DNA from: a virus | DNA length: 64,000 bases | Strand: one strand, 5' to 3' | IMG/VR virus record: IMGVR_UViG_3300021091_005330 | Span: 13,652-77,651 of that record | Shown: in pieces, positions 1 through 64,000 of the stretch | How positions within the stretch are numbered: the first letter of the stretch is position 1 | Layout of the letters: the number at the start of each line of letters is the position of its first letter | Notes under the pieces: generated by a model | Seen by the model: only the letters and a program-made list of their open reading frames with translations | Databases searched by the model: none | Told to the model about the DNA's origin: nothing | Position numbers and translations under genes: made by a program

Positions 1-153
1 AATACAATTAAATTTTCTCCAAACGGAAGAAAGCATTTAGTTTTTTGTTTAAATGAAATGCTGGGGGCAGATTATTCTAATTATAATGAGATTATTGAGC
101 GACATCAAAATAATGCAAAAAATGAAGTTAAAGCTCAAAGAGGTATATTATGA
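1..153 (+). CDS. 3' end of a hypothetical protein truncated by the window edge
   Basis: Frame 1 is open from base 1 (NTIKFSPNGRKH...RGIL*); its TGA overlaps the next ATG (ATGA). Confidence 0.6.
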   Translation, partial: NTIKFSPNGRKHLVFCLNEMLGADYSNYNEIIERHQNNAKNEVKAQRGIL

Positions 154-359
154 ACTGTAAATCATATAAAGAATATTTATTAAAAAGATCTTATATAAAT
201 GATCCATTCAAATCGTATAAATTTGTTAATCATTGTAAAATTATAGAGCAAATATTAGGCCTAAATTGTTCTGATAATTGTCAAGAAAATATATATAAAT
301 TATATTGTGAGAAACCAGAAGAACTTAAAGAAATAATAGATTCTATTACTTTAGAATGA
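150..359 (+). CDS. hypothetical protein
   Basis: 69-aa ORF with ATGA overlaps at both ends. Confidence 0.6.
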   Translation: MNCKSYKEYLLKRSYINDPFKSYKFVNHCKIIEQILGLNCSDNCQENIYKLYCEKPEELKEIIDSITLE

Positions 360-1216
360 AATTTTTTTATTCTTTTTCTTTAAAAAATACGCCAATTAAC
401 AAAAAAGAAGAAATATTAAATAAAGATTATTGGAAATTATCTACAGATTTAGTAAAAAAACACTATAATGAAGTTTATCTTATAACAGATCTTGAAGGCG
501 AAAAATTTTTAAAACATTTAAATTTTACAAAAATATACACAGTATTAGATAAAGTCCCAAAATTTAAGAATAAAGTTTTATGGTCATTGTCAAAAATTTA
601 TGCATATAGGTTTATAGCTAAAAATTTTAATTCCTTTTGTCATATAGACCATGACGTATTTCTTTGGAAACCTATACCAAAATTTTTAATAGAATCTTCA
701 GTATTTCTTCAATCTTATGATGTACCATTATGGAATAAAAATAAAAAATCGGGCGTTTACAACGTACACGGTTTTTATGATATAAAAAATATATTATATC
801 CAGTATCTAGAAAAATACCTAACGTTTGGGAAAATCATATTATAAAACCTAATTTAAATATTAATTTATATAATATGGGCTTGTTTGGAGCTAATAATTC
901 TGAAATTATTTTAAATTATACAAAATTTGTAATAGATATGGTCAGGAATCCTGATTATCAAAACGTATGGGAATTTTATTTAGATTATCATAATGTTGCG
1001 GTCTTTTTAGAACAATTAAATCTTGGAGTATTTTTTTATATTAATAACATTACTCCCAATTTATACTTTAATTCCTATACTAATGGAAGATTTGAAAGTC
1101 CGTTAGAATACACCCATCTAATGGTACATAAACAAAGAAATGATATAAAAAATATAATTAATAATATCGTCAACAAAGATCCTTACGATTTATCTCCTAA
1201 AGTTATTTTTAAATAG
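356..1216 (+). CDS. DUF6734-like putative GT-A glycosyltransferase
   Basis: LITD..G, W.LSKIYAY, HIDHD (DxD-like) and YNMGLFG motifs; paralog at 56883. Confidence 0.6.
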   Translation: MKFFYSFSLKNTPINKKEEILNKDYWKLSTDLVKKHYNEVYLITDLEGEKFLKHLNFTKIYTVLDKVPKFKNKVLWSLSKIYAYRFIAKNFNSFCHIDHDVFLWKPIPKFLIESSVFLQSYDVPLWNKNKKSGVYNVHGFYDIKNILYPVSRKIPNVWENHIIKPNLNINLYNMGLFGANNSEIILNYTKFVIDMVRNPDYQNVWEFYLDYHNVAVFLEQLNLGVFFYINNITPNLYFNSYTNGRFESPLEYTHLMVHKQRNDIKNIINNIVNKDPYDLSPKVIFK

Positions 1217-1227
1217 AAATTTAATAA

Positions 1228-1233
1228 GTGTAA
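1228..1233 (+). promoter_or_regulatory. GTGTAA putative late-promoter motif
   Basis: 20 nt before ATG 1254; this copy is followed by a purine-rich SD-like stretch. Confidence 0.5.
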
Positions 1234-1253
1234 TCCTATAAAGGTAAAAGGTT

Positions 1254-2921
1254 ATGCCAAAATACGCAAGAATATTATTAAGCGGCTTTGAAAGCGCAAG
1301 TTACAAATTAGATGGTAGACCTATGATTATACCTCAAAATAAAATGATAGTTAAAAAAATTACATTGTATAATGAACATAATTTAGAGCTTGGAGATCCT
1401 AAAAATTTAATCTTAACTGGTATGGCTGATATAAATCAATCATTTTTTTCAGGAGACGCTTTTCCTAAAATTGTTGGATACGCTGAATTTCAAGACGAAG
1501 GATCGACTAATGAAAGCGGAGAGTATATAGCTGAAGGTACTGCTATAGGAAAATTTATAGATAATCAATTTTTTACAGATAAGTTCGGAAGAGAAGTGCA
1601 ACCAATAAATGAAATAATAAATTTTGAGTGTGATCCTGCTTATAAACTTACAGATGAATTTAAAGATATAAATTATTCTGTCTCTGGAACTTATCAACAA
1701 AAAGATTTTCAATTAATAGACGGGCAAGTAGAGACATTTCAAATTACTCCTCCAATTTGCAACAGATATAAAATCTATACAGGAGTCTTTTCAGGATCAA
1801 GCATTATCGAAGATAATTTTTATTTTCCAGATGAGTTAAAAGTAAAATTTAACAAGACAATAAATTATGTTGTTACAGGTACTCAATCATGGAGCCAAAA
1901 TCATTTGGTTGTTTCAGACGCATCTCCTTCTGGAGGAGGAGTCCCCGGTATTAATGTTTTGCAAAAAGTTTTAACAGAAGGAAGTGGTTTTGTTTACATA
2001 AAAGAAACTGGACTAATAACTGGAGAATTTTTTAATGTAGGTTTACCTAGAACAGGCATAACTGGACAATGTAAAATTACTGGTTATGTTACTGGAATTT
2101 TAGGGTTTGATGAAAAAGGAATATTTATTTTTAATGATATTGTAACTGGACAAAAACTTGGAGAAGCTATACAATTAAATGCAACAGGATATAAAAATGC
2201 ATATAATTATTTAATTTATAACAATCCAAATTTATTAGATTCAATAGCCATCGAAGATGAAGCAAACGATATTTTAAATACTATAACCTTCTCAAATGAA
2301 CAAGGATTTAATCCTCCAACATATTTTTCTAATATACAAGTTTTAAATAATATTATTAATTCTGGTTCCGGATATGGAGTAACATCTAAAATTATTAGCG
2401 GAAATATATTATATTTAGAATCTACAATTTCTGGAGAAAGTGGTAATTTAATTAGAGTAACTTCTATAGGCAGTCAAACAAAACCTTATTTATTAAATGG
2501 AGAATATCTCGTCAGCGGAGTAAGCTATTATCCAAGATTAACTCCTACAGGAGATTATACAGGTTTATTTTCGGGTGAAACTCAAATCACGGGTTATATG
2601 AGAATCCCATATGAACATTTTACTACAGGAAATATCAATACTGTTTTAGGATACAGAACATTTAATGACGAAAATCCAATATGGAGCGTAAGAGTTTCCG
2701 AAGATAATGTAGGATTTATTAATTTAACAAGCACAAGATATAAAGAGTTTAATAAATATAAGTTTACAGGAGATTTTGTAGATGATGCCACAACAAATAA
2801 CTATAATGTAATTATAGGGTATAATAATCAAGGAAATGTATACAACGAAGATGCTGTCGAGCTTAAACTTAAAATTAACAATAATGAAGCATATACAGGA
2901 GTATTTGTAAAAAGTTTATGA
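1254..2921 (+). CDS. putative virion/tail structural protein
   Basis: 555 aa, many TG/SG dipeptides, beta-strand-like composition, GTGTAA motif upstream. Confidence 0.5.
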   Translation: MPKYARILLSGFESASYKLDGRPMIIPQNKMIVKKITLYNEHNLELGDPKNLILTGMADINQSFFSGDAFPKIVGYAEFQDEGSTNESGEYIAEGTAIGKFIDNQFFTDKFGREVQPINEIINFECDPAYKLTDEFKDINYSVSGTYQQKDFQLIDGQVETFQITPPICNRYKIYTGVFSGSSIIEDNFYFPDELKVKFNKTINYVVTGTQSWSQNHLVVSDASPSGGGVPGINVLQKVLTEGSGFVYIKETGLITGEFFNVGLPRTGITGQCKITGYVTGILGFDEKGIFIFNDIVTGQKLGEAIQLNATGYKNAYNYLIYNNPNLLDSIAIEDEANDILNTITFSNEQGFNPPTYFSNIQVLNNIINSGSGYGVTSKIISGNILYLESTISGESGNLIRVTSIGSQTKPYLLNGEYLVSGVSYYPRLTPTGDYTGLFSGETQITGYMRIPYEHFTTGNINTVLGYRTFNDENPIWSVRVSEDNVGFINLTSTRYKEFNKYKFTGDFVDDATTNNYNVIIGYNNQGNVYNEDAVELKLKINNNEAYTGVFVKSL

Positions 2922-3634
2922 TTTATACCCCAGTTAGTATAGGAGGAGGAGGAGGCTGTTGCAAGTGCAGTTGGTTTAAGCCTACGATAATACCTAGTGG
3001 ACAAGACAATTATGTTAGTATAAATCCAGGCATAATATATAGGTCCTTTAATTTGAAAGATATGATGGTCTATACTGGATATATAGATGACGCTACAAAA
3101 TCTCAAATAGAAGCAAAAGAAGGAAATATTAGCGGACATGTTATTAATGGTTTAATGGAAAATATTGAAATAGAAGAATTTGATGGTATTATTTTAAAAA
3201 TAGGAGTAGGCCCAAATTTATATGCTACTGGCGCGACTATAGAAAAAGTAAGTTTAGATGATGACCCAATTTGGTCTGGGTATCCAGAACCTTTTGTTTG
3301 GAATCCTCCTTTTGAATTTGAAGACGATGGAACTCCAAAAAATGATGTTAAATACAGAAGGCAAACACATTGCATAATTCCTGTGGCTTATTTAACCGAC
3401 GACGAATTTCAAGAAGGCCAAACTGTAACATTTGGAAGCGGAGAGAATGCTAAAACGCAAAAATTAGTAAGAGTCTTATGCGATAATTTAATGATGACAT
3501 CTTTTAATTATGACGGAACTCCTGTTGCTTTTCCAATGCAAGCAACTCTTCATCCGTTTTTTTGGTATAAAACAGGAAGTAATAGTAGCGAAGGTAATGG
3601 TGGCGAAGGTAATGGTGGCGGAGGTGGAAGTTAA
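2918..3634 (+). CDS. hypothetical, probably structural; Gly-rich termini
   Basis: Coupled to the upstream gene by ATGA; GGGGGCCKC N-terminus, EGNGG repeats at C-terminus. Confidence 0.55.
   Translation: MIYTPVSIGGGGGCCKCSWFKPTIIPSGQDNYVSINPGIIYRSFNLKDMMVYTGYIDDATKSQIEAKEGNISGHVINGLMENIEIEEFDGIILKIGVGPNLYATGATIEKVSLDDDPIWSGYPEPFVWNPPFEFEDDGTPKNDVKYRRQTHCIIPVAYLTDDEFQEGQTVTFGSGENAKTQKLVRVLCDNLMMTSFNYDGTPVAFPMQATLHPFFWYKTGSNSSEGNGGEGNGGGGGS
3588..3620 (+). repeat. 15-bp tandem repeat GCGAAGGTAATGGTG (~2.2 copies) encoding EGNGG
   Basis: Seen directly in the sequence. Confidence 0.8.
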
Positions 3635-3635
3635 A

Positions 3636-5063
3636 ATGAGTTTTATTCTCAATAAAAAAGTATTAACTCCTAATTGGAATCCTGCATATGGTTTGCAAAG
3701 TAAAAGTATTTTAAATAAAACTCCTATGCTCAATGCTGTACCAGTAACAAATTCTTATATATTTTTTAGAAATGGCGCAATGAAATCAATACCAGAAGAT
3801 AATATCGTAGATGACCAAGTCAAAACAATCTTTGAAGAAGATAGAAAACAATTTCTTTCTGAAACAAGTTTGCAGAATGTAGTTGGTTTTGGTCCAGGAA
3901 CAAATAGACCGATGGCCTTTACCGAAACAAAATTTTCTGATTTATATTATAATGATTATGGATTTTATTTAAATTGGGGAAGTCTTCTCTTTGGTGCATT
4001 AACCCCATTGGCAGTATCTGTAGTTTTTGGAATACCTATAACTAGTTTAATAGGATTAATGATATGCATAGCGGTATCATTAATGATTATGAATACCCTA
4101 AGTCCTAGTTTTGTTGGAGCAGGAGCAGTAAGAATTCCAAGGATGGGCGTATCTAGAATGTATTTTTATGAACAAGTAACTAAAGCAGAAAATACAAAAA
4201 TGATTGGCCAAACAATTAACCGTTTTTTTCCTTTAGCTAACACTAGAGAAAGAAAAATAATTTACAAAAAAATGATTAATTTATGTAGTGATAAAGAATT
4301 TCAAAAAACAGTTGGAACTATTAGTGACGCACTTTTGAGTAAAGGAGAATGCATGGCTGGAGTTGGATACAGTTCTTCACCGTGGAGGAGCGTTCAAGAA
4401 AGTAAAATAAAATCTTACATCAACAATTTAAAAACTAATTCTACAAAAAAATACGAAAAGCTAGGAAATTTAGGATTTCAAGATCTTGAAGATTTTGAAG
4501 AAGGTGAAGAAGATTTTTTAAACGCATTAGAAGAAGTTGGTCTTACTAATAGAGTAATGTTTTCAGGAAGACCAACCTCAGTATATATTGATTTTACAGA
4601 TTGGATTCCTAGTAAAATAACCCGAAGTGGAGTAGGAACAGGATTTTTTGGAACTTTTTCTTGGGCAGATGGAGGTATAGCCGGCGGAGGAGGAAATAGA
4701 ACTTATAGAAATATGTATAAAAATCCAGAAAATACAAAATCTATTTTTGGTCCGTATATTTGCAGAAGTAGATCTAATTGGTTTTATTATCCAAAAATAA
4801 ATATTACAACTCCAACTTTTTCTACAGGACTTTTGCCTCAAACCTCTGGTACGCGAGTAAGTTATCTAGGAGGTATAAATTGCTTTGGAGGAATATTGGT
4901 AGGAAATACTATTGGTGGCTATAATTTTTTAGAGTTATTACTATTTATAATCTCGGTCAGCTTTCCAATATTAGTAGGCACAGGAGGAATGTTTGGTTCT
5001 GCAAAAGAGTTAGGGCCTGTATTAAATAGTCCTCCTATATGGTTTCCTAGAGAAAAAAAATAA
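3636..5063 (+). CDS. membrane-spanning hypothetical protein, possibly virion/ejected
   Basis: Likely start MSFILNKK at 3636, just after the upstream stop; two hydrophobic segments near aa 115-155 and one near the C-terminus; Gly-rich. Confidence 0.6.
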   Translation: MSFILNKKVLTPNWNPAYGLQSKSILNKTPMLNAVPVTNSYIFFRNGAMKSIPEDNIVDDQVKTIFEEDRKQFLSETSLQNVVGFGPGTNRPMAFTETKFSDLYYNDYGFYLNWGSLLFGALTPLAVSVVFGIPITSLIGLMICIAVSLMIMNTLSPSFVGAGAVRIPRMGVSRMYFYEQVTKAENTKMIGQTINRFFPLANTRERKIIYKKMINLCSDKEFQKTVGTISDALLSKGECMAGVGYSSSPWRSVQESKIKSYINNLKTNSTKKYEKLGNLGFQDLEDFEEGEEDFLNALEEVGLTNRVMFSGRPTSVYIDFTDWIPSKITRSGVGTGFFGTFSWADGGIAGGGGNRTYRNMYKNPENTKSIFGPYICRSRSNWFYYPKINITTPTFSTGLLPQTSGTRVSYLGGINCFGGILVGNTIGGYNFLELLLFIISVSFPILVGTGGMFGSAKELGPVLNSPPIWFPREKK

Positions 5064-5091
5064 ACCTATGATTTCACAATAAATTTATGGT

Positions 5092-5097
5092 GTGTAA
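5092..5097 (+). promoter_or_regulatory. GTGTAA putative late-promoter motif
   Basis: 12 nt before ATG 5110. Confidence 0.6.
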
Positions 5098-5109
5098 TAT
5101 TATTTAAAT

Positions 5110-5541
5110 ATGCCTTTCACAGTTACTATTACCAAAACTACAGCTGGATTAGAAAATTCTTATACTGTTCCAGAAAACTATATAGCAGGAGCCAAACAAG
5201 CTATAAGTGAAACTATTAGTGGTTCTACAACTAATCAATTAGTGAATTTTGATTTCGTACCAGCTAGTGGTAAAGTATTGGCATTTTCTACAGATGCTGA
5301 TTACAATGTAACGGTAAAAGCAAATAGCACATCTTCTCCAATTAATACATTTATTATAACATCGACAACTCCAATGTTATTTAATGCTATAACTGGTTCT
5401 AATGGATCTATAGCTAGTTGGGGAGAATATGACTCAAATGGAGCCGATTTAAGTGCAACTATAACTAGTCTCTATGTGACAAATACCGGCACCACAGATG
5501 TCACTTTTAATGTAGATTCTTTGTACGACCCAACTCCATAA
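5110..5541 (+). CDS. Thr/Ser-rich putative virion structural protein
   Basis: 143 aa, T/S/N-rich, low charge, GTGTAA motif upstream. Confidence 0.55.
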   Translation: MPFTVTITKTTAGLENSYTVPENYIAGAKQAISETISGSTTNQLVNFDFVPASGKVLAFSTDADYNVTVKANSTSSPINTFIITSTTPMLFNAITGSNGSIASWGEYDSNGADLSATITSLYVTNTGTTDVTFNVDSLYDPTP

Positions 5542-5542
5542 G

Positions 5543-5779
5543 TCACCTATTATTTTCTAATTTTTCTACAATATTTGTTATTGTATTTCTGTGTTCATCT
5601 TTTAATATATTACTATATTTATTTAATATAGGTAACACCGCTTGATTTTTAAAACTTTTAATAAAGTTAAAATTAAAAGGATATTTCATACCTATATTTT
5701 GCCATTCAGTTTTAAAACAAAGATACAAATACCCAAGCTCTTCTTCAGTTAAAGAATCTAACTGAACTTTTGTTATCAT
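5543..5779 (-). CDS. hypothetical protein
   Basis: 78-aa ORF coupled to the upstream minus-strand gene. Confidence 0.6.
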   Translation of the reverse strand: MITKVQLDSLTEEELGYLYLCFKTEWQNIGMKYPFNFNFIKSFKNQAVLPILNKYSNILKDEHRNTITNIVEKLENNR

Positions 5780-6558
5780 TACGCTTTAATTTTTTTTAAT
5801 CTTTCTATCAATTCAAATATTTTAGTCTTGGGTATATCATTGATAGAGCTAATATTGTCTGCATTATCAAATTTTTCTTTAATTAATTTTGATTTTAAAT
5901 TATCTAAAGTAATTGATTTTTCTTTCATTACCTTTTCTAGAAGAGAGTGCGGAGAAGTAGGATTATCTACCGTTACTGCTTCTTCTAGTATTTTTGCATC
6001 TCCGAGTTCTTCTTGACTTACGATATTAATTTTAAGGAAATTTCTGACACATCTTACGAAAGCCCTATTTTCGGCAATTGCAGCTAAAAAGAATCTAGCA
6101 AAACTTTTTGTATTTTGTAATGAAGCATCAGCAAGAGCTTCGAAAGTAACTATTTTATTTTGGGTTTCATAGTTTGGTACCCACGTTATTTTACAGCTAG
6201 TAGCAAAATAATTTTCTGAGGCTGCTACCACCTTATAGGTAACATCAGTATATCCTCTTATTTGAGCCAACTCTTTAATTCCGCCCAAAAGAATTAATAA
6301 GTCTTTATCTTCTAGCTTTGAGACATCTGTTTCTTGTGTCCTTTGTCTGTTTGGTACGAGATATTGATGTTTAACCATTCCTCTCCAATTAATAAATCCA
6401 TCCTCATTGAAATTATATTTTATGCTTTGATCTTCAAGAAGACCGTAGCCGTTTCTTGTGATAGCTTTGGGCGGACAATTTTTACATGGTTCATTAGTTT
6501 CTTCTACGAACTTAATATTGGGTTGAATAATTGTAGTCTGTGTTTCTGTATTTTCCAT
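5779..6558 (-). CDS. putative ssDNA-annealing recombinase (Rad52/Sak-like fold)
   Basis: LLGGIKELA..RG and AIAENRAFVRCVR..L resemble the Rad52-type A.T.A..RA...L helix; replication context. Confidence 0.4.
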   Translation of the reverse strand: MENTETQTTIIQPNIKFVEETNEPCKNCPPKAITRNGYGLLEDQSIKYNFNEDGFINWRGMVKHQYLVPNRQRTQETDVSKLEDKDLLILLGGIKELAQIRGYTDVTYKVVAASENYFATSCKITWVPNYETQNKIVTFEALADASLQNTKSFARFFLAAIAENRAFVRCVRNFLKINIVSQEELGDAKILEEAVTVDNPTSPHSLLEKVMKEKSITLDNLKSKLIKEKFDNADNISSINDIPKTKIFELIERLKKIKA

Positions 6559-6564
6559 ATAGAT

Positions 6565-6593
6565 ATATTAATATAATTTTAAGATTTTGTCAA
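6565..6593 (-). promoter_or_regulatory. sigma70-like promoter, leaderless geometry
   Basis: TTGACA-N17-TAATAT-N6-ATG(6558). Confidence 0.7.
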
Positions 6594-7775
6594 GTCTAGG
6601 CCAAATACATAAAATTTATCAGGATTCTCGTTGATAATATTTATATCATAATATTCTTGAGTATTGTCGTTTAATGAATCTACTGGTTTATCATCAAAAA
6701 ATGCTTTTTCGCTTAAAAATACTTTACCTTTACTTAAGATAAAATTATTACTTTTATAAAAAATAGATAAGCCTTTACCTTCGATATTTTTTATTTTTTC
6801 TTTAATCTTAGGATGATTTAAATTAATTTTTATAATATTTCCATAATCCATAAAATGAAGCTTATATTTGTTTAATTCTTCTTCTTTTAAATATGAAAAA
6901 AGCTGATATTTTATATTAAGCGATCTTAAAGTTTTAACAAAGTTTAAATTAGATTCGTTTTCTATAAAACAATTAACGCCCATAATATTCTCTTTATTAT
7001 TTTTTAATATCTCTGTGGTTATTGGCTCAGAGCAAGTTATAACGCATTTCATTATTTGTAATTGTTTCTTTAAAACTTCTTCATCATGAAGTAAATCCAT
7101 TCTTGAAATTATATGATTTATAGTTTGATTTTGTTTTACCAAATGATCTGGTACAACATTAAAAATCTTATTATTATAATAATCACCAATAAAAATTGTT
7201 TTTAATTTATTTAAATTGTTTTTAATATTTAATTTATTTAATATCTCTATAGCAACTGATTCTGGATTAATAAAATTAATAGTCTTAGGATCTTCTTTAG
7301 CAGAAAATGTTGGTTTTTTGCCATCCCTATGAGATTCAATTATTGTATAGTCTTCTTTGTTACTCCAATAAGGATAAAAATTAGAAGAATACAATACGGT
7401 AGATACGCAAACAATTTTCTTTTGAAAATAAGAAGCGAAATGAAGACTCATTGTATCATTACCAAAATATAATTTTGAATTATTTAAAATGTAAGCCATT
7501 TGTCTTTTGGAAGATCCTCTAGCGTCAAAACACCCTTCTAATAGCTTTTCTTTTGAGCCTCCGATTTGAATAATTCTTATTTTATACTTGTGCAAAAGTG
7601 GACTAATTAAATTAATTACCTCTTGAAAATGATCATAGTTTTTTGAATCCATACCACTTCCAGAATGAATACATATATAATCTTCTTGGAATGGTATTGG
7701 ATAAAATTCTTCTAAAATATATGGTTTATTTATTTTAGCCCCACAATTAACAGCGTATTGTTCTAGAATATGCAT
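6579..7775 (-). CDS. GT9 (heptosyltransferase-like) C-terminal domain plus unknown domain
   Basis: YICIHSGSG..SKNY, IIQIGG, LYFGNDTMSLHFA motifs of the GT9 nucleotide-binding half. Confidence 0.65.
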   Translation of the reverse strand: MHILEQYAVNCGAKINKPYILEEFYPIPFQEDYICIHSGSGMDSKNYDHFQEVINLISPLLHKYKIRIIQIGGSKEKLLEGCFDARGSSKRQMAYILNNSKLYFGNDTMSLHFASYFQKKIVCVSTVLYSSNFYPYWSNKEDYTIIESHRDGKKPTFSAKEDPKTINFINPESVAIEILNKLNIKNNLNKLKTIFIGDYYNNKIFNVVPDHLVKQNQTINHIISRMDLLHDEEVLKKQLQIMKCVITCSEPITTEILKNNKENIMGVNCFIENESNLNFVKTLRSLNIKYQLFSYLKEEELNKYKLHFMDYGNIIKINLNHPKIKEKIKNIEGKGLSIFYKSNNFILSKGKVFLSEKAFFDDKPVDSLNDNTQEYYDINIINENPDKFYVFGLDLTKS

Positions 7776-7778
7776 ATA

Positions 7779-8156
7779 TCAATTATATTTTTCGTAGCTT
7801 TTTTGTTCCATTATATTTGATTTGTAGTAATTATTAATTTGATTTTTTATGTCAAACCTTTGATCATTAGTAATATATACTGCTCTCGCTAATTCTATAA
7901 ACTCAGAATCAAATTCTTTTTTTCTTTCCTTATCTCTTATATCGTCTTCTATTTTCCAAAGCTTTAAATTAATTTCTTTAATTTTTAAAACCCAATTTAT
8001 ATAAGAATATAATCTATCGGCTTCTTTTGTAAGCGACTCTTTTTCTTTGTTTATACATAATAATTTAATTGGATCTTTAATTTTTTCCGCTTTTATTTCT
8101 AAAATAGAAATTTTATCTATTAATTCTCCAGCAGAAATTTCGCAAAATAGATTCAT
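7779..8156 (-). CDS. DUF6165-like protein
   Basis: ISAGELIDKISILEIK...N.KLW.IEDDIR...FIELARAVY.TND.R..IK..IN.....I.EQKSY. Confidence 0.75.
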   Translation of the reverse strand: MNLFCEISAGELIDKISILEIKAEKIKDPIKLLCINKEKESLTKEADRLYSYINWVLKIKEINLKLWKIEDDIRDKERKKEFDSEFIELARAVYITNDQRFDIKNQINNYYKSNIMEQKSYEKYN

Positions 8157-8157
8157 A

Positions 8158-10074
8158 TTAAAAGTCTTTTATATCAAAAGCTAACTTGTCTTTTCCATTA
8201 TGCAGATAATTAAGTATTCTTTGAGTTCCTATATATGGAAGGAATGTAATTTCAAAATGTCCATTGTGATTACCAACTCCTTCTGACCATAATAAATTAT
8301 CCATAATTGGATTATACTCTATTGTTTTATAAACATATGGATTTCCATCTAAAATTTCCATATATTGTTTTTGCGTAGCAAAATATATATTATATTCTGG
8401 ATATGTATTTTTAATAGAAGGAAGTAGCGATGTGCACCAAAAAACATCTCCCGCGCTTTGTGGCATTACGAATAATAGCCTTTTACCTTCATCATCTTTA
8501 GATAGAATAGTCGAGAAATCATCCTTTTGAAATTGTCCATTTTCTTTAGCGGCAATTTCTCTAAAATATTGTTCTATAGTGCTTCTTTTTACGCCTTTTT
8601 TAATTTCATTAGCCCAATATTTATATCCATCATCATGTTCGTCAACCTCTTTCATTTTTAAAATATTATGGTAAATATAAATAAGCCATTCTTTATCATC
8701 TTTAATTTCTGGTATAACATGGAGCGGATCTCTTTTTTCTTCTTCTAGGGAAAAATCATAATTGGTAAAAGGCGCATCATCAATAAATTTAGATATTTTC
8801 TGGCCTATTGTTTCTATAGAATAATTTTTAATAGTCCATTCTCTAGACTTTGAACCAATTTCTCTTCTTTTTTCTAAAGACATATTATAGACTTTATTTA
8901 TTTGCTTGGCTATTGAAGTAGGTTTTGTTGAAGCTTTTCTAAATTCTGTTCCATGCTCTCTATATTCTGACCATTCCAAAGGAAAACTACCGGATCCTTC
9001 TTCGCAAAGCTCTTCTCCACAAGAATAATTAGTGACTAATGTTATTAGTTCTGTTAACTTAGCTTCTTGTATAGGTATTTCTTGACCTCCACTTGTAAAG
9101 GGATGGCAGTAAACATCCATTAAATTATAAATCTGATTCAATTGCTCTTCTGTAACACCTAGTCCTACATTTGTCGTAATTTGAGACTTTTCTGTTTTGC
9201 AAAATCTACAATTTAAATCTTGTCCTTGGAATGGTTTAATTTCATATTCTCCACAGTTTTTACATATATATGTTGTTAGAATTTCTTTTGGATCTATATT
9301 ATATTCTTGTGCTAATTTATGTATATTCCAACCTTCTGACCAGTGAGTATGCAAAAGCAAAAATGTATTCTTAATTTGTGGATTTGATCTTTTCCATAAA
9401 GCATATCCTTCTAACAAATTGGGCACGCTTTTTCTTAATTGATTTCTAAAAACAAAACCTATAATAAATGAATCTAACGGTATGTTGTACAATTTTCTTA
9501 GATTTTCTTTTTCGGAATTAGATAATTTATAAAAACTTTTTGTTTCTAATGGTCCGTGCATAGTTTGCGCGTGGGTATGCCCCATGTCGTGCAAAGCTTT
9601 TGTGGCAAAATCACTCCAAATCCAATAATTTTTCGTTTTCTTCGCAGCGTTTATGGCTGTTGGTAGTATAGGAAGAGAATCTAAGGTCGTCCAAAGAACA
9701 GAAGTAATTTTATTAAACCATTTTTTTTGTATTGCGAAATCTATGCCCCAAATGTCTTGGACAGCTATATAAACATCTGGTTTTTCTTCTTTTATAACTT
9801 TATCTAAATAATAGGCTCCATAACTAGCCATTCTAGCCATATTCGGATCTTTTTGTATTTCCTCAAACTCTTTAGAATTAGATGGTAATGTTCCAACAGT
9901 CTTCCAAGGAGTCCTAGAAAAATCTGGATGATTACATGGTAGTCCACATGAATAGTGTACTATATCATATTTTTCTGTAGAATAAAGATATGATAATAGA
10001 GCTTTTGAAGCTCTTCCGAATCCTGTTTTAGCTAAACTAAAATCGGATTGATATAATAACTTTTTCTTTTTCAT
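8158..10074 (-). CDS. GT4 glycosyltransferase with Zn-ribbon insert, fused to a GT9-like N-terminal half
   Basis: KTGFGR, RNQLRK, GGQEIPIQEA; CKNC...CRFC insert; C-terminal SAGDVFWCTSLLPSIK..YP..NIYFAT. Confidence 0.75.
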   Translation of the reverse strand: MKKKKLLYQSDFSLAKTGFGRASKALLSYLYSTEKYDIVHYSCGLPCNHPDFSRTPWKTVGTLPSNSKEFEEIQKDPNMARMASYGAYYLDKVIKEEKPDVYIAVQDIWGIDFAIQKKWFNKITSVLWTTLDSLPILPTAINAAKKTKNYWIWSDFATKALHDMGHTHAQTMHGPLETKSFYKLSNSEKENLRKLYNIPLDSFIIGFVFRNQLRKSVPNLLEGYALWKRSNPQIKNTFLLLHTHWSEGWNIHKLAQEYNIDPKEILTTYICKNCGEYEIKPFQGQDLNCRFCKTEKSQITTNVGLGVTEEQLNQIYNLMDVYCHPFTSGGQEIPIQEAKLTELITLVTNYSCGEELCEEGSGSFPLEWSEYREHGTEFRKASTKPTSIAKQINKVYNMSLEKRREIGSKSREWTIKNYSIETIGQKISKFIDDAPFTNYDFSLEEEKRDPLHVIPEIKDDKEWLIYIYHNILKMKEVDEHDDGYKYWANEIKKGVKRSTIEQYFREIAAKENGQFQKDDFSTILSKDDEGKRLLFVMPQSAGDVFWCTSLLPSIKNTYPEYNIYFATQKQYMEILDGNPYVYKTIEYNPIMDNLLWSEGVGNHNGHFEITFLPYIGTQRILNYLHNGKDKLAFDIKDF

Positions 10075-10077
10075 TAA

Positions 10078-10626
10078 TCACCAAAGATCACTATCTTCAG
10101 ACTCTTCAATTTTTTCTGTAGATTTATTTTGATCTTTAGGATTATTTTTTAGTTTTTTAATTGTTTCAATTCTTTGAGATTCAAATATACAGTTTAAAGC
10201 ATATTGCAAGAACTCTTTGAGAAGTCTAGCCTCATTAAAATAAAATCCTATTAAATAAGATTGCTTGTTTTCACTATTTTGTTTATCGGTTTTATTCACA
10301 ATATAAGAATATCCAACCTGTTTCTCATCCCTTATGTAAGGGCTTAGTTTAATTTGAGTAGATTGTTTTTCTGAAGTGTGATACGCAGAAAATTCAGTAT
10401 TTCTTTCAAGAGCGTCAAGTAGTCCAGCGGCTTCTGTAAGAGCAAATTTAATTTTTACACTTTTGTTTGGATTATTTTGATTTTCGGAAAATGATCCTAT
10501 TTTTTTAGAATCATTCCAGGAGCTCTGTTTAATCAATGAACTCCATATAGATTCGTCTTTTGGGTTAACTGAAAAACTACAGGCTGTCCCTGTATTCTTG
10601 CTATTTGGTTTATAAAATGATATCAT
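10078..10626 (-). CDS. putative ssDNA-binding protein (PC4/Whirly-like)
   Basis: Two repeated beta-beta-helix units, acidic tail ending DSDLW, adjacent to dnaE. Confidence 0.4.
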   Translation of the reverse strand: MISFYKPNSKNTGTACSFSVNPKDESIWSSLIKQSSWNDSKKIGSFSENQNNPNKSVKIKFALTEAAGLLDALERNTEFSAYHTSEKQSTQIKLSPYIRDEKQVGYSYIVNKTDKQNSENKQSYLIGFYFNEARLLKEFLQYALNCIFESQRIETIKKLKNNPKDQNKSTEKIEESEDSDLW

Positions 10627-10632
10627 AATAAT

Positions 10633-10661
10633 ATAGTATCCTATATATAAATATTTGTCAA
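10633..10661 (-). promoter_or_regulatory. sigma70-like promoter, leaderless geometry
   Basis: TTGACA-N17-TACTAT-N6-ATG(10626). Confidence 0.7.
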
Positions 10662-10665
10662 GTTT

Positions 10666-13239
10666 TTATTTAATTTTAAGTTCACTCAATTTCATATATA
10701 TTTTTTGATCTTGAATGGCTATAACCTCTCCAAATACAGCATTATCTTTTTTAGTACCTTTAACAACTACTATATTTTTTTCTTGATAATTTTTATTGTT
10801 ATTAAGAGATTTGTTAGTTTCTATAAAATCATTAAATAAAAGAGTATCTATAGTATTAGTTTCGTCCGTAATTGTTACTCTACAAAATTTAGTTTTTCTT
10901 TCGTTTTGGGCTATGCCAGTATAAACATCTACTATTTCTCCTACAAAGAATAATCTTGTCCCAATAGGGGCATTTAATACTTCGGTAATAGAAAGCAAGT
11001 CTTGCCTTTTATCGGCAAAAATATCTCTCAATGTTTTTTCATAGGTATATCCAAGAAGCCTTCTTTCGTAATACCAATTAGCAAAACTTTCGCTTTTGCT
11101 GTTTTGATTATAAATATCCAAATAAGGCTCATACCTTTTTTTAATGGTTTCGAGTCTGGTAGTTTTAATTATTACTTTACCTTTTTCATCCGTGAATGTA
11201 TTAAGATGTTTTATAATTTTAATTAAATCATAATCAAATTTTTCTCCAAAAGATATAGAAAATTTCTTCTCTTTAACATTTAAAATATTCCATAATTGGG
11301 CCTCTAATACAATTTTACTTCTAGATTGCTTGAACCCAGTTAAAGCCCCTGCCTGTATCAATGAGCATAGTACTCCAATATTTAAATCTGCTTCTTCTGC
11401 GGCTTGGAATATTTCAAATTTATTAGAGTACTTATTTCTAAAACTATTTAATTTTTCTATTGATTTATCTGATATACCTTTAACAGAAAGTAATCCAAAT
11501 CTAATATCTTCATTTTCAATTGAAAAATCCATATCAGATTTAATAATATGAGGTCTAAGAAGTTTTATTCCAAAGGATCCCATTTCTTTTTGAATTTTAG
11601 ATATTTCACCAATAGGATCAGGTTCGTGTCTAGTCATTTTTAACAAAGATAAAAAGAATTGTTTTGGATAGTTAAATTTCAAATATATTGTACATGCTGC
11701 TAAAGCCGCATAAGCAATAGAATGAGATTTATTAAAAGAGTAATTCGCAGAATCTTCTAAAATTTTCCATAAAATATCACCTACTTCTTTTGGTACTTTA
11801 TTATTTTTACATTTTTCTTTAATCTTATTTTTCCACTCTTTAATTTCTTCTACCTTTTTCTTACCCACAATTCTTCTTAGAATTTCTGCTTCATCTAGAG
11901 TAAATCCAATTTTATTAGCCATTTGCATTAATTGTTCTTGATATAATGCTACTCCGCCAGTCTGTTTTAAAATATCATCGAAGAACGGATGTATTCCTTC
12001 GTATTCCTTTGTGTTTGTATATCTAGCGTATGTATCAGCGAAATCTAAAGCTCCAGGTCTAGCCAAAGCTAACACAGCGCTAAGTTCTTCTAAATTTTTA
12101 GGTTTGACTTTTTGACACACTCTAAAGTTTGTATCCGCTTCGATTTGAAATAGTCCATGTGGGGTTTGAAGATCTTGCAGAGATCTATAAATAGATGGAT
12201 CATTTAAGTCTATTTCCGTTATTTTTATGCCTATTTGTTTGCAAACGTCATCTACTACGGAAACGCTTCTTAATCCGAGAATATCTAACTTGATATTAAA
12301 CAAAGAGACCCAATTCATATCAAAAGATGACACCGGTTCTTTATCGCTAGAAAACTCTGTTGGACAAGATTCTTCTAGTTTATTATAAGATAACAATACT
12401 CCAGAAGGATGAACTCCTTTATTCTTAATAAGATTTCTAAGTTTTAAAGCGATTTCATAAGTTTCTTTATTTTCATCACACCATTTTCTGAATTTAGAAA
12501 CTTCTTCATAAGCCTCTTTGATGTCTTTAACTTGACCGAAAATTTTTGGAACCATTCCAGATACCAGGGTCATTTCTTGATCAGATTTTTCTCCGATTAT
12601 TTTTCCACATTCTTTAATTAAAAGTCTTCCGCTCAAACTGTTTAAGGTTAAAATTTTGCTAGTCTTGCCTTTAAATTTTTCTTCTAAATGTTGAAGTACT
12701 TTTTGTCTATTGTAGTAACATATATCTAAATCAACATCACACATCAACGTGCCGTCTAGATACATTACCCCGTTTACTTCTTGTTTTTTTGCTCTAATCT
12801 TAGATATAAATCTTTCAAAATAAAGGTTGTATTTCAAACTGTCTATTTGCGTGACTCCTATTAAAAATAAAATTAATGATCCTGCGGCAGATCCTCTTCC
12901 TAAGCCGACCGGAATATTGTTTTCTTTACAATAATTAATAACATACCAAACGAGTAAGATATAATCTATAAATCCTAATTCTTTAATTGTATCTAATTCG
13001 TATTTAATTCTATTAATATAATTATGATATTCCTCAGAATCCTTTTTAAGATTCAAGCTTTTTAGCCCTTTTAAGGTTAAAGCTCTAAGAAAATCATAAT
13101 TCGACGAGTCTTCGCTAATGCCTACTTCGTGTTTATATTTATCATCTATAATAAATTCTGGTAGCCTTACCCCATGAAGCGGAAGATCTATGTTAGAAAA
13201 ATTGGATTCGAACTTTTTTAAATCAACTAAATTCACCAT
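10666..13239 (-). CDS. dnaE: DNA polymerase III alpha subunit (catalytic part, lacks the PHP domain)
   Basis: GLGRGSAAGSL, FERF, DVDLD, HPSGV, KLDILGL, FQIE, YQEQLM, YSFNKSH, IRFGL..VKG, C-terminal OB fold. Confidence 0.95.
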   Translation of the reverse strand: MVNLVDLKKFESNFSNIDLPLHGVRLPEFIIDDKYKHEVGISEDSSNYDFLRALTLKGLKSLNLKKDSEEYHNYINRIKYELDTIKELGFIDYILLVWYVINYCKENNIPVGLGRGSAAGSLILFLIGVTQIDSLKYNLYFERFISKIRAKKQEVNGVMYLDGTLMCDVDLDICYYNRQKVLQHLEEKFKGKTSKILTLNSLSGRLLIKECGKIIGEKSDQEMTLVSGMVPKIFGQVKDIKEAYEEVSKFRKWCDENKETYEIALKLRNLIKNKGVHPSGVLLSYNKLEESCPTEFSSDKEPVSSFDMNWVSLFNIKLDILGLRSVSVVDDVCKQIGIKITEIDLNDPSIYRSLQDLQTPHGLFQIEADTNFRVCQKVKPKNLEELSAVLALARPGALDFADTYARYTNTKEYEGIHPFFDDILKQTGGVALYQEQLMQMANKIGFTLDEAEILRRIVGKKKVEEIKEWKNKIKEKCKNNKVPKEVGDILWKILEDSANYSFNKSHSIAYAALAACTIYLKFNYPKQFFLSLLKMTRHEPDPIGEISKIQKEMGSFGIKLLRPHIIKSDMDFSIENEDIRFGLLSVKGISDKSIEKLNSFRNKYSNKFEIFQAAEEADLNIGVLCSLIQAGALTGFKQSRSKIVLEAQLWNILNVKEKKFSISFGEKFDYDLIKIIKHLNTFTDEKGKVIIKTTRLETIKKRYEPYLDIYNQNSKSESFANWYYERRLLGYTYEKTLRDIFADKRQDLLSITEVLNAPIGTRLFFVGEIVDVYTGIAQNERKTKFCRVTITDETNTIDTLLFNDFIETNKSLNNNKNYQEKNIVVVKGTKKDNAVFGEVIAIQDQKIYMKLSELKIK

Positions 13240-13438
13240 CGTTTTTCCTTTTATCTATTTCTTCGCTAAAAATTTTTAAACCTTTAGTTAAAATTCTTAG
13301 AGAATCGTCATTTTTAAGATTATAAAAAACATCTGCCTTGCCTTGTTTTTTTCCTTTTTGGATAGCTATCAATAGATATTCTGCTCCAGCTTTATCAAGA
13401 ATATCGATAGAATCATATATGTCGTCCAAAGAGGCCAT
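13223..13438 (-). CDS. hypothetical protein within the polymerase cluster
   Basis: 71-aa ORF packed between the exonuclease gene and dnaE. Confidence 0.65.
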   Translation of the reverse strand: MASLDDIYDSIDILDKAGAEYLLIAIQKGKKQGKADVFYNLKNDDSLRILTKGLKIFSEEIDKRKNDGEFS

Positions 13439-13439
13439 A

Positions 13440-14078
13440 TCAGAGATCCACCTGCCATTTTAATTTATTCCATATTTTTAAATTTAATTCGAGGTCATTC
13501 AAAGCGTCGTGTAGTCTTTCGTAATCGTGATCTATTGCGTTCTCTTTACCTAGTGTGATTAAAGAGCTTTTTACATCTTTTCTTCTTGTGTGATATATTT
13601 TGTATTGATATTCTAGAAAATTCTCTGATCTTTTATATGGAAGATTGTATTTTATGCCTCTAGCTACGCAGTTTGTATCTATGAGTTTATTTACAAGATG
13701 ATCCCAATGACATCCCATTTTTTTGTAAAGTTCTTTAATTAAGTAAATATCAAATCCTAATATATTGTGACCGATGATATAATCTGAATGATCTAGCCAA
13801 TCTTTAATAGTAGGGAAAACTTCTTCTGGTTTCATTCCTAGTTTTTTTACTTTATTATGATCGTATCTAGTTATTCTTGCTGCATCATCACTTATTTTTA
13901 AGTCAGTATCCCAATTAACATAATAGTTTTTGCTATCAGTTTTAAAATCTCCTTTTACTTTAATCATACCAATTTGCCAAGGTAAATTGTGACAAAAATT
14001 TAAACATAAATTAAATGTCTCACAGTCAATAAAAACATAATTTTTATTTTTATCGTATCTTAAAAGATGCTCGTCCAT
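13440..14078 (-). CDS. DnaQ-like (DEDDh) 3'-5' proofreading exonuclease
   Basis: FIDCET (ExoI), GHNILGFD (ExoII), LHDALND (ExoIII). Confidence 0.9.
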   Translation of the reverse strand: MDEHLLRYDKNKNYVFIDCETFNLCLNFCHNLPWQIGMIKVKGDFKTDSKNYYVNWDTDLKISDDAARITRYDHNKVKKLGMKPEEVFPTIKDWLDHSDYIIGHNILGFDIYLIKELYKKMGCHWDHLVNKLIDTNCVARGIKYNLPYKRSENFLEYQYKIYHTRRKDVKSSLITLGKENAIDHDYERLHDALNDLELNLKIWNKLKWQVDL

Positions 14079-14079
14079 T

Positions 14080-14841
14080 TTAGCCTCTTTCTTTCTCTTT
14101 CCAACTTTCGAAAGAAAAGTCGTTACTAGTCATATGTTCAATTTCTGGTTTATTTAAATTAGTTCTTGCATTGATGCATCTAAAAGTCAAGTAAGCTTTA
14201 AAATCTGTTTTTAGTTTATAATAAATACTTTTTACATTAATAATTTGATTTTTATTTTTCGAACAATAATCTATTACTTTTGATTTTATTAAGTTATCGA
14301 ATGGAATATTATTATTTTCAATAAAAAATATAGGGGAGCAGAAGTCTATCTGTGGGGTACAAAGAGTATTTTTTAATACATTATTAAATATGAATGAATC
14401 GTAAAAGGGGACAGAGAGTAATAAATCATTATTATCCCATATAGATTTTAACGTTTTAAAATCTGTTCTTGGTTCATAATAGAAACCATTTTTTGCTGCT
14501 ATACTAAATATTTTAATAAGTCTTTTGTAGCCTTCATTATTTTTAAAAAAAATTACGAACTTAGAATTTTTTACTCTACTCTCTTCGCTTTTGTCCTCTA
14601 GATTATCTGTTACAGTTAATCTTAACCCGTATCTTAAATTAATATTATTTTTCTTGCAATTTGTATAGGCTTGTAAAAAGGATGTCATATTATCTTCTAC
14701 TAGATAAAGATTCTTTAAATTATTTTCTTTTATAATATTAATAATTGAATTGGGATAAAATTCTTCTTGGGCCTCATCTTCAAGAGTCAATATAGATCTA
14801 CCTATGCTATAGTGAGATTTAAATAAAGGTAATGCATCCAT
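14080..14841 (-). CDS. stand-alone PHP domain of DNA polymerase III alpha
   Basis: SHYSIG.S.L, YGLRL, KNNEGYKRL.KI.S.A...GFYY.PR.D match the DnaE N-terminal PHP domain. Confidence 0.85.
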   Translation of the reverse strand: MDALPLFKSHYSIGRSILTLEDEAQEEFYPNSIINIIKENNLKNLYLVEDNMTSFLQAYTNCKKNNINLRYGLRLTVTDNLEDKSEESRVKNSKFVIFFKNNEGYKRLIKIFSIAAKNGFYYEPRTDFKTLKSIWDNNDLLLSVPFYDSFIFNNVLKNTLCTPQIDFCSPIFFIENNNIPFDNLIKSKVIDYCSKNKNQIINVKSIYYKLKTDFKAYLTFRCINARTNLNKPEIEHMTSNDFSFESWKEKERG

Positions 14842-14847
14842 AAGCTA

Positions 14848-14875
14848 ATTATATTTATAATATTTATCTTGTCAA
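14848..14875 (-). promoter_or_regulatory. sigma70-like promoter, leaderless geometry
   Basis: TTGACA-N16-TATAAT-N6-ATG(14841). Confidence 0.65.
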
Positions 14876-15837
14876 TCTAAAAATTCGTCTTTTGTTAGAG
14901 TATTATTTTCTGATTTATTGATAGGCTGCTTCCATCTTGGACAACCATCATATACCCTTTTTTCTACTTTAAATCCATTTAAATTTTTAAATTTACCATC
15001 TAAGCTTGATTCTATTATCTCTCCTTCATTGTTTAATTTAACGTAATATTCATATGAATCTTTATAAGGGCATTTCCATCCTCCAACTTGACACATCCAT
15101 TTATTTTTATCATTATCCGCCGCAAAGTTTGTTTGAGCAGATTTTTCGTCAAATTTATTAATATAATCATTAATGTGTTCTAAATAATATTCAAATCCTT
15201 TGATTTGATCTTCTGTAAAAGTCAATTCTTGGATAGGTTGCTTAGGAAATCTTAAAAATAAGAATTTAACTATTGGTTTTAATTTAGGCCAAGTTTTTAA
15301 ACTAGCTAAACTATACATCATTGCTTGAATATTTGCTTCGAGGTCATCTCCTCTAAATTTATATTTAGAGCTTTTATAATCGATTATATGCATTTCTTTT
15401 TTCTTTTTAATAGGCTTATCAATAAAACCCTTGATATGATACTTGGGAGTTTCATTCTTTATTTCAAATGGGTATTCTGGTTGAATGATTTTACCATCTT
15501 CGCCAAAAAAATCATGTTTTAGTCCTACCATTATCATTTGGTCTAGTATTTCAAAATTAGATTCACTTAATCCGAATTTTGCTTTTAACTTTTTAACTAA
15601 TCTTGTTATGGCTTCACTTCCTTTAATAGAATTTTTCTTTATAATTTTATTAAAATGTCTTTTATGTTTTGAATTTAAGAGTAATTCAAATATAGTGTGA
15701 CAAATCGTTCCTCTGAGTGCGCCATCATTTTGGGTTTGTGGTACTTTAGTGTGATAATTATTCCAATAAACCCAAGAGCAAGTCTCTAGGGTTTTAATTC
15801 TTGAAGCAGATAAAATTTTTAAATTTTTGTCTTCCAT
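14872..15837 (-). CDS. Cas4/RecB-like PD-(D/E)XK exonuclease
   Basis: LSASRI....CSW, RGT.CH, KGFID, IIDYKS, Q..MY, C-terminal cysteines (possible Fe-S cluster). Confidence 0.85.
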   Translation of the reverse strand: MEDKNLKILSASRIKTLETCSWVYWNNYHTKVPQTQNDGALRGTICHTIFELLLNSKHKRHFNKIIKKNSIKGSEAITRLVKKLKAKFGLSESNFEILDQMIMVGLKHDFFGEDGKIIQPEYPFEIKNETPKYHIKGFIDKPIKKKKEMHIIDYKSSKYKFRGDDLEANIQAMMYSLASLKTWPKLKPIVKFLFLRFPKQPIQELTFTEDQIKGFEYYLEHINDYINKFDEKSAQTNFAADNDKNKWMCQVGGWKCPYKDSYEYYVKLNNEGEIIESSLDGKFKNLNGFKVEKRVYDGCPRWKQPINKSENNTLTKDEFLD

Positions 15838-16730
15838 GCTCTTATTTCTTCTATAGACATTTCTCCAAAATCTTTTTTATTTGGTAATTTTATTTCTAAT
15901 TGCTTATTGTCAAAATACCTTAATAATTTTTTAATAGCTTTTTGAGAAGCATTATTTCCGGCATTATTTTTTTCGGCATCATTATTCAGAGAGATATAAA
16001 TTTTATTTGGATCTACTTTAAGTAGAAGATTCAGTATTGATATGCTTATTTCTAACCCAAATGTAACGACAGTATTTTTGATTCCAGCATCCCATAATGA
16101 TAAACAATCACCAATGCTTTCAATAAGATATATTTCTTTATTTTCTTTTAAGTAGTTTAAGTTAAAACACGTTGGATAACACCAATTAGATTTATCTCCA
16201 AGATGTTTCCACTTTATTTTACTTTCATTCGTAATATCTCTTCCAGAAAATCCCACAATTTCTTCTTTACTATTAAAGATGGGGAAAACATATCTATTTT
16301 TCATTTTGCCAGCTTTAGCTAATCCGCCTTTAAATAAATTTAAAGTTTCTACTTGGACTCCTCTATTAATCCAATAAGAATGATTCTTTTCGAGTTTCAA
16401 TAATAGGTCTTTATCAAATGTTTTTTTATCTTTTATTTTTGGTTGGTCTGCTTCGTTGTTATTTATATAAGAATAATTTTTTTCTTTTAGCCATACTTTA
16501 GCTTGATCTTCAGAGTCTAATTTTAAACTTTTTTTAATTAGTAACGGAAAATTTCCACTTATATTTTCTTTAAAATCTACCCAAAAACCTGTGTCTTTGT
16601 ATATTCTTAATACTGTATCATTATCGCTATCTCTATAAAGAGGCTTAGTTCTATACTCTCTTCCATAATCTTTCAAAGAGTAACCAATATTCGTAAGAAT
16701 TTGATATATATTATTTATATTTTCTTCCAT
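15819..16730 (-). CDS. DnaG-like Toprim primase
   Basis: NRYVFPI....IVGFSGR, LIESIGD.LSL, NND....AG, KDFGEM. Confidence 0.85.
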   Translation of the reverse strand: MEENINNIYQILTNIGYSLKDYGREYRTKPLYRDSDNDTVLRIYKDTGFWVDFKENISGNFPLLIKKSLKLDSEDQAKVWLKEKNYSYINNNEADQPKIKDKKTFDKDLLLKLEKNHSYWINRGVQVETLNLFKGGLAKAGKMKNRYVFPIFNSKEEIVGFSGRDITNESKIKWKHLGDKSNWCYPTCFNLNYLKENKEIYLIESIGDCLSLWDAGIKNTVVTFGLEISISILNLLLKVDPNKIYISLNNDAEKNNAGNNASQKAIKKLLRYFDNKQLEIKLPNKKDFGEMSIEEIRAWKTKI

Positions 16731-17374
16731 TCTAATGCCTCAGAGATTATTGGAAATTTTTCTATAAAGATATTTTTACATTCGTCTGCTATAATTCTAT
16801 GTTCTTTTTGAGTGTTCTGTTCTGCTCTTAATTCTATATAATGAACCCAAGATCTCAAATTACCTTTCATATACATCGTAGTTTGAGTAGTTAAGGGAAG
16901 GATCATTCTTGCTACTTCTTTTGCTATTCCGTTCTCTATCATTGTATTATAACAATGATCACTTAAGGATAAAACTTCTGCCACCAAATGATTTAAAGAG
17001 TCATGAGCTGGGTTATTTTTTGGCAATAAATTCTCGCCGACTTGTCTATTTTTATCTCCTTGTAATCTTAATTCTATATCTTCATATTCTGTAGCAGTAC
17101 TATACCTTAAACTAAATTCTTGAAATGAAAAAGATTTATGTCTTAAAATTTGAGCAGCAATAGCTCTACTAGTTTTTATTTCTAAAGTCATATCTACCAT
17201 TTCTAATGGTGACCAATGTTTATGTTTTATTAAAAATTTTAATAATTTAGGCGCAGTTTCTGTATTTATTTGATTCGACGGGTTACTGACTCTAGCGCAA
17301 TAAGCGACTAAATCTTCTGAGTTGATAATCCCTTCAACACTGGGTTGAGTTACAGAAATAAATTTTACATTCAC
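16715..17374 (-). CDS. thyX: FAD-dependent thymidylate synthase
   Basis: HWSPLE, QILRHKSFSFQEFSLRY, E.ARMILP, TQKEHR; GTG start. Confidence 0.95.
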   Translation of the reverse strand: MNVKFISVTQPSVEGIINSEDLVAYCARVSNPSNQINTETAPKLLKFLIKHKHWSPLEMVDMTLEIKTSRAIAAQILRHKSFSFQEFSLRYSTATEYEDIELRLQGDKNRQVGENLLPKNNPAHDSLNHLVAEVLSLSDHCYNTMIENGIAKEVARMILPLTTQTTMYMKGNLRSWVHYIELRAEQNTQKEHRIIADECKNIFIEKFPIISEALEWKKI

Positions 17375-18855
17375 AAAATTTCTCCATCATTTTGGTTTCT
17401 ATCATTTAATTCATACTGCTCTCTTTGCCTTTGAGCGATTGTTAATAACGAACCTCTTTCTTCTATTTTAAAATTATGTACATTATAATTTAAATAATTT
17501 TGAGCCCAAATTTGTTTGCCACTAGCGTCCAGTCTTCTAACCAAATCTTGGTGTCCGGCTGCTTCTTTTCCTTGAAATCTTGTTTTTGTTGGTATTAGTT
17601 TATGAGTGCCAAAGTCTTGACCATCTAGAGCCAGTTCGTCTAATGTCTTTCTCCTAAAGATGGCTACAAAAGAAGCAAACCACTGAAGTCTATCTGACAA
17701 AGCTATGACAGAACTATCGTCCACTACATTGGCAGCGGTTCTATTAAAATTCTCTCCAGTTCTATTTAATTGCATCGCTGTTACAATTGGACATTGTATT
17801 TCTTCTGATATTCTTTTTAACTTATCTATTTTTTGTCCTATCGCTTGATGTTCCGCCCAATTTTGACCAACTTTTTCGCCAGTAAGCTTAACGTAATCAT
17901 AAGCGATCAGAGCTTGATTTCCTCGTCCGACTTTAGAAAGATACCACCTTCTAATAATAGAACAGATCTGATCTATGTTTTTGCTACCGACATGATAATG
18001 ATAATATTCATGATTTTTAATGACAGCCCAAGCAGCTCTAACTTTTGATGTCATTTCCTCGTTCTTTCTCCAATTTCCTGTTTCCAAATACCACATTGGA
18101 ACATCAGTCATAGAAGATATCATCCTTAATTGAATGTCTAGAGTTTGCATCTCTGTATCTAGAACTAGTGTTTTAGTTTTATTTCTTGGAATTTTACTGG
18201 TATTAAAACATATATCATTTATCCAAGTAGATTTTCCTTGACCAGGTCTACTAACAATTGCATAAATATTGCCATTTTTTAATCCTCCATACAGCCTATT
18301 AAATTCTTGATATGGAGTTATTAATCCAACTTCTTCTCTTGGAGAATTTCCAATTTCTTCGATGATATCTTCTACGTTTTCAAAAAGATTTACTGGCTCT
18401 TCATTTGATTCATAAGAAGATATTTTATCGTTGTAAATCGCATCAGCCTCAGATATAATTTTATCTATTGGTTCTTCTCCACTTTCGGCAACATATTTTT
18501 TTAATTTTTCTGCTGTTTCCGCTATCTCTCTTCTTATTCTTAATTTCATTAGCTCTTTACAGGCATTCATTGTGGCTTCTTCTGTTATTTGAGAAAAACT
18601 TAAATTATCTATATAGTCATATATATTAATATCATCTTTAAAAGAAATGCCTAAATTTTTGATTTTTTCTGCTAGTAAAACTTTATCTACTTTTTCTCCT
18701 TTATATTTAGTGTTTTTGTATACAGCATATATAGTAGAATGAACATCATGATAAAAATCATCTTCTGATAGGAAGATGTCTACATCTGTGAATAAATGTT
18801 GATATTTTATTAGCCCGCTTAATACGTGGCGCTCAATCTGAAGAGAATAAATCAT
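17371..18855 (-). CDS. dnaB: replicative DNA helicase
   Basis: Walker A SRPGQGKST, DTEM, YDYVKL, MQLNR, KTRF. Confidence 0.9.
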   Translation of the reverse strand: MIYSLQIERHVLSGLIKYQHLFTDVDIFLSEDDFYHDVHSTIYAVYKNTKYKGEKVDKVLLAEKIKNLGISFKDDINIYDYIDNLSFSQITEEATMNACKELMKLRIRREIAETAEKLKKYVAESGEEPIDKIISEADAIYNDKISSYESNEEPVNLFENVEDIIEEIGNSPREEVGLITPYQEFNRLYGGLKNGNIYAIVSRPGQGKSTWINDICFNTSKIPRNKTKTLVLDTEMQTLDIQLRMISSMTDVPMWYLETGNWRKNEEMTSKVRAAWAVIKNHEYYHYHVGSKNIDQICSIIRRWYLSKVGRGNQALIAYDYVKLTGEKVGQNWAEHQAIGQKIDKLKRISEEIQCPIVTAMQLNRTGENFNRTAANVVDDSSVIALSDRLQWFASFVAIFRRKTLDELALDGQDFGTHKLIPTKTRFQGKEAAGHQDLVRRLDASGKQIWAQNYLNYNVHNFKIEERGSLLTIAQRQREQYELNDRNQNDGEIL

Positions 18856-18862
18856 CTCTATA

Positions 18863-18891
18863 ATGATATCTATTTATATTTTAAAAGTCAA
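18863..18891 (-). promoter_or_regulatory. sigma70-like promoter, leaderless geometry
   Basis: TTGACT-N17-TATCAT-N7-ATG(18855). Confidence 0.7.
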
Positions 18892-18899
18892 GTAAAGTA

Positions 18900-19175
18900 T
18901 TAATCTTCTGATTCTTCGTCTTCTTGGCTATTATGTTTATTGTTTTCTCTGTTTATTGCATCAGCCGTAGCGTCTATATTCATTTGATCCACGGTGCTAA
19001 TCCATGAGCCTAAATAATATAGCAAAGCCATAGCATTCATTTGATTGTCAAATTTTGTAAAAACTTGTGGGTCTCCTTGAGAATTAAAATTAAATAAAAT
19101 ATATCCTCCAAAACTACATTCGTCTAGCTGTTTAAGAAGATTATTTGGAAAGTTAAACTTTTTTTTATTTGTCAC
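18900..19175 (-). CDS. hypothetical protein with acidic tail
   Basis: GTG at 19175 lies 9 nt after a minus-strand GTGTAA (19185-19190). Confidence 0.65.
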   Translation of the reverse strand: MTNKKKFNFPNNLLKQLDECSFGGYILFNFNSQGDPQVFTKFDNQMNAMALLYYLGSWISTVDQMNIDATADAINRENNKHNSQEDEESED

Positions 19176-19190
19176 CAACAATTTTTACAC

Positions 19191-19610
19191 TTAAATAATT
19201 AAAATTCCACATTTTTCTTCTATATATTCTGGTGATAAATTTGTTAAATCATTTTCGTACAACTCTAAGAATTTAAAATTATTCATCTCTAGCCATTTAA
19301 CTTTTTGAACATCTCGTTTGATGCTTTGTAAATATTTTAATCTAGAGTTTTCGTGAAAAAATTTATTAAATGATTCATGTTGATTTCCTTGTATCTCAAC
19401 AGCTATTCGTTTTGTTGCATTTAAAAAATCAACTTTAAGCATTGTCCCATATACAGGAAACTCTTCATAAACTATATGGTTTCTCCAAAGTGGGTAAAAG
19501 AAATTTTTAAACTCTAATTGTAGTTTGCTTCTGCTTTTGCCCTGCCAGTCTATTAAATTTTTTCTTACATTTTTATTAACGAGTTTACCGTTAATATTTA
19601 ATAATCTCAT
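19191..19610 (-). CDS. DUF559/Vsr-like PD-(D/E)XK endonuclease
   Basis: YEEFP, VDF....IAVEIQG.QH, RD..K..W...N. Confidence 0.75.
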   Translation of the reverse strand: MRLLNINGKLVNKNVRKNLIDWQGKSRSKLQLEFKNFFYPLWRNHIVYEEFPVYGTMLKVDFLNATKRIAVEIQGNQHESFNKFFHENSRLKYLQSIKRDVQKVKWLEMNNFKFLELYENDLTNLSPEYIEEKCGILII

Positions 19611-20752
19611 GATGCCAATGTGTTTATAAATTTATTGTAAAAATAATCTACGATTGATTTATTATCTTCTAAATAAGATCTTAAATTATCTATTCCTTGA
19701 TGCTGTTTTTTAAGTTCTAAATTAGACTTTTTAAGCTCTTCAATTATCTCATCAGTAAATGTAACCCAAGCCCCTTTTGCTGTAGCAAATTCCCATGATA
19801 ATATTTGGTCTATTACTTCGTACTCTTTCCAAATAGAAGAGCCATCTTTTCTTCCATATTTAATAGGATATTGAATTTTAGAATTAGTCGTTTCGTTTGT
19901 AGATTTTTTAATAGTAATTTTTACATTATGACCTATAATTTTATTTTTAATTTGATCATATTTTTCATTAGGTTTTTCTAATATCAGGTCTTTGTTATAT
20001 CTTGGTTCAAATTCAAGAATCCAATTAGCAAAATGCAAAAGAGCATTTCCACCTGTAGCGGTTGTTTGCCTAATATCTTTATTAGCAGCATACGGATCTA
20101 ATTTGATGTCTGATCTAACTTGGCTAATAAATATAGCCATATGTCCGCGCTTAGATAAAGCTAGAGAAATCTTTTTCATTAGCATTGAAGATATAACTGC
20201 CCCACCAGCAACTTTAGTTGCTTCATTTAAGCTTTTTTGACTATCGCTTTTAGTCATTAAACCATCTACGGAATCTAGAATAAAAATATACCTTTTATTT
20301 TCATCATTATTTTGAATTAAGTCTTTCATTAATTCAGAAACTGTTTCAAATATATTTGACTCAAATACAAAACAAGTGCCATCTTCCCATTCTTCTGGAT
20401 TTGTAACAAATTTAATGCCCGATCTTTCTTGTATTTCTTTACTTAATCTTCCTTCGGCTTTAAGCAATAAAGCTCTTGAGCCATTAACTGAGTTTAAGAA
20501 GTTCTTAGTAACCTCTAATGCTTCACTAGTCTTGCCCCCTTCATTCATTCCAAGAAATCTATGCAGTCCTGGGCTTAATCCTCCTCCAGTCGCTATATCA
20601 AGATTTAAACTACCAGTTGAAACTTTATAATAAATTTCTTCTTCAAAATTATAATGATCTTCTTTGTTTTCTTTTAAAAAAGATAAAAGCCTTGATTTTG
20701 CTGAAGGTCCAGTGGACTCTATTGCAGATTCTTCTTTTAGTTTACGTCCCAT
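19607..20752 (-). CDS. recA: RecA/UvsX-like recombinase
   Basis: STGSL.LD.A.GGG..PG, Walker A GMNEGGKTS, ILDSV, ISQVR, TGGNAL.H; likely start MGRK at 20752. Confidence 0.9.
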   Translation of the reverse strand: MGRKLKEESAIESTGPSAKSRLLSFLKENKEDHYNFEEEIYYKVSTGSLNLDIATGGGLSPGLHRFLGMNEGGKTSEALEVTKNFLNSVNGSRALLLKAEGRLSKEIQERSGIKFVTNPEEWEDGTCFVFESNIFETVSELMKDLIQNNDENKRYIFILDSVDGLMTKSDSQKSLNEATKVAGGAVISSMLMKKISLALSKRGHMAIFISQVRSDIKLDPYAANKDIRQTTATGGNALLHFANWILEFEPRYNKDLILEKPNEKYDQIKNKIIGHNVKITIKKSTNETTNSKIQYPIKYGRKDGSSIWKEYEVIDQILSWEFATAKGAWVTFTDEIIEELKKSNLELKKQHQGIDNLRSYLEDNKSIVDYFYNKFINTLAS

Positions 20753-21072
20753 AATCTTATAAATTCTAGTACATTCTTGGGTTTTTGGCAAGTCTTTTTA
20801 TCTTCTCCTATTTTTTTGTCTTGAATATTATGAATTTGTTTTTTTATCTCTTTTAAAGATTGTTTCTTTAATTCAAGATTTATAAATCTTTTGCCATCTT
20901 CAGTAAGAAACCAAGCTAAACTATTCAGTTTAATTTGATTTAAATTATTCCAAAAGGTATATCCTTTGTATTCTTTGAGTAATTTTTGGGCTATTTTTAT
21001 TTCTCTAGGCCAATTAATATTGATTGGTATATACTTTTTAATTATAAATTGGCACAGTTTATGACTATTCAC
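20737..21072 (-). CDS. hypothetical protein
   Basis: GTG start directly after a promoter; first gene of the recA operon. Confidence 0.65.
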   Translation of the reverse strand: MNSHKLCQFIIKKYIPININWPREIKIAQKLLKEYKGYTFWNNLNQIKLNSLAWFLTEDGKRFINLELKKQSLKEIKKQIHNIQDKKIGEDKKTCQKPKNVLEFIRLWDVN

Positions 21073-21078
21073 TAAATA

Positions 21079-21107
21079 AGTTTAACACGATAGTATTTTA
21101 TTGTCAA
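21079..21107 (-). promoter_or_regulatory. sigma70-like promoter, leaderless geometry
   Basis: TTGACA-N17-TAAACT-N6-GTG(21072). Confidence 0.7.
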
Positions 21108-21229
21108 ATTCTTTTTTAATAGCGACTCATAGATTACACTTAAGAGATTATGTTCAGTTTAATAATTTTATGAATTTTTTCCACGAATATTTTACACTTT
21201 TTAATTAGAAATAATGTGTAATTTAAGTC

Positions 21230-21625
21230 ATGATAGAAAACTATGGCTCGATTTATTATAATAAAGATAAGATCGAGATCCATAACCCTTGGGAGTTAGC
21301 GCAACTTCAAAAGGAATATCCTATCTTTAAAGATCAAGAAATCTTAAATTTAATTGAATTAATAAATAATCCTGTGGTGGCCTGTAAAGATTTAAGAGAA
21401 AATGAATATGTTGATCTCTCTAAAGAAATAAATAAAAAATATAAGTCCGTATTTACTAATACATTTGATTTTATATCAGCAATAAACTGGTCCGCTGTTC
21501 CTAATGAATGGGCAGCAAAAAAAATTATAATTTTGTGTGATTCTTTAATTTTAAAATCTGTAAGCGTATCGCCCGTCTTCTCAAGATTGCCACCATTTTT
21601 CTCCGTCACTGGGGAATATATTTAA
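21230..21625 (+). CDS. hypothetical protein
   Basis: GTGTAA at 21216-21221, 8 nt before ATG; overlaps the convergent gene by 45 nt. Confidence 0.55.
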   Translation: MIENYGSIYYNKDKIEIHNPWELAQLQKEYPIFKDQEILNLIELINNPVVACKDLRENEYVDLSKEINKKYKSVFTNTFDFISAINWSAVPNEWAAKKIIILCDSLILKSVSVSPVFSRLPPFFSVTGEYI

Positions 21626-22492
21626 GTCCCTTAGTAATGTTTTTGTGTCATATGCTGGGCCAAAAACTATCGACCAAGATCTTTCGCATAAATATCCATA
21701 CACCCAGTGTTTTAAATTTAAATCTTTTATTTTTTTATAGCTCTCTATAGAGTTTTGTAAAATTCTATCTTTTTTAACACCGAAGCATGCGCCAATGCAC
21801 ATAAAATATATTGATGGAAATTTTCTTTGATTAAATTTTGGAGTTATCTCGCATTTATTTAAAAAATTTTCAATTATATTGATATTAGCATCTTTCTTGA
21901 GCGTATGACACAAACTATCTATACTTGTAAATTTTTCATTTGGAAATCCAAGTTCTTTTAAAACTTCTAAATATAAATTCATATCATATGGAAAAAAATA
22001 ATCTGCCGCTAATAAATACTTTAAATTATAAAGATGCCCTGAGCATCTGTATTCTTTTAAATGCTTATTTTTTATGTGCTCTGCCTCTAAAACTTTTTTT
22101 GGAGGAACTTCGTGTTCATCTGAATATCGGTCAGTCAAACACTGAAAACTTTCATAATCTTCATAATTTTTTAATAATTTCGAAAAATCAGGAGAGTGCT
22201 TATGAGGTTCAGCCTGAGTAAATATTGTTAAATCTGCTAAATTATCATAGTTTTTTATTATGTGGTGTAAGTATGTATCGCTTTCTCTGCCTTCGTTGGG
22301 TAATTTTAATATTTTAGATTTTGGATTTTTTTGTAATGTTGTTAAAAAATAAGATAAAGACATAGTCGGTTCTAAATTGGATTCATCTAATTTCTGATAA
22401 AAATATACATTAAAATTATTTGGTATATCATTTAAAATCCAATTAATTTCAGATTCATTATAATAAGATATAACTATGTCTATTTTATTCAT
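21581..22492 (-). CDS. DUF3431-like putative glycosyltransferase
   Basis: IVISYYNE...W, LPNEGRES.TYLHHI..NYD.LAD.TIF.Q..P..H, GACF.V, ERSW..VF. Confidence 0.75.
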   Translation of the reverse strand: MNKIDIVISYYNESEINWILNDIPNNFNVYFYQKLDESNLEPTMSLSYFLTTLQKNPKSKILKLPNEGRESDTYLHHIIKNYDNLADLTIFTQAEPHKHSPDFSKLLKNYEDYESFQCLTDRYSDEHEVPPKKVLEAEHIKNKHLKEYRCSGHLYNLKYLLAADYFFPYDMNLYLEVLKELGFPNEKFTSIDSLCHTLKKDANINIIENFLNKCEITPKFNQRKFPSIYFMCIGACFGVKKDRILQNSIESYKKIKDLNLKHWVYGYLCERSWSIVFGPAYDTKTLLRDLNIFPSDGEKWWQS

Positions 22493-23576
22493 TTATTTTA
22501 TTAAATTTATTTATAGCAGATCCAATAATTTGATGCATATCATAATACTTATATTCTGCTAATCTCCCTCCAAAGATTACCTTTGTTTCTTTTACACTCA
22601 AATCTTTATATTTTTTATAAACTTCATTATTCATGTCATTATTAACTGGGTAGTATGGAGTTTTGTCTTTATTCCATTCGTCTGGATATTCTTTAGTTAC
22701 ATATGTGTATTCTTGGTCTTTAAATTCGAAATGTTTATGTTCTATTATCCTTGTGTAAGGTATATTATAATCCGTATAGTTTATAACCGCATTTCCTTGG
22801 TAATCCTTAATTAAATATTTTTTCGTTTCAAATCTCAAGCTTCTGTATTCTAGTTGTCCGTATTCATAATTAAAAAATTCATCTATTTTACCAGTATAAA
22901 CTATACATTTAGCTTTTTTATCCCAATAATCTTTTCTGTCAAAATAATTTTCATTCAAGATGATATCCGCACCATCTACCATATTTTCTATCATTTTTGT
23001 ATAACCCCCAATTGGAATTCCTTGATATTTATCAAAAAAATAATTATCATCAAAATTTAATCTAATTGGTAGTCTTTTTATAATAAAAGATGGAAGCTCT
23101 TTGGGCTCTTTTCCCCATTGTTTTTTAGTATAACCATATATAAAGGTATGATAAATTTCTTCCCCAACTTGACTTAATATCCATTCTTCTAGATTCTTTG
23201 GTTCTTTGATTTTAAGTTTAACTTCTTTTAGTTTATTTTTCGCTTCTTCTGGCGTATTAACTCCCCAAAGCTGGTATAATGTGAAAAGATTGATAGGAAA
23301 AGAAAACAATTTATTCTTAAAATTAACTTTTGGTCTATTAATATAATTATTAAATTTTGTAAATTTATTTATATAATCCCAAATTTCATCATTATTTGTA
23401 TGAAATATATGAGGGCCATACTTGTGGATATTAATTCCTTCAATATTTTCTGTATAGCAATTTCCTCCTATATGATTTCTTGAGTCTATGATTAAACATT
23501 TTTTACCGTTTTCTTTGGCTTTATTCGCAAATGTAGCTCCAAAAAGACCACAACCAACAATTAGAAAATCATACAT
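22485..23576 (-). CDS. glf: UDP-galactopyranose mutase
   Basis: IVGCGLFG, HIGGNCY, HKYGPHIFHT, YTKKQW, YQGIP, TRIIEHKHF, PYYP, GRLAEYKYYDM. Confidence 0.97.
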   Translation of the reverse strand: MYDFLIVGCGLFGATFANKAKENGKKCLIIDSRNHIGGNCYTENIEGINIHKYGPHIFHTNNDEIWDYINKFTKFNNYINRPKVNFKNKLFSFPINLFTLYQLWGVNTPEEAKNKLKEVKLKIKEPKNLEEWILSQVGEEIYHTFIYGYTKKQWGKEPKELPSFIIKRLPIRLNFDDNYFFDKYQGIPIGGYTKMIENMVDGADIILNENYFDRKDYWDKKAKCIVYTGKIDEFFNYEYGQLEYRSLRFETKKYLIKDYQGNAVINYTDYNIPYTRIIEHKHFEFKDQEYTYVTKEYPDEWNKDKTPYYPVNNDMNNEVYKKYKDLSVKETKVIFGGRLAEYKYYDMHQIIGSAINKFNKINE

Positions 23577-23578
23577 AA

Positions 23579-24202
23579 TTATTCTGTGTTAAATATTTTA
23601 GCCCAAGATCTTTCATAAAAATGTCCAATTTCGGGATCTAATTCGTTTAGTTCTGGATCATTTAATAAACTCTCATAAAACTTTAAGGGTCTAGTATGAA
23701 TATATTCTCTAGAAATAGCAAAAATAGCCTTTTGATACCACTTAAACTTTCCTTCATCATCAGAGATTTCAAAATGTTTTTTCCATTCGTATAAGGTATG
23801 TCTTGATTTCGAAACAGGTTTGTTTCCGTGATTGTTGATTTTAAAATTTTTATAACCGCCAAATGGTTCAACCCATTCTGGATAAAAATTTTTGTTTAAA
23901 GAATAGCCATAAATTTGTGCTTCAATATATAGCTTGTGTAAATAGCTCTCTGAAAAGCCGTGGTCATTAATTGATCCTTGAGAAAATATATTTATTTCAT
24001 TTAAATTATTGTATTTATTTACAATATGATATATATACGTATGAGATTCTCGACCAACATTTTCTAATTTAGTAATATTAAAAGTTCCATTTAAGTCTTC
24101 TTCTCCTTTATTATATACAAAAATATTATCGTATTCAGATGTTACCCATGATAAATCTTCTTTATATCTTGCGACTATTAAATCTGCTTTATGAAATTTC
24201 AT
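23579..24202 (-). CDS. DUF3431-like putative glycosyltransferase
   Basis: IVARYKEDLSW, NVGRESHTY..HIV, GHFYERSW..IF. Confidence 0.75.
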   Translation of the reverse strand: MKFHKADLIVARYKEDLSWVTSEYDNIFVYNKGEEDLNGTFNITKLENVGRESHTYIYHIVNKYNNLNEINIFSQGSINDHGFSESYLHKLYIEAQIYGYSLNKNFYPEWVEPFGGYKNFKINNHGNKPVSKSRHTLYEWKKHFEISDDEGKFKWYQKAIFAISREYIHTRPLKFYESLLNDPELNELDPEIGHFYERSWAKIFNTE

Positions 24203-25262
24203 TATTTTCTATATCATTTTTCACCATTCTTTTCACTAAATCATCAAAAGAATTTTTTGGATTCCATTTTAATTCATTTCTAGCTATAGAAGAATCTCCT
24301 AACAAAAGACTGACTTCAGCTGGTCTATAAAATTGTTTATTTATTTTAACCAAAGTCAATGGCATATATCTTGGTGTGGAATTAATTGCAGTTTTATATT
24401 CTAGATTTTCTGGAATTTCTTCATTAGAAGAATATGACCAATGAGCTAAAACCCCTGCTGATTTAAAAGCTTTTTCTACGAACTCTTTAATAGTATGAGT
24501 TTCGCCAGAAGAAAGTATATATTCTTTGGGCTCATTTTGATTTAACATCAGCCAGATGCCTTCAATAAAATCTTCTGCATGACTCCAATCTCTTTTAGCT
24601 TCTAAATTGCCAAGTTCAATTGGCAAAAAATTTTCATTCTTTTTTAAGCTATGAAATATTCTTGCTACTCCTTTTGTAATTTTTCTGCTTACGAATTCTT
24701 CTCCTCTTCTTTCGCTTTCGTGATTATAAAGTATTGAGTGAATAGCATATAAATTATAAGATTCCCTATATACCTTTGTTATATGTCTAGCAGAAGCTTT
24801 TGCTGCTCCATAAGGGCTTCTAGGTCTAATTGGATGATTTAAATCTTGAGGACTATACAAAACATCTCCCATTTCTTCGCTAGAACCAGCAGAATAAAAT
24901 CTACAATTCGGCGCATATTTTCTTATTGCTTCTAAGCACCTTAGAACTCCTAAAGCTACAGTATCAAATGTTTGTATAGGCAGTTGCCAACTACTACCTA
25001 CAAAAGATTGAGCCGCAAAATTAATAAAATAGTCTGGCTTAACATCTTTTACTATTTCGTCTATAGAATTGCTATCAGATAGGTCAGCTATAATAATTTT
25101 TAGTCTAGGGTTATTAATATTATGTTTTATATTTTTTAAATTTGGATTAGAGCTTCTTCTTCTTATGCCATAAATTTCATAATCAGTATTATTTAATATA
25201 AAATCAACCATATAAGAGCCATCTTGTCCCGTGACTCCTGTGACTATAACTTTTTTGCTCAT
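24189..25262 (-). CDS. gmd: GDP-mannose 4,6-dehydratase
   Basis: TGVTGQDGSY, AAQSFV..S, PRSPYGAAK, NHESERRG..FV.RKI, LGNL.AKRDW, FYRPAEV. Confidence 0.96.
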   Translation of the reverse strand: MSKKVIVTGVTGQDGSYMVDFILNNTDYEIYGIRRRSSNPNLKNIKHNINNPRLKIIIADLSDSNSIDEIVKDVKPDYFINFAAQSFVGSSWQLPIQTFDTVALGVLRCLEAIRKYAPNCRFYSAGSSEEMGDVLYSPQDLNHPIRPRSPYGAAKASARHITKVYRESYNLYAIHSILYNHESERRGEEFVSRKITKGVARIFHSLKKNENFLPIELGNLEAKRDWSHAEDFIEGIWLMLNQNEPKEYILSSGETHTIKEFVEKAFKSAGVLAHWSYSSNEEIPENLEYKTAINSTPRYMPLTLVKINKQFYRPAEVSLLLGDSSIARNELKWNPKNSFDDLVKRMVKNDIENNEIS

Positions 25263-25897
25263 ACTTTTATAATATCTTTAAGTTGTTCTAATTTAGATTT
25301 TTCATTTCCAGTATTATTTTCGGTAAGTCCTAAGGCATGATAAATAAAGCTTCCATGATCATTAAAAGAGTGAGACGGAAAAGTAGAAGTTTTTTCAGCA
25401 AATTTTTTATAATTTTCTCTAAGCATGGCTTGAAAAATTGGTTGATCGTCTATTGAGCCATCGTTTATTTCACAAGCTTCTATTGAGGAATTAATTATAT
25501 CCAACATATATTCAGAACTTTTAATAAAAAATACTCCAAAATTAAAATTCCAATATCTATCTTGTGGCTTTTGATTAACGTAACATACTATAAATTCAGC
25601 ATTTTTGTCGGACATCTCTATAAAATTTTTTAAATTGATGTCATGATTTAATATTACAGCATCCGCATCTAAATAAAAAATCCAGTCATATTTTTCATTT
25701 TCTATTATTGATTTTAATATAAATGGTTTATTCCAGTATGCTCTTCTTTCATTAGTTATGCTTTTAGGAACAAAATCTCCAATATAGTCTTGATAATCTA
25801 AATTGTATTTTTTGCAATACTCTATATTCTTTGGTTTAGTTAAATTGAGCGCGTTCATAAACCTGTCATCGGAATGTTGTATGACTTTAATACGCAT
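25259..25897 (-). CDS. GT34 (GMA12/MNN10-like) glycosyltransferase
   Basis: YC.KY, WNKP, YDWIFYLDADA, NFGVFFIK, DDQ. Confidence 0.75.
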   Translation of the reverse strand: MRIKVIQHSDDRFMNALNLTKPKNIEYCKKYNLDYQDYIGDFVPKSITNERRAYWNKPFILKSIIENEKYDWIFYLDADAVILNHDINLKNFIEMSDKNAEFIVCYVNQKPQDRYWNFNFGVFFIKSSEYMLDIINSSIEACEINDGSIDDQPIFQAMLRENYKKFAEKTSTFPSHSFNDHGSFIYHALGLTENNTGNEKSKLEQLKDIIKV

Positions 25898-25903
25898 ATT
25901 AAA

Positions 25904-25969
25904 ATTATAAAATAAAAATATTTTTAAGTCAAAATAATTTTTGACAAAATTATAAATACTTTATAATAT
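25904..25969. promoter_or_regulatory. back-to-back divergent sigma70-like promoters
   Basis: Minus: TTGACT(25932-27)-N17-TATAAT-N6-ATG(25897). Plus: TTGACA(25941-46)-N17-TAATAT(25964-69). The -35 boxes form an imperfect palindrome. Confidence 0.7.
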
Positions 25970-25975
25970 AAATCA

Positions 25976-26265
25976 TACATACCGCTCAATTAGCGGATAA
26001 GGTTTGTCGTACTCCGTGAAACGATAAGTCTTATTAGTTCGCGCGTGGGCAACGCTATCGGAGCTTGCGACCCAGAAAACCACTAGTAATAATGGGTGTG
26101 TAGGTGTAAGGGCTAACACGAGAATGACAGTCCTACCGGTGTCTGATAAGTGTTAGGAGCCGAAAGGCTTATGGACTCAATTGGGAAGTTGAACTAATAG
26201 ACTTTTATAGCCCTTTTACAGGGAAAGCTCCGCTTTGGGGAGCTCATTGGGAAGTTAAATAATTA
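25976..26265 (+). ncRNA. candidate structured non-coding RNA or long cis-regulatory leader of nrdA
   Basis: GC-rich non-coding island directly after a promoter; multiple helices, GNRA tetraloop, two possible pseudoknots (see findings). Confidence 0.65.
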
Positions 26266-26383
26266 AACGTAACGATACACTTGATTATGTCTTTTTATTA
26301 AATGTTAATAACAAATTAAAATTTTCTTTTTAAAAAAGTAAAACTACTGTAACATAAATATATCTGTTGGAGAAAGTTATTTA

Positions 26384-28645
26384 ATGAATAAAAGTTTTAA
26401 TGTAAAAAAAAGAAATGGGGCAACTGAAAAATTTGATATAGAAAAAATACATAAAGTAATTAACTGGGCGATAGAAGATTTATCTAATGTTAGCTTAACG
26501 GATATAGAAATAAATGCTAAAATTAATTTGCACGACGGAGTTTCAACAAAAGAAATACATAAACTTTTAATTGAATCTGCTGCCAATTTAATTTCTGTAC
26601 AAAAACCTAATTATCAATATGTCGCTGGTAGGCTTTTGAATTATCAACTTAGAAAAGATGTATGGAAAGGAAAGCATGCTCCAAGATTACTAGAATTCCT
26701 TAATCAAGGACTAAAAAATAAAATTTATGATCCTATCATATTAGGAAAATATACAGAAGATGAAATTAACAAAATGGGTGAATTTGTGGACCATGAAAAA
26801 GATTATGATTTTACATACGCTGGTATAAAACAATTGTGTGACAAATATTTAATAAAAGATCGGGTTACGCATAAGATATACGAAACTCCTCAATTTGCTT
26901 ATGTATTAATATCTGCTTATGCTTTTATTAACTATCCAAAAGAAACTAGATTATCATATGTTAGAAAATTTTATGAGGCTATAAGCAAACATAAGATTAA
27001 TCTTCCTACGCCAGTTATGGCTGGAGTAAGAACTCCTAGTAAGAATTATGCTAGTTGTTGCTTAATTGGTGTTGACGATACTCGCGAAAGCATAACAGCA
27101 AGTGCTACTGCAGTTAGTATGGCTACAGCTAACAGATGTGGCATTGGAATAGATGTTAGCAAAATTAGAGCTCTTGGCTCTCCAATTAAAAACGGAGAAG
27201 TAGTGCATACAGGTTTGATTCCTTTTTTAAAAATCTATGAAAGTAGTGTTAAAGCTTGGCAGCAAAATGGGTTAAGAGGAGGAAGCGCCACTTGTAATAT
27301 TCAATGGTGGCATTATGAAATAGAAGACATTGTTGTATTAAAAAATAATGCTGGTACAGATGATAATCGTGTTAGAAAATTAGATTATACAGTTGGAATG
27401 AGTAAACTTTTTTACGATAGAGTATTAAAAGATGAAGACATTATTCTATTTAATACTGTTGAAGTTCCAGAACTTTATGAAGCTTGGGGCACGAAAGACT
27501 TTGATAAAATATATAAAGAATGCGAATCTAAAAAATTAAAAATAAAAAAGAAAATTTCTGCTAGAAGATTATTTTCTTTAATAATTAAAGAAAGAGTTGA
27601 GACTGGAAGAATTTATATTCTTAACGTAGATCACGCTAATAATCATGGGGCTTGGTTAGACAAAGTAACAATGAGTAATTTATGTACCGAAGTTATACAT
27701 CCAACTATTCCTTTAAACGATTATAATGATAAAGACGGAGAAATTGGAATGTGCATTCTTTCAGCAGTCAATATGCTTGAAATTAAAAATTGGCAAGATT
27801 TAGAAAAAACTTGTGATCTTATCGTTAGGTTTCTTGACGAAATTATCGAGCTTCAAGATTATTTTAATATTGCTGCAGAAAATTTTGCAAAAAAACGTCG
27901 TAGTCTTGGAATAGGCATAACAAATCTTGCTGCTTATTTCGCTAAAAATGAATTAAAATATACTTCTGATAAAACGTTATCAACTTTAGACGAATGGATG
28001 GAGCACTTTCAATATTATCTTTTAAAATCTAGTTTAGAATTAGCCAAAGAAAAAGGTAAATGCGAAAAATTTGATAGAACAAAATACGCTAAAGGTATAC
28101 TTCCTATTGATACATACAAAGATAAAGTAGATGAAATTTGTAAAAGGAAACTTTGTTTAGATTGGGAATCTCTTAGGAAAGAAATAAAAGAACATGGTTT
28201 AAGACATTCTACATTATCTTCATGTATGCCTTGTGAAAGTAGTTCTGTTATTCAATCTTCTACTAATGGAGTAGAGCCAATAAGAAGCTTAATAACGTAT
28301 AAAATGAGTAAAATGGGTAAGCTACCAGTATTAGTTCCAGGGGTTGGTAAATATGATGATAATTATGAATTAGCCTATGATTTTAAAGATAATACTGGAA
28401 TATTAAAAGTTAATGCTATTATTCAAAAATATATTGACATGGCTATTTCAACTAATGTATACTATAATTATTCACATTATGAAAACAATATTCTTCCAGA
28501 TTCAAAAGTTATGAAAGAAATTATGTATGCTTATAGTTTAGGCTTAATTAGCTTATATTACAATAATAGCGATGATGGAGATAAAGAACAGCTAATGAAC
28601 CAAAAAGAAGATAGAGATTGCTCCTCTGGAGCATGTAAACTATAA
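26384..28645 (+). CDS. nrdA: class Ia ribonucleotide reductase alpha subunit with ATP cone
   Basis: VKKRNG..E.FD..KI, ETPQ, PTPVM, ASCC, SNLCTE, C-terminal CSSGACKL. Confidence 0.97.
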   Translation: MNKSFNVKKRNGATEKFDIEKIHKVINWAIEDLSNVSLTDIEINAKINLHDGVSTKEIHKLLIESAANLISVQKPNYQYVAGRLLNYQLRKDVWKGKHAPRLLEFLNQGLKNKIYDPIILGKYTEDEINKMGEFVDHEKDYDFTYAGIKQLCDKYLIKDRVTHKIYETPQFAYVLISAYAFINYPKETRLSYVRKFYEAISKHKINLPTPVMAGVRTPSKNYASCCLIGVDDTRESITASATAVSMATANRCGIGIDVSKIRALGSPIKNGEVVHTGLIPFLKIYESSVKAWQQNGLRGGSATCNIQWWHYEIEDIVVLKNNAGTDDNRVRKLDYTVGMSKLFYDRVLKDEDIILFNTVEVPELYEAWGTKDFDKIYKECESKKLKIKKKISARRLFSLIIKERVETGRIYILNVDHANNHGAWLDKVTMSNLCTEVIHPTIPLNDYNDKDGEIGMCILSAVNMLEIKNWQDLEKTCDLIVRFLDEIIELQDYFNIAAENFAKKRRSLGIGITNLAAYFAKNELKYTSDKTLSTLDEWMEHFQYYLLKSSLELAKEKGKCEKFDRTKYAKGILPIDTYKDKVDEICKRKLCLDWESLRKEIKEHGLRHSTLSSCMPCESSSVIQSSTNGVEPIRSLITYKMSKMGKLPVLVPGVGKYDDNYELAYDFKDNTGILKVNAIIQKYIDMAISTNVYYNYSHYENNILPDSKVMKEIMYAYSLGLISLYYNNSDDGDKEQLMNQKEDRDCSSGACKL

Positions 28646-29182
28646 ATGTATTTTTCTCAGATAGGACAGGATAGGCTTGTGGATAATTTTTTAGATTTTA
28701 AAACTAATGGATATTTTTTAGATATAGGAGCTCATCATTACAGACACATAAGTAATACTTACTTTTTTGAAAAGGTAAGAAATTGGCGAGGAATCGCAGT
28801 AGAGCTAGATCAATCATTTCAAAACGAATGGATCTCTAATAGACCTAATTCTATTTTTATTAATCAAAACGCTTTAGATATTAACTATAGAGATTTATTA
28901 TTAAAATATGATTTTTCATTAAAAATAGATTTTCTTTCTTTAGATTTAGAGCCACCAGAAGTAACTCTTGAGGCTTTATACAAAATATTTCAAAGTGATA
29001 TTACTTTTAACACTATAGCTTTTGAAGTAGATGATTATAGACAAAAGAATACTAAGAATAAATCTCGGGAATTTTTATCATCTAAAGGTTACCATTTTGT
29101 AGCAGAACTTTATGATAGAAATAATTCTGGTATGATACATGTAGACGATTTTTGGGTACATAAGTCTATTCTAAAAAATTAG
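28646..29182 (+). CDS. FkbM-family methyltransferase
   Basis: SQIGQD, GYFLDIGA....SNT..FE...W.GI.VE, IDFLSLDLE. Confidence 0.8.
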   Translation: MYFSQIGQDRLVDNFLDFKTNGYFLDIGAHHYRHISNTYFFEKVRNWRGIAVELDQSFQNEWISNRPNSIFINQNALDINYRDLLLKYDFSLKIDFLSLDLEPPEVTLEALYKIFQSDITFNTIAFEVDDYRQKNTKNKSREFLSSKGYHFVAELYDRNNSGMIHVDDFWVHKSILKN

Positions 29183-29196
29183 TGTAAATATAAGCT

Positions 29197-30261
29197 ATGA
29201 AATCAGTTTTAAATTTAAAAAATATAGACCATACTAAACAACCATTATTTTTTGGAGAAGATCTCAATCTACAAAGATATGATCGATTTAAATATCCTAT
29301 ATTTTTTGAGTTATTTAAAAAACAAGAAGAATTTTTTTGGTGGCCCCACGAAGTATCCTTAAACAAAGACAGAAGTGATTATAAAGAACTAGCTGGTCAA
29401 GAAAGATTTGTTTTTGATACTAATTTAAAATTTCAAACTCTTGGAGATAGTATGCTTTCTAGAAGCATTCATTCTCTTAAAGATTACGTAAGTAATCCAG
29501 AGCTTGAAATATGTATGAACACTTGGCAAAGATTTGAAGGAATTCATAGTTATTCTTATTCATATTTACTTAATAATGTGCACCCAGATGCTAGTAAATT
29601 TTTTGATAGCATTATGGAAGATAAAGAGATTACTTCTAGAGCAGAGTTAATAAAAAATAATTTTGATAAAATCCTTGGCTCAGATGAGAAAAAAGACTTA
29701 AAACAAAAAATATTTGATTGTGTTCTTTCCGTTAATGTAATGGAAGGGCTTGTGTTTTATGTATCTTTTGCTTGTTCTTTTTATTTTGGATATCGCGGCA
29801 AGATGGAAGGGAATGCCAAAATTATTAAATTTATTCAAAGAGATGAAGCCTTACATTTTGCGACTACTCAAAATATCATTAAGATATTAAAAGAAGAAGA
29901 TAAAGAAGGTTTTACTTCTATAGTAAAGAAAAGCGAAGATAAGATTTATGCATTTTATGAACAAGCTGCGAAGAATGAAATAGAGTGGGCGCAGTACCTC
30001 TTCAAGAATGGATCATTACTTGGATTAAATGCTGAAGTTTTAGGGGGATATGCAAAATGGTTATGCGACAACAGATTAAGATCTTTAGGATATAAAAAGA
30101 TTTTTAATCAAAAAGATAATCCTATAGCTGGTTGGATGGATAGCTATATGGATAGTAGTAAGGTACAAACTGCTCCACAAGAGACAGAGCTACAATCTTA
30201 TAAAATAGGAGCTAGAAAAACCGATATATCTGATAACGATTTTAATGATTTAAAATTATAA
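29197..30261 (+). CDS. nrdB: class Ia ribonucleotide reductase beta subunit
   Basis: FWWP.E, FQTLGDS, E.IHSYSY (radical Tyr), EGLVFY.SF, RDEALH, APQETE; GTGTAA 9 nt upstream. Confidence 0.96.
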   Translation: MKSVLNLKNIDHTKQPLFFGEDLNLQRYDRFKYPIFFELFKKQEEFFWWPHEVSLNKDRSDYKELAGQERFVFDTNLKFQTLGDSMLSRSIHSLKDYVSNPELEICMNTWQRFEGIHSYSYSYLLNNVHPDASKFFDSIMEDKEITSRAELIKNNFDKILGSDEKKDLKQKIFDCVLSVNVMEGLVFYVSFACSFYFGYRGKMEGNAKIIKFIQRDEALHFATTQNIIKILKEEDKEGFTSIVKKSEDKIYAFYEQAAKNEIEWAQYLFKNGSLLGLNAEVLGGYAKWLCDNRLRSLGYKKIFNQKDNPIAGWMDSYMDSSKVQTAPQETELQSYKIGARKTDISDNDFNDLKL

Positions 30262-30302
30262 TTTTACATATAATATTAATTCCCATTAGTGTAATTATTT
30301 AT

Positions 30303-30638
30303 ATGGAACATCTTCAGTGGTTATTAAATATATCTTTTGGAATTGGAGCCTTTCTTGCAGGATGGGTATTTACCCGTCTTTTTTCTATGATGGATAATCA
30401 AGATAAATTAATGAAAGATATAAATGACAAAACTTTCACAGATTTTATTACTTTAAGAAAAGAAGTAGAAGCAGAAAGCAGAAAACATCAACAAGATATA
30501 TCTGATTTAGCATTAAAAATAAGCACTACTTATGTTACAAAAGAGTCGTTTGAGATATATTTTGATAGGATAGAAGCTAAATTAGATAGAAATTTTGAAA
30601 TTATTCAACAGCATTTAATCAATAAAAATAAACATTAA
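30303..30638 (+). CDS. N-terminal TM plus coiled-coil protein (holin/XhlA-like candidate)
   Basis: One hydrophobic helix, YVTKE.F...RIE.KLD tail; GTGTAA 8 nt upstream. Confidence 0.45.
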   Translation: MEHLQWLLNISFGIGAFLAGWVFTRLFSMMDNQDKLMKDINDKTFTDFITLRKEVEAESRKHQQDISDLALKISTTYVTKESFEIYFDRIEAKLDRNFEIIQQHLINKNKH

Positions 30639-31414
30639 CTATATAGTTTATCTATTTTACCTCTCATAGAAACTTTTGAATAATTTTTAACTTGTTCGTC
30701 TATTGGCATCAGCTCATTATTATTATTTAGCTGAAAAAATTGTTTAGCTAAATGCATTTTAGGGTCGAACATATAAATATTTAACATTGGATTGCATATC
30801 ATAGATATGTCAATCTCATTAACCATAGGAATCATTTTGGTTAAGACTTTATTTATATTTTCACCTTTAATTAAATATGCATGACATCCTATGCCTGGAT
30901 AATCCGGCCATGGAGGATTGTAAACGCCTTGGAAAACATTATGTTTTTGAAAATTTATTTTTTTAACTTTAGTAGAATATATTTCATTATCTTTGTAATT
31001 AAAATTCTCTTCTGTTAGGGTATCTAGAAAGCAAATATCATAGTTATTTGGTATACTATTGGTTATTATATTTAATATATTTCTATTTACGACTACATCA
31101 TCTTCTAAAATTAAGAAATCTTCATTTCCTAAAGCTTGATTTTTTTTTACTTTATCTTGTATATTTTTCCACATTTTAATATGAGATAAGGCTGCCCCAG
31201 CCGACCATTTAACTTTCTTTAATCTTCCATATAAAAATGCACCACTTAAATTCGGGTTTTTTAATTCATCGTCCAGCAATGCTCCATTAATTCCATCGAA
31301 ATAAATTATTTCGTATTTATTTAAATTAGCTTCTTTTATATAGTTTTTTATTACTTCTAATCTATCTTGACATTCTTTAAAATGTTTAGCTAAAGTTAGT
31401 ACATATATGATCAT
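30635..31414 (-). CDS. GT25 glycosyltransferase
   Basis: YVLTL, FDGING, GAALSH..MW, LILEDD, G.HAYLI. Confidence 0.85.
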   Translation of the reverse strand: MIIYVLTLAKHFKECQDRLEVIKNYIKEANLNKYEIIYFDGINGALLDDELKNPNLSGAFLYGRLKKVKWSAGAALSHIKMWKNIQDKVKKNQALGNEDFLILEDDVVVNRNILNIITNSIPNNYDICFLDTLTEENFNYKDNEIYSTKVKKINFQKHNVFQGVYNPPWPDYPGIGCHAYLIKGENINKVLTKMIPMVNEIDISMICNPMLNIYMFDPKMHLAKQFFQLNNNNELMPIDEQVKNYSKVSMRGKIDKLYS

Positions 31415-31419
31415 ATATG

Positions 31420-31767
31420 TTAATTTTCTAAAGTAGGATGTCTTTTATTTTTTCTTTTTTTCTTCCACCCTTGTAAATATTTCTTTTTTAGTGGATCTTC
31501 TCCATATATTTTTTTTCTTTTTTCAGAAAGTTCAGAGCTTCTATCCATTAGATCACCGATAGTACCTTTTTTATTTTTTGTAAATTCAGAAAATTGTTTT
31601 TCTGTGCAATTAACATCAAGAGTACCTTCTGTATTTAATTGAGGAATCGTAAATACTCTTTCCCACTTAACACCTTCTTTATCAATGTATTCGTGTGTCT
31701 CATGAATACTTTGAATTATTTCTATGATTTTTTTAGTAGTGGGATGCTGATATATATATTGAGGCAT
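31420..31767 (-). CDS. FmdB-like protein lacking the zinc-ribbon cysteines
   Basis: MPQYIYQHP...IE.IQSI.E.H......W.RVF..P mirrors the FmdB MP.YEY.C..C pattern. Confidence 0.5.
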   Translation of the reverse strand: MPQYIYQHPTTKKIIEIIQSIHETHEYIDKEGVKWERVFTIPQLNTEGTLDVNCTEKQFSEFTKNKKGTIGDLMDRSSELSEKRKKIYGEDPLKKKYLQGWKKKRKNKRHPTLEN

Positions 31768-32864
31768 TATTTATTTATAATATTTATAATATTATCATAC
31801 ATTTTTTTATCAGAGAAAGATTCTTGTAATTTTAATCCTTCTGTATTAATTGGATCTTTTTCTACTTTTTCTATTGCTTTTTCGCAACCATGTATGAATT
31901 CTTCTTCATCAAAATCGTATATATGTCCTTGATTAAATGGGATATCTTTTTTGAAGAACATATTATCATACGCTTCTATTTTATCCTTACTAGGGTTTAC
32001 TAATATAGAATTGTTTTCATTAGCCCATCCTTTGTATCCGTGAGCATTCATAATAATTCCATGTTTACCTAACGCAACAGAATGAAACTCGGGTAAACCC
32101 CAACCTTCGCCGCCACTCATACCAATTATAATATTCGCACTATTTAGAAAATCATTGTACGCCGTATTTTTTTCCATCATGCCTAAGAAAGATATATTAA
32201 AATATTTATTTCCTTCTAAAATATTTAAAATAAGATTCTGTTGATCTTCAATTTTTAAAAACGGATTAAATATAGCGCACTGTAAGAAATATTTTTTATT
32301 ATTTCCAAATTTTTTAATCCATGATTTTATTATTTTCTGATGTCTTTTTCTTTTTTCTAATTTGCCACATAGATTGAAAACTATTCTTCCATCTTGAAAA
32401 TACTTTTTTGATGTCTGTTTAAAATTGTAATGATCAAACGCTAATGGTACGTAATGCACATTTTTACAGCCCTTAGATCTAAAATTTTCTACCGAAAATT
32501 CAGAACTAAATATTACATTTTTTTGATTTGCTACGATGTTTACTTCTTCTTTTGTTGGAGCATCTAATTCGTAGAATGTGAATAAATTTTGTTCTTTAGA
32601 AAGACTCTCTAAAGAACCGTTAAGATGCCATAATTTAAAATTAGGATTATTTCTATCATGCCTACTTAATGATATAGAAATTTTATTTTCTATCCATTTT
32701 ATAAAATTAGGATTGATAGATTCTTGAGCTGATAAATCTATTTGATTTCCTATAACAAATAAATCAGGATCTACCTTACTATCAAGAAGAAAATTTCTCA
32801 ATAATAAGGTAGAAACCTGACCAAAACTTACAGAATTAACTGGAAGATTTAGACAAATTCTCAC
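31767..32864 (-). CDS. GT4-like glycosyltransferase
   Basis: SFGQV, GKLEKRK, SGGEGWGLPEF. Confidence 0.85.
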   Translation of the reverse strand: MRICLNLPVNSVSFGQVSTLLLRNFLLDSKVDPDLFVIGNQIDLSAQESINPNFIKWIENKISISLSRHDRNNPNFKLWHLNGSLESLSKEQNLFTFYELDAPTKEEVNIVANQKNVIFSSEFSVENFRSKGCKNVHYVPLAFDHYNFKQTSKKYFQDGRIVFNLCGKLEKRKRHQKIIKSWIKKFGNNKKYFLQCAIFNPFLKIEDQQNLILNILEGNKYFNISFLGMMEKNTAYNDFLNSANIIIGMSGGEGWGLPEFHSVALGKHGIIMNAHGYKGWANENNSILVNPSKDKIEAYDNMFFKKDIPFNQGHIYDFDEEEFIHGCEKAIEKVEKDPINTEGLKLQESFSDKKMYDNIINIINK

Positions 32865-33181
32865 AATAGAGATTCGTCGCTTTCTTCTACAACTTCCTTA
32901 GTTTTTTTAACAGAAGCAGTTACTTTTTTAGCAACTACTGGTTCGTTAGATGATTTTGTAGTTTCTAATGGTTTAGAAATATAGATTCTATAATCGGGAG
33001 CTTTTTCATTATTGTTTTTATTCTTATTAGAAAATACAACAATTTTTAGCTCTTTTTCAATACCTAATTCGTCTACTTTTACATAGCCAGATAGATACTT
33101 TTGACTTTGTCCTTCTCTTTTCCAGAGAGCTCCAATATCTCTTTTTGACCATTCATTTTGTGTTTTATTATTTGTATTCAT
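32861..33181 (-). CDS. DUF736-like small (ssDNA-binding-like) protein
   Basis: IGALWKR....YLSG...N..K..EKAPDYRI, acidic tail. Confidence 0.6.
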   Translation of the reverse strand: MNTNNKTQNEWSKRDIGALWKREGQSQKYLSGYVKVDELGIEKELKIVVFSNKNKNNNEKAPDYRIYISKPLETTKSSNEPVVAKKVTASVKKTKEVVEESDESLL

Positions 33182-33217
33182 ATATACTTACCTTTCGTTG
33201 TTTATTTTTTTGTCCTT

Positions 33218-33829
33218 TTAAATAGTATCATAAAGTTTGTCACTTTCTAATTTATTTTTAAGAAATTTTAAAGTTTTGTTATGCAAATTTATGACTGTTT
33301 GCGTACTGACTTTTAGTTTCTTAGCGATTTTACTCCATGATACATTTTTTTTATCAGAAAAATATCTTATTTTAAATATTTTTTCTATTCTTTTGTCTTT
33401 TAATTTAGATAATATATTAAATATATATTCATAATTTTCTTTGTGAATAATTTTAAATATCTCTAAAGACTGCTTTTGTTCAATAATATTTTTAATATTT
33501 TCATGATCCATAGATATTGAAGAGTTATTTTTATTCATAGAATTTAAACAATAAAATCTCATTTGATTACCTACCCAAGTAGAAAATTTAATATTTTTTG
33601 TAGGATCAAAATTTAGTGCAGATTTATACATAACATAATCTTTCTCTTTCGCTAATTCATTTGGGTCTACTCCCACGGAAGATAAAGCATTATAATATTT
33701 TTTAATCATAGAGAAACATACTCCGCTATGTCTTTGTTCTAGTTCTTTCATTGCTTCGCTGCAATTCTTACATTTTACTTCTTCTACAAGATCTAAATCG
33801 TTTTTAAGTTTGTATATTGAGTTTTCCAT
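33218..33829 (-). CDS. phage sigma-70 family RNA polymerase sigma factor
   Basis: Region 2 A.NFDPTK..KFSTW; region 4 HTH RYF.....SWSKIAKKL.VS.QTV. Confidence 0.85.
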   Translation of the reverse strand: MENSIYKLKNDLDLVEEVKCKNCSEAMKELEQRHSGVCFSMIKKYYNALSSVGVDPNELAKEKDYVMYKSALNFDPTKNIKFSTWVGNQMRFYCLNSMNKNNSSISMDHENIKNIIEQKQSLEIFKIIHKENYEYIFNILSKLKDKRIEKIFKIRYFSDKKNVSWSKIAKKLKVSTQTVINLHNKTLKFLKNKLESDKLYDTI

Positions 33830-34409
33830 ATATTTGTTCTAGAAATTTTAAATGCTCATAATAAAGAGCATCATTATTTTCTTCCGTTCTCCATGTTAAT
33901 TTTAAGTCAGCCATATTTTTTATCTTTACATCGTTTTCTTTTTCTTCTATATTTGCTGGTGGTATTAAATTACCATTAAGATCTAATCTTGAAATATGAA
34001 TTAAAATGCCATTTTTATTTTTAAGCCAATAGTATTCGTCTTCTGGATATTCCATATACCTAATGTCAGTTATTATTGGTATAATATTTTTTGATATTAA
34101 TCTCTCTAATTCATCCTCTACTTTCTGTGTCCAGTGTGTCCCTTTAGATATAGATCTTCTTATTTTTCCATATGAAACCATGATTGGTCTAACGAGAGAT
34201 TTTTCTTCTGCTGTAGATTTAGTTATATCAATTAAAAATTTATCTAAGATAAAATCTTTTAAATCATTTTTTAAATTATCAGCAAGAGCAATTCTTTTAG
34301 AAATTATATTTTTTTGGCTTAGATATCTAGCAATCATATTACAAAGAGTATCTTTTCCAGATGTAGCTACTCCAGATATTCCAATTAGTTTAATTATATT
34401 TTTTGACAT
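33804..34409 (-). CDS. deoxynucleoside monophosphate kinase
   Basis: IGISG...SGKDT, ALAD.LK, R..MV.YG..RR, ITDIRY. Confidence 0.85.
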   Translation of the reverse strand: MSKNIIKLIGISGVATSGKDTLCNMIARYLSQKNIISKRIALADNLKNDLKDFILDKFLIDITKSTAEEKSLVRPIMVSYGKIRRSISKGTHWTQKVEDELERLISKNIIPIITDIRYMEYPEDEYYWLKNKNGILIHISRLDLNGNLIPPANIEEKENDVKIKNMADLKLTWRTEENNDALYYEHLKFLEQIYGKLNIQT

Positions 34410-34801
34410 TTTATGTTATAAAATTTGAAAATATCTTTAGAAGAGCAGTCGTGTTCATACTCTTCTGAGTATACAACATGTTTTATTCCATAGCAAGCTA
34501 TTAAATTAGCGCAATAACCGCAAGGAAGAAGTGTCACATATATAAAATATGGATTATCATATCTAGATATGCAAGATAAAGCATTTACCTCTGCATGTAT
34601 CATATACCCTCTTCTTGTGTTTCTATTGGTCCAAAACGATTTCTTTACATTTTTATTTTGAATTAAACCATTATATCCAGTAGATAATATTCTTCCTTCA
34701 TCATTTAATACTACTGCTCCTACTTTTCTGTGAGGGTCTTCTGATGTAGACGCTATCTGTAAGCCTATTTTCTTAGCCATTAATATAAATTTTTCTTTCA
34801 T
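34394..34801 (-). CDS. dCMP deaminase
   Basis: S.DP..KVGA, STGYNG, HAEVNA, PCGYC. Confidence 0.92.
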   Translation of the reverse strand: MKEKFILMAKKIGLQIASTSEDPHRKVGAVVLNDEGRILSTGYNGLIQNKNVKKSFWTNRNTRRGYMIHAEVNALSCISRYDNPYFIYVTLLPCGYCANLIACYGIKHVVYSEEYEHDCSSKDIFKFYNIKCQKI

Positions 34802-34849
34802 TAAAAATATTTGAAACCTATTCTATTTTAAATATAATTTATTGTCAAG

Positions 34850-35191
34850 ATGATAGATATATTAAATCAAATAAGTCTTATAATTTTTATACTAGTTATC
34901 TGGTTCAAAACAGAAGCTTTTTTAGAATACTCTAGCTTATTTAAACTAGATAAATTATTTAAAATAGATCAGTTTAAAGAATACAAGAAAATTAATATAT
35001 CTATAGATTATATAACTTATTTATCTGTAAAACATAAAAATTTCTTTACCAAACTAATTAGCTGCCCTTATTGCATAGGCTTTTGGGTTGTACTACTCTC
35101 TTGTTTATTATTTAATAATATTTTATTCTTGCCATTTTATTATGTTTTTGGTATTGTTGTGTATAAAATATTAGATAAATATATATTATGA
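34850..35191 (+). CDS. small membrane protein with CxxC (DUF1360-like)
   Basis: LISCPYCIGFW between hydrophobic helices. Confidence 0.55.
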   Translation: MIDILNQISLIIFILVIWFKTEAFLEYSSLFKLDKLFKIDQFKEYKKINISIDYITYLSVKHKNFFTKLISCPYCIGFWVVLLSCLLFNNILFLPFYYVFGIVVYKILDKYIL

Positions 35192-35472
35192 AAACCATAT
35201 TGATAGGATCACTAGAGCACCTATATGATTTACTTGTGAATAATGAAGACATAATTTACAAAGATGGAAGAATGGCTATAATCAAAGATTATCTTGATGC
35301 GGCGTATACTGGATGTTCTTGTCAAAGAAAAAATAATGAAGGTAAAGCATTTGAAATTGTAAAGTCTTTAAAAGATACAATAAATCAAACAGTTCTAAAG
35401 GAATTAAAAGATAAAAATCAGGCAGAAAAAATAATTTTTCAATTTGAAAACGTACTTTCATTCGAATTGTAA
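35188..35472 (+). CDS. hypothetical protein (GCSC motif)
   Basis: ORF coupled to both neighbours. Confidence 0.6.
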   Translation: MKTILIGSLEHLYDLLVNNEDIIYKDGRMAIIKDYLDAAYTGCSCQRKNNEGKAFEIVKSLKDTINQTVLKELKDKNQAEKIIFQFENVLSFEL

Positions 35473-36488
35473 TGGATATTTACTTTTTTCAATGGATATC
35501 TGAACTCGGTGGAGCAGATACAAGACTTAAAGATTTAATTAAATTATTCAGTAATAATACAAATTTTAATTTACATTCAATACCAAATGATAGTTTTAGA
35601 TTAAAAGAGAAGCATAATGTAGATTTTCTAAAATCTCATAATGTAAAAATTTTAAGTTGGGACGAGCTTCCATATAAACTTAATGGCTTTGCAATTTCTT
35701 TTTGTAATTTTAAATTATTTTTAGATAGGTGGAGACTAGAAAGAATTAAACAGTCTGGATTAAAATTTATATGGTCAAACGATATGACTTGGAGACTAGA
35801 AGAAGAAGTCTCAGCTATTCAAAATGGATGCGTAGATGCACTTTTATATATAGATGAATACCATAGAGACAATCTCTTAAAAGAAAAATATGATTCGCAT
35901 AAATCTTTTTTTATAGAAAATTATTTTGATATTGAATCGTATCCGTTAATTAATAGAAGTAATGATATTTTTTCCGTAGGTAAACACAGCAGACCAGATT
36001 ATTTGAAATTTTCTGATGATTTTCCGCAGGTTTATGATTTAGGTCTTAACTCGGTAAAATATAAAATAATGGGAGTCCATAAAAATTTTAAAGAAAGATT
36101 TAGTTGGTTTAAATTCGATGATAAGTGGGATTTGATGGAAGCAAATACTCAACCTACATTAGAATTTTTAAAATCACTAGACCTATACATGTATAATAGT
36201 CATCATTCATTTACGGAAACTCAATGTAGAGCGACAATAGAATCTATGCTGACAGGCTTACCTGTCATTGCTCCTAAAAAACATAACTTTTTAAAACAAA
36301 TTATTCATAATCAAACTGGATTTTTATTTAATTCGGCAGAAGAATCTAAACAATACGCTAAAGAATTAGCTAGGAATAATAGCTTAAGATATCGAATGGG
36401 TAAAGAAGCTAGAGAGCTTAATAAAAGTTTATGGTGCAATGAGCAAAAACATTTAGAAAAATGGCAAAAAATATTTAATGCTATATGA
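35472..36488 (+). CDS. GT4 glycosyltransferase
   Basis: GGADT, GKHSR...KF, ET..RA.IESM..GLPVI, I.H..TGFL. Confidence 0.85.
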   Translation: MDIYFFQWISELGGADTRLKDLIKLFSNNTNFNLHSIPNDSFRLKEKHNVDFLKSHNVKILSWDELPYKLNGFAISFCNFKLFLDRWRLERIKQSGLKFIWSNDMTWRLEEEVSAIQNGCVDALLYIDEYHRDNLLKEKYDSHKSFFIENYFDIESYPLINRSNDIFSVGKHSRPDYLKFSDDFPQVYDLGLNSVKYKIMGVHKNFKERFSWFKFDDKWDLMEANTQPTLEFLKSLDLYMYNSHHSFTETQCRATIESMLTGLPVIAPKKHNFLKQIIHNQTGFLFNSAEESKQYAKELARNNSLRYRMGKEARELNKSLWCNEQKHLEKWQKIFNAI

Positions 36489-37285
36489 AAATTTGTTATT
36501 GGACTATAGCTTACGGAGAATACGCTTATATGGCTCAAGCTCTTATCGATTCTTTTAATAGACACGAAATTCATGGAGACTTTCTTTGTTATTCAAATCT
36601 AGAACTTAAAAATTGCATCAATAAAAGCATAGATAAAGATATATCTTTAGACCTAAACTCTTATTTATTTAAATTTTTATATTTAAATAAATTAAAAGAT
36701 TTTGATTATGATTATTTTATTTTTTTAGATTGCGATTCTTTCTTTGTTAGAAAACCAGAGATTGGTATATCTTATATTATTGAAGATGGAGTTCCTTGGC
36801 ATTCTTTTTTAGAAAGTCCAATAAATTCGTATAAAACACTTAGAAGAGATTGGTGGGGCGTAGAAGTTAATGATCTTACTACATTTTATAGAGAACTAGG
36901 AGTTAATCACGAAGAAATAAGAAATACAAACGCTGGATTCTGGATCTGCAAAAAAGATTTTATAGACGAAGCAATAAACTTAGGAATGAAATGCTATAAT
37001 TATATTTCAAATAAAGGATATAAAATAACAGAAGAAATCCCTATGGCTTATATAGCTAATATAGTTAGCAAAAAAGTAGAGAAAAGATTTCATGATTATT
37101 ATTTTAATTATTGGGCTTCTGATTGGACGGGTGCATTTAGGAACATTATTCCATATAACAAAGCTTGGGAATATGAGTCTTATATGACTACTGAAAAATA
37201 TATTATACAACCAGCCTTAATCCACGCTATGAGAAGTAAAAGAGCTTTAATTGATCTTGGCAAAAATATCTTGACCCAATCATAA
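36485..37285 (+). CDS. GT-A fold nucleotide-diphospho-sugar transferase
   Basis: TIA.G.Y..MA.AL, FK, YDYFIFLDCD, NAGFW. Confidence 0.7.
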   Translation: MKICYWTIAYGEYAYMAQALIDSFNRHEIHGDFLCYSNLELKNCINKSIDKDISLDLNSYLFKFLYLNKLKDFDYDYFIFLDCDSFFVRKPEIGISYIIEDGVPWHSFLESPINSYKTLRRDWWGVEVNDLTTFYRELGVNHEEIRNTNAGFWICKKDFIDEAINLGMKCYNYISNKGYKITEEIPMAYIANIVSKKVEKRFHDYYFNYWASDWTGAFRNIIPYNKAWEYESYMTTEKYIIQPALIHAMRSKRALIDLGKNILTQS

Positions 37286-37299
37286 ATATAAAATAAAAT
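37271..37299 (+). promoter_or_regulatory. sigma70-like promoter, leaderless geometry
   Basis: TTGACC-N17-TAAAAT-N7-ATG(37307). Confidence 0.65.
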
Positions 37300-37306
37300 T
37301 GTTCTT

Positions 37307-38410
37307 ATGTTTAATTTTAAAGAATCAATAGGTTACGATGATATTTGTTTGTTACCAAACTTTTCAGATATTGTTTCCAGAAAAGAGGTTAATACGATAA
37401 CTAAAATAAGTAGGACAAAATATATAGATTATCCAATAATTATATCTCCTATGGATACTGTCTCTTCAGTTAAAGGCTGTATTAAAATAAATAAATTAGG
37501 TGGAGCAGGAGTTTTGCATAGATTTATGTCCGTAGAAGAGCAAGCAGCAAAAGCGAAAAGAATAAAAGATGAAAGCGGTTTTTGTATTACTGCAATAGGT
37601 TTAAAAGATTTTCACGAAAGGGTAGAAGCCACTAAAAATTATACAGATATTTATTTTCTAGACACAGCGAACGGTCTATCTAAAAATGTCGAAGACTTTT
37701 TAATTCAATTCAAAACTGCTAGTTATAATCAAGATATTATCGTTGGTAATACTCTCACTAAAGAAAGCGTCTATAGATTAGCTAATTTAAAAGCTGATGG
37801 CTTTAGGCATTTAATAGGCCCTGGGAGTATGTGTTTGACCCAAATGAAAACTGGAATAGGTTGTCCTAGCGTTACTGGATTGTATTATGCATGGAAAGCT
37901 GCAAGAAATTGGCAACTAGCTAATTTAGATTATTTTAGACACGAAAACATTAGCGATGATAATCGCCCTAGTATTTTAGCGGATGGTGGCATAAGATATC
38001 CAAAAGATCTTGTGAAAGCTATAGCTAGTGGAGCAGACGCTGTAATTTGTGGAAGAATTTTTGCTGGACTAAGTGATATAGTTGATGAAGAAAATATTGT
38101 AAAAAGGGGAGGAAAGTATTATGCTAAATATAGAGGAATGGCTAGCAAAGATGTTGTTGAAGATTATGATTTATCCGATGGCTCAAAACAAAATCTTTTT
38201 GTAGAAGGAGATACTACGCTAATTCCTTTGATCACCAACAAAACCTTAGAGGATGTAGTATTTGATTTCGTTAATGGTTTAAGAAGTGCCATGAGTTATC
38301 TTGGATTTAGAAATATTCAAGAGATGCGCGGTGGGTTATGGACAGAAAAAATTAGAGCCATAAGAGTAACACCTAACAGTCTGTACGAAGGTTTCTCTCA
38401 TGGTAAATAA
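37307..38410 (+). CDS. IMPDH/GMP reductase family enzyme, probably GMP reductase (no CBS domain)
   Basis: YDD..L.P, SPMDTV, GVLHRF, D.ANG, IGPGSMC.T, ADGGIR, YRGMAS...LFVEG; no Arg-Tyr flap dyad. Confidence 0.85.
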   Translation: MFNFKESIGYDDICLLPNFSDIVSRKEVNTITKISRTKYIDYPIIISPMDTVSSVKGCIKINKLGGAGVLHRFMSVEEQAAKAKRIKDESGFCITAIGLKDFHERVEATKNYTDIYFLDTANGLSKNVEDFLIQFKTASYNQDIIVGNTLTKESVYRLANLKADGFRHLIGPGSMCLTQMKTGIGCPSVTGLYYAWKAARNWQLANLDYFRHENISDDNRPSILADGGIRYPKDLVKAIASGADAVICGRIFAGLSDIVDEENIVKRGGKYYAKYRGMASKDVVEDYDLSDGSKQNLFVEGDTTLIPLITNKTLEDVVFDFVNGLRSAMSYLGFRNIQEMRGGLWTEKIRAIRVTPNSLYEGFSHGK

Positions 38411-39059
38411 ATATTTAATAATTTCAGACATTCATCTTGGAGACAAAGATTCAAAACCAGAAGTATTACTAAAAGTATTAAAAAAATATAAAGCTAAAAA
38501 TATTATTATTGCTGGTGATCTTTTCGACCATCATAATTTAAAAAGATTAAAAAAGAATCATTGGAAAGTATTGTCACAATTAAGAAAACTAAGCAAGAAA
38601 TCAAAAGTAATTTATTTAATAGGCAATCATTGTTTTCTTAATTCAGAGTTTATGAGCATCTTATTAGGATTTGATTGTAGAGACGAATTAGAAATAGAAT
38701 TAAACGGAAAAAAGATTTTAATAGTTCACGGCGATATATTTGATATATATTTTACAAAGTATAAATGGATTAGTAATCTTATAATTAAAATATATTATTG
38801 TGCTAGAAAAACTATTATAGGAGAGATATTCTTTGATATTTTCAAACACCATACTAAAAATTTTGTTGAAAAAAGCGGAAAAATAAAATACAACGCTCTC
38901 AAATATATAAAAGAGAATGGATACGATAAAGTTATATATGGGCATAGTCACATCCCTGATCATGATGACAAATGTATTAATACAGGAAGCTTTTGCGAAG
39001 AAAAATGTTCGTTTGTTTTAATTAATAAAAAGAATGAAATTTTGTTAAATTATTTATGA
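38400..39059 (+). CDS. LpxH-like metallophosphoesterase
   Basis: ISDIHLG, GDLFD, GNHC, HGD..D, GHSH.P, NTGSF. Confidence 0.8.
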   Translation: MVNKYLIISDIHLGDKDSKPEVLLKVLKKYKAKNIIIAGDLFDHHNLKRLKKNHWKVLSQLRKLSKKSKVIYLIGNHCFLNSEFMSILLGFDCRDELEIELNGKKILIVHGDIFDIYFTKYKWISNLIIKIYYCARKTIIGEIFFDIFKHHTKNFVEKSGKIKYNALKYIKENGYDKVIYGHSHIPDHDDKCINTGSFCEEKCSFVLINKKNEILLNYL

Positions 39060-39571
39060 TTGTTAGCGTAGAAAACTTATTAGATTTTAATTGCTGTAAT
39101 AATTTAATATCTATTTATAAAGATAACAGCGATAAAAGTAAACTATGGGGAACCTCTTTCCCATTAAATGTTTTTCAAATACCTTTTCGCAAACAACAAA
39201 ATTATATTTTCGAAGTAAAAAATTTTATTAAAAATTTTGCTGTGAATTTCTATAAAGAAAATTTAATAGAAGAACATATAGATATTGTGAAGTGGCCTAA
39301 TGATTCATATCAGAATTACCATTTAGACACAGCAAGAAATACTACAGTTTTAACTTCTATATCTTATTTAAATGATGATTTTCAAGGAGGAGAAACCATT
39401 ATAAATACAGAAGAAAAAGCTGTGAAAATTGTTCCCACTAAGGGTAAAACAGTATTTTTTGATGGTTTAAAATACTTGCATTGCGTAAATAAGGTTTTTG
39501 GAGAAAGATATGTTTTGGCTATATGGTATAAAAGTTTAAATTTAAAAAATATTGACTTTAAAGCTACTTAA
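39056..39571 (+). CDS. prolyl-4-hydroxylase-like 2OG-Fe(II) oxygenase
   Basis: HLD, YLNDDFQGGET, LHCV..V..ERY....W. Confidence 0.88.
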   Translation: MIVSVENLLDFNCCNNLISIYKDNSDKSKLWGTSFPLNVFQIPFRKQQNYIFEVKNFIKNFAVNFYKENLIEEHIDIVKWPNDSYQNYHLDTARNTTVLTSISYLNDDFQGGETIINTEEKAVKIVPTKGKTVFFDGLKYLHCVNKVFGERYVLAIWYKSLNLKNIDFKAT

Positions 39572-39580
39572 TGGTATTAT
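39552..39580 (+). promoter_or_regulatory. sigma70-like promoter, leaderless geometry
   Basis: TTGACT-N17-TATTAT-N6-ATG(39587). Confidence 0.7.
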
Positions 39581-39586
39581 TTAAAA

Positions 39587-39799
39587 ATGAGCGAAAAAAC
39601 AAGTTTAAAATTTAATATTTTAAAAAAAATAATTGGAAGAAAGATGGTTGTAGTTAAAGACTATATTAAAAATCAATATTACTATGGAACAGTTCAGTCT
39701 ATTGTAGATGATACGACTGTGAAAATAAAAAGTCCTTCTGGAGAAACAGAAAATATCTCGATTTTTGATTTAAGGTCTCCGTCATCAGATTATGAATGA
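39587..39799 (+). CDS. small beta-barrel (SH3/Sm-like) hypothetical protein
   Basis: IGR..VV......YG.V..I....V.I.......ISIFDLR; promoter immediately upstream. Confidence 0.55.
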   Translation: MSEKTSLKFNILKKIIGRKMVVVKDYIKNQYYYGTVQSIVDDTTVKIKSPSGETENISIFDLRSPSSDYE

Positions 39800-40070
39800 A
39801 GAAAAAAAATATATAGAAGTCGAAGCTGAGCAGCTTGACAATGGAGACATAGATTTTTCGTCAATAAAACCTTACGTTCAACCTTATGAAAGAGGCCCAA
39901 TCCATAGAATAGCACCTAAAATGGGTAGAAATGAATATTGCCTAATCGAAAGTAAAAAATTTAAAGATTGTTGTGGTAAAAATGGAAATAATTTTTGTCA
40001 TAAAATGCTCGCTACTTTTTTAGAAAAAGCTCAAACACCTAATTCAGGTTTAGCGAATGAATCAAATTAA
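39792..40070 (+). CDS. protein with a degenerate SEC-C motif
   Basis: PKMGRNEYC..ESKKFKDCCG versus canonical [21 protein letters not shown]. Confidence 0.6.
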   Translation: MNEEKKYIEVEAEQLDNGDIDFSSIKPYVQPYERGPIHRIAPKMGRNEYCLIESKKFKDCCGKNGNNFCHKMLATFLEKAQTPNSGLANESN

Positions 40071-41070
40071 TTATGTAGATATTATTTTTGGTCTTCAATG
40101 GGGAGATGAAGGAAAAGGAAAAATTAGTAACGCTATATCAAATGATTATGATATAGTTTGCCGTTGGAATGGTGGGCCAAATGCTGGTCATACGGTTTAC
40201 ATCAATGATAAAAAATATAAAACACATATAATTCCATGTGGAGTATTTAAAAACAAATTAAGCATTATTGGTCCAAATTGCGTTATTAATATAAAGAAAT
40301 TTTATGAGGAGATAGAATATTTAAATAAAGAAGGCTTTGACACTTCTTTGGTTAAGGTTAGCCCTAAAGCACATATTATAACAGAGAAGCATATTGCTTA
40401 CGATAAACTGCATCTTCAAGAAAAATTAGGCACTACGGCTCAAGGTATAGCCCCCGCTTATTCAGACAAGATGCTTAGGTGCGGTAATCTTGCTAAAGAT
40501 TATATTGATAAAAAATATATTTGGGATGAGAATTTATATGGTAAAATATTATGCGAAGGAGCGCAAAGTTTTTGGTTAGATATAAATTATGGAAATTATC
40601 CATATGTTACAAGTAGTGAAACGTTACCTTATTCAGCTTGTTCTTTAGGATTTTCTCCTAAAATTATTAGAGATATTATTGGTATCGCTAAGATTTATGA
40701 CACAAAAAGCGGAGTAGATCCCCTTTTTCCAAATTCATTATGGGAAAATGAAGAAATAAATATGCTTATTCAATTAGGAAATGAGTATGGATCTACTACT
40801 GGAAGAAAAAGATGCGCCAATTGGATAAGGCTTAATCACCTTATTAAAGCCATAAATATTTCTGGTACAACTAAACTTATTTTGAATAAATGTGATGTTA
40901 TAGAAAATTTAGGAATTTATAAAACTATTCTTGATAGCGCAAAAGATGGTCCTAATTTTTTAAAATTCATATCATTTGATGCTATGAAAAATTTTATATT
41001 TAAATATATTAAAGAAAATACCAACAAAGATCTTGAGATAATTTTTTCTGGAGATAAATCAAAAATATGA
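40057..41070 (+). CDS. purA: adenylosuccinate synthetase (short form)
   Basis: GLQWGDEGKGK, GGPNAGHT, EGAQ...LD..YG.YPYVTSS, EYG.TTGR.R, NK.D. Confidence 0.92.
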   Translation: MNQINYVDIIFGLQWGDEGKGKISNAISNDYDIVCRWNGGPNAGHTVYINDKKYKTHIIPCGVFKNKLSIIGPNCVINIKKFYEEIEYLNKEGFDTSLVKVSPKAHIITEKHIAYDKLHLQEKLGTTAQGIAPAYSDKMLRCGNLAKDYIDKKYIWDENLYGKILCEGAQSFWLDINYGNYPYVTSSETLPYSACSLGFSPKIIRDIIGIAKIYDTKSGVDPLFPNSLWENEEINMLIQLGNEYGSTTGRKRCANWIRLNHLIKAINISGTTKLILNKCDVIENLGIYKTILDSAKDGPNFLKFISFDAMKNFIFKYIKENTNKDLEIIFSGDKSKI

Positions 41071-41810
41071 GTTGTCCATTTTTAAATAAAAATAATAAAC
41101 CTGAATCAGAAGAGAAACCTTCAAAAAGAGTATTAAAAGAAAAAGATATAGAACTATACCTTATGCTTCCGTACGATAAATCTCTTTTGCCCAAAAAACC
41201 AGAAATATATAGAGATTGGTGGGAAAAAGACAGAAAAACAATACAGCATGCTAAATTTTGTTTACCGCTTTTGATGGCTAATGGTCTAGGTTATGATATA
41301 TTATCCCCAGCTACATTTGAAGTAGAATGGGATGGGGATGAAAATCATAATGCAGATATAAAAATTTTAGAGTCTGCAGCTCATTCAGTAGTAGACAATC
41401 ATTCTGCTTGTGGGAGTTTTACTGTTCAAGCTCATTTTATCCCCAAAACAGAAGAAGGATGCTTTACATTCATCAAAGGAATACCGAATGTACGTAGGCC
41501 TTTTTCTGTAATGGAAGGATTAGTCGAAACATGGTGGAATCCTGCTCATTTTGGGATCGTGTGTTTGTGCAATTATGCAGGAAAGTTTACTATCCAAAAA
41601 GGAGAACCAATAGCTAGAATGGTATTTTTTGACGACACATATATTAAAACTAATTTACTTATAAAAGACAATCAATACGAAGTGCATCAAAGAAATGAAT
41701 TTCTTTCTAAAAGAGAAAAACAGATAGGACATGTATTAGATTATTTTAAAGGTTTTTTTCCAAATGGTGAAAAAACAAAATATCATTTAAAACCATCCGA
41801 TTATAAATGA
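41067..41810 (+). CDS. DUF6065-like protein (dUTPase-like beta fold)
   Basis: HA.FCLPL..AN..G..I, WDG, G.PN, G.VET.W, KGEPI. Confidence 0.7.
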   Translation: MSCPFLNKNNKPESEEKPSKRVLKEKDIELYLMLPYDKSLLPKKPEIYRDWWEKDRKTIQHAKFCLPLLMANGLGYDILSPATFEVEWDGDENHNADIKILESAAHSVVDNHSACGSFTVQAHFIPKTEEGCFTFIKGIPNVRRPFSVMEGLVETWWNPAHFGIVCLCNYAGKFTIQKGEPIARMVFFDDTYIKTNLLIKDNQYEVHQRNEFLSKREKQIGHVLDYFKGFFPNGEKTKYHLKPSDYK

Positions 41811-42601
41811 ATAAAACTTTAGATATAAAAGAAAATATTCCTGATCTTGTAGACGTTCCAGAAAACGTATTACTAGCCATAACTCATCATGATGTTTATA
41901 AAGAAGCAGCAAAAAATTTGATAGTTAATTTAAATGGTAAAAAATTAAGAGATTGGTTTATAGATCATGCTTATTTTTGTCTTCCATTAACTATAGCTAA
42001 TGAACACGGATTTATTTTGAAGGCAGCTTTTGATTTTAGCGTTATTTGGAATGGAGATGAATGCCCACAAGCAGTAAAAGTTTTTCATGATGGACAGCAA
42101 CCTCCTTACCAACAAATAAAATCACATTTCGGTATGGGTACAATTACAATAGAAACTCCTTGGATAATAAGAACTCCAAAAGGAGTAAACACATTAATAA
42201 TGAATCCGCCAAATTATTATATAGATGGTATAGTTCATATGTCTGCTTGCGTAGAAACAGATAATTTACGAAGAAATTTTACGTTTAATTTAAAAATTAC
42301 TAGACCAAATTTTTTGATTGAAATTAAAAAAGATACGCCAATAGGCTACATGCTTCCATATCCAAGGCATTTTATAGATAAATATCAATTAAAAATTGAT
42401 GAGGAAGTTATCTCTAAAGAGACTATTGAAAATGAAAGAAAAACTAGTTCTCTTTTTGGTAGAGAAAGGTCTGAAATAGACACGTATTCAAACAAAAGAC
42501 AAATAGGTAAAAGATACATGAATGGCGTAGATATATATGGAAATAAATTTTCAGATCATCAAAAAAGCTTAAAATGTCCATTCGGTTTTGGGAGTAAATA
42601 A
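41807..42601 (+). CDS. DUF6065-like protein (tandem paralog)
   Basis: HAYFCLPLTIANEHG, WNG, SHFG.G.IT, RTP.G, PPN, VETD....FTFN.K.TRP, Y..G. Confidence 0.75.
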   Translation: MNKTLDIKENIPDLVDVPENVLLAITHHDVYKEAAKNLIVNLNGKKLRDWFIDHAYFCLPLTIANEHGFILKAAFDFSVIWNGDECPQAVKVFHDGQQPPYQQIKSHFGMGTITIETPWIIRTPKGVNTLIMNPPNYYIDGIVHMSACVETDNLRRNFTFNLKITRPNFLIEIKKDTPIGYMLPYPRHFIDKYQLKIDEEVISKETIENERKTSSLFGRERSEIDTYSNKRQIGKRYMNGVDIYGNKFSDHQKSLKCPFGFGSK

Positions 42602-42602
42602 T

Positions 42603-43181
42603 TTAATTACTTTTAATTTGATTTATAAAATTTAAAGTTTCTTGTTTTGTAAAATCATTTTTCATTACATTGATACAATAGCATACAAATTCAACATTAC
42701 CTTTAATGTAACCCTTATTTGGGTCTATTCTGTCAAGACTTGCTTTTATTGGGGTTTTCTTAATATCTTCATCTCCGCTTGTTCTACCCAATTCCATTTC
42801 TAGTCCTGTATATGCACAAAGACCGTTTTGATTATCCCAAAGTTGTTTTAAATATTGTACATTTAAATCTGTCTCATATCCTTTTTGTTTGCTTCTAGAT
42901 CTCGCTTTGTTTGCGTGATATTTAAATGGACTATATTCATCTAGCCTATTACTTTCATAACCTTTTAATAAGCTAATATCGCCTCTATTTTTTTCTAATT
43001 TTTTTGGATTATTTTTATAATCAGCTTTACCAGAGCATTTTAGGCTGCAGTAAAATTTACCTTGACCAGCTTTAATTTTTCTATTATAGTCTCCTTGTCT
43101 TATTTCATGCTCTTTATTACAATTAGCGCAAATTATTTTTATCTTTTTTATGTTCATGTAAAGATTGTATGAAGTATACAT
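42603..43181 (-). CDS. HNH-type putative homing endonuclease with N-terminal Zn finger
   Basis: CANC...YCS.KC; Q.G.CAYTG..M, SLDRID..KGY..GNV..VC...N.MK; start may be 43157. Confidence 0.8.
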   Translation of the reverse strand: MYTSYNLYMNIKKIKIICANCNKEHEIRQGDYNRKIKAGQGKFYCSLKCSGKADYKNNPKKLEKNRGDISLLKGYESNRLDEYSPFKYHANKARSRSKQKGYETDLNVQYLKQLWDNQNGLCAYTGLEMELGRTSGDEDIKKTPIKASLDRIDPNKGYIKGNVEFVCYCINVMKNDFTKQETLNFINQIKSN

Positions 43182-43223
43182 ACGATTGTCTAATAAAAAT
43201 GCAGACAGGGGGATTCGTTTGCT

Positions 43224-43611
43224 TGGACCCGAAGAGAATTGAACTCTTGTCTTTTAGTGAATTTAAATTAAAATACTACAAGTTTAGTTATTTTTAGTTT
43301 TAGCTTTATATAGAAAAACAACAAACATATTTAGCGATTTTATTTTGAATACTAAGCCAATAAAGAACAAAAAAACTTTAAAGACCAAGACATCTAAATA
43401 CGCAACTATCCATTAGATGTGTCATGGTAATCACGCTGTAGAACTTAGGCTACAGATACGGTCTCCTCAACTAGAGAAACTCTAGCAGAGATATGACCTT
43501 TGTATTTGGCTGTTTTAGCAGTTAATACTTTTAAGGCTTTTTAAAGAGACCCACCTAAACCTCTACCTGCATTTTAATTTCGACTCCTAAAATCGAAACC
43601 AGTACGGGCCC
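43224..43611 (-). ncRNA. ssrA: tmRNA
   Basis: 5' GGGCCCGTACTGGTTTCGA; 3' GACAAGAGTTCAATTCTCTTCGGGTCCA; acceptor stem with G3-U wobble and A discriminator; tag frame 43519-43445; CCA not encoded. Confidence 0.93.
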
Positions 43612-43632
43612 AATGAGAAAGAACTATATTGA

Positions 43633-43676
43633 ATTATACACTATGTTTTGAATATATTCAAGTTATTATATATAAT
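43633..43676. promoter_or_regulatory. overlapping divergent promoters sharing the palindrome TTGAATATATTCAA
   Basis: Minus (tmRNA): TTGAAT-N17-TATAAT(43638-33). Plus: TTGAAT(43648)-N17-TATAAT(43671-76) before ATG 43681. Confidence 0.65.
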
Positions 43677-43680
43677 ATAT

Positions 43681-43905
43681 ATGAGTTTTATGGGACCAAG
43701 CGCATCGCCAGAAGATTTAAAAAAATCAGAAAAGTATTGGAAAGATGAATTAAAATTAGCTTTTAATTTGTTAGACCAAATAATAGAAAAAAAACAATTC
43801 GATAATAGTAAAGAAAATAAACCAGGAGAATCTTGGGATTTGCACCATTTAAAATTACTTAAAAAGACACTAAGAAATGCCGTAGGTCCATTTGAAGTGG
43901 AATAA
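43681..43905 (+). CDS. hypothetical protein
   Basis: Likely start MSFMG at 43681, just after the -10 box. Confidence 0.6.
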   Translation: MSFMGPSASPEDLKKSEKYWKDELKLAFNLLDQIIEKKQFDNSKENKPGESWDLHHLKLLKKTLRNAVGPFEVE

Positions 43906-43910
43906 TTAAT

Positions 43911-44075
43911 ATGCCCAAAGTAAAAAAGAGTAAATATTATGCTATATATTCTAAAAATGATAACTTTTTACATGGAGTATTCCCATTATCAAAAGATGGA
44001 CTAAAATGTGCAAAGGCATATATAGGTAAAATAGCTCCTAAAAATCAAAAAAATTACTACATAGAGACAAAATAA
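43911..44075 (+). CDS. 54-aa hypothetical protein (absent from the ORF track)
   Basis: MPKVKKSKYYAIYSKNDNFLHGVFPLSKDG...YYIETK*; fills the gap between neighbours. Confidence 0.6.
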   Translation: MPKVKKSKYYAIYSKNDNFLHGVFPLSKDGLKCAKAYIGKIAPKNQKNYYIETK

Positions 44076-44091
44076 GTGTAATGTTATAGTA

Positions 44092-44691
44092 ATGAAAAAA
44101 ACTATTTTTGAAGTTGATTTTGTTTCGTTTTCAGCCGAAGAAAAAAAGAAAAAAGCTCTTAATAAACCCTTTAGACTTCCAAAAGGTAGTAATAAAAAAT
44201 TTGGAGTATATGTTAAAAATGATAAAGGTAATGTAGTAGTCGTTAAGTTTGGCGATCCAAATATGGAAATTAAAAGAGATAATCCAGAAAGAAGAAAAGC
44301 TTATAGAGCAAGACATAATTGCTCAAATCCTGGTCCTAAATGGAAAGCAAATTATTGGAGTTGTAAAATGTGGAGCGCAAAACCTGTTAGTAAGGTAGCT
44401 GGGTCTTGTGGCAAACCAGGATGTGGATCAAGCGAGGATTCTGAATCCACTTTAGAGATAGATCTTCAAGCTAAAAACAAAGGTCTTTGGCACAACATTA
44501 GAGAAAAGAAAAAAAGAATGGGAAAAAATTATAAACCAGCAAAACCAGGTTCACCAGATCGCCCAAAGAAAGACGCTTGGGAAAAAGCTCAAGGCGAATA
44601 CGAATGGGATGGTGAAGAAGAATTTAATCAAGAAGAATTTTTAAAATTAGACCCTACATTAGCTAACGCAGAAATTATTGAAGAAGATTAA
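44092..44691 (+). CDS. basic phage protein (DUF6321-like domain plus GLW.NI..K domain)
   Basis: LNKPFR..KKFGVYVKN..VKFGDP..RRK.YRARH.C..A.YWSC..W; GTGTAA 10 nt upstream. Confidence 0.7.
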   Translation: MKKTIFEVDFVSFSAEEKKKKALNKPFRLPKGSNKKFGVYVKNDKGNVVVVKFGDPNMEIKRDNPERRKAYRARHNCSNPGPKWKANYWSCKMWSAKPVSKVAGSCGKPGCGSSEDSESTLEIDLQAKNKGLWHNIREKKKRMGKNYKPAKPGSPDRPKKDAWEKAQGEYEWDGEEEFNQEEFLKLDPTLANAEIIEED

Positions 44692-44713
44692 TTAGATTCG
44701 TGTAAATTACTGT

Positions 44714-45244
44714 ATGCTTGGCATTGGTGATTTAGAGTACCTATCGTATAGAACTGGTTTAAGCGAAGAAAAAGTCATCTTGCTATCTGAGTCTCAAGAA
44801 GATTTAGATTTAATTATAAATGAATTAGCAAAAGAAGAAATAGAGGATGGTCTTTTACATATTAGTTTTGAACTTTTTACTAAGTTATATGTTTATAGAA
44901 TAAGCTCAGAATTAGATTTTAAATTAAAAGAAAAAAGTTATGTTAGCTCTACTATTAGTTCTATATATCCCAAACTAGAAAAACACAAGATAGAAAACGT
45001 TACAATACAAGAAGACTGGGAAAGCTTGTGGAAGCCAGACGAAGAGATAGCAAAGTATTATTTTGTTTTATTAAGTATGTTTAAAGACAGCTTAGAAAGA
45101 CGCAGGAGGTCTTATCCAAACTTAAATATGTTTTATTTAAAAGCTGTAGAGGGTTTTGAAAATTCAAACAAAAAAGAATTAGCGGCACATTTAAAAATTT
45201 GGATTAACTTGATGAGAAGAATGAAAGAAGAGTATTGGTTTTAA
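44714..45244 (+). CDS. hypothetical protein
   Basis: GTGTAA 8 nt upstream. Confidence 0.65.
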   Translation: MLGIGDLEYLSYRTGLSEEKVILLSESQEDLDLIINELAKEEIEDGLLHISFELFTKLYVYRISSELDFKLKEKSYVSSTISSIYPKLEKHKIENVTIQEDWESLWKPDEEIAKYYFVLLSMFKDSLERRRRSYPNLNMFYLKAVEGFENSNKKELAAHLKIWINLMRRMKEEYWF

Positions 45245-45289
45245 AATATAGATTGAACGTTTTTGCTTTAGTGTAATCTATACTAAATA

Positions 45290-45823
45290 GTGAATAGAAT
45301 TAAAAGATTCTTCGCTTGGTTTGGATGGAAAAGTAAACTAACATTAGTACTTTTAATAAATGGAGCGATAGCTTATGGCGCACTCCAATTTGGATTTAAC
45401 TTAGCAAAGACCAGAAGCATATCCAAACTACCAAATTCTTGCTTTGTTGATTCTGTTGTTTTTGCTTCTAACGCCAATTATATACTATCTGATGAAAATG
45501 TATGGGCGCAAGTTTTTGCTTTTCAATTTCATTATACAGATGAATTAGATAGCACAAAGGTCATCTTTGATAAAAATTTGATAGAGTATGTAGTATCTAT
45601 ACCTAGACACAGAGGACATGCAATATGTGTTTTTGAGCATAAGGGCATGCTTTGGGTTTATGACAGCAATCATGGTACTATGCCAGTTGGAGTTGCTGGT
45701 AATAGAGCAGAATATCAAATAAGAGTTACAAAATGGATTGAAGAAAAATACAAAGCTATAGTTTTTAATAGTATATTAATAGATGATGATACAGAAAGAA
45801 CTAAAGCATGGATAAAAGAATAA
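45290..45823 (+). CDS. membrane-anchored papain/transglutaminase-like protein
   Basis: N-terminal TM; NSC...GHAICVF...VYD suggests a Cys-His-Asp triad; GTGTAA 13 nt upstream. Confidence 0.55.
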   Translation: MNRIKRFFAWFGWKSKLTLVLLINGAIAYGALQFGFNLAKTRSISKLPNSCFVDSVVFASNANYILSDENVWAQVFAFQFHYTDELDSTKVIFDKNLIEYVVSIPRHRGHAICVFEHKGMLWVYDSNHGTMPVGVAGNRAEYQIRVTKWIEEKYKAIVFNSILIDDDTERTKAWIKE

Positions 45824-45993
45824 CTAAATTAATTAGAGATGTTAAATTAATAGCACCATCTTGCAATAACACTGAACAATTTATAGCTGAATTTTGGAAA
45901 TATCACAAAAGAGAAAATAAGAAAAGAAACATCTTCTGGTTTTCACTTTTAGCTGTAATCTTCTTTATATGTTGGATACTATCAAAAAATTAA
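45808..45993 (+). CDS. small protein with C-terminal TM helix
   Basis: Overlap-coupled ORF. Confidence 0.5.
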   Translation: MDKRITKLIRDVKLIAPSCNNTEQFIAEFWKYHKRENKKRNIFWFSLLAVIFFICWILSKN

Positions 45994-46256
45994 AGGATTG
46001 GTGGAATGGACTTGAATATTACGAAAAGTTCTTTTTTATTGTTTTTATTCCAGCTATTTTGTTTACAATTTACGGAATCAGCGATCTTTACCTTAATCAT
46101 TTTGATCTTCTTTCTAAAGATCACCATATGGGATTTTTTCTTAGATTCTTTTTTCCGATCTCTTTAGCTCTTTTAGTTACTAGTTTAGAACGCAGAAGAA
46201 GGAACAAATTAGTTAAAGATATAAAAGAATATTTAGAAGATGAAAAAGATCAGTAA
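45969..46256 (+). CDS. two-TM membrane protein
   Basis: Two hydrophobic helices and a charged C-terminus. Confidence 0.6.
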   Translation: MLDTIKKLKDWWNGLEYYEKFFFIVFIPAILFTIYGISDLYLNHFDLLSKDHHMGFFLRFFFPISLALLVTSLERRRRNKLVKDIKEYLEDEKDQ

Positions 46257-47487
46257 AGTTGTGTCTCTTGGCGCAACTTATTATTATATGGAGATCTGGC
46301 TTACAACCCTAAAAGACAATCTAGTAGATCCAAGTTCTGAAAGATATGATTGGATAAAGAAAAATATTAATTTATACCCCGAAATCAAAATAATACATTC
46401 TGTAGATGGTAGGAATAAAGACTTAGTTAAACTTGCTTTAAAAGAATCTGGATTAAATCTTTATCAACTTGGATTTAGAACTTACGGAACTTTAGCTGTT
46501 TTTTTAACAAAATTTTTAGCGTGGAAAAAACAAGTCAAAGATAATATTCCTTACGTATGTCTTATAGAAGACGACATAGAATTAAATGAAGCATTTTGGC
46601 CTTTTTTAGAAAGCAAAAAACATTTACTAGAAGATCCAAGCATCAACATTGTAAGGCTTGGCGACTGGGGCGAAGCCTATTTAACTTCTTTGTCTTCCGC
46701 CAAAAGATTAATAGAGAAAATACAAAAAGATGGAATTTGGAGAAATATTGATGAACAATTATGGGAATGCGGAGAGTCGGTTGTAAACAAATCTATTGGC
46801 GGGGGTCAATCTGGAGTTCATTACGAAAATAGGTGGGTAAATGGCGTATGGGAACATACAGGTTATCAAGAAAATATATTTAAGCTTTTAAAGCAAACAA
46901 ATGAAGGTTTACCATTAAACACCCAACTCATAGACCAAGAACTTAGCGAAAGTTATTTTGCGGGTGGACCATTTGACATGAGAAAACGAGAAATTCAAGA
47001 CATTTTAGAAAGCGTAACGTCTCCTAGTAATTATCTAACTTTTGGTCTTGGCTCTTCGGCTATTATACTATTGAAAAATTTAAAAGAGAATGAATCTCTT
47101 ACAAGTTATGAATGGGGCGAAAGCTATCTTTCTTGTCTTAAATATAAAAATAGTTTTAATATTACTGATGAAAAGTTTATGATAAATGATTTGTCTAAAA
47201 ATGATCCTTCTTTGTTGGAAGATTTTATCAAAAAATGGGGGAAGTATGATGAAGAAATACCAAATAAAATTTTATACGATTTAATAGCGATTGACTATAA
47301 AAAATATGATACTTACATCTTAGACGGTTTTTTAAGGGGTTTGACTACTTTTTTAGCTTTAAATAATAATTCCAAGGCAGAAGTATTCATCCACGATGCT
47401 TCTAGAGATTGGTACGATTGGCTAAAGGTTATATTTAATGTAGAGCATATCTCTCAAGATATAATTAAAATTTTTAATAAAAAATAA
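46240..47487 (+). CDS. GT25 glycosyltransferase fused to a SAM-methyltransferase-like domain
   Basis: SVDG, LIEDD, AYL.S...A; C-terminal L.FG.G.S, YD.YILDG..R, IHD..R. Confidence 0.65.
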   Translation: MKKISKVVSLGATYYYMEIWLTTLKDNLVDPSSERYDWIKKNINLYPEIKIIHSVDGRNKDLVKLALKESGLNLYQLGFRTYGTLAVFLTKFLAWKKQVKDNIPYVCLIEDDIELNEAFWPFLESKKHLLEDPSINIVRLGDWGEAYLTSLSSAKRLIEKIQKDGIWRNIDEQLWECGESVVNKSIGGGQSGVHYENRWVNGVWEHTGYQENIFKLLKQTNEGLPLNTQLIDQELSESYFAGGPFDMRKREIQDILESVTSPSNYLTFGLGSSAIILLKNLKENESLTSYEWGESYLSCLKYKNSFNITDEKFMINDLSKNDPSLLEDFIKKWGKYDEEIPNKILYDLIAIDYKKYDTYILDGFLRGLTTFLALNNNSKAEVFIHDASRDWYDWLKVIFNVEHISQDIIKIFNKK

Positions 47488-47751
47488 ATTTATACAATTG
47501 AATTAACAGCTTATAGAGCCCCTCTTCTTTTTATCTCTTCTTCTGCAGTTTTTTTGTGATTGAATCATACGCTGGTTTAAGGCCTTTTGCTATTTTGAGA
47601 AGGTTTTCTCCGCTCATTCCTTTAGGAAGATTTAAATAGCCTCCAGGAAATATACCGCCTACTTTGCTCAATCCGTCTTTATCATTTGGTGGAAAAATTA
47701 TAAAAGAAAATTTTGATTTGAGCGACTTAAATAAAGTGTAATTTAAATATA

Positions 47752-48684
47752 ATGAGAATAAAAGGCGCGAGAATAAAAGGCACAAAACAATTAGGCTCAT
47801 TTAAAAGAGATATAAATTCATATAATAATCTTAAACTTTTTCCTAATCTTCCTAAATCTATACTAGATAATAATTCTTTATCCCCTTATCATCAATTTAT
47901 AGATCTGCCTACTGCTAATGGGATACCCAAATGGACAGAAAGTGCACCAGTTGGTTGGCAGCAATCTGCACCATATTATAATGTATTTTTAAAATTTTAT
48001 TTAAAATCAAATGGTGGAGACGAAACAGTTCCTAATGGAGGCCAAAGAATTCATGCTTTAAAAGCTGCTAGTTTTGGTTCAGCTTTAGGTAATCACAAAG
48101 CCAAGAATGTTACGAAGAATACTATTGGTACATCTAATCACGCTAATGATTGGAGTTTAAGCACCATAAGGCGCACCGTCAATATTCCACCATCCCAAAC
48201 ATTTGTTAATTTTGGATGTTTTTATAAAGTTCTTAGTAAAGATCCTTTAAGACCATTAAATTTTGGTGCAATTGCTATACATTTCTCAAGACAAGGAGTA
48301 GCAAGTTATGTAAATTATTCAGTAATACATGGCGGAGAAGTTGATCTTCTTGGAAACAGCGCTACATATACATATTTAAATACTTATAATTCATCTAAAG
48401 TTAGGGAATCTTATCATCAATGGCTTGGTCAACCAATAATAAGATTTAGAAAACTTTCTCAAATAAATCAAAATTCAGTATTTAATCGATGGCAATTTCT
48501 AAATCATAAAGTCGTAATACCAACATTTCAATCCTCCCCATCAGAAGGCGATATAGTCGATGGTAAAGCGGATTCTTGTACGATTATGATATGTTTTGGA
48601 GAGAATAATAGTTACCTTGATGATGGTTCTGGTTTAAATACTGGCGCTGTTCAATTTTTATATCCATTTTTAAGTTTAACTTAA
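47752..48684 (+). CDS. putative virion protein (beta-sandwich/carbohydrate-binding-like)
   Basis: S/N/G-rich 310 aa; GTGTAA 10 nt upstream. Confidence 0.5.
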   Translation: MRIKGARIKGTKQLGSFKRDINSYNNLKLFPNLPKSILDNNSLSPYHQFIDLPTANGIPKWTESAPVGWQQSAPYYNVFLKFYLKSNGGDETVPNGGQRIHALKAASFGSALGNHKAKNVTKNTIGTSNHANDWSLSTIRRTVNIPPSQTFVNFGCFYKVLSKDPLRPLNFGAIAIHFSRQGVASYVNYSVIHGGEVDLLGNSATYTYLNTYNSSKVRESYHQWLGQPIIRFRKLSQINQNSVFNRWQFLNHKVVIPTFQSSPSEGDIVDGKADSCTIMICFGENNSYLDDGSGLNTGAVQFLYPFLSLT

Positions 48685-48709
48685 GCGGCGAGCGTTCAAA
48701 TGCCTTAAT

Positions 48710-48784
48710 CTATTTAATTCTCTCTTTTAAATAAAGTATATAAAGCAACACAACACCACATAATAGCCAAGAAGATATACTCAT
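48710..48784 (-). CDS. 24-aa single-TM micropeptide
   Basis: MSISSWLLCGVVLLYILYLKERIK*, 9 nt after a minus-strand GTGTAA. Confidence 0.45.
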   Translation of the reverse strand: MSISSWLLCGVVLLYILYLKERIK

Positions 48785-48842
48785 ACCTATAACTTACACA
48801 TAGAAATTATTGATTTTCTATGGTTACGATAATATAATTATT

Positions 48843-49733
48843 ATGAATTTAGAACTTCTTAAAAATCATCCATATATTTCGCCAGATATAAAAATAGAAA
48901 GATTTAATAGCCCATACAATTATATTGTAATAGATAATTTATTTAAAGAAGAAATATACAACTCAATGTGCGAACTATTTCCTAAATATATTGATCGCCA
49001 GAAAAAGCCAGCAGGAAAAATAGGAGACAGCGAAAGATTTTACAATGCTCTTATATATTCTATGAAAGAAGAAGATTGCAAAGGCGGATATGATTTTTTT
49101 ACAAGTGAAATATGGAAAGATTTTATAGCAGAAACTTTTGGATTAATATTAAATCAACATACTGCATATTCTTTGCATTTTCATAATGGATCTCCAGAAA
49201 CTCCTTCTAAAAGCGGTTGGCCTCATGGAGATATAGCTGTTTGCTCTGTTATAGATGATCCATCTAAAAAGATTAAAATAGCAGCGCATGATTGCATATA
49301 TGATGAAGACACAGAAGATCTTCAACCTCACACCAATAAAGTTGTAAGACAAGTTGCGCTCTTGTATTATTTTAATAACAAAAAAGACTTACAAGAAGGA
49401 GATGGTGGAGGTACTGGCGTTTATACTTCTTATGATGAAGAAAGTCTTGTAAAAGAAGTTAAACCAATTAATAATCGTATATTTGCTTTCGAAGTGTGCC
49501 CACATTCTTATCATGGATTTATTGGAGCAAAGTTTGATAGATCATCTATAGTTCAATGGTTTCACTCAAGCCCTTCTTACTTTTTATATAGAAATTTGGC
49601 GGGGATGAAAAACAGAGTTAAGAACAACTTAGAGTTTTTTGAAAGATGGAAGAAGGGTACGCTTTGGAATATTGAAAAAGATCCTTACTATTTTAAATAT
49701 TTTAATAGTAGTTTAAAAGAGTTGTTAAAGTGA
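48843..49733 (+). CDS. 2OG-Fe(II) oxygenase
   Basis: PY.YIVIDN, GWPHGD, R.VA.LYY.N, GGGT..Y, P.NNR...F....SYHG, R.S..QW; start MNLE after TTGATT-N17-TATAAT. Confidence 0.85.
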   Translation: MNLELLKNHPYISPDIKIERFNSPYNYIVIDNLFKEEIYNSMCELFPKYIDRQKKPAGKIGDSERFYNALIYSMKEEDCKGGYDFFTSEIWKDFIAETFGLILNQHTAYSLHFHNGSPETPSKSGWPHGDIAVCSVIDDPSKKIKIAAHDCIYDEDTEDLQPHTNKVVRQVALLYYFNNKKDLQEGDGGGTGVYTSYDEESLVKEVKPINNRIFAFEVCPHSYHGFIGAKFDRSSIVQWFHSSPSYFLYRNLAGMKNRVKNNLEFFERWKKGTLWNIEKDPYYFKYFNSSLKELLK

Positions 49734-50446
49734 AAAAAGACATTATTATTGTAGATGATTTTTATGAAAATCCAATTGAAGTAAGGCAGTATGCTTTAAA
49801 AGAATTAAGAGAAAAAGCGTATCGTCCATATAACGATGAACCTTCTAGTTGGTTTGCCACACCTTTTAAAGAATCCAAAGACTGTCCTTTTAAAAGTTCA
49901 AAAGAACTTATATCTAAGTTGGAATTTTTAATAGGAGAAACCATAGATTTAGAACATTGGAATAGTACTTTTGATCCATATTTTAATGGAGAGGTCTCTT
50001 CAAAAAGCACTAGATGGAATTGTTGTTTTCATTTTAAGCCTATTTGTCCTACAGAAAAACCTGGAAATAGAGTACATACTCATTGTGTTAATCCTAAGAA
50101 TAGCTGGAATAACGTAGGATATAAAAATTGGGCAGGACTAATTTATTTAAATCCTTTACAGCCTTTGAATGCGGGCTTAATGAATTTTACACACATTCAT
50201 GGAAAAGAAATGAATAATAAAGAATATATGTTTACGGATGTGCCTATAAATCCAGAATCTAGATGGAAATGGGTAGATTCATTTGGAGCAGTTTTTAATA
50301 GGTTGATTTTAGAAAGATCAGACATACCTCATCAAGGAGCTAACGGGTTCTCAAATGACTTAGAGGAAGGAAGACTATTTCAAACATTCTTTTTTAAGAC
50401 TATAAATAAATTAGAAGAAAAAGCAGTAGAAATTAAATGTTTTTAG
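49730..50446 (+). CDS. DUF6445-like 2OG-Fe(II) oxygenase
   Basis: IIIVDDFYENP..VR.YAL, WAGLIYLNP, FNRLIL.....PH, GRL.QTFF. Confidence 0.75.
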   Translation: MKKDIIIVDDFYENPIEVRQYALKELREKAYRPYNDEPSSWFATPFKESKDCPFKSSKELISKLEFLIGETIDLEHWNSTFDPYFNGEVSSKSTRWNCCFHFKPICPTEKPGNRVHTHCVNPKNSWNNVGYKNWAGLIYLNPLQPLNAGLMNFTHIHGKEMNNKEYMFTDVPINPESRWKWVDSFGAVFNRLILERSDIPHQGANGFSNDLEEGRLFQTFFFKTINKLEEKAVEIKCF

Positions 50447-50907
50447 CGTGTTTTTTATTTTTGTATTTATTTTTTTTTGTAATCTTTGTTTTAAAAGATG
50501 TTTTATTTATTAAAACATTTATTTCTCCTAAGATATTTATTTTTTTAGATAAAATTCGTTTATTTTCTACGTGGGATTTATTTATAGGCATGGGGCCTAT
50601 GTATTACGATATAAAAATAACAGCTCTTTCAAATAAAAAAACGTATATATGGTATTTAAGAGATACAAAAAATATTGGAGATACTGTAATAAATTCTGGG
50701 GCTTCAAGACTGACTATTTGTTTTTATTATAAACAATATTTTTCTTTTTTTCTTAATAATTATTTTTTAGAAAATATAACTAAATATTTAAAAAATAAAT
50801 CAGAAGAATTAATTTATTTTAAAATAGAAGAAATATGGTATGACCCTTATTCTTCTAACGAAATAAAAGATAGATCAAATTTAATATTTGATTCTAAGCT
50901 TAAATGA
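50437..50907 (+). CDS. SdpA/DUF5819-like membrane protein
   Basis: N-terminal TM, then L.STWDLF (cf. Q.W.MF); directly precedes the HTTM gene. Confidence 0.5.
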   Translation: MFLACFLFLYLFFFVIFVLKDVLFIKTFISPKIFIFLDKIRLFSTWDLFIGMGPMYYDIKITALSNKKTYIWYLRDTKNIGDTVINSGASRLTICFYYKQYFSFFLNNYFLENITKYLKNKSEELIYFKIEEIWYDPYSSNEIKDRSNLIFDSKLK

Positions 50908-51761
50908 ATCTTATAGATATATATAATTTCTTTTTTAATTATCAGATAGAAAGTTCTTTTGCGGCTTTTTTAAGAGTTATAACTTGTGGATATGCAACCG
51001 CTTTTATTGGGTGGTCAATTAAAGATGTTTTATTTTTCTCTCATCCAAATAAAATATTTAGTGGTGAAAATTATATAAGATTTTGTAAAGAAAAATATCC
51101 ACAAATATCTCTTTTTAATATTTTTCCTAATTCAATTGTGGCTTATAAAATAATAGTTTTTTGTTGTTTTCTTTTCGGTATATTTTCTACCCTAGGTTTT
51201 ATTACAAATCTTTCTGTTTTATTATTTACTATATTTTTTATATCTTTACAAAGCAGAATTCTTCCTATTATATTTACTGGAGGAGATGTTGTGGTAAGAG
51301 TTTTACTTGTAGCTTTATTTTTTATTGATTGTGGTTCTAGATATTCTTTAGATCATTTATTAAACATTTCTACAGATCAGCAAGCGGTGAATGGTTTTGG
51401 AGCTAGACTAGTTCAACTAACTATAGTGTTTGGATACTTTTTATCTGGATTCGCTAAATTAAAAGATAATTTTTGGGTAAGTGGAGAAGCTTTTAAAAAT
51501 GCTATGCATTCTGTTTTGTGGTCTAGAAGAATATGCCTAGACTTATTCAAAAGAAAATTTATATATTTACCATTAAATTATTCAGTATTATTTTTTGAAT
51601 TTTTTGCCCCGATTCTTTTTGCTTTAAAAGAGACAAGAGTATTTGCTATATTCTTTGGAATATTGTTACATCTAGGCATTATAATATTCATGAGAATAGG
51701 TTTTTTCGGTCCAATTATGCTTATTGCTCTTATGTATTTCTGCAATAGTTTCTTTAAATAA
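50904..51761 (+). CDS. HTTM-domain membrane protein (SdpB / vitamin K-dependent carboxylase-like)
   Basis: Multiple TMs; GGD, SLD, RL.Q....Y..SG.AKL....W.SG.A, E, G..LH.GI...M.IG.F...M. Confidence 0.8.
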   Translation: MNLIDIYNFFFNYQIESSFAAFLRVITCGYATAFIGWSIKDVLFFSHPNKIFSGENYIRFCKEKYPQISLFNIFPNSIVAYKIIVFCCFLFGIFSTLGFITNLSVLLFTIFFISLQSRILPIIFTGGDVVVRVLLVALFFIDCGSRYSLDHLLNISTDQQAVNGFGARLVQLTIVFGYFLSGFAKLKDNFWVSGEAFKNAMHSVLWSRRICLDLFKRKFIYLPLNYSVLFFEFFAPILFALKETRVFAIFFGILLHLGIIIFMRIGFFGPIMLIALMYFCNSFFK

Positions 51762-51762
51762 T

Positions 51763-52368
51763 ATGAAAAAAATATTAGTTTTAGGTGGCACGAAGTTTAT
51801 AGGTAAAAACTTTGTTGAATACATAATTAAACATCAAAGTCATTTATACGAAGTTATTCTTGCTAACAGAATGATATCGAATAAAGACGCTTTTCCTGAT
51901 TTGGAATCAATATATTTGGACAGAGAAGACCCTAGATCTTTTAAAGCATCTTTAAAAGAAAAAAAATATGATTTTGTAGTTGATTTTTGCGGATATACTT
52001 ATTCAAATATAGAAAACATAGCGACTTTTTTTAATTTTAATAAATATATTTTTATATCTTCTAGTGCTGTAGAGCATTTGGATGTAATTAAAGCTAGTAA
52101 TGATAAAAACTCTTTAATATACGCAATTAATAAACAAGCAGCGGAAAATTATATTATTAGAAACATATCAAACTATGCAATAATTAGACCATGCTATGTG
52201 GTTGGAGAAGATGATTATACAGATAGATTTTTAAAATTAAAAGATAATTATTATATATGGAAAGAAACGAAAGTTCCTCTTAGATATTTTATTCCATCAA
52301 ATATATTAGCAGAGTTAATACATAAAGAAATTCAAAGAGAAGAGAATAAAATTATTAATCCATGCTAA
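51763..52368 (+). CDS. atypical SDR / NAD-dependent epimerase family protein
   Basis: KILVLGGTKFIG, D.VVDF..Y, YIFISS, YAINK, IRP.YV.G. Confidence 0.85.
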   Translation: MKKILVLGGTKFIGKNFVEYIIKHQSHLYEVILANRMISNKDAFPDLESIYLDREDPRSFKASLKEKKYDFVVDFCGYTYSNIENIATFFNFNKYIFISSSAVEHLDVIKASNDKNSLIYAINKQAAENYIIRNISNYAIIRPCYVVGEDDYTDRFLKLKDNYYIWKETKVPLRYFIPSNILAELIHKEIQREENKIINPC

Positions 52369-52374
52369 AAATTA

Positions 52375-52407
52375 TAGCGATAGCAAGAATAGAACTTACT
52401 ATCGCTA
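52375..52407. terminator. putative bidirectional intrinsic terminator
   Basis: TAGCGATAGCAAG-loop-CTTACTATCGCTA hairpin between convergent genes. Confidence 0.6.
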
Positions 52408-52414
52408 ATTCTAA

Positions 52415-52771
52415 TTAGTCTATTTTGACTTTGTTTTGAGTCTTTTTGTTTTCCTTTTGAAAGGTAATAGTCAGCAAACCATCTTCATGTTTTGCTTTGA
52501 TTTCCGAAAGGTCAACTTTTCTTGGCAAATAAAAAGCTTTTTGGTACTTTTCTTTGCCTTCTTTTCTATTAGCTGAAATAGTAATAGAATCACTATTTGT
52601 AGAAATATCAATATTTTCTTTTTTATAACCCGCAAGAGGTACTTCTAGAATATACTGATTGTTTTCTAGACTGAATGAATGATCATTATTATTCCAATTA
52701 ACCAAAGGCTCACTAAATACTTGATCAAAAAGATCTAGTGGGCTTCGTCCATTTCTTAATGTTAGTAGCAT
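52415..52771 (-). CDS. small heat-shock protein Hsp20
   Basis: alpha-crystallin motifs LAGYKKENI.I, F.LP..VD...I.A...DGLL.IT, C-terminal VKI. Confidence 0.93.
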   Translation of the reverse strand: MLLTLRNGRSPLDLFDQVFSEPLVNWNNNDHSFSLENNQYILEVPLAGYKKENIDISTNSDSITISANRKEGKEKYQKAFYLPRKVDLSEIKAKHEDGLLTITFQKENKKTQNKVKID

Positions 52772-52807
52772 ATTTTACTATGCCCCCTTTCTCCTGATAT
52801 ATTATTT

Positions 52808-52823
52808 AGCAAAATTCATGCCA
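52808..52823 (-). promoter_or_regulatory. sigma54 (-24/-12) promoter of hsp20
   Basis: TGGCAT-GAATT-TTGCT, exact GG-N10-GC spacing; AGGAG SD-like element downstream. Confidence 0.8.
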
Positions 52824-52912
52824 ACTTTTTGGCTATTTTAAATTTAAAATGCCCTTTTAAAGTTAAAAAATGAGCGTTTTTCATATAAAATAAATATATT
52901 TTATAAAGATTT

Positions 52913-52992
52913 GCGACAACTTGTCTCTGTATAATCTATTGTTTCATAAGTTTATTGGGAGACAAAAAGATCTATATGAGTCATAAAGACAC
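52913..52992. promoter_or_regulatory. three imperfect dyads, putative enhancer-binding-protein sites
   Basis: GCGAC-N5-GTCTC (52913), GAGAC-N5-GATCT (52959), GAGTC-N5-GACAC (52978), about 90-170 bp upstream of the -24 box. Confidence 0.5.
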
Positions 52993-53111
52993 ATATATTT
53001 ATAAAATAATTCTACCTAGACTATCCCTCTGGAAATTTTGTTTTATTTTTTACAAAATTTTTTTATATTTTTTAAAATTGAATTTTATTTTACAAATAAT
53101 TACTATATAGT

Positions 53112-53318
53112 ATGAAGCTATTTATTTCGAAAATATTATACTATATTGGAGATTTTATAAGTTTAACTACAATGAAATGGGGCGATGGATATGGATATTC
53201 AATATATAGACAAGTTATGTTATGGAGTTGCGATCTTGACTCTGATGGTAAAATATGGAAATATGTAAAACAAAACAGGAACAAAAGAAAAAATGATAAC
53301 AATAAAAGACATATCTAA
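53112..53318 (+). CDS. hypothetical protein
   Basis: TTGAAT-N17-TACTAT-N5-ATG upstream. Confidence 0.6.
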   Translation: MKLFISKILYYIGDFISLTTMKWGDGYGYSIYRQVMLWSCDLDSDGKIWKYVKQNRNKRKNDNNKRHI

Positions 53319-53496
53319 TCTAAAACTAAGTAAAAAACAAAAGAAAAAATTGTTAGCAAAAGGAAAACTAAGAGATCCATTTGAAATATGGGTAGATCAT
53401 CATAACCATAAATTAGAAATAATTAGAACTTGTAGTAGTTTATTGGGCGCCACAGTGTCTTCTCTAGTTTTATTAAAAGTATTTGGAGTATTATGA
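53293..53496 (+). CDS. small basic protein with C-terminal hydrophobic helix
   Basis: Coupled ORF. Confidence 0.55.
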   Translation: MITIKDISNLKLSKKQKKKLLAKGKLRDPFEIWVDHHNHKLEIIRTCSSLLGATVSSLVLLKVFGVL

Positions 53497-53801
53497 ATTG
53501 GATTAAAGTATTAAATTTTATTGATGGTATTTTTCCTGTTAAGGAAAAAGATTTAAAGCTTGGTGCTTTGTACAAGATACAAGGCGAAGAACTACCATTT
53601 AGATATATTCAATATAGTCATTTAAAAAACGCTAAGAAAAAAACATTTCATTTTAAACATCATCAATTAAAAGAATATATATTTAAAGACCTTAGCAAAG
53701 TCGAAAGAGAAGCCGACAAAGAAGAGATAAGAACATATAACTTAATAAAGGCACACGTAAATGATATCGCAAATAAAACCGCTAACATTAACTATAATTA
53801 A
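53493..53801 (+). CDS. hypothetical protein
   Basis: Coupled ORF. Confidence 0.55.
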   Translation: MNWIKVLNFIDGIFPVKEKDLKLGALYKIQGEELPFRYIQYSHLKNAKKKTFHFKHHQLKEYIFKDLSKVEREADKEEIRTYNLIKAHVNDIANKTANINYN

Positions 53802-54375
53802 TGGATCTATTGGCGGGAAGAATGGAAACACAGCATCTCTTATTAAAAAGATAAAAAAGAAAATAAATAAAATAGATCCTAGTATTAAAATAAAGATACT
53901 TCATCTTCATAAAGATTTTTATTGGCCAAAGGTTAGACACATTATCAAAGAAAGCGATGCTTTAATTTTTTCTACTGGAACCTATTGGGATAGTTGGGGA
54001 TCACCAATGCAGCAATTATTTGAAAAGATGACCGAGATTGAAGGTAAACAACATCTTCTTGGTAAACCAGCTGGAGCAATAGTAACAATGCATTCTGTGG
54101 GTGGTAAAGAAATAGCTTCGCGAATGCAAGGCGTACTATGTTCTATGGGATGTGTTTTGCCACCGTTTTCAGCTTTTGCGTATAGTTATGCAGACCATAT
54201 CGCTCATCAATCTAGGTTCATGGGCAAAAAACTTCTCGATGATGTTTGGCACATCGAAGATCTTCATGCTTTATTATGGAATATTATTGAATACACAAAA
54301 GGAAATAAAGATTGGAAAGTTTGGAATTATCTTGATACAGAAGCTTATAATCCAACTTCCGTCTGGTTGAAATAG
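53761..54375 (+). CDS. NADPH-dependent FMN reductase / flavodoxin-like protein
   Basis: IINGS....GNTA.L, SDA.IF.T.TYW, L.GKPAG.IVT....GG. Confidence 0.85.
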   Translation: MISQIKPLTLTIINGSIGGKNGNTASLIKKIKKKINKIDPSIKIKILHLHKDFYWPKVRHIIKESDALIFSTGTYWDSWGSPMQQLFEKMTEIEGKQHLLGKPAGAIVTMHSVGGKEIASRMQGVLCSMGCVLPPFSAFAYSYADHIAHQSRFMGKKLLDDVWHIEDLHALLWNIIEYTKGNKDWKVWNYLDTEAYNPTSVWLK

Positions 54376-54385
54376 GAATAAAAAA

Positions 54386-54526
54386 ATGCCAAATAAAAAG
54401 ACCGATTCTATTTATACCAATAAAAGTCAAGCTGGTAAAGGAGATCAACCTAGGAGTGTTGGAAAAAAATATTGGGATAATTTTCAAAAAATAGATTGGA
54501 AAAAGAAAAAAAATAAAAAAGTGTAA
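54386..54526 (+). CDS. 46-aa small phage protein (GKGDxPR motif; absent from the ORF track)
   Basis: MPNKK...AGKGDQPRSVGKKYWDNFQKIDWKKK*. Confidence 0.65.
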   Translation: MPNKKTDSIYTNKSQAGKGDQPRSVGKKYWDNFQKIDWKKKKNKKV

Positions 54527-54538
54527 CATATCTTAGAT

Positions 54539-55258
54539 ATGTTTGCTGTAATTGTTCCATATAGAAATAGAGAGTATTTTTTAGAAGTTTTTTTAAAAGA
54601 TGTTATAGCTTATATTAAAAACCCCGCTTTAGGTAAATACAAAAAAACTGATAAAGACTTTATAGTGATAGTAAGCGAACAAAAAGATGATTTTTTATTT
54701 AACAATGGTTTATCAAAAAATATTGGAGCCTTTTTCGCCAATCAAATAGATAAAGAGATATCTCATTTCATTTTTAATGAAGTAGACACTATACCTTTAG
54801 AACATATAGATTATTTTACTTCTGAAAATATAGTTCATTTTATGAATTTTGGCTCATGCAAAATAATTAAAGATGATTATTTTAGAGTAAATGGTTATAA
54901 TCCACTATACAATGGATGGGGTCTTGAAGATAGTGATTTTTATGAAAGACTAGATGCGTTTGATGTTCTTTATAAAAAAGAATTTTTATGGAAAGCAGGC
55001 GATGTTTCTGAAAAAAAATATAGAAATTTAGAATGGGAATATTGGGGCGCTGTAAATAGAAAAGATAAATGGGATATAAAAGAGTTCACGGATAGAAATG
55101 CAAAAATGCTTGATTTTTTTAGATCATTAAATAGAGAGACTCAAAGAAGTTGGGCTTCTATTCAAGGAGTTAATTTAGTTAATACCAAAAAAATAAAATT
55201 AGAAAATAAATTAAATAATATATATTTTATATCGTATAATAGTGCAGATTATATTTAA
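54539..55258 (+). CDS. GT7 (beta-1,4-galactosyltransferase-like) glycosyltransferase
   Basis: VIVPYRNR, EQ....FN.G...NIG, VD..P, VNGY...Y.GWG.ED.DF..R; GTGTAA 12 nt upstream. Confidence 0.85.
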   Translation: MFAVIVPYRNREYFLEVFLKDVIAYIKNPALGKYKKTDKDFIVIVSEQKDDFLFNNGLSKNIGAFFANQIDKEISHFIFNEVDTIPLEHIDYFTSENIVHFMNFGSCKIIKDDYFRVNGYNPLYNGWGLEDSDFYERLDAFDVLYKKEFLWKAGDVSEKKYRNLEWEYWGAVNRKDKWDIKEFTDRNAKMLDFFRSLNRETQRSWASIQGVNLVNTKKIKLENKLNNIYFISYNSADYI

Positions 55259-55345
55259 GGTGTGATGGCTGAGTGGTCTAAAGCAGGAGTTTACTAAACT
55301 CTCGTAGAGTAAAATCTACCGTAGGTTCGAATCCTACTCGCACCG
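55259..55345 (+). tRNA. tRNA-Ser(ACT), long variable arm
   Basis: Acceptor GGTGTGA/TCGCACC, discriminator G; D arm GCTGAGTGGTCTAAAGC; anticodon arm GGAGT-TTACTAA-ACTCT; T arm GTAGG-TTCGAAT-CCTAC; no CCA. Confidence 0.9.
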
Positions 55346-55365
55346 AGAATTGTGTAATTTACAAG

Positions 55366-55581
55366 ATGAGCGATAGAGAAAATATTTTTGCTATATGTTC
55401 AGAATTTAGCGATACCTATGGATTTGATGCGTCTGATTTAGAAAGATTGGTAGTATACACAAAATCAGAATATATAAATGAATTAAGAAATCTTTTGAAT
55501 AAACAAAGCTATAAAATATTTTCTTATCAAATTTATGGCGATGATGCCTTAATAAATTTTATTCCTAAAAAAACAGATTAA
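55366..55581 (+). CDS. hypothetical protein
   Basis: GTGTAA 8 nt upstream. Confidence 0.6.
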   Translation: MSDRENIFAICSEFSDTYGFDASDLERLVVYTKSEYINELRNLLNKQSYKIFSYQIYGDDALINFIPKKTD

Positions 55582-55590
55582 AGATTATTA

Positions 55591-55722
55591 ATTTGCGAAT
55601 AAAAAAACGCCAAATAATAAGGCGTATATTTACGAATGATTTTCTTACAAATAATCATATTTGCGAACGATTTTTTTCCAAATAAATAAAATCATATTTG
55701 CGAATCAAAAAATGCCAAATAA
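55591..55722. repeat. four copies of the 27-bp unit ATTTRCGAAY-N9-MCAAATAA
   Basis: Copies start at 55591, 55628, 55659 and 55696. Confidence 0.85.
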
Positions 55723-55905
55723 TGATAATTTCAAAAAATTTCAACTTGAAACCGCCAGAAAAAATTCTAATCCTGTGATAGGATTTTAAATACTATGATA
55801 GGATTAGCAATACTATTATAGTATTTTAATATTAATTCCTTTAAATTCAGGAATATAAATGACTTATAATATATCTTCTCTAATAGACCCACTTTTCTAA
55901 TAGGC

Positions 55906-55934
55906 TTGACTCTCTATAATATATATGGAATACT
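55906..55934 (+). promoter_or_regulatory. sigma70-like promoter, leaderless geometry
   Basis: TTGACT-N17-AATACT-N6-GTG(55941). Confidence 0.55.
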
Positions 55935-55940
55935 TAAAGA

Positions 55941-56837
55941 GTGAAAAAAGGTGTTTGTTGTATCGTTTTATCTCTAGCAGAAAAAGAAGAACCTATTAAG
56001 TTCAATACTATGACTTATGCTCGTTTCTCTGGTATGGATAGAAAAGAAGCACTTACTACCCTTTCTTCACGCATACTTAATAATATGCTTACTACATATC
56101 ACTATATCAAGTATTGTGCTGACCATAATCACGCATATAGGCTTTCATCAGATTTATTTCCTCTTATTACTTACGATAAAGCAGATGTTAAACTAGAATA
56201 TTTACCAGATTATACCCGAATACTAGCATCATTTGATAGTATCAAGAAGCTAATACAATCTACTAATGTTCGTATATCTTGTCATCCTAGTGAGTTTAAT
56301 GTTCTTGCTAGTGATAACGATAACGCAGTAGATAAAACAATCAAAGAATTAAATCACTATGGTTGGTTTATGACGCAGATTGGTTGTCCACTTAATTATG
56401 ATGCACCTATGAATATACACATACATAATGCAAAAGGAAATTTAAATGATGTAGTTAAAAAGTTTATGAGCAACTTTGACAGACTATCAGATGATGTAAA
56501 GTGTAGATTAGTTATCGAAAATGATGACAAAGATACTTGTTGGTCAGTCAAGAAACTTATGAAGTATTTTCATTCTATATCTAATATTCCTATTACCTTT
56601 GATTATCTTCATCACAAATGTCATCCAGATAATCTATCAGAAGAACAAGCGTTTCATCTTGCAAGAATTACTTGGGGAAATCATATTCCTTTATTCCACT
56701 ATTCAGAAAGTATTGTCGGACATAAAAATCCACGCAAACACGCAGATTACGCTACTCGTTTGCCAGATACATATGGACATAATGTAGATATAGATTTTGA
56801 ATTAAAAATGAAAGAACAATCCTTTGCTAATTTATAG
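55941..56837 (+). CDS. uvsE: UV-damage endonuclease
   Basis: YRLSSDLFP, RISCHP..F.VLAS, NIH, RLVIENDD, PITFDY.HH, HYSE, RKHAD, E.K.KE. Confidence 0.93.
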   Translation: MKKGVCCIVLSLAEKEEPIKFNTMTYARFSGMDRKEALTTLSSRILNNMLTTYHYIKYCADHNHAYRLSSDLFPLITYDKADVKLEYLPDYTRILASFDSIKKLIQSTNVRISCHPSEFNVLASDNDNAVDKTIKELNHYGWFMTQIGCPLNYDAPMNIHIHNAKGNLNDVVKKFMSNFDRLSDDVKCRLVIENDDKDTCWSVKKLMKYFHSISNIPITFDYLHHKCHPDNLSEEQAFHLARITWGNHIPLFHYSESIVGHKNPRKHADYATRLPDTYGHNVDIDFELKMKEQSFANL

Positions 56838-56882
56838 TTAAATATATTAGTGATATAGAAATATCAAATATATTATAATATA

Positions 56883-57866
56883 ATGAAATTTATATATTCT
56901 TTTAACTCAAAACCTGTTACAGATAATTGGAAAGAAGAAAATCTTGGCTTTTTTGATTCTGAAAAAGAAAGAGTAGATACAAATTTACAAATGAATAAAT
57001 TAATGTTCTTAGAAAGTTTGAGTTCATTAAAAAAAGCTTTTGGAGAAAATGTTGATGTAGAGCTTTTTACAGATGATATTGGGTGCAAAATTTTTGAAGA
57101 TATTAAAGGTTTAAAAATTAATAATTCATTACTAATGATTAAAAATTATAATAAAGTATTATGGGCTGTGGGAAAAATTTTCTCTTTATCAACTCATAGT
57201 GAACCAGTTATTCATTTAGATATGGATTTTATCATAAAAGATCATAAAACATTTTTTAATATTGTAAATGAAAATTGGGATATTTTAGTTCAAAGCAGAG
57301 AAACTTATAGGCATTATAAATTATGGTATTCTCAAAGTGTGGAAATATTTTTAAATGTCTTGTTTCAAAATCGAGTAGAGTCTAAATATTTTGAATTTAA
57401 TATGCCAGAATTTTTTTATCATTTGAATTATAACTATACTTATAATTGCGGAGTTATAGGTTTTAAAAATCTTAATGCTTTACAAAAATATACAAATAAT
57501 TCTTTAAGAATATATAATTTTTTTAATTCTGACCCTACCAAAATAACACAATATCACGAATTTTATTCTTTTCTTAATAAATATGACACACTAGAGAATA
57601 AACTTGTCAATATAAATTGCCTTATGGAACAATGGTATTTAACATTATTTAGTAATTATCACAATTTTTATGTAAAAGAAGTTGCTCCTTTATCTGTATG
57701 GAATAATTTTCAAGGTTATACAAAATCAATAGAAAATATTTGTAAAATATATTTCCACCCTGCGGGTGGAAATTTTGTTGATAAGTTCAAGCAAATAATG
57801 ACGATGAATAATAAGATAAATAATAAGATAATAGAATTTTTAGATCAAAATGATTTACCACGCTGA
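56883..57866 (+). CDS. DUF6734-like putative glycosyltransferase
   Basis: LFTD..G, WAVGKI, HLDMD, YNCGVIGF, MEQ; paralog of 356..1216. Confidence 0.6.
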   Translation: MKFIYSFNSKPVTDNWKEENLGFFDSEKERVDTNLQMNKLMFLESLSSLKKAFGENVDVELFTDDIGCKIFEDIKGLKINNSLLMIKNYNKVLWAVGKIFSLSTHSEPVIHLDMDFIIKDHKTFFNIVNENWDILVQSRETYRHYKLWYSQSVEIFLNVLFQNRVESKYFEFNMPEFFYHLNYNYTYNCGVIGFKNLNALQKYTNNSLRIYNFFNSDPTKITQYHEFYSFLNKYDTLENKLVNINCLMEQWYLTLFSNYHNFYVKEVAPLSVWNNFQGYTKSIENICKIYFHPAGGNFVDKFKQIMTMNNKINNKIIEFLDQNDLPR

Positions 57867-58116
57867 TCTTCTAGAGATGGTTAAAAGATTACCAGAAGAT
57901 TACAAACCTTTTGGCGAAGTAGAAAGATGGGCTAATCCAGATGAAGATTATCCAGATTGTTCTATGGGATGCAAATATTACTTACAATTAAAAGGAGAAT
58001 TAGGAAACGATTGGGGCGTATGCTGTAATAAGAATAGCCACAGATATAGTTTATTAACTTTTGAGCATCAAGGATGCCAAAAATTTGTGTTTGACAAAGA
58101 GACTAATATAGAATAA
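57850..58116 (+). CDS. Cys-rich small protein (DUF3027-like)
   Basis: DCS.GCKYY..L.G.LG.DWGVC.N..S.....LTFEH.GC. Confidence 0.6.
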   Translation: MIYHADLLEMVKRLPEDYKPFGEVERWANPDEDYPDCSMGCKYYLQLKGELGNDWGVCCNKNSHRYSLLTFEHQGCQKFVFDKETNIE

Positions 58117-58119
58117 TAT
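58091..58119 (+). promoter_or_regulatory. sigma70-like promoter, leaderless geometry
   Basis: TTGACA-N17-TAATAT-N7-ATG(58127). Confidence 0.7.
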
Positions 58120-58126
58120 ATAGTAT

Positions 58127-58771
58127 ATGGGCTTATTTAATTATGTTAAAGTAGAACAAGAGCTTCCCTTGGACGCTACCTTACAAACGCTTAATCGTAA
58201 TTGGCGTGATGAAGAATATCAAACAAAAGAACTAGAAGAAAATGCTTTGGTTAATTATATTCTTCGTGATAATAAATTATTTGAAGAAAAAGTAGAGGGT
58301 CATTATGAGGAAGTTAGTTCAGAAGAAAAAAGCAATAGTAGATTTGGATTTATTTTAGATAGACGATTTGTTCAAGACAAAAAAGAACAAGTTTGGAGAG
58401 AAGATTATACTGGCACTTTTATTTTTGGGTGTGTTGTTTATGGAGACACTATTGATGGAACTGACTTTTATCCAGATTGGAGATGCGTTGTAGTTAATGG
58501 AGTTGTTAAAGAATTAACTATTGTTAAAGGCTATTCTAAATATTCTTCTAAAGACAGAATCGAACAACAAATGGAATGGGATAAGGAATTAGAAATTAAG
58601 AAGAACAAAATGAAATGCCCAATTTATAGATTTTATTTTAATTATTATGTTCAACCTCTTGATAAATTTGGATGGTATGTTAGCAGAAAACTTTATTTTA
58701 TGACAAGATTCATCGAGTGGATTAGATTTCCTGTAATTAGAAAAGTTATAACATTTTTAACGCCAAGATGA
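58127..58771 (+). CDS. hypothetical phage protein
   Basis: MG.F.Y....P.....YQTK.L pattern; promoter upstream. Confidence 0.7.
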   Translation: MGLFNYVKVEQELPLDATLQTLNRNWRDEEYQTKELEENALVNYILRDNKLFEEKVEGHYEEVSSEEKSNSRFGFILDRRFVQDKKEQVWREDYTGTFIFGCVVYGDTIDGTDFYPDWRCVVVNGVVKELTIVKGYSKYSSKDRIEQQMEWDKELEIKKNKMKCPIYRFYFNYYVQPLDKFGWYVSRKLYFMTRFIEWIRFPVIRKVITFLTPR

Positions 58772-58965
58772 AAAAGGCTAAAAAGCCACATATTCTTGAA
58801 GTAAAAGAAGAAAATGGCTATTTATATGTTGAGTTGCCTAATTCTCTTTTAAAAAAGGTTGGCTGGAAAACTGGTGATACGATTGATTGGCACGATAATA
58901 AAGACGGCACTTGGAGTTTAATCAAAGTCGCAACTCCTTCTAAATCAAAAAAAAACAAAATTTGA
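58768..58965 (+). CDS. AbrB/MazE/SpoVT-like DNA-binding protein
   Basis: LYVELP..LL..VGW..GD.I.W....DG. Confidence 0.75.
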   Translation: MKKAKKPHILEVKEENGYLYVELPNSLLKKVGWKTGDTIDWHDNKDGTWSLIKVATPSKSKKNKI

Positions 58966-58990
58966 CATCTTGGATAATTCAGTATAGACT
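58962..58990 (+). promoter_or_regulatory. sigma70-like promoter, leaderless geometry
   Basis: TTGACA-N17-TAGACT-N6-ATG(58997). Confidence 0.7.
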
Positions 58991-58996
58991 GAAATT

Positions 58997-60109
58997 ATGA
59001 AGTTGCCTACAATTTATAAAAAGACAAAGACTGGTAAAATCCAAGAGTGGACTATCGAAGTTAAGGGTAATCAATATCGCACAATTTCTGGTCAAACAGA
59101 TGGCGAAAAGATTACGAATGAATGGACAGATTGTAATGTAAAAAACGCTGGTAGAGCTAATGCTACTACCGCACAAGAGCAAGCGTTAAAAGAAGCAGAA
59201 GCAAAGCGTAAAAAGAAACTTGAGTCTGGTTACTTTGAAAATGTAAAAGATATTAATAAAACTCAATACTTTGAACCTATGCTTGCTCATAAATATGAAG
59301 ATCACGATATTAATTATCCTGTTTTTTCTCAACCTAAATTAGATGGTATTAGATGTATTGTCACAAAAGATGGTATGTTTAGCAGAAATGGCAAAGCTAT
59401 TATCTCTGCTCCTCATATTAGAGAAAATCTAGAAAAGTTTTTTAAAGATTATCCAAATGCTATTCTTGATGGCGAATTATATTGCGATAAGTTTGCAAAT
59501 GATTTTAATAAAATTTGTTCGCTTGTTAAAAGATCAAAACCTACTGATGAAGAATTAGAAGAAAGTGCAGATCATATTGAGTATTGGGTATATGATGCAC
59601 CTAAAATTGGAATACTAGATCAAAGCGATTCTTTTTATAGAAGGTATGAATTATTTTCTGATGCTCTTACTAAAAGAAAGTATATCAGTATTGTTGTTGT
59701 CACTACTTTAAAAGTAAATAATGAAAAAGAATTAACTCAAGCATACGAGATGTATGTTGAACAAGGTTATGAAGGTCAAATGGTTAGACCAGATCGAAGC
59801 TATGAGAATAAGCGTAGCAAACACCTTCTCAAAAGAAAAGAGTTTATGGATGAGGAGTTTGAGATTAAAGAAGTTGTTGAAGGTGAAGGTAATAGAAAAG
59901 GAACTGCTGGTTATATGGTTTTTGAAAACAAAGATGGTAGACCATTTAAAAGTAATATTAAAGGTGATTTTACTTATCTTACTCAACTATTAAAAGATAG
60001 AAATAAATTAGTAGGCAAACAAGCTACAATTAAATTCTTTAATTATACTCCAGATAGTGTGCCAAGGTTTCCTTATGTAATTAAAATTGATAGATATAGC
60101 TATGAATAA
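58997..60109 (+). CDS. ATP-dependent DNA ligase
   Basis: PMLA, QPKLDGIRC, SRNGK, LDGELY, GYEG.MVR, KRS..LLK.K, PRFP. Confidence 0.95.
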   Translation: MKLPTIYKKTKTGKIQEWTIEVKGNQYRTISGQTDGEKITNEWTDCNVKNAGRANATTAQEQALKEAEAKRKKKLESGYFENVKDINKTQYFEPMLAHKYEDHDINYPVFSQPKLDGIRCIVTKDGMFSRNGKAIISAPHIRENLEKFFKDYPNAILDGELYCDKFANDFNKICSLVKRSKPTDEELEESADHIEYWVYDAPKIGILDQSDSFYRRYELFSDALTKRKYISIVVVTTLKVNNEKELTQAYEMYVEQGYEGQMVRPDRSYENKRSKHLLKRKEFMDEEFEIKEVVEGEGNRKGTAGYMVFENKDGRPFKSNIKGDFTYLTQLLKDRNKLVGKQATIKFFNYTPDSVPRFPYVIKIDRYSYE

Positions 60110-60527
60110 TTTGACGGATACTAGATATACTCCAGACAATATATCTTATATATCTGATAATGAAGTATTTGTATTTGGTTCTAATTTAAGAGGAGTTCAC
60201 GGGGCTGGAACAGCAAAACTAGCAGTAAATTCTTTTGGTGCAAAATATGGTCAAGGCATTGGATTACAAGGACAAAGCTATGCTATACCAACAAAAGATT
60301 ATAATATAGAAACTCTACCATTAGCAGAAATACAATTATATGTTAATGAGTTTTTAAGATTTGCGAAAGATAATTATATTTTAACTTTTTTAGTAACAAA
60401 GATTGGTTGTGGTCTTGCTGGATATACTATCAAAGATATTGCTCCTATGTTCTATTCTGTTTCATCAAATGTTGTTCTGCCTAAAGAGTTTGTAGACTTT
60501 AATCAAAAAAACAAAAAAATTAATTGA
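60102..60527 (+). CDS. A1S_2505-like phage protein (macro-domain-like)
   Basis: VFVFGSN..G.HGAG.A..A...FGA..G.G.G.QG.SYAIPTK, VT.IGCGLAG. Confidence 0.75.
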   Translation: MNNLTDTRYTPDNISYISDNEVFVFGSNLRGVHGAGTAKLAVNSFGAKYGQGIGLQGQSYAIPTKDYNIETLPLAEIQLYVNEFLRFAKDNYILTFLVTKIGCGLAGYTIKDIAPMFYSVSSNVVLPKEFVDFNQKNKKIN

Positions 60528-60552
60528 CTTGTATTTAAAATCCATTTAAATT
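60524..60552 (+). promoter_or_regulatory. sigma70-like promoter, leaderless geometry
   Basis: TTGACT-N17-TAAATT-N6-ATG(60559). Confidence 0.65.
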
Positions 60553-60558
60553 CAGATT

Positions 60559-62778
60559 ATGAAATTAATCGAAAAGCCAATCAAAGTAGTAGAGTCTGAT
60601 AGTTTTGATTCAGTAAGTTTTGGAATCAAGCAGTCTGGACTTCCTTATATCTTTAACATTCTTCGCAATCAGTTGTATTCCAACAAGCCTCTCGCAGTTT
60701 TGCGTGAGATCGCTTGTAATGCACAAGACGCTAACATCGAAGCGGGTAGCAAGCGTCCTATCGAAGTAAAACTTCCTAGCAAGCTAGACCCTACTTTAAC
60801 TATCAGAGATTTTGGTAATGGTCTTTCTGCTGACGATATTAAGAATCTTTATTGCTATTATGGTGAATCTACAAAGCGTGAAAGTAATTCCGCTATTGGT
60901 TATTATGGTATCGGTAAGTTTGCTCCGTTCAGTTATGGAGATAACTTTGTTTTAATTTCGTATCATAATGGCAAGAAAACCACTTATAATGCTTTTATTG
61001 ATGAGACTAAAATTGGTAAGATTGTAAAGCTAAAGGAAGAAAAATCTTCTGAACCTACTGGTGTAGTCGTATCTGTTCCAATTCGTGAAGAAGATACTGA
61101 AACTTTCCTAAAGACAGCAGTAAGTCTATTTAAATATTTTAAGAACAAGCCTAAAATTACTGGTGCAAGAAAAGAAGATGTTGCACCTATCTATGATCGT
61201 AAGCCAGTATTTGAAGGTAGTTGCTGGCGTTATTATGGTCAAAGGGATAGAAGCTATTATCATAGCGACAATTCAGTTGCGATTATGGGCGTTGCCTATG
61301 AGATTGATGGCGATGATGTTGCTTTCAAAGATGATACATTACAAAGTCTTTGCCATCAAGGATTTGAAGTAGATTTTGCTCTTGGTGAACTTGATATTAC
61401 TGCAAGTCGTGAGAGTCTTGAATATACCGATAAGACCAAGAAGGCTATTAGAGCAAAGTTTAAGAAGATCAAAGAAGAAATCGCAGAGTCTATCTCTAAT
61501 CAGTTTAAGACTTCGGATAACATCTTTGATGCTAAAGCGTTGTATCATCAAGTGTTTGGAACTTATGGTAGTCTTGGATATGTTATTCGTGATTCGTTGA
61601 ATAACAAAGTGACTTGGAACGGCAAGGTTATTAACGATCAGATTATTCCTTTCACAGATAAAGTTCGCAAATTAATTTCAACTGGTGGACTTACTGCACG
61701 ATTCTATTCTAAATCTCGCAGAAGTTCCAAGCTAGTTTCAGAAGCAGAAGAAACAAGACTTGTTTGCGAAAAGACACACAAGATTCTTGTTAATGATACT
61801 GGCTCTAATATGGGTGTTACTCTAAGACTAGCAACACTTTGGAATGAGCTTGGCGATCAGATTGAAGGTTCGTATGTCTTTTCTTTTAAGGACGATGCCT
61901 CAAGAGTTTCTTTTGATAAAGAGCTTGGTTTAATTGCAAAGAATTATCTTAAACTATCTGATTATGAAAAGATTGAGATTCAGAAAGTTACTTCTGGTAA
62001 TGGCGTTGTAGCAAGTAAGAATCCAAAACATTCTTCTCAAATCTTTAAGTTCAAGCGTGATGACGCTAGAAGTTGGGGAACAAAATCTTCTAATTGGGAG
62101 ACAATGAGTATTGATCTTGCCAATGACGAAGCTATCTATGTAGAGATCAACGCTTTTGAGGCTAAATCAAAAGATGGCACGACAAGTCTAGGTAATGGAA
62201 CTTTAAAAGATACTTTAGACAAGTATGAGGAATTTACTGGCGATAAGATCACAGAGCTTTACGGAATTAAAACTAAAACTTTTGATTCTAAAAAGAAAAT
62301 AATTAAAAAGAATAAAAAACTTGTTAGTCTTTGGGATTATATGCAAGATAAACTTCAAGCAGAGTTTGACAAAACTGCTCAAAAGATTATTGATTCAAAG
62401 CATTGGCTAACTCATCATAATGAAAATGAAGGCGATGATTTTGTTGAGCTTGCACAAAGGATTCAAAAGCATAAACTTCACGAATCTATTGAAGATAATA
62501 ATAATCCATTCTCTCAATATCTAAGTGCGGTTAGTTTTTACTCAAAAACAGACTTTAAGAAAGTATCGGCTGTGCAAGATTTTCTAAAGACTGCATCTTT
62601 TGATATTAAATTCAAAGATGTTCAGCCCACTTATAATCTAATAGATTTAATGAAAGCTGTCCGAGAAAAGTATGGTTTGCTAGATGTGTTTATACCAGAA
62701 AGCTATATATGGAAATACGATAGCAAAGCTAAACTACAAAAAGTAGTAGACTATATAAATCTTATTGACAAAAACTAA
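60559..62778 (+). CDS. rIIA: rIIA-like protein (GHKL ATPase N-terminus)
   Basis: LYSNK..AV.RE..CNA.DA, IRDFG.GL, STK..SN..IG..GIG...PFSY, F..GELD..ASRE.L. Confidence 0.88.
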   Translation: MKLIEKPIKVVESDSFDSVSFGIKQSGLPYIFNILRNQLYSNKPLAVLREIACNAQDANIEAGSKRPIEVKLPSKLDPTLTIRDFGNGLSADDIKNLYCYYGESTKRESNSAIGYYGIGKFAPFSYGDNFVLISYHNGKKTTYNAFIDETKIGKIVKLKEEKSSEPTGVVVSVPIREEDTETFLKTAVSLFKYFKNKPKITGARKEDVAPIYDRKPVFEGSCWRYYGQRDRSYYHSDNSVAIMGVAYEIDGDDVAFKDDTLQSLCHQGFEVDFALGELDITASRESLEYTDKTKKAIRAKFKKIKEEIAESISNQFKTSDNIFDAKALYHQVFGTYGSLGYVIRDSLNNKVTWNGKVINDQIIPFTDKVRKLISTGGLTARFYSKSRRSSKLVSEAEETRLVCEKTHKILVNDTGSNMGVTLRLATLWNELGDQIEGSYVFSFKDDASRVSFDKELGLIAKNYLKLSDYEKIEIQKVTSGNGVVASKNPKHSSQIFKFKRDDARSWGTKSSNWETMSIDLANDEAIYVEINAFEAKSKDGTTSLGNGTLKDTLDKYEEFTGDKITELYGIKTKTFDSKKKIIKKNKKLVSLWDYMQDKLQAEFDKTAQKIIDSKHWLTHHNENEGDDFVELAQRIQKHKLHESIEDNNNPFSQYLSAVSFYSKTDFKKVSAVQDFLKTASFDIKFKDVQPTYNLIDLMKAVREKYGLLDVFIPESYIWKYDSKAKLQKVVDYINLIDKN

Positions 62779-62793
62779 AAAAGGAGACAAAAT
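62765..62793 (+). promoter_or_regulatory. sigma70-like promoter, leaderless geometry
   Basis: TTGACA-N17-CAAAAT-N7-ATG(62801). Confidence 0.55.
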
Positions 62794-62800
62794 ACAAAAT

Positions 62801-63727
62801 ATGAAAATACCCTATATATTAACAGATCGTAGCTTGACCATCGTATTAAACGATGAGCCAAAGACTATCACTAGCGAGAATCCAGTATGGAAAGACGCTA
62901 TCACCGCAATTCGTGAAGGCAGATTTAATGACCTTACCGATATCCTAGACAAGAGCAAAGCTATTGTTCGATTCTCTCACGGCAACATTGATGTTCGTGA
63001 TGGGGTTGTGACTTATGCTGGCGAGGAGATTCATAATCTTGTTGTAGATCGTATTCTTAATTTTATTAAGAATGGATTACCTTATGAGCCTCTTGTTAAG
63101 TTTCTTGACAAGCTAATGCAGAATCCTTCTCGCAGAGCAGTTAATGAGCTTTACAAATTTTTGGAGCATAAGAAGATGCCTCTAACTCCAGATGGCGATT
63201 TTCTTGCATACAAGAGTGTTCGCTCTGACTTTACCGATTGGTATAGTGGCAAACATAATTTTGCTATTGGACAAGTTCGTGAGATGCCTCGCAATCAAGT
63301 TTGCGACAACGCAGAGATTGGTTGTTCAGAAGGTTATCACGCTGGTTCAGAAGAATATGCAAAAGGATTTAATGGTGGTGGTAATCTTGTGATTGTTAAG
63401 ATTAATCCTGCTAATGTTGTATCTGTGCCTAATGATTGTGATTGTCAAAAACTTCGTGCATCAAAGTTGGAAGTTGTTGCACTATATCGCAAGGCACTAG
63501 ACAAAGACCTTTACGATATTACTTATGGAAATTATATTCATCCTTATCGTCCAGAAGCTAGGGAAGCTATGGAGGAAATATATGGTTATGATGATGATGA
63601 TGAAGATGATAGCGATTATGACGATGAAGATGAGGATAATGATTATGCTAACGATGGCACAATGCAATCCTCTGTTAGTTATCACAGCAAGCGTGACCCA
63701 AAAACAGGGAGATTTGTAAAGGGATAA
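62801..63727 (+). CDS. rIIB: rIIB-like protein
   Basis: NPS.RA..ELY.FL, T.DG.FLAYK.V, MPR..V, CS.G.H, VK..PA.VVSVP.D...K.R; acidic tail and RD..GRF end. Confidence 0.9.
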   Translation: MKIPYILTDRSLTIVLNDEPKTITSENPVWKDAITAIREGRFNDLTDILDKSKAIVRFSHGNIDVRDGVVTYAGEEIHNLVVDRILNFIKNGLPYEPLVKFLDKLMQNPSRRAVNELYKFLEHKKMPLTPDGDFLAYKSVRSDFTDWYSGKHNFAIGQVREMPRNQVCDNAEIGCSEGYHAGSEEYAKGFNGGGNLVIVKINPANVVSVPNDCDCQKLRASKLEVVALYRKALDKDLYDITYGNYIHPYRPEAREAMEEIYGYDDDDEDDSDYDDEDEDNDYANDGTMQSSVSYHSKRDPKTGRFVKG

Positions 63728-63994
63728 ATGAAATTTGGAATACAAATTCCATCAAACAGAGGTTGGCGGTTGGGTAAGAATATTGATATAGATATTATCT
63801 TACCCGCCACCAATCTCGGTTATTTTGAATATGTAAATATGTTATCAGAATCATCTTTTGATGATGATAGTAAATGGATTGGATTTAAATTAAATTTAAT
63901 GACCAACATTTCATTTGAAACATACGATTATGGAAAAATCTTTACATTTGCTATATTGGGTTTAGGATTTAGAATAGGCAAATATAATATTTAA
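63728..63994 (+). CDS. hypothetical protein
   Basis: ORF abutting the rIIB stop. Confidence 0.55.
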   Translation: MKFGIQIPSNRGWRLGKNIDIDIILPATNLGYFEYVNMLSESSFDDDSKWIGFKLNLMTNISFETYDYGKIFTFAILGLGFRIGKYNI

Positions 63995-64000
63995 ATCTAA

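What the first reader, a model, noticed from the sequence alone, without database searches (positions are those of the whole stretch)
25941..26383. Unrecognised ~290-nt pseudoknot-rich RNA with its own promoter, upstream of nrdA
Seen: a GC-rich non-coding island in an AT-rich genome starts at the predicted +1 (~25976) of TTGACA-N17-TAATAT. Thirteen other promoters of this type place a start codon at that position; this one does not. Helices read by eye: CCGCT/AGCGG (25982-96); a 14-bp stem 25997-26010/26021-34; a competing long-range helix AAGTCTTATTAGTTC (26026-40)/GAACTAATAGACTT (26191-204); GTAGG/CCTAC; AGCC-GAAA-GGCT (26158-69); AGCTCC/GGAGCT (26226-44). Two possible pseudoknots: loop CTCCG (26012-16) with CGGAG (26059-63), and loop AAGGGCTA (26108-15) with TAGCCCTT (26208-15). 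ATTGGGAAGTT is directly repeated (26180, 26246). I cannot match it to RNase P, 6S, SRP, group I/II intron or cobalamin-riboswitch signatures. Inference: a new phage ncRNA class, or a switch-like leader (partly exclusive helices) regulating ribonucleotide reductase.
Basis: partly seen in the sequence, partly recalled or inferred. Interest (0 to 1): 0.82.

Follow-up and report, generated by a model that had tools for sequence, protein, structure and literature searches.

The report
Twin-box knotted RNA of lake phages
The GC-rich gap before nrdA is a real stand-alone gene for a folded, doubly knotted RNA of about 280 bases that related uncultured lake phages keep in one copy; it does not control nrdA, matches no catalogued RNA family, and carries two 10-base boxes that drift in evolution yet always stay identical.

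Summary
Window 25976-26257 (+) is a promoter-driven, non-coding, structured RNA. It has no Rfam match at gathering score or at E<=10.

Homologues occur in 46 of 80 related nrdA loci. Seven of eight large relatives carry exactly one copy. On 43 sequences my structure pairs in 94.3% of cells against 73.1% in shuffles (0/500); it has 68 pairs, 51 of them with changes on both sides.

Supported: P1, a short P2, the long-range helix, GTAGG:CCTAC (a pseudoknot), and the GAAA hairpin. AGCTCC instead pairs with CGGAGCTT (26059-66) as a second pseudoknot.

It is not an nrdA leader. In two subfamilies the RNA lies downstream of nrdB on the opposite strand, and nrdA keeps its own upstream module without it.

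The direct repeat is the oddest part: a 10-nt core is identical in both boxes in 43/43 RNAs, in at least 8 versions, 65-75 nt apart. The only complement in the phage genomes is the gene's own template strand.

Best guess (unproven, about 0.3): an origin-proximal R-loop or primer RNA working like ColE1 RNA II. This scan has already found the same family on other DNA.

The parts
25941..25969 (+). Sigma-70-type promoter: TTGACA (25941-46), 17-nt spacer, TAATAT (25964-69). The predicted start is at 25976-77.
   Evidence: TTGACA-N17/18-TAnnAT is conserved upstream of every homologue in all subfamilies, followed by a conserved ACATAG-type start.
25976..26257 (+). Transcribed structured ncRNA of about 280 nt. 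Sequence conservation starts at ACATA and ends 1-2 nt after box 2.
   Evidence: Alignments A1-A3. CM R1 scores 339 bits here. G-U pairs fit only the + strand.
25982..25996 (+). P1 hairpin CCGC(T)/(A)GCGG.
   Evidence: helix 1: four pairs, all with changes on both sides (GC, CG, UA, AU).
26006..26025 (+). P2 hairpin GTCGT/ACGAT.
   Evidence: helix 2: 5 of 5 pairs have double changes and 100% of cells pair. The outer 9 bp are not supported (helix 1, 75.8%).
26026..26040 (+). P3 5' strand (AAGTCTTATTAGTTC). It pairs with 26191-26204 and closes a multi-helix junction holding P4-P7.
   Evidence: helix 3: 13 of 13 pairs have double changes and 97.6% of cells pair.
26047..26073 (+). P4: outer stem GGG/CCC, inner stem CGC/GCG, and an 11-nt loop (26056-66) that forms pseudoknot PK-B.
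   Evidence: helices 4 and 5: 100% paired, with double changes. Subfamilies C and D show inner stems CGTC/GACG that are separate from the loop.
26059..26066 (+). PK-B 5' strand CGGAGCTT, in the P4 loop. It pairs with 26225-26232.
   Evidence: Compensated variants: AAAGCTT:AAGCTTT, GAAGCTT:AAGCTTC, AAGGGCT:AGCCCTT (subfamily C), GAAGACTT:AAGTCTTC (D), and CGCAAGCTTT:AAAGCTTGCG (L012) (helices 6-7). PK-B was not part of the CM.
26080..26095 (+). P5 hairpin CCACTA/TAATGG. It has a C-A mismatch in this window and is expanded in subfamilies B-D.
   Evidence: helix 8: 5 of 6 pairs have double changes.
26100..26104 (+). PK-A 5' strand GTAGG. It pairs with CCTAC (26132-36) in the apical loop of P6.
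   Evidence: helix 9: 97.2% paired. Variants are GTAGC:GCTAC, GTGGC:GCCAC and GTGGA:TCCAC. PK-A was not part of the CM.
26113..26156 (+). P6: outer stem CTAACAC/GTGTTAG, inner stem (T)GACA/TGTC(T), loop carrying CCTAC, and a conserved GATAAG bulge.
   Evidence: helices 10 and 12: 5 of 6 and 4 of 5 pairs have double changes.
26158..26169 (+). P7 hairpin AGCC-GAAA-GGCT. It is replaced by longer hairpins in subfamilies B-D.
   Evidence: helix 13.
26175..26190 (+). Box 1 (ACTCAATTGGGAAGTT). It is single-stranded and lies between P7 and the P3 3' strand. The identical 10-nt core is 26180-26189.
   Evidence: No internal complement is shared across subfamilies.
26191..26204 (+). P3 3' strand GAACTAATAGACTT.
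   Evidence: helix 3.
26211..26223 (+). P8: a small hairpin of variable length, CCCT/AGGG.
   Evidence: helix 14, 85% paired. Its length varies among homologues.
26225..26232 (+). PK-B 3' strand AAGCTCCG, preceded by a conserved GGGAAAG-type purine run.
26241..26256 (+). Box 2 (AGCTCATTGGGAAGTT) at the 3' end of the conserved region. The identical 10-nt core is 26246-26255.
   Evidence: the core is identical to box 1 in 43 of 43 RNAs; spacing is 65-75 nt.
26258..26383 (+). Not part of the RNA. This is an AT-rich spacer plus nrdA's own upstream module: ATACAC (26275-80), palindrome TGTTAATAACA (26303-13), TTTTCTTTTT (26322-31), CTGTAACATA (26347-56) and RBS GGAGAAAG (26369-76).
   Evidence: The same elements stand upstream of nrdA in loci that have no RNA there. 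The 50 nt after box 2 average 19% GC.

Best explanation
Shown:
- 25976-26257 (+) is an independent gene for a structured RNA of about 280 nt, transcribed from its own strong sigma-70-type promoter.
- The fold has two 5' hairpins and a long-range helix (P3) that closes a junction of four helices.
- It has two pseudoknots: PK-A, from the strand before P6 to the P6 loop, and PK-B, from the P4 loop to the 3' tail.
- It has two single-stranded, purine-rich boxes whose 10-nt cores are always identical.
- It is single-copy in this phage group and is not a cis-regulator of nrdA.

Inferred mechanism (unproven): the RNA acts on its own gene's DNA as an origin-proximal R-loop or primer transcript.
- Identity between two boxes is needed only if something complementary to one box must pair with the other.
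- The only such complement found in these genomes is the template DNA strand of the RNA gene itself.
- I therefore propose that the folded core brings box 1, about 70 nt behind the polymerase, back to the transcription bubble.
- There box 1 pairs with the template strand of box 2 and anchors a persistent RNA-DNA hybrid at the edge of the AT-rich DNA that follows.
- The hybrid would either prime DNA synthesis or open the duplex for loading of the phage DnaB-type helicase.
- This is the logic described for ColE1 RNA II, where an rG stretch of the RNA pairs with a dC stretch of the template.
For: Evidence that it is a real RNA gene:
- Covariation: 94.3% of cells paired against 73.1% in shuffles; 51 of 68 pairs have double changes; 0 of 500 shuffles reach the observed values; slid controls score 0.05-0.10 against 0.564.
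- Both pseudoknots covary although they were not in the model that made the alignment.
- The promoter is conserved in all subfamilies.
- It has no Rfam match.

Evidence that it is not a leader.

Evidence on the twin boxes:
- The core is identical in 43 of 43 RNAs, in at least 8 versions. At least six different substitutions inside the closely related subfamily A are mirrored in both boxes.
- Spacing is held to 65-75 nt although P8 varies.
- The boxes are unpaired, and no internal complement is shared by the subfamilies.
- No other copy or complement exists in the window or in three 86-87% complete genomes.
- All box versions are purine-rich on the RNA side. From my own knowledge, this favours RNA:DNA hybrids.

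Evidence for an origin-like setting:
- There is one copy per genome in 7 of 8 large relatives.
- The RNA lies within 500 nt of the cumulative GC-skew minimum and major divergent strand switch in G000, G001, G003 and G006, and 5-8 kb from it in G002, G004 and G005.
- Conservation stops right after box 2. The next 50 nt average 19% GC against 30% for intergenic windows.
- The phage encodes a DnaE-type polymerase, a DnaB-like helicase and a ligase.

Precedent: the ColE1 rG:dC template pairing and the T4 oriF/oriG R-loop origins (PMC4412123).
Against: - No experiment or read data bears on this. Transcription, the RNA ends, an R-loop and origin activity are all untested.
- GC skew in these genomes follows gene orientation. 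The nrd operon keeps positive skew in G002 and G004, so the skew minimum is not independent evidence for an origin.
- In three genomes the RNA is 5-8 kb from the minimum, and in L011 it sits between two co-oriented genes.
- The seven genomes are related, so their shared position may be inherited synteny.
- A fold this elaborate, with many invariant junction nucleotides, is more than a primer is known to need. It would equally suit a ribozyme or a ribonucleoprotein.
- AT-rich DNA after box 2 is only modestly unusual: 17% of intergenic windows are as AT-rich.
- Some homologues have a terminator-like hairpin soon after box 2. That fits a discrete free RNA.
Confidence: 0.3

Rival explanations
1. 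A trans-acting ribonucleoprotein or decoy RNA. The knotted core is a stable scaffold that displays two identical single-stranded purine-rich boxes. These bind two copies, or a dimer, of one reader: a phage or host RNA-binding protein, a nuclease, or an Hfq-like or S1-like factor. The RNA would sequester or recruit that reader early in infection.
For: - The RNA has a strong early-type promoter, and some homologues have a terminator-like hairpin after box 2, as expected for a free RNA.
- The boxes are unpaired and exposed.
- In subfamilies B-D the box (CAAAAGAAAAGT) reads as A-R-N triplets, which from my own knowledge is the type of site bound by the Hfq distal face.
- The elaborate conserved core suits a ribonucleoprotein.
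Against: - A protein reader does not easily explain why single-base changes at six or more different box positions are mirrored in both boxes among phages whose RNAs are 85-97% identical.
- The subfamily A box (TTGGGAAGT) is not an A-R-N motif.
- No universally linked protein gene was found. The 69-aa neighbour exists only in subfamilies C and D.
Confidence: 0.25
2. A ribozyme, a self-processing RNA or a self-assembling 'ornate' RNA. The two boxes would be identical because they occupy equivalent sites: two cleavage or ligation sites, or a box-box contact that needs like-with-like pairing such as a parallel purine homoduplex.
For: - The RNA has two covarying pseudoknots, a multi-helix junction and many invariant junction nucleotides (GCAACG, GTAG, TAAGG, ATAAGTG, GGGAAAG), as catalytic or ligand-binding cores do.
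- Like-with-like pairing would directly demand identity.
- Phage-borne ornate RNAs such as ROOL and GOLLD form homo-oligomers (PMC12286853, seen).
Against: - There is no match to any ribozyme family in Rfam.
- No precedent known to me exists for a 10-nt mixed-sequence parallel homoduplex in a natural RNA.
- Nothing here tests cleavage or assembly.
Confidence: 0.12
3. The boxes act at the DNA level as iteron-like sites. Two direct repeats would be bound by a phage initiator or another DNA-binding protein and would co-evolve with it. The RNA would be an origin or regulatory transcript that happens to span them.
For: - From my own knowledge, iterons show exactly this pattern: identical within a replicon and drifting between replicons.
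- The element is single-copy and sits at or near the major strand switch.
Against: - There are only two copies, 65-75 bp apart, without helical phasing.
- The boxes sit in fixed positions of a covarying RNA fold, and one of them marks the exact 3' end of RNA-level conservation.
- No linked initiator gene was identified.
Confidence: 0.1
4. A cis-regulatory leader or riboswitch controlling nrdA.
For: The RNA lies about 126 nt upstream of nrdA on the same strand in this window and in subfamilies A and B. No strong terminator lies between them.
Against: - The RNA is convergent with nrdB in subfamilies C and D.
- It lies about 10 kb from nrdA in G003.
- It is followed by a different ORF in L011.
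- nrdA's upstream module is present without the RNA.
- The proposed alternative helices are not conserved.
Confidence: 0.03
5. A highly diverged member of a known housekeeping RNA family. RNase P RNA is the candidate, given the phage's tRNA and tmRNA genes and a GGGAAAG-plus-helix element that resembles CR-I/P4.
For: - GGGAAAG precedes the long-range PK-B helix. In subfamily D it reads GGGAAAGTC.
- In subfamilies C and D the RNA gene is divergent from the tmRNA gene.
Against: - No RNase P model matches, even at E<=10 on a 600-nt query or E<=5 on five loci.
- The 5' and 3' ends do not pair.
- The order of the strands is the reverse of P4/P2 in RNase P.
- The CR-I-like letters are not conserved in subfamilies A-C (my reading, compared with the consensus from memory).
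Confidence: 0.03

Closest known systems
ColE1 RNA II (plasmid replication primer) and the T4 oriF/oriG R-loop origins
   Same: - A promoter-driven, non-coding transcript present in one copy per replicon.
- Its fold matters.
- A purine-rich RNA stretch that matches a downstream template stretch (ColE1 rG:dC; PMC4412123).
- AT-rich DNA follows.
- It sits at or near the divergence of the two gene arms.
   Different: - There is no sequence or structural homology.
- RNA II is about 550 nt, has no comparable double pseudoknot, and is controlled by the antisense RNA I. No antisense partner is seen here.
- T4 origin transcripts are not known to need a fold.
- R-loop formation and origin activity are untested here.
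Large structured phage and bacterial RNAs of unknown function (ROOL RF03087, GOLLD RF01998, raiA, OLE)
   Same: They are stand-alone, strongly covarying, pseudoknotted ncRNAs, often phage-borne and often from lake metagenomes. None has an established function.
   Different: - There is no Rfam match to any of them.
- This RNA is much smaller (about 280-340 nt).
- None of those families is described, to my knowledge, with a co-varying pair of identical boxes.
Polynucleobacter-1 motif (RF01718) and the larger 'twin-box' RNAs noted earlier in this scan
   Same: According to unchecked earlier notes of this scan, larger RNAs of T4-like and jumbo lake or marine phages also carry one short word twice. 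Some of them begin with RF01718.
   Different: - RF01718 matches nothing in this region.
- It matches nothing in eight genomes of this phage group at E<=1.
- I could not fetch the sister RNAs, so homology with them is untested.
Retroviral R repeats and twin polypurine tracts; the DRT2 reverse-transcriptase ncRNA
   Same: Two identical stretches in one RNA, kept identical because a strand copied from one must re-pair with the other. The subfamily B-D box contains AAAAGAAAAG, a polypurine tract.
   Different: - I did not search the phage genomes for a reverse transcriptase; none turned up among the sixteen window ORFs scanned.
- The 65-75-nt unit between the boxes shows no multiple-of-3 bias and no conserved open concatemer frame.

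Membership tests
Any Rfam 15 family (RNase P, 6S, SRP, tmRNA, group I/II introns, cobalamin and other riboswitches, ROOL, GOLLD, raiA, HEARO and others) | A covariance-model match at or near the family's gathering score. | tested here: not met
   The window at gathering score gives only a tmRNA and a tRNA elsewhere. Region 25850-26450 at E<=10 gives only csRNA at E=4 and 20 bits, against a cut-off of 57. Five loci of subfamilies B-D at E<=5 give nothing at the RNA.
Cis-regulatory leader or riboswitch of nrdA | A constant position in the 5' UTR of the regulated gene, on the same strand. | tested here: not met
   In subfamilies C and D the RNA lies downstream of nrdB on the opposite strand. In G003 it is about 10 kb away. 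In L011 it lies upstream of another ORF.
Cis-regulatory leader or riboswitch of nrdA | Conserved mutually exclusive helices forming an expression platform. | tested here: not met
   The competing arms (outer 14-bp stem, AGCTCC/GGAGCT) are not maintained: 62.4% of cells pair against 60.9% in shuffles.
Group I intron | A P3-P7-P8 pseudoknot order, a G-binding P7 and flanking exons. | tested here: not met
   There is no Rfam intron match. PK-B joins the P4 loop to the 3' tail rather than a strand next to P3'. NrdA is full length from residue 1-7 without an upstream exon.
RNase P RNA | P1/P2 end pairing, a P4 pseudoknot with CR-I and CR-V, and a model match. | tested here: not met
   There is no model match. 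The ends are unpaired. The GGGAAAG-helix element is in reversed strand order and its letters are not conserved across subfamilies (the consensus is from memory).
Polynucleobacter-1 motif (RF01718) | A covariance-model match of at least 37 bits. | tested here: not met
   Zero matches at E<=1 in G000-G007, and none in the region.
R-loop or primer origin RNA (ColE1 RNA II-like; a functional class, not a homology family) | An upstream RNA stretch identical to a downstream transcribed stretch, so that it can pair with that stretch's template DNA. | tested here: met
   The 10-nt cores of box 1 and box 2 are identical in 43 of 43 RNAs. The template strand is the only complement in the genomes.
R-loop or primer origin RNA (ColE1 RNA II-like; a functional class, not a homology family) | A persistent RNA:DNA hybrid and initiation of DNA synthesis at the site. 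| not testable with these tools
   This needs DRIP or RNase H mapping and origin mapping in infected cells. No host is cultured and no sequencing run was listed.
R-loop or primer origin RNA (ColE1 RNA II-like; a functional class, not a homology family) | A single copy at the replicon's origin region. | tested here: inconclusive
   There is one copy in 7 of 8 genomes. The RNA is at the skew minimum in 4 of 7 genomes and 5-8 kb away in 3 of 7. However, skew tracks gene strand.
DRT2-like template RNA (rolling-circle reverse transcription) | A repeat-bounded template whose concatemer is an open reading frame, next to a reverse transcriptase. | tested here: not met
   The unit length modulo 3 is 0, 1 or 2 in 12, 12 and 19 RNAs. 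No shared open frame exists. No reverse transcriptase gene is adjacent.

The most novel reading that the evidence does not exclude
The identity rule itself may be the mechanism. The RNA would be a self-templating device in which a strand complementary to one box is transferred to the other. This could be RNA box 1 capturing the template DNA of box 2, or a nascent copy switching between boxes. It would make a new kind of phage replication or priming element built on a doubly pseudoknotted RNA. Together with the larger twin-box RNAs noted elsewhere in this scan, it could be a widespread, undescribed core function of aquatic phages.
Probability: 0.3. Interest if true: 0.9.

Novelty: new variant of a known kind. 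Interest (0 to 1): 0.68.

Why it matters
Phage non-coding RNAs with complex folds are rare, and almost none has a known job. This one is small enough to study. It is single-copy and conserved across a large group of uncultured lake phages.

It also carries an unusual evolutionary signature: two boxes that must stay identical rather than complementary. That signature sharply narrows the possible mechanisms to strand transfer, like-with-like contact or a shared reader.

The signature gives a clean experiment: change one box, change the other, then change both to a new shared sequence.

If the R-loop reading is right, it would be the first origin RNA of this architecture in a phage with a bacterial-type DnaE/DnaB replisome.

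Tried and rejected
- **Rfam.** Searches at gathering score and at E<=10 or E<=5 gave no family for the RNA.
- **Phage GenBank collection.** blastn of the region gave no match.
- **Bacterial genomes.** A pattern scan with a 17-base core motif gave only chance hits; nhmmer found no homologue among them. About 50 of the 82 viral pattern hits were also chance.
- **RNA sequencing runs.** No RNA holder was listed, so expression and RNA ends could not be examined.
- **RF01718 (Polynucleobacter-1).** No match in eight genomes.
- **Internal partner for the boxes.** Several short complements appear in single subfamilies: P1 loop CCCAATT with AATTGGG, the GTTTTG linker, and the P2 loop. None covaries with the box across subfamilies.
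- **External partner inside the phage.** There is no other copy or complement of the box.
- **TTTTCTTTT element upstream of nrdA.** It is complementary to the subfamily B-D box but does not covary with it. Subfamily A keeps the element with a different box, and subfamily D changes the element but keeps the box.
- **Box as a ribosome-binding-site mimic.** No Shine-Dalgarno-like or box-like word is enriched upstream of ORFs.
- **DRT2-like concatemer ORF.** Rejected.
- **RNase P-like reading of GGGAAAG plus helix.** Rejected on topology and on the lack of any model match.
- **A conserved protein partner next to the RNA.** The 69-aa neighbour is confined to subfamilies C and D, and the 343-aa neighbour of subfamily B is not linked elsewhere.
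- **Single-sequence folding energy.** It is not informative: z = -1.41 on the + strand and -2.63 on the - strand.
Full report
**What is in the sequence.**
Window 25950-26250 is a GC island of 0.40-0.49 in a 0.22-0.30 background. It lies between a divergent GT34-like gene (25259-25897, minus strand) and nrdA (26384-28645). nrdA was confirmed by its ATP-cone and two RNR large-subunit domains, and nrdB lies at 29197-30261. TTGACA (25941-46), N17, TAATAT (25964-69) stands just upstream. In this window ten promoters of the same type put an ATG 6-7 nt after the -10 hexamer, in front of ORFs of 70-739 aa. These are leaderless mRNAs. This promoter instead runs into ACATACC.

**Known families.**
Rfam 15 finds only a tmRNA and a tRNA elsewhere in the window. 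With permissive filters and E<=10, the 600-nt region gives only a meaningless csRNA hit at E=4. Five loci with divergent homologues also give nothing at the RNA. blastn against 50,697 phage records gives nothing.

**Homologues.**
- NrdA retrieves 80 related loci from IMG/VR.
- blastn and nhmmer find the RNA upstream of nrdA in 19 of them, at 75-97% identity.
- A covariance model built from 25 distinct sequences (R1) then finds full-length matches (31-64 bits, E 1e-7 to 1e-17) in 27 more loci.
- I call the groups A to D. A is this window's type. B and L012 are also upstream of nrdA. C and D lie downstream of nrdB on the opposite strand.
- The window has one copy.
- Seven of eight large relatives (70-87% complete) have exactly one copy, and one has none detectable.
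- A motif scan of bacterial genomes gave only chance hits.

**Structure.**
The structure was tested on the 43-sequence alignment A3.
- It has 68 pairs. 94.3% of cells form standard pairs against 73.1% in shuffles. 51 pairs have changes on both sides. The covariation score is 0.564 against 0.203. No shuffle of 500 reaches any observed value, and partners slid by 1-3 columns score 0.05-0.10.
- A3 was fitted to the nested helices, which favours them. However, an earlier MAFFT-only alignment already showed 28 of 61 predicted pairs with compensatory changes.
- The two pseudoknots were never in the model. PK-A (GTAGG 26100-04 with CCTAC 26132-36) also appears as GTAGC:GCTAC, GTGGC:GCCAC and GTGGA:TCCAC.
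- PK-B joins the P4 loop (CGGAGCTT, 26059-66) to AAGCTCCG (26225-32). It reappears as AAAGCTT:AAGCTTT, GAAGCTT:AAGCTTC, AAGGGCT:AGCCCTT, GAAGACTT:AAGTCTTC and CGCAAGCTTT:AAAGCTTGCG.
- Frequent G-U pairs fix the + strand as the RNA strand.

- The 3' arm of the AGCTCC/GGAGCT hairpin mutates without compensation.
- Only the inner 5-8 bp of the 14-bp stem survive.

**Not an nrdA leader.**
- In subfamilies C and D the RNA is convergent with the nrdA-nrdB operon and divergent from a small 69-aa gene and the tmRNA gene.
- In G003 it lies about 10 kb from nrdA.
- In L011 a 371-aa ORF follows it.
- nrdA carries the same proximal elements (TACAC, a TGTTAATAACA-type palindrome, TTTTCTTTT, CTGTAACATA) with or without the RNA upstream.
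- The last 126 nt of the reported span therefore belong to nrdA, not to the RNA.

**The twin boxes.**
- Box 1 (26175-90) lies between P7 and the 3' strand of P3.
- Box 2 (26241-56) ends the conserved region.
- Their 10-nt cores are identical in all 43 RNAs.
- The core itself exists in at least eight versions: ATTGGGAAGT, ACTGGGAAGT, ATTGGAAAGT, ATTGGGAAAT, ATTGGGAATT, ATTGGGAAAA, ATTGGGAAGA, AGGGAAAAAG and AAAGAAAAGT.
- Even the flanking TCA to TTA change of subfamily D occurs in both boxes.
- Spacing is 65-75 nt.
- No segment of the RNA is complementary to the boxes in a way that holds across subfamilies.
- No other copy or complement exists in the window or in three nearly complete genomes.
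- The unit between the boxes shows no multiple-of-3 bias and no shared open frame, which excludes a DRT2-like coding concatemer.

**Mechanism (inference).**
Identity, as opposed to complementarity, is required when something complementary to one box must pair with the other. The only complement present is the template DNA strand of the gene itself. This is the logic reported for ColE1 RNA II, where an rG stretch of the RNA must pair with a dC stretch of the template to give the persistent hybrid that primes replication. T4 oriF and oriG also use promoter-driven R-loops next to an unwinding element (PMC4412123).

Observations consistent with this:
- The boxes are purine-rich on the RNA side.
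- Conservation ends at box 2, and the next 50 nt average 19% GC against 30% for intergenic windows.
- The gene is single-copy.
- It lies within 500 nt of the cumulative GC-skew minimum and major divergent strand switch in four of seven genomes, and 5-8 kb from it in the other three.
- The phage has a DnaE-type polymerase, a DnaB-like helicase and a ligase.

Caveats:
- Skew here follows gene orientation.
- The genomes share ancestry.
- AT-richness is only moderately unusual.
- The richly conserved fold would equally fit a ribonucleoprotein or a ribozyme.
- Nothing is tested experimentally.

I put this reading at about 0.3. A twin-site ribonucleoprotein or decoy is at about 0.25. A ribozyme or self-assembling RNA is at about 0.12. 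DNA-level iterons are at about 0.1. A leader or a diverged known family are at about 0.03 each.

**Relation to earlier notes of this scan.**
The same family was reported from other genomes (e1-5809709, e1-5809721, e1-5530590). Those reports reached the same main conclusions and made the same ColE1 comparison. Larger 'twin-box' RNAs were reported many times, some linked to Polynucleobacter-1. I re-derived the structure, the contexts and the identity rule independently. I found no RF01718 match in this phage group. I could not test homology with the larger RNAs.

**Verdict.**
This is a real, uncatalogued, single-copy structured phage RNA. Its function remains open, and the identity rule of the two boxes offers a direct experimental handle.

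Noticed in passing
window, e.g. 6593-6556(-), 10661-10624(-), 14875-14839(-), 18891-18853(-), 25932-25895(-), 37271-37309(+), 58091-58129(+), 58962-58999(+), 60524-60561(+): Ten TTGACN-N16-18-TAnnnT promoters place an ATG 6-7 nt after the -10 hexamer, in front of ORFs of 70-739 aa. Many genes of this phage therefore look leaderless. No Shine-Dalgarno-like word is enriched upstream of ORFs.
   Followed up: partly
window 43223-43611 (-); also L285:2123-2510 and L287:823-1210: The phage encodes a one-piece tmRNA (96 bits). In the relatives its tag is unusually long at 24 residues (AKTAKYKGHISAR.SLVE.TASVA). In subfamilies C and D it lies about 300-800 nt from the twin-box RNA, transcribed divergently.
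   Followed up: partly
window 26275-26356, and upstream of nrdA in L002-L056: A conserved nrdA upstream module: TACAC, an 11-nt palindrome TGTTAATAACA, TTTTCTTTT, and CTGTAACATA about 27 nt before the ATG. It looks like a phage-specific promoter plus an operator for a dimeric regulator. It is present with or without the RNA.
   Followed up: partly
window 28646-29182 (+): A 178-aa ORF without a Pfam match is wedged between nrdA and nrdB. Relatives such as L027 and L051 have nrdA and nrdB directly adjacent, so this looks like an insertion.
   Followed up: no
window 10666-14841 (-): The DnaE-type DNA polymerase is split into separate genes: a 253-aa N-terminal piece, a 212-aa exonuclease subunit and an 857-aa catalytic piece. 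rIIA and rIIB (60559-63727), a DnaB-like helicase (17371-18855) and an ATP-dependent ligase (58997-60109) are also present.
   Followed up: partly
L027:7074-7274 (+), L287:1243-1449 (-), L285 (G002:96921-97127): A conserved 66-71-aa protein (MEIIKNKARW...KFNFVYKKDCQKLL) is encoded divergently, about 50 nt from the RNA start, in subfamilies C and D only. No homologue was found in the window or in G001.
   Followed up: partly
window 21581-25897 (-): The operon divergent from the RNA encodes a GT34-like glycosyltransferase, a GDP-mannose 4,6-dehydratase and DUF3431 proteins. The genes flanking the RNA on this side differ between subfamily A members, and several of these neighbours are annotated or look like glycosyltransferases.
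   Followed up: no

What the first reader, a model, noticed from the sequence alone, without database searches (positions are those of the whole stretch)
48843..52368. Phage operon combining two 2OG-Fe(II) oxygenases, an SdpA-like/HTTM (SdpB-like) membrane pair and an SDR
Seen: five co-oriented genes with overlapping or abutting ends, a promoter at 48810 and a terminator hairpin at 52375. Established: HTTM proteins are related to vitamin K-dependent gamma-carboxylase and to Bacillus SdpB, which with SdpA matures the SdpC peptide toxin; the 156-aa partner carries a W.LF motif like SdpA/DUF5819. I do not know this pair as a characterised phage function, nor in combination with hydroxylases and a reductase. 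Inference: a membrane-associated post-translational or envelope-lipid modification pathway acting on a virion protein, host receptor or small peptide. Candidate substrates nearby are the 310-aa protein at 47752 and the divergent 24-aa peptide.
Basis: partly seen in the sequence, partly recalled or inferred. Interest (0 to 1): 0.75.

Follow-up and report, generated by a model that had tools for sequence, protein, structure and literature searches.

The report
Phage split carboxylase-like membrane enzyme cassette
An uncultivated large phage carries a two-gene membrane enzyme related to the core of the human vitamin K-dependent carboxylase. It sits inside a separate oxygenase/reductase gene cluster, so the "five-gene pathway" is really two independent modules whose targets are unknown.

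Summary
The five co-oriented, overlapping genes are real and under purifying selection. They are not one indivisible operon.

**The pair.** The 156-aa one-helix protein and the 285-aa HTTM protein are adjacent in all 15 related loci with readable flanks.
- The HTTM profile hits only human GGCX among solved structures (E 2.6e-11). Its model matches only GGCX (Foldseek TMq 0.60-0.64).
- It keeps the equivalents of Lys218, Trp223, His287 and Phe299, but not the Glu-binding Asn159/His160.

**The accessory genes.** Oxygenase 1 and the short SDR accompany the pair in about 10-11 of 15 loci.
- The reverse link is weak: 26 IMG/VR loci carry oxygenase 1 and only 4 carry the pair.
- Whole records exist with either module alone.
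- A near-identical backbone lacks exactly the pair.

**The partner's family.** The 156-aa protein is not a member of SdpA or DUF5819 (no HMM hit; hhalign 0.4-2.2%, against 82% for the control). It shares their gene position, N-terminal helix and NP…W.LF motif.

**Substrates.** The proposed substrates are not supported.

**Novelty.** I found no HTTM in 50,697 deposited phage genomes and no paper on it. This scan had already flagged phage HTTM pairs on other DNA (e1-5854973, e1-5953478).

The parts
48810..48838 (+). sigma-70-like promoter candidate (TTGATT-17-TATAAT), ending 4 nt before the ox1 ATG
   Evidence: The pattern is present, but it is not significantly enriched over shuffles in this AT-rich DNA.
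48843..49733 (+). ox1: cytoplasmic 2OG-Fe(II) oxygenase of the P4H-like 2OG-FeII_Oxy_3 type, 296 aa. It belongs to the accessory oxygenase/SDR module.
   Evidence: PF13640 is above cut-off. HxD...H...RxS is conserved in 7 of 8 homologues. There is a weak YhhC-like hit far below cut-off. It has no homologue in 50,697 GenBank phages. It occurs in 26 IMG/VR loci, of which only 4 carry HTTM.
49730..50446 (+). ox2: DUF6445-like protein of the 2OG-oxygenase-like superfamily, 238 aa, with conserved HxH...PH...R. It is an optional member of the oxygenase module.
   Evidence: DUF6445 scores 0.015, below cut-off. It hits phrog_1644 at 6.5e-17. The Atlas gives 28/30 DUF6445 viral clusters at score 0.95. 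It is present in only 6 of 15 HTTM loci. Distant homologues occur in cyanophages that lack HTTM.
50437..50907 (+). p156: single-pass membrane partner of the HTTM protein. It has an N-terminal TM helix, a W.LF motif and an alpha/beta domain. It is the first half of the core cassette.
   Evidence: It lies immediately upstream of, and overlapping, HTTM in 15/15 loci, with 17 pairs in all. The family is small, with 55 representative clusters in 1.84 billion proteins. The model has pLDDT 80.5. hhalign gives 54% (E 1.3e-4) to the Ralstonia HTTM-upstream protein. It is not in SdpA or DUF5819.
50904..51761 (+). HTTM protein, 285 aa: a homologue of the transmembrane catalytic core of vitamin K-dependent gamma-carboxylase. 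It is the second half of the core cassette.
   Evidence: PF05090 scores 50.7 bits. The profile hits human GGCX at E 2.6e-11. The model has pLDDT 84 and matches only GGCX chains, with Foldseek prob 1.0 and TMq 0.60-0.64. K185, W191, H256 and F268 are invariant and align to K218, W223, H287 and F299.
51763..52368 (+). Short SDR, 201 aa: Rossmann GGTKFIG, Ser, YxxxK, and no C-terminal substrate domain. It belongs to the oxygenase/SDR module.
   Evidence: PF01370 is matched in the N-terminal half and the motifs are visible. It is present in 11/15 HTTM loci. It also sits next to ox1 in many loci without HTTM.
52375..52407 (.). 13-bp hairpin between the convergent SDR and hsp20 genes. It is probably the hsp20 terminator, possibly bidirectional.
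   Evidence: One search places the T-run on the minus strand. One search gives z -4.2.

Best explanation
The region is a composite of two independent accessory modules. It lies in a variable island of a large uncultivated phage with a PolIII-alpha-type polymerase.

**Module 1: p156 + HTTM, the only invariant unit.**
- It encodes a two-subunit inner-membrane enzyme that is a split, minimal relative of the vitamin K-dependent carboxylase.
- The HTTM subunit supplies the quinol-deprotonating Lys, its stacking Trp, and the conserved His and CO2-site Phe.
- The one-helix partner supplies an extra helix and an extracytoplasmic domain.
- Inferred mechanism: the enzyme uses a host quinol plus O2 to make a strong base. 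That base deprotonates, and probably carboxylates, a membrane-proximal or exported substrate. The substrate is not a GGCX-type Glu/propeptide client.

**Module 2: ox1 +/- ox2 + SDR.**
- This is a cytoplasmic oxidative/reductive tailoring set that exists in more phages without the pair.
- The pair has been inserted into it here.

**Shown versus inferred.**
- Shown: homology, retained core residues, strict pairing, purifying selection, separability of the modules.
- Inferred: complex formation, quinol dependence, the chemistry and the target.
For: **Pairing.**
- The pair is present in 15/15 loci, and no other gene is universal.
- The genes overlap.

**Homology to GGCX.**
- The GGCX sequence hit has E 2.6e-11, with Lys218, Trp223, His287 and Phe299 aligned to invariant K185, W191, H256 and F268.
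- The same residues are invariant across 14 phage and bacterial HTTMs.
- The fold matches GGCX only.
- The roles of these residues come from PMC12647623.

**Bacterial precedent.**
- DUF5819+HTTM pairs are modelled as a GGCX-like complex, with the partner's Leu-Phe at the quinone pocket (preprint 10.64898/2026.08.19.745780).
- p156 has a nearly invariant W.LF.
- The same gene order is seen in 8 plasmid loci.
- p156 aligns to the Ralstonia partner at 54%, E 1.3e-4.
- Atlas structural neighbours of p156 include HTTM fusion proteins (TM 0.51-0.53).

**Selection.** dN/dS is below 1.

**Separability.**
- 26 loci carry ox1 and 4 of them carry the pair.
- One record that is 87% complete has HTTM but no ox1. 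One record that is 74% complete has ox1 but no HTTM.
- L023 has the L004 backbone (MT 86% and SDR 83% identical) minus p156-HTTM-p243.
Against: - No biochemical data exist for any split HTTM pair. SdpAB are needed for proteolytic processing of SdpC and are not known to carboxylate (PMC6818787).
- The Glu-binding Asn159/His160 of GGCX are replaced by G126-G127-D128, so carboxylation of Glu is unlikely.
- p156 fails the SdpA and DUF5819 profile tests.
- The resemblance of p156 to GGCX residues 399-485 is Z 3.0-3.7, within the noise of a PDB-wide search whose best Z is 4.0.
- Complex formation was not modelled.
- ox1 and the SDR accompany the pair in most HTTM loci. The SDR start abuts or overlaps the HTTM stop in several of them, so a functional link is not excluded.
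- The host, and therefore its quinone type, is unknown.
- No DCC1-like or VKOR recycling enzyme was found in four pair-bearing records.
Confidence: 0.6

Rival explanations
1. Single five-gene pathway. The hydroxylases, the SDR and the HTTM pair act in sequence on one substrate, such as a virion protein, a host receptor, a peptide or an envelope lipid.
For: - The junctions overlap or abut.
- ox1 is present in 10 of 13 informative HTTM loci and the SDR in 11 of 15, across 4 of about 6 HTTM clades.
- The SDR start overlaps the HTTM stop in L002, L003, L008 and L009.
- ox1 is as absent from deposited phage genomes as HTTM is.
Against: - Only 4 of 26 ox1 loci carry the pair.
- Records exist with either module alone.
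- L023 shows a clean indel of the pair.
- L005 and L007 carry the pair alone.
- ox2 is present in only 6 of 15 loci.
- The oxygenases and the SDR have no export signals, whereas the HTTM active site by analogy faces outward.
- No conserved substrate gene was found.
Confidence: 0.18
2. SdpAB-like maturation of an exported toxic or signalling peptide. The pair processes a phage- or host-encoded precursor into an active membrane-targeting peptide.
For: - Plasmid sdpABC operons have the same partner-HTTM order and overlap.
- SdpA and SdpB are required to process SdpC (PMC6818787).
- There is a weak TIGR04033 hit at 8e-7.
Against: - TIGR04033 scores 28.9 bits against a cut-off of 178.4.
- p156 against SdpA gives hhalign 0.4%.
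- No SdpC-like or other conserved third gene lies beside the pair in 15 loci.
- The 24-aa mini-gene also occurs in loci without the pair.
Confidence: 0.1
3. Quinol oxidase/epoxidase without carboxylation. The pair drains or alters the host respiratory quinol pool, or makes a reactive oxygenated quinone, as a host-takeover function. The SDR, where present, re-reduces the quinone.
For: - The quinol-deprotonation residues are kept while the Glu-binding residues are not.
- Bacterial HTTMs are usually joined or fused to a DCC1-like redox protein. The phage loci have none and instead place an NAD(P)-binding SDR at that position.
Against: - The CO2-site Phe (F268) is also invariant.
- The SDR is absent from 4 of 15 loci and occurs widely without HTTM.
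- No tool result bears on a quinone role for this SDR. Its nearest profile is nucleotide-sugar epimerase.
Confidence: 0.12

Closest known systems
Bacterial DUF5819 + HTTM(-DCC1) two-gene cassettes, modelled by AlphaFold 3 as a split GGCX-like complex (bioRxiv 10.64898/2026.08.19.745780)
   Same: - The partner gene lies immediately upstream of the HTTM gene.
- The partner has an N-terminal TM helix, then an NP...W.LF motif, then a small domain.
- The HTTM core residues are conserved.
   Different: - The phage partner is a separate sequence family (no HMM hit; hhalign 2.2%).
- No DCC1-like domain or gene is present.
- The carrier is a phage.
- The cassette is embedded in an oxygenase/SDR cluster.
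[quoted passage not shown]
   Same: - The HTTM fold matches (TMq 0.60-0.64).
- The equivalents of Lys218, Trp223, His287 and Phe299 are present, with Glu or Gln at the Asp263 position.
   Different: - The protein is 285 aa against 758 aa and has no lumenal clamp domain in the same chain.
- Asn159/His160 are not kept.
- The identity of the partner with the clamp region is unproven (Z 3.0-3.7).
Bacillus subtilis SdpA/SdpB (and YitP/YitO), the maturation factors of the SDP toxin
   Same: It is an overlapping two-gene unit of a small one-helix protein plus an HTTM membrane protein.
   Different: - The HTTM protein is far below the SdpB model cut-off.
- p156 is not SdpA.
- No SdpC-like cargo, SdpI or SdpR gene lies next to the pair.
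MloH, the fused HTTM carboxylase of malonomycin biosynthesis (Law et al. 2018, as cited and in PMC12186529)
   Same: It is a bacterial HTTM enzyme acting on a substrate other than Glu (alpha-carboxylation of Asp). This shows that the chemistry can be redirected.
   Different: MloH is a single fused protein in a PKS-NRPS cluster.

Membership tests
HTTM domain superfamily (PF05090) | Pfam score above the gathering threshold | tested here: met
   50.7 bits against 27.7. 49.9 bits in the six-frame search.
HTTM domain superfamily (PF05090) | Fold of the GGCX transmembrane core | tested here: met
   The model has pLDDT 84. The top 15 Foldseek hits are all GGCX, with prob 1.0 and TMq 0.58-0.64. The next hits have E>1.
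HTTM domain superfamily (PF05090) | Catalytic Lys (GGCX K218) with stacking Trp (W223), plus conserved His287 and Phe299 | tested here: met
   K185, W191, H256 and F268 are invariant in 11 phage homologues and in 14 phage and bacterial HTTMs. They align to the GGCX residues.
[quoted passage not shown] | Glu-carboxylate binding residues Asn159/His160 | tested here: not met
   These positions align to G126-G127, followed by D128.
[quoted passage not shown] | Single chain with lumenal clamp/propeptide-binding domains | tested here: not met
   The protein is 285 aa and ends with the HTTM core. The p156 domain against GGCX 399-485 gives only Z 3.0-3.7, which is inconclusive.
[quoted passage not shown] | Quinol- and O2-dependent carboxylation activity | not testable with these tools
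   Biochemistry is required.
SdpB family (TIGR04033) | Score above the NCBIfam cut-off | tested here: not met
   28.9 bits against 178.4.
SdpB family (TIGR04033) | Adjacent SdpC-type toxin precursor gene | tested here: not met
   No third gene is conserved beside the pair in 15 loci. Plasmid sdpABC operons do have one.
SdpA (PF17418) | Profile match | tested here: not met
   There is no hit at E<=10 in the genome. None of 44 family members hits at E<=1. hhalign gives 0.4%, E 0.15, while the DUF5819-SdpA control gives 82%.
DUF5819 (PF19136) | Profile match | tested here: not met
   No hit. hhalign gives 2.2%, E 0.022, over 31 columns restricted to the NP...W.LF motif.
DUF5819 (PF19136) | Gene immediately upstream of HTTM, N-terminal TM helix, W.LF-type motif | tested here: met
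2OG-Fe(II) oxygenase, 2OG-FeII_Oxy_3 (PF13640), for ox1 | Score above cut-off and the HxD...H iron triad with a 2OG-binding Arg | tested here: met
   32.5 bits against 27. HxD, H and RxS are conserved in 7 of 8 homologues, and the L006 copy is degenerate.
DUF6445 (PF20043), for ox2 | Profile match above cut-off | tested here: inconclusive
   15.7 bits against 24, C-terminal part only. The Atlas gives 28 of 30 neighbours carrying DUF6445 at score 0.95. Conserved HxH...PH...R is seen.
Extended SDR / NAD-dependent epimerase-dehydratase (PF01370), for the 201-aa protein | Rossmann motif, Ser-Tyr-Lys triad and a C-terminal substrate domain | tested here: inconclusive
   The N-terminal half matches (35.3 against 20.9, profile positions 1-115 of 240). 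GGTKFIG, SSS and YAINK are present. The protein is too short to hold the usual C-terminal domain.

The most novel reading that the evidence does not exclude
The phage pair is an active quinol/O2-driven carboxylase that post-translationally modifies a host envelope protein or a phage protein outside the cytoplasm. That would be the first vitamin-K-type carboxylation system in a virus of bacteria. In the lineages that carry them, the adjoining 2OG hydroxylases and the SDR would act on the same target, giving a combined carboxylation plus hydroxylation maturation pathway.
Probability: 0.1. Interest if true: 0.85.

Novelty: new variant of a known kind. Interest (0 to 1): 0.6.

Why it matters
Split HTTM + partner enzymes are widespread in bacteria and have no demonstrated chemistry. 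Only GGCX, MloH and SdpAB have any functional data. A phage-borne minimal version is a compact, fast-evolving and selectable form of the enzyme: 285 + 156 aa, core catalytic residues intact, no redox partner.

It would suit expression, structure determination and substrate hunting. It also implies that some phages remodel something at the host membrane through quinol-dependent chemistry.

Showing that the oxygenase/SDR genes are a separate module prevents a misleading "five-enzyme pathway" annotation.

Tried and rejected
- Neighbourhoods came from the search for related loci instead.
- **Deposited phages.** tblastn of HTTM, p156 and ox1 against 50,697 GenBank phages found no match.
- **Species genomes.** Two genome-contig scans found nothing. 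No bacterial genome handle was obtained, so no host-range survey was possible.
- **Search for more p156 relatives.**
  - The profile search of 1.84 billion representatives found only 55 clusters and none linked to DUF5819.
  - A second word-index profile search added nothing.
- **Fused forms.** hhalign of p156 against the fused HTTM proteins L019 (603 aa) and Halorussus (508 aa) gave no match.
- **p156 fold.**
  - Foldseek against the PDB gave nothing at E<=0.001.
  - GGCX 399-485 came up at Z 3.0-3.7 in the second look.
  - A PDB-wide VIA search had a best Z of 4.0 to unrelated helices. I therefore treat the GGCX-clamp resemblance as unproven.
- **Solved structures for ox1 and ox2.** Nothing significant was found.
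- **Proposed substrates.**
  - The 310-aa protein is rejected as a conserved substrate because no related locus has a homologue.
  - The 24-aa peptide is rejected as an HTTM-specific substrate.
- **Phage type.** A "T4-like" label is rejected. The polymerase is PolIII-alpha-like, with DnaB, UvsX-like, RNR, ligase and rIIA genes.
- **Recycling enzymes.** No DCC1-like or VKOR gene is present in four pair-bearing records.
- **Literature.** No paper in the held library contains both 'HTTM domain' and 'phage'.


Full report
**What is there**

The window is part of a 77.6-kb IMG/VR virus record, about 50% complete, with about 28% G+C.
- It encodes a PolIII-alpha-like polymerase, DnaB helicase, UvsX-like recombinase, RNR, ligase and rIIA. 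It is a large tailed phage but not plainly T4-like.
- Related contigs reach 85-178 kb.

Between 48843 and 52368 lie five + strand genes with 4-, 10- and 4-nt overlaps and a 1-nt gap:

| Gene | Length | Evidence |
|---|---|---|
| ox1 | 296 aa | PF13640 above cut-off; HxD…H…RxS intact |
| ox2 | 238 aa | DUF6445-like; conserved HxH…PH…R |
| p156 | 156 aa | no family hit |
| HTTM | 285 aa | PF05090, 50.7 bits |
| SDR | 201 aa | GGTKFIG / Ser / YxxxK |

- The promoter-like hexamers at 48810-48838 exist but are not above chance in this AT-rich DNA.
- The 13-bp hairpin at 52375-52407 is real (z -4.2). Its T-run is on the minus strand, so it fits the convergent hsp20 gene.

**The HTTM protein is a relative of the GGCX core**

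- A profile of 11 homologues (A1) hits only human GGCX among all PDB sequences (E 2.6e-11).
- The AlphaFold model (pLDDT 84) matches only GGCX chains (prob 1.0, TMq 0.58-0.64). Everything else has E>1.
- In the HMM alignment, invariant K185, W191, H256 and F268 fall on GGCX Lys218, Trp223, His287 and Phe299. E/Q232 falls on Asp263.
- According to PMC12647623, Lys218 is the general base for quinol deprotonation, Trp223 stacks on it and Phe299 stacks on CO2.
- The Glu-binding Asn159/His160 align to G126-G127-D128.
- An alignment with eight plasmid-borne bacterial HTTMs shows the same pattern. K, W, G, H and F are invariant, and a (D/T/N)GG(D/N) motif is general.
- The phage protein is therefore a typical bacterial-type HTTM enzyme with the quinol and CO2 sites intact and a non-Glu substrate site.
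- It is not an SdpB-family member (28.9 bits against a cut-off of 178.4).

**The partner**

A p156 homologue lies immediately upstream of HTTM, and overlapping it, in every one of 15 loci with readable flanks. L006 has two tandem pairs. The family has these properties:
- It has an N-terminal TM helix, an NP motif in most members, a nearly invariant W.LF, and then an alpha/beta domain.
- It is small: 55 representative clusters among 1.84 billion proteins, all 85-214 aa.

- I took genuine DUF5819 and SdpA proteins from plasmid loci, where they also sit just upstream of HTTM or SdpB genes.
- p156 against DUF5819 gives hhalign 2.2% (E 0.022). p156 against SdpA gives 0.4%.
- The DUF5819-SdpA control gives 82% (E 1e-5), so the test has power.
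- None of 44 family members hits either Pfam model at E<=1. Membership therefore fails.
- The best local alignments nevertheless fall exactly on the shared NP…W.(L/F)F segment.
- p156 aligns over 124 columns (54%, E 1.3e-4) with the unclassified 190-aa protein upstream of a Ralstonia HTTM-DCC1 operon.
- Atlas structural neighbours include HTTM fusion proteins (TM 0.51-0.53).
- A recent preprint models DUF5819+HTTM as a split GGCX, with the partner's Leu-Phe at the quinone pocket. The p156 W.LF fits that picture, but I could not model the complex.
- The structural match of p156 residues 52-156 to GGCX 399-485 (Z 3.0-3.7) is within the noise of a PDB-wide search (best Z 4.0).

**Is it a five-gene pathway?**

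Seen from HTTM, the association looks good.
- The SDR is present in 11 of 15 loci, ox1 in 10 of 15 (two further loci are truncated) and ox2 in 6 of 15.
- These loci are spread over 4 of about 6 HTTM clades. The pair-only L005/L007 clade is nested beside an SDR-bearing locus, which suggests loss.

Seen from ox1, the association collapses.
- 26 IMG/VR loci carry ox1 homologues. Most have the SDR adjacent, with or without ox2 and a TylF/CmcI-like methyltransferase. Only 4 have the pair.
- Whole-record searches show the pair without ox1 in 136-kb (87% complete) and 93-kb records. They show ox1 without HTTM in 113-kb (74% complete) and 42-kb records.
- L023 has the L004 backbone of ox1, ox2, p260, MT, SDR and DUF5856. 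MT is 86% and SDR 83% identical. It lacks exactly p156-HTTM-p243.
- L029 is the closest relative of the window in the flanking genes (87-91% identity). It has ox1-ox2-ox2'-SDR and no pair.

The pair is therefore a separable cassette inserted into an independently occurring oxygenase/SDR module. A functional link in the lineages that have both is possible but not required by either module.

**Substrates**

- Nothing else is conserved beside the pair.
- The 310-aa protein at 47752 has no homologue in any related locus.
- The divergent 24-aa ORF (48710-48784, minus strand) is a real, conserved mini-gene of exactly 24 codons in 14 loci. Four of those loci lack HTTM.

**Selection and novelty**

- dN/dS is 0.08-0.56 for all five genes, and p156 evolves fastest.
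- HTTM, p156 and ox1 have no tblastn match in 50,697 deposited phage genomes.
- In BFVD only giant-virus proteins share the HTTM fold.
- No paper in the held library contains both 'HTTM domain' and 'phage'.
- This scan had already flagged phage HTTM pairs on other DNA (e1-5854973, e1-5953478). Those are unchecked AI notes. My L006 locus, with two tandem pairs, shows the same kind of arrangement.

**Verdict**

It is a membrane modification enzyme of the SdpAB / DUF5819-HTTM kind.
- The partner belongs to a new family.
- The five genes are two modules, and the named substrates are not supported.
- The most likely mechanism is a two-subunit, host-quinol- and O2-dependent base-generating (carboxylase-type) enzyme acting at the outer face of the host membrane. 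Confidence is about 0.6 for the enzyme and module architecture and much lower for the chemistry and the target.

Noticed in passing
window 48710-48784 (-): A 24-codon ORF encoding a single hydrophobic helix with a conserved Cys, two Tyr and an ER.K tail. It is kept at exactly 24 codons in 14 related loci, with and without the HTTM pair. It usually lies beside hsp20 or the 95-aa gene. It is a real mini-gene of unknown role.
   Followed up: partly
L006 6442-9975 (IMG/VR contig of 71,997 bases): Two tandem p156+HTTM pairs separated by a 212-aa ORF. The second HTTM is on a very long branch. The adjacent ox1-like gene has lost HxD, the distal His and the Arg.
   Followed up: partly
L004 7860-9947, and the same genes in L010, L012, L014 and L015: Between HTTM and the SDR, this clade carries two paralogous 243- and 260-aa proteins without family hits, plus a TylF/CmcI-like class I methyltransferase. 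L023 keeps one paralogue and the methyltransferase but lacks the pair.
   Followed up: partly
window 43223-43611 (-) and 55259-55345 (+): A phage-borne one-piece tmRNA (Rfam RF00023, 96 bits) with a 24-residue tag, and a tRNA-Ser with anticodon ACU. Other first-stage notes also flag both.
   Followed up: no
window 10666-13239 (-): The replicative polymerase is PolIII-alpha (DnaE)-like, with its nearest deposited relatives in Cellulophaga phages at 26% identity. It sits alongside rIIA/rIIB, UvsX-like and DnaB genes, which is an unusual mix for a large phage.
   Followed up: no
L020 1846-5358 (Ralstonia solanacearum megaplasmid CP023017.1): An operon of a beta-lactamase-family protein, a 190-aa unclassified partner, HTTM and a DCC1-like protein, next to a T6SS tssA gene. 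The partner hits neither DUF5819 nor SdpA in Pfam, yet it is the closest bacterial relative of the phage p156 family.
   Followed up: partly
L019 269-2080 (metagenome contig of 3,237 bases): A 603-aa protein with a central HTTM domain (residues 117-387) and long N- and C-terminal extensions, 30% identical to the phage HTTM. The extensions do not match the p156 profile.
   Followed up: partly
BFVD entries A0A5K0UBG6 (Yasminevirus) and A0A3G5A327 (Harvfovirus): Giant-virus proteins share the HTTM fold. One is an 822-aa 'desaturase' with TMq 0.70. They are the only viral structural neighbours found, and no phage protein matched.
   Followed up: no
window 46240-47487 (+) and 52415-52771 (-): A 415-aa GT25-family glycosyltransferase lies upstream and an Hsp20 gene lies convergent downstream. 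The island is bounded by backbone genes that are syntenic in related phages, namely homologues of 45969-46256 and 53493-55258.
   Followed up: no
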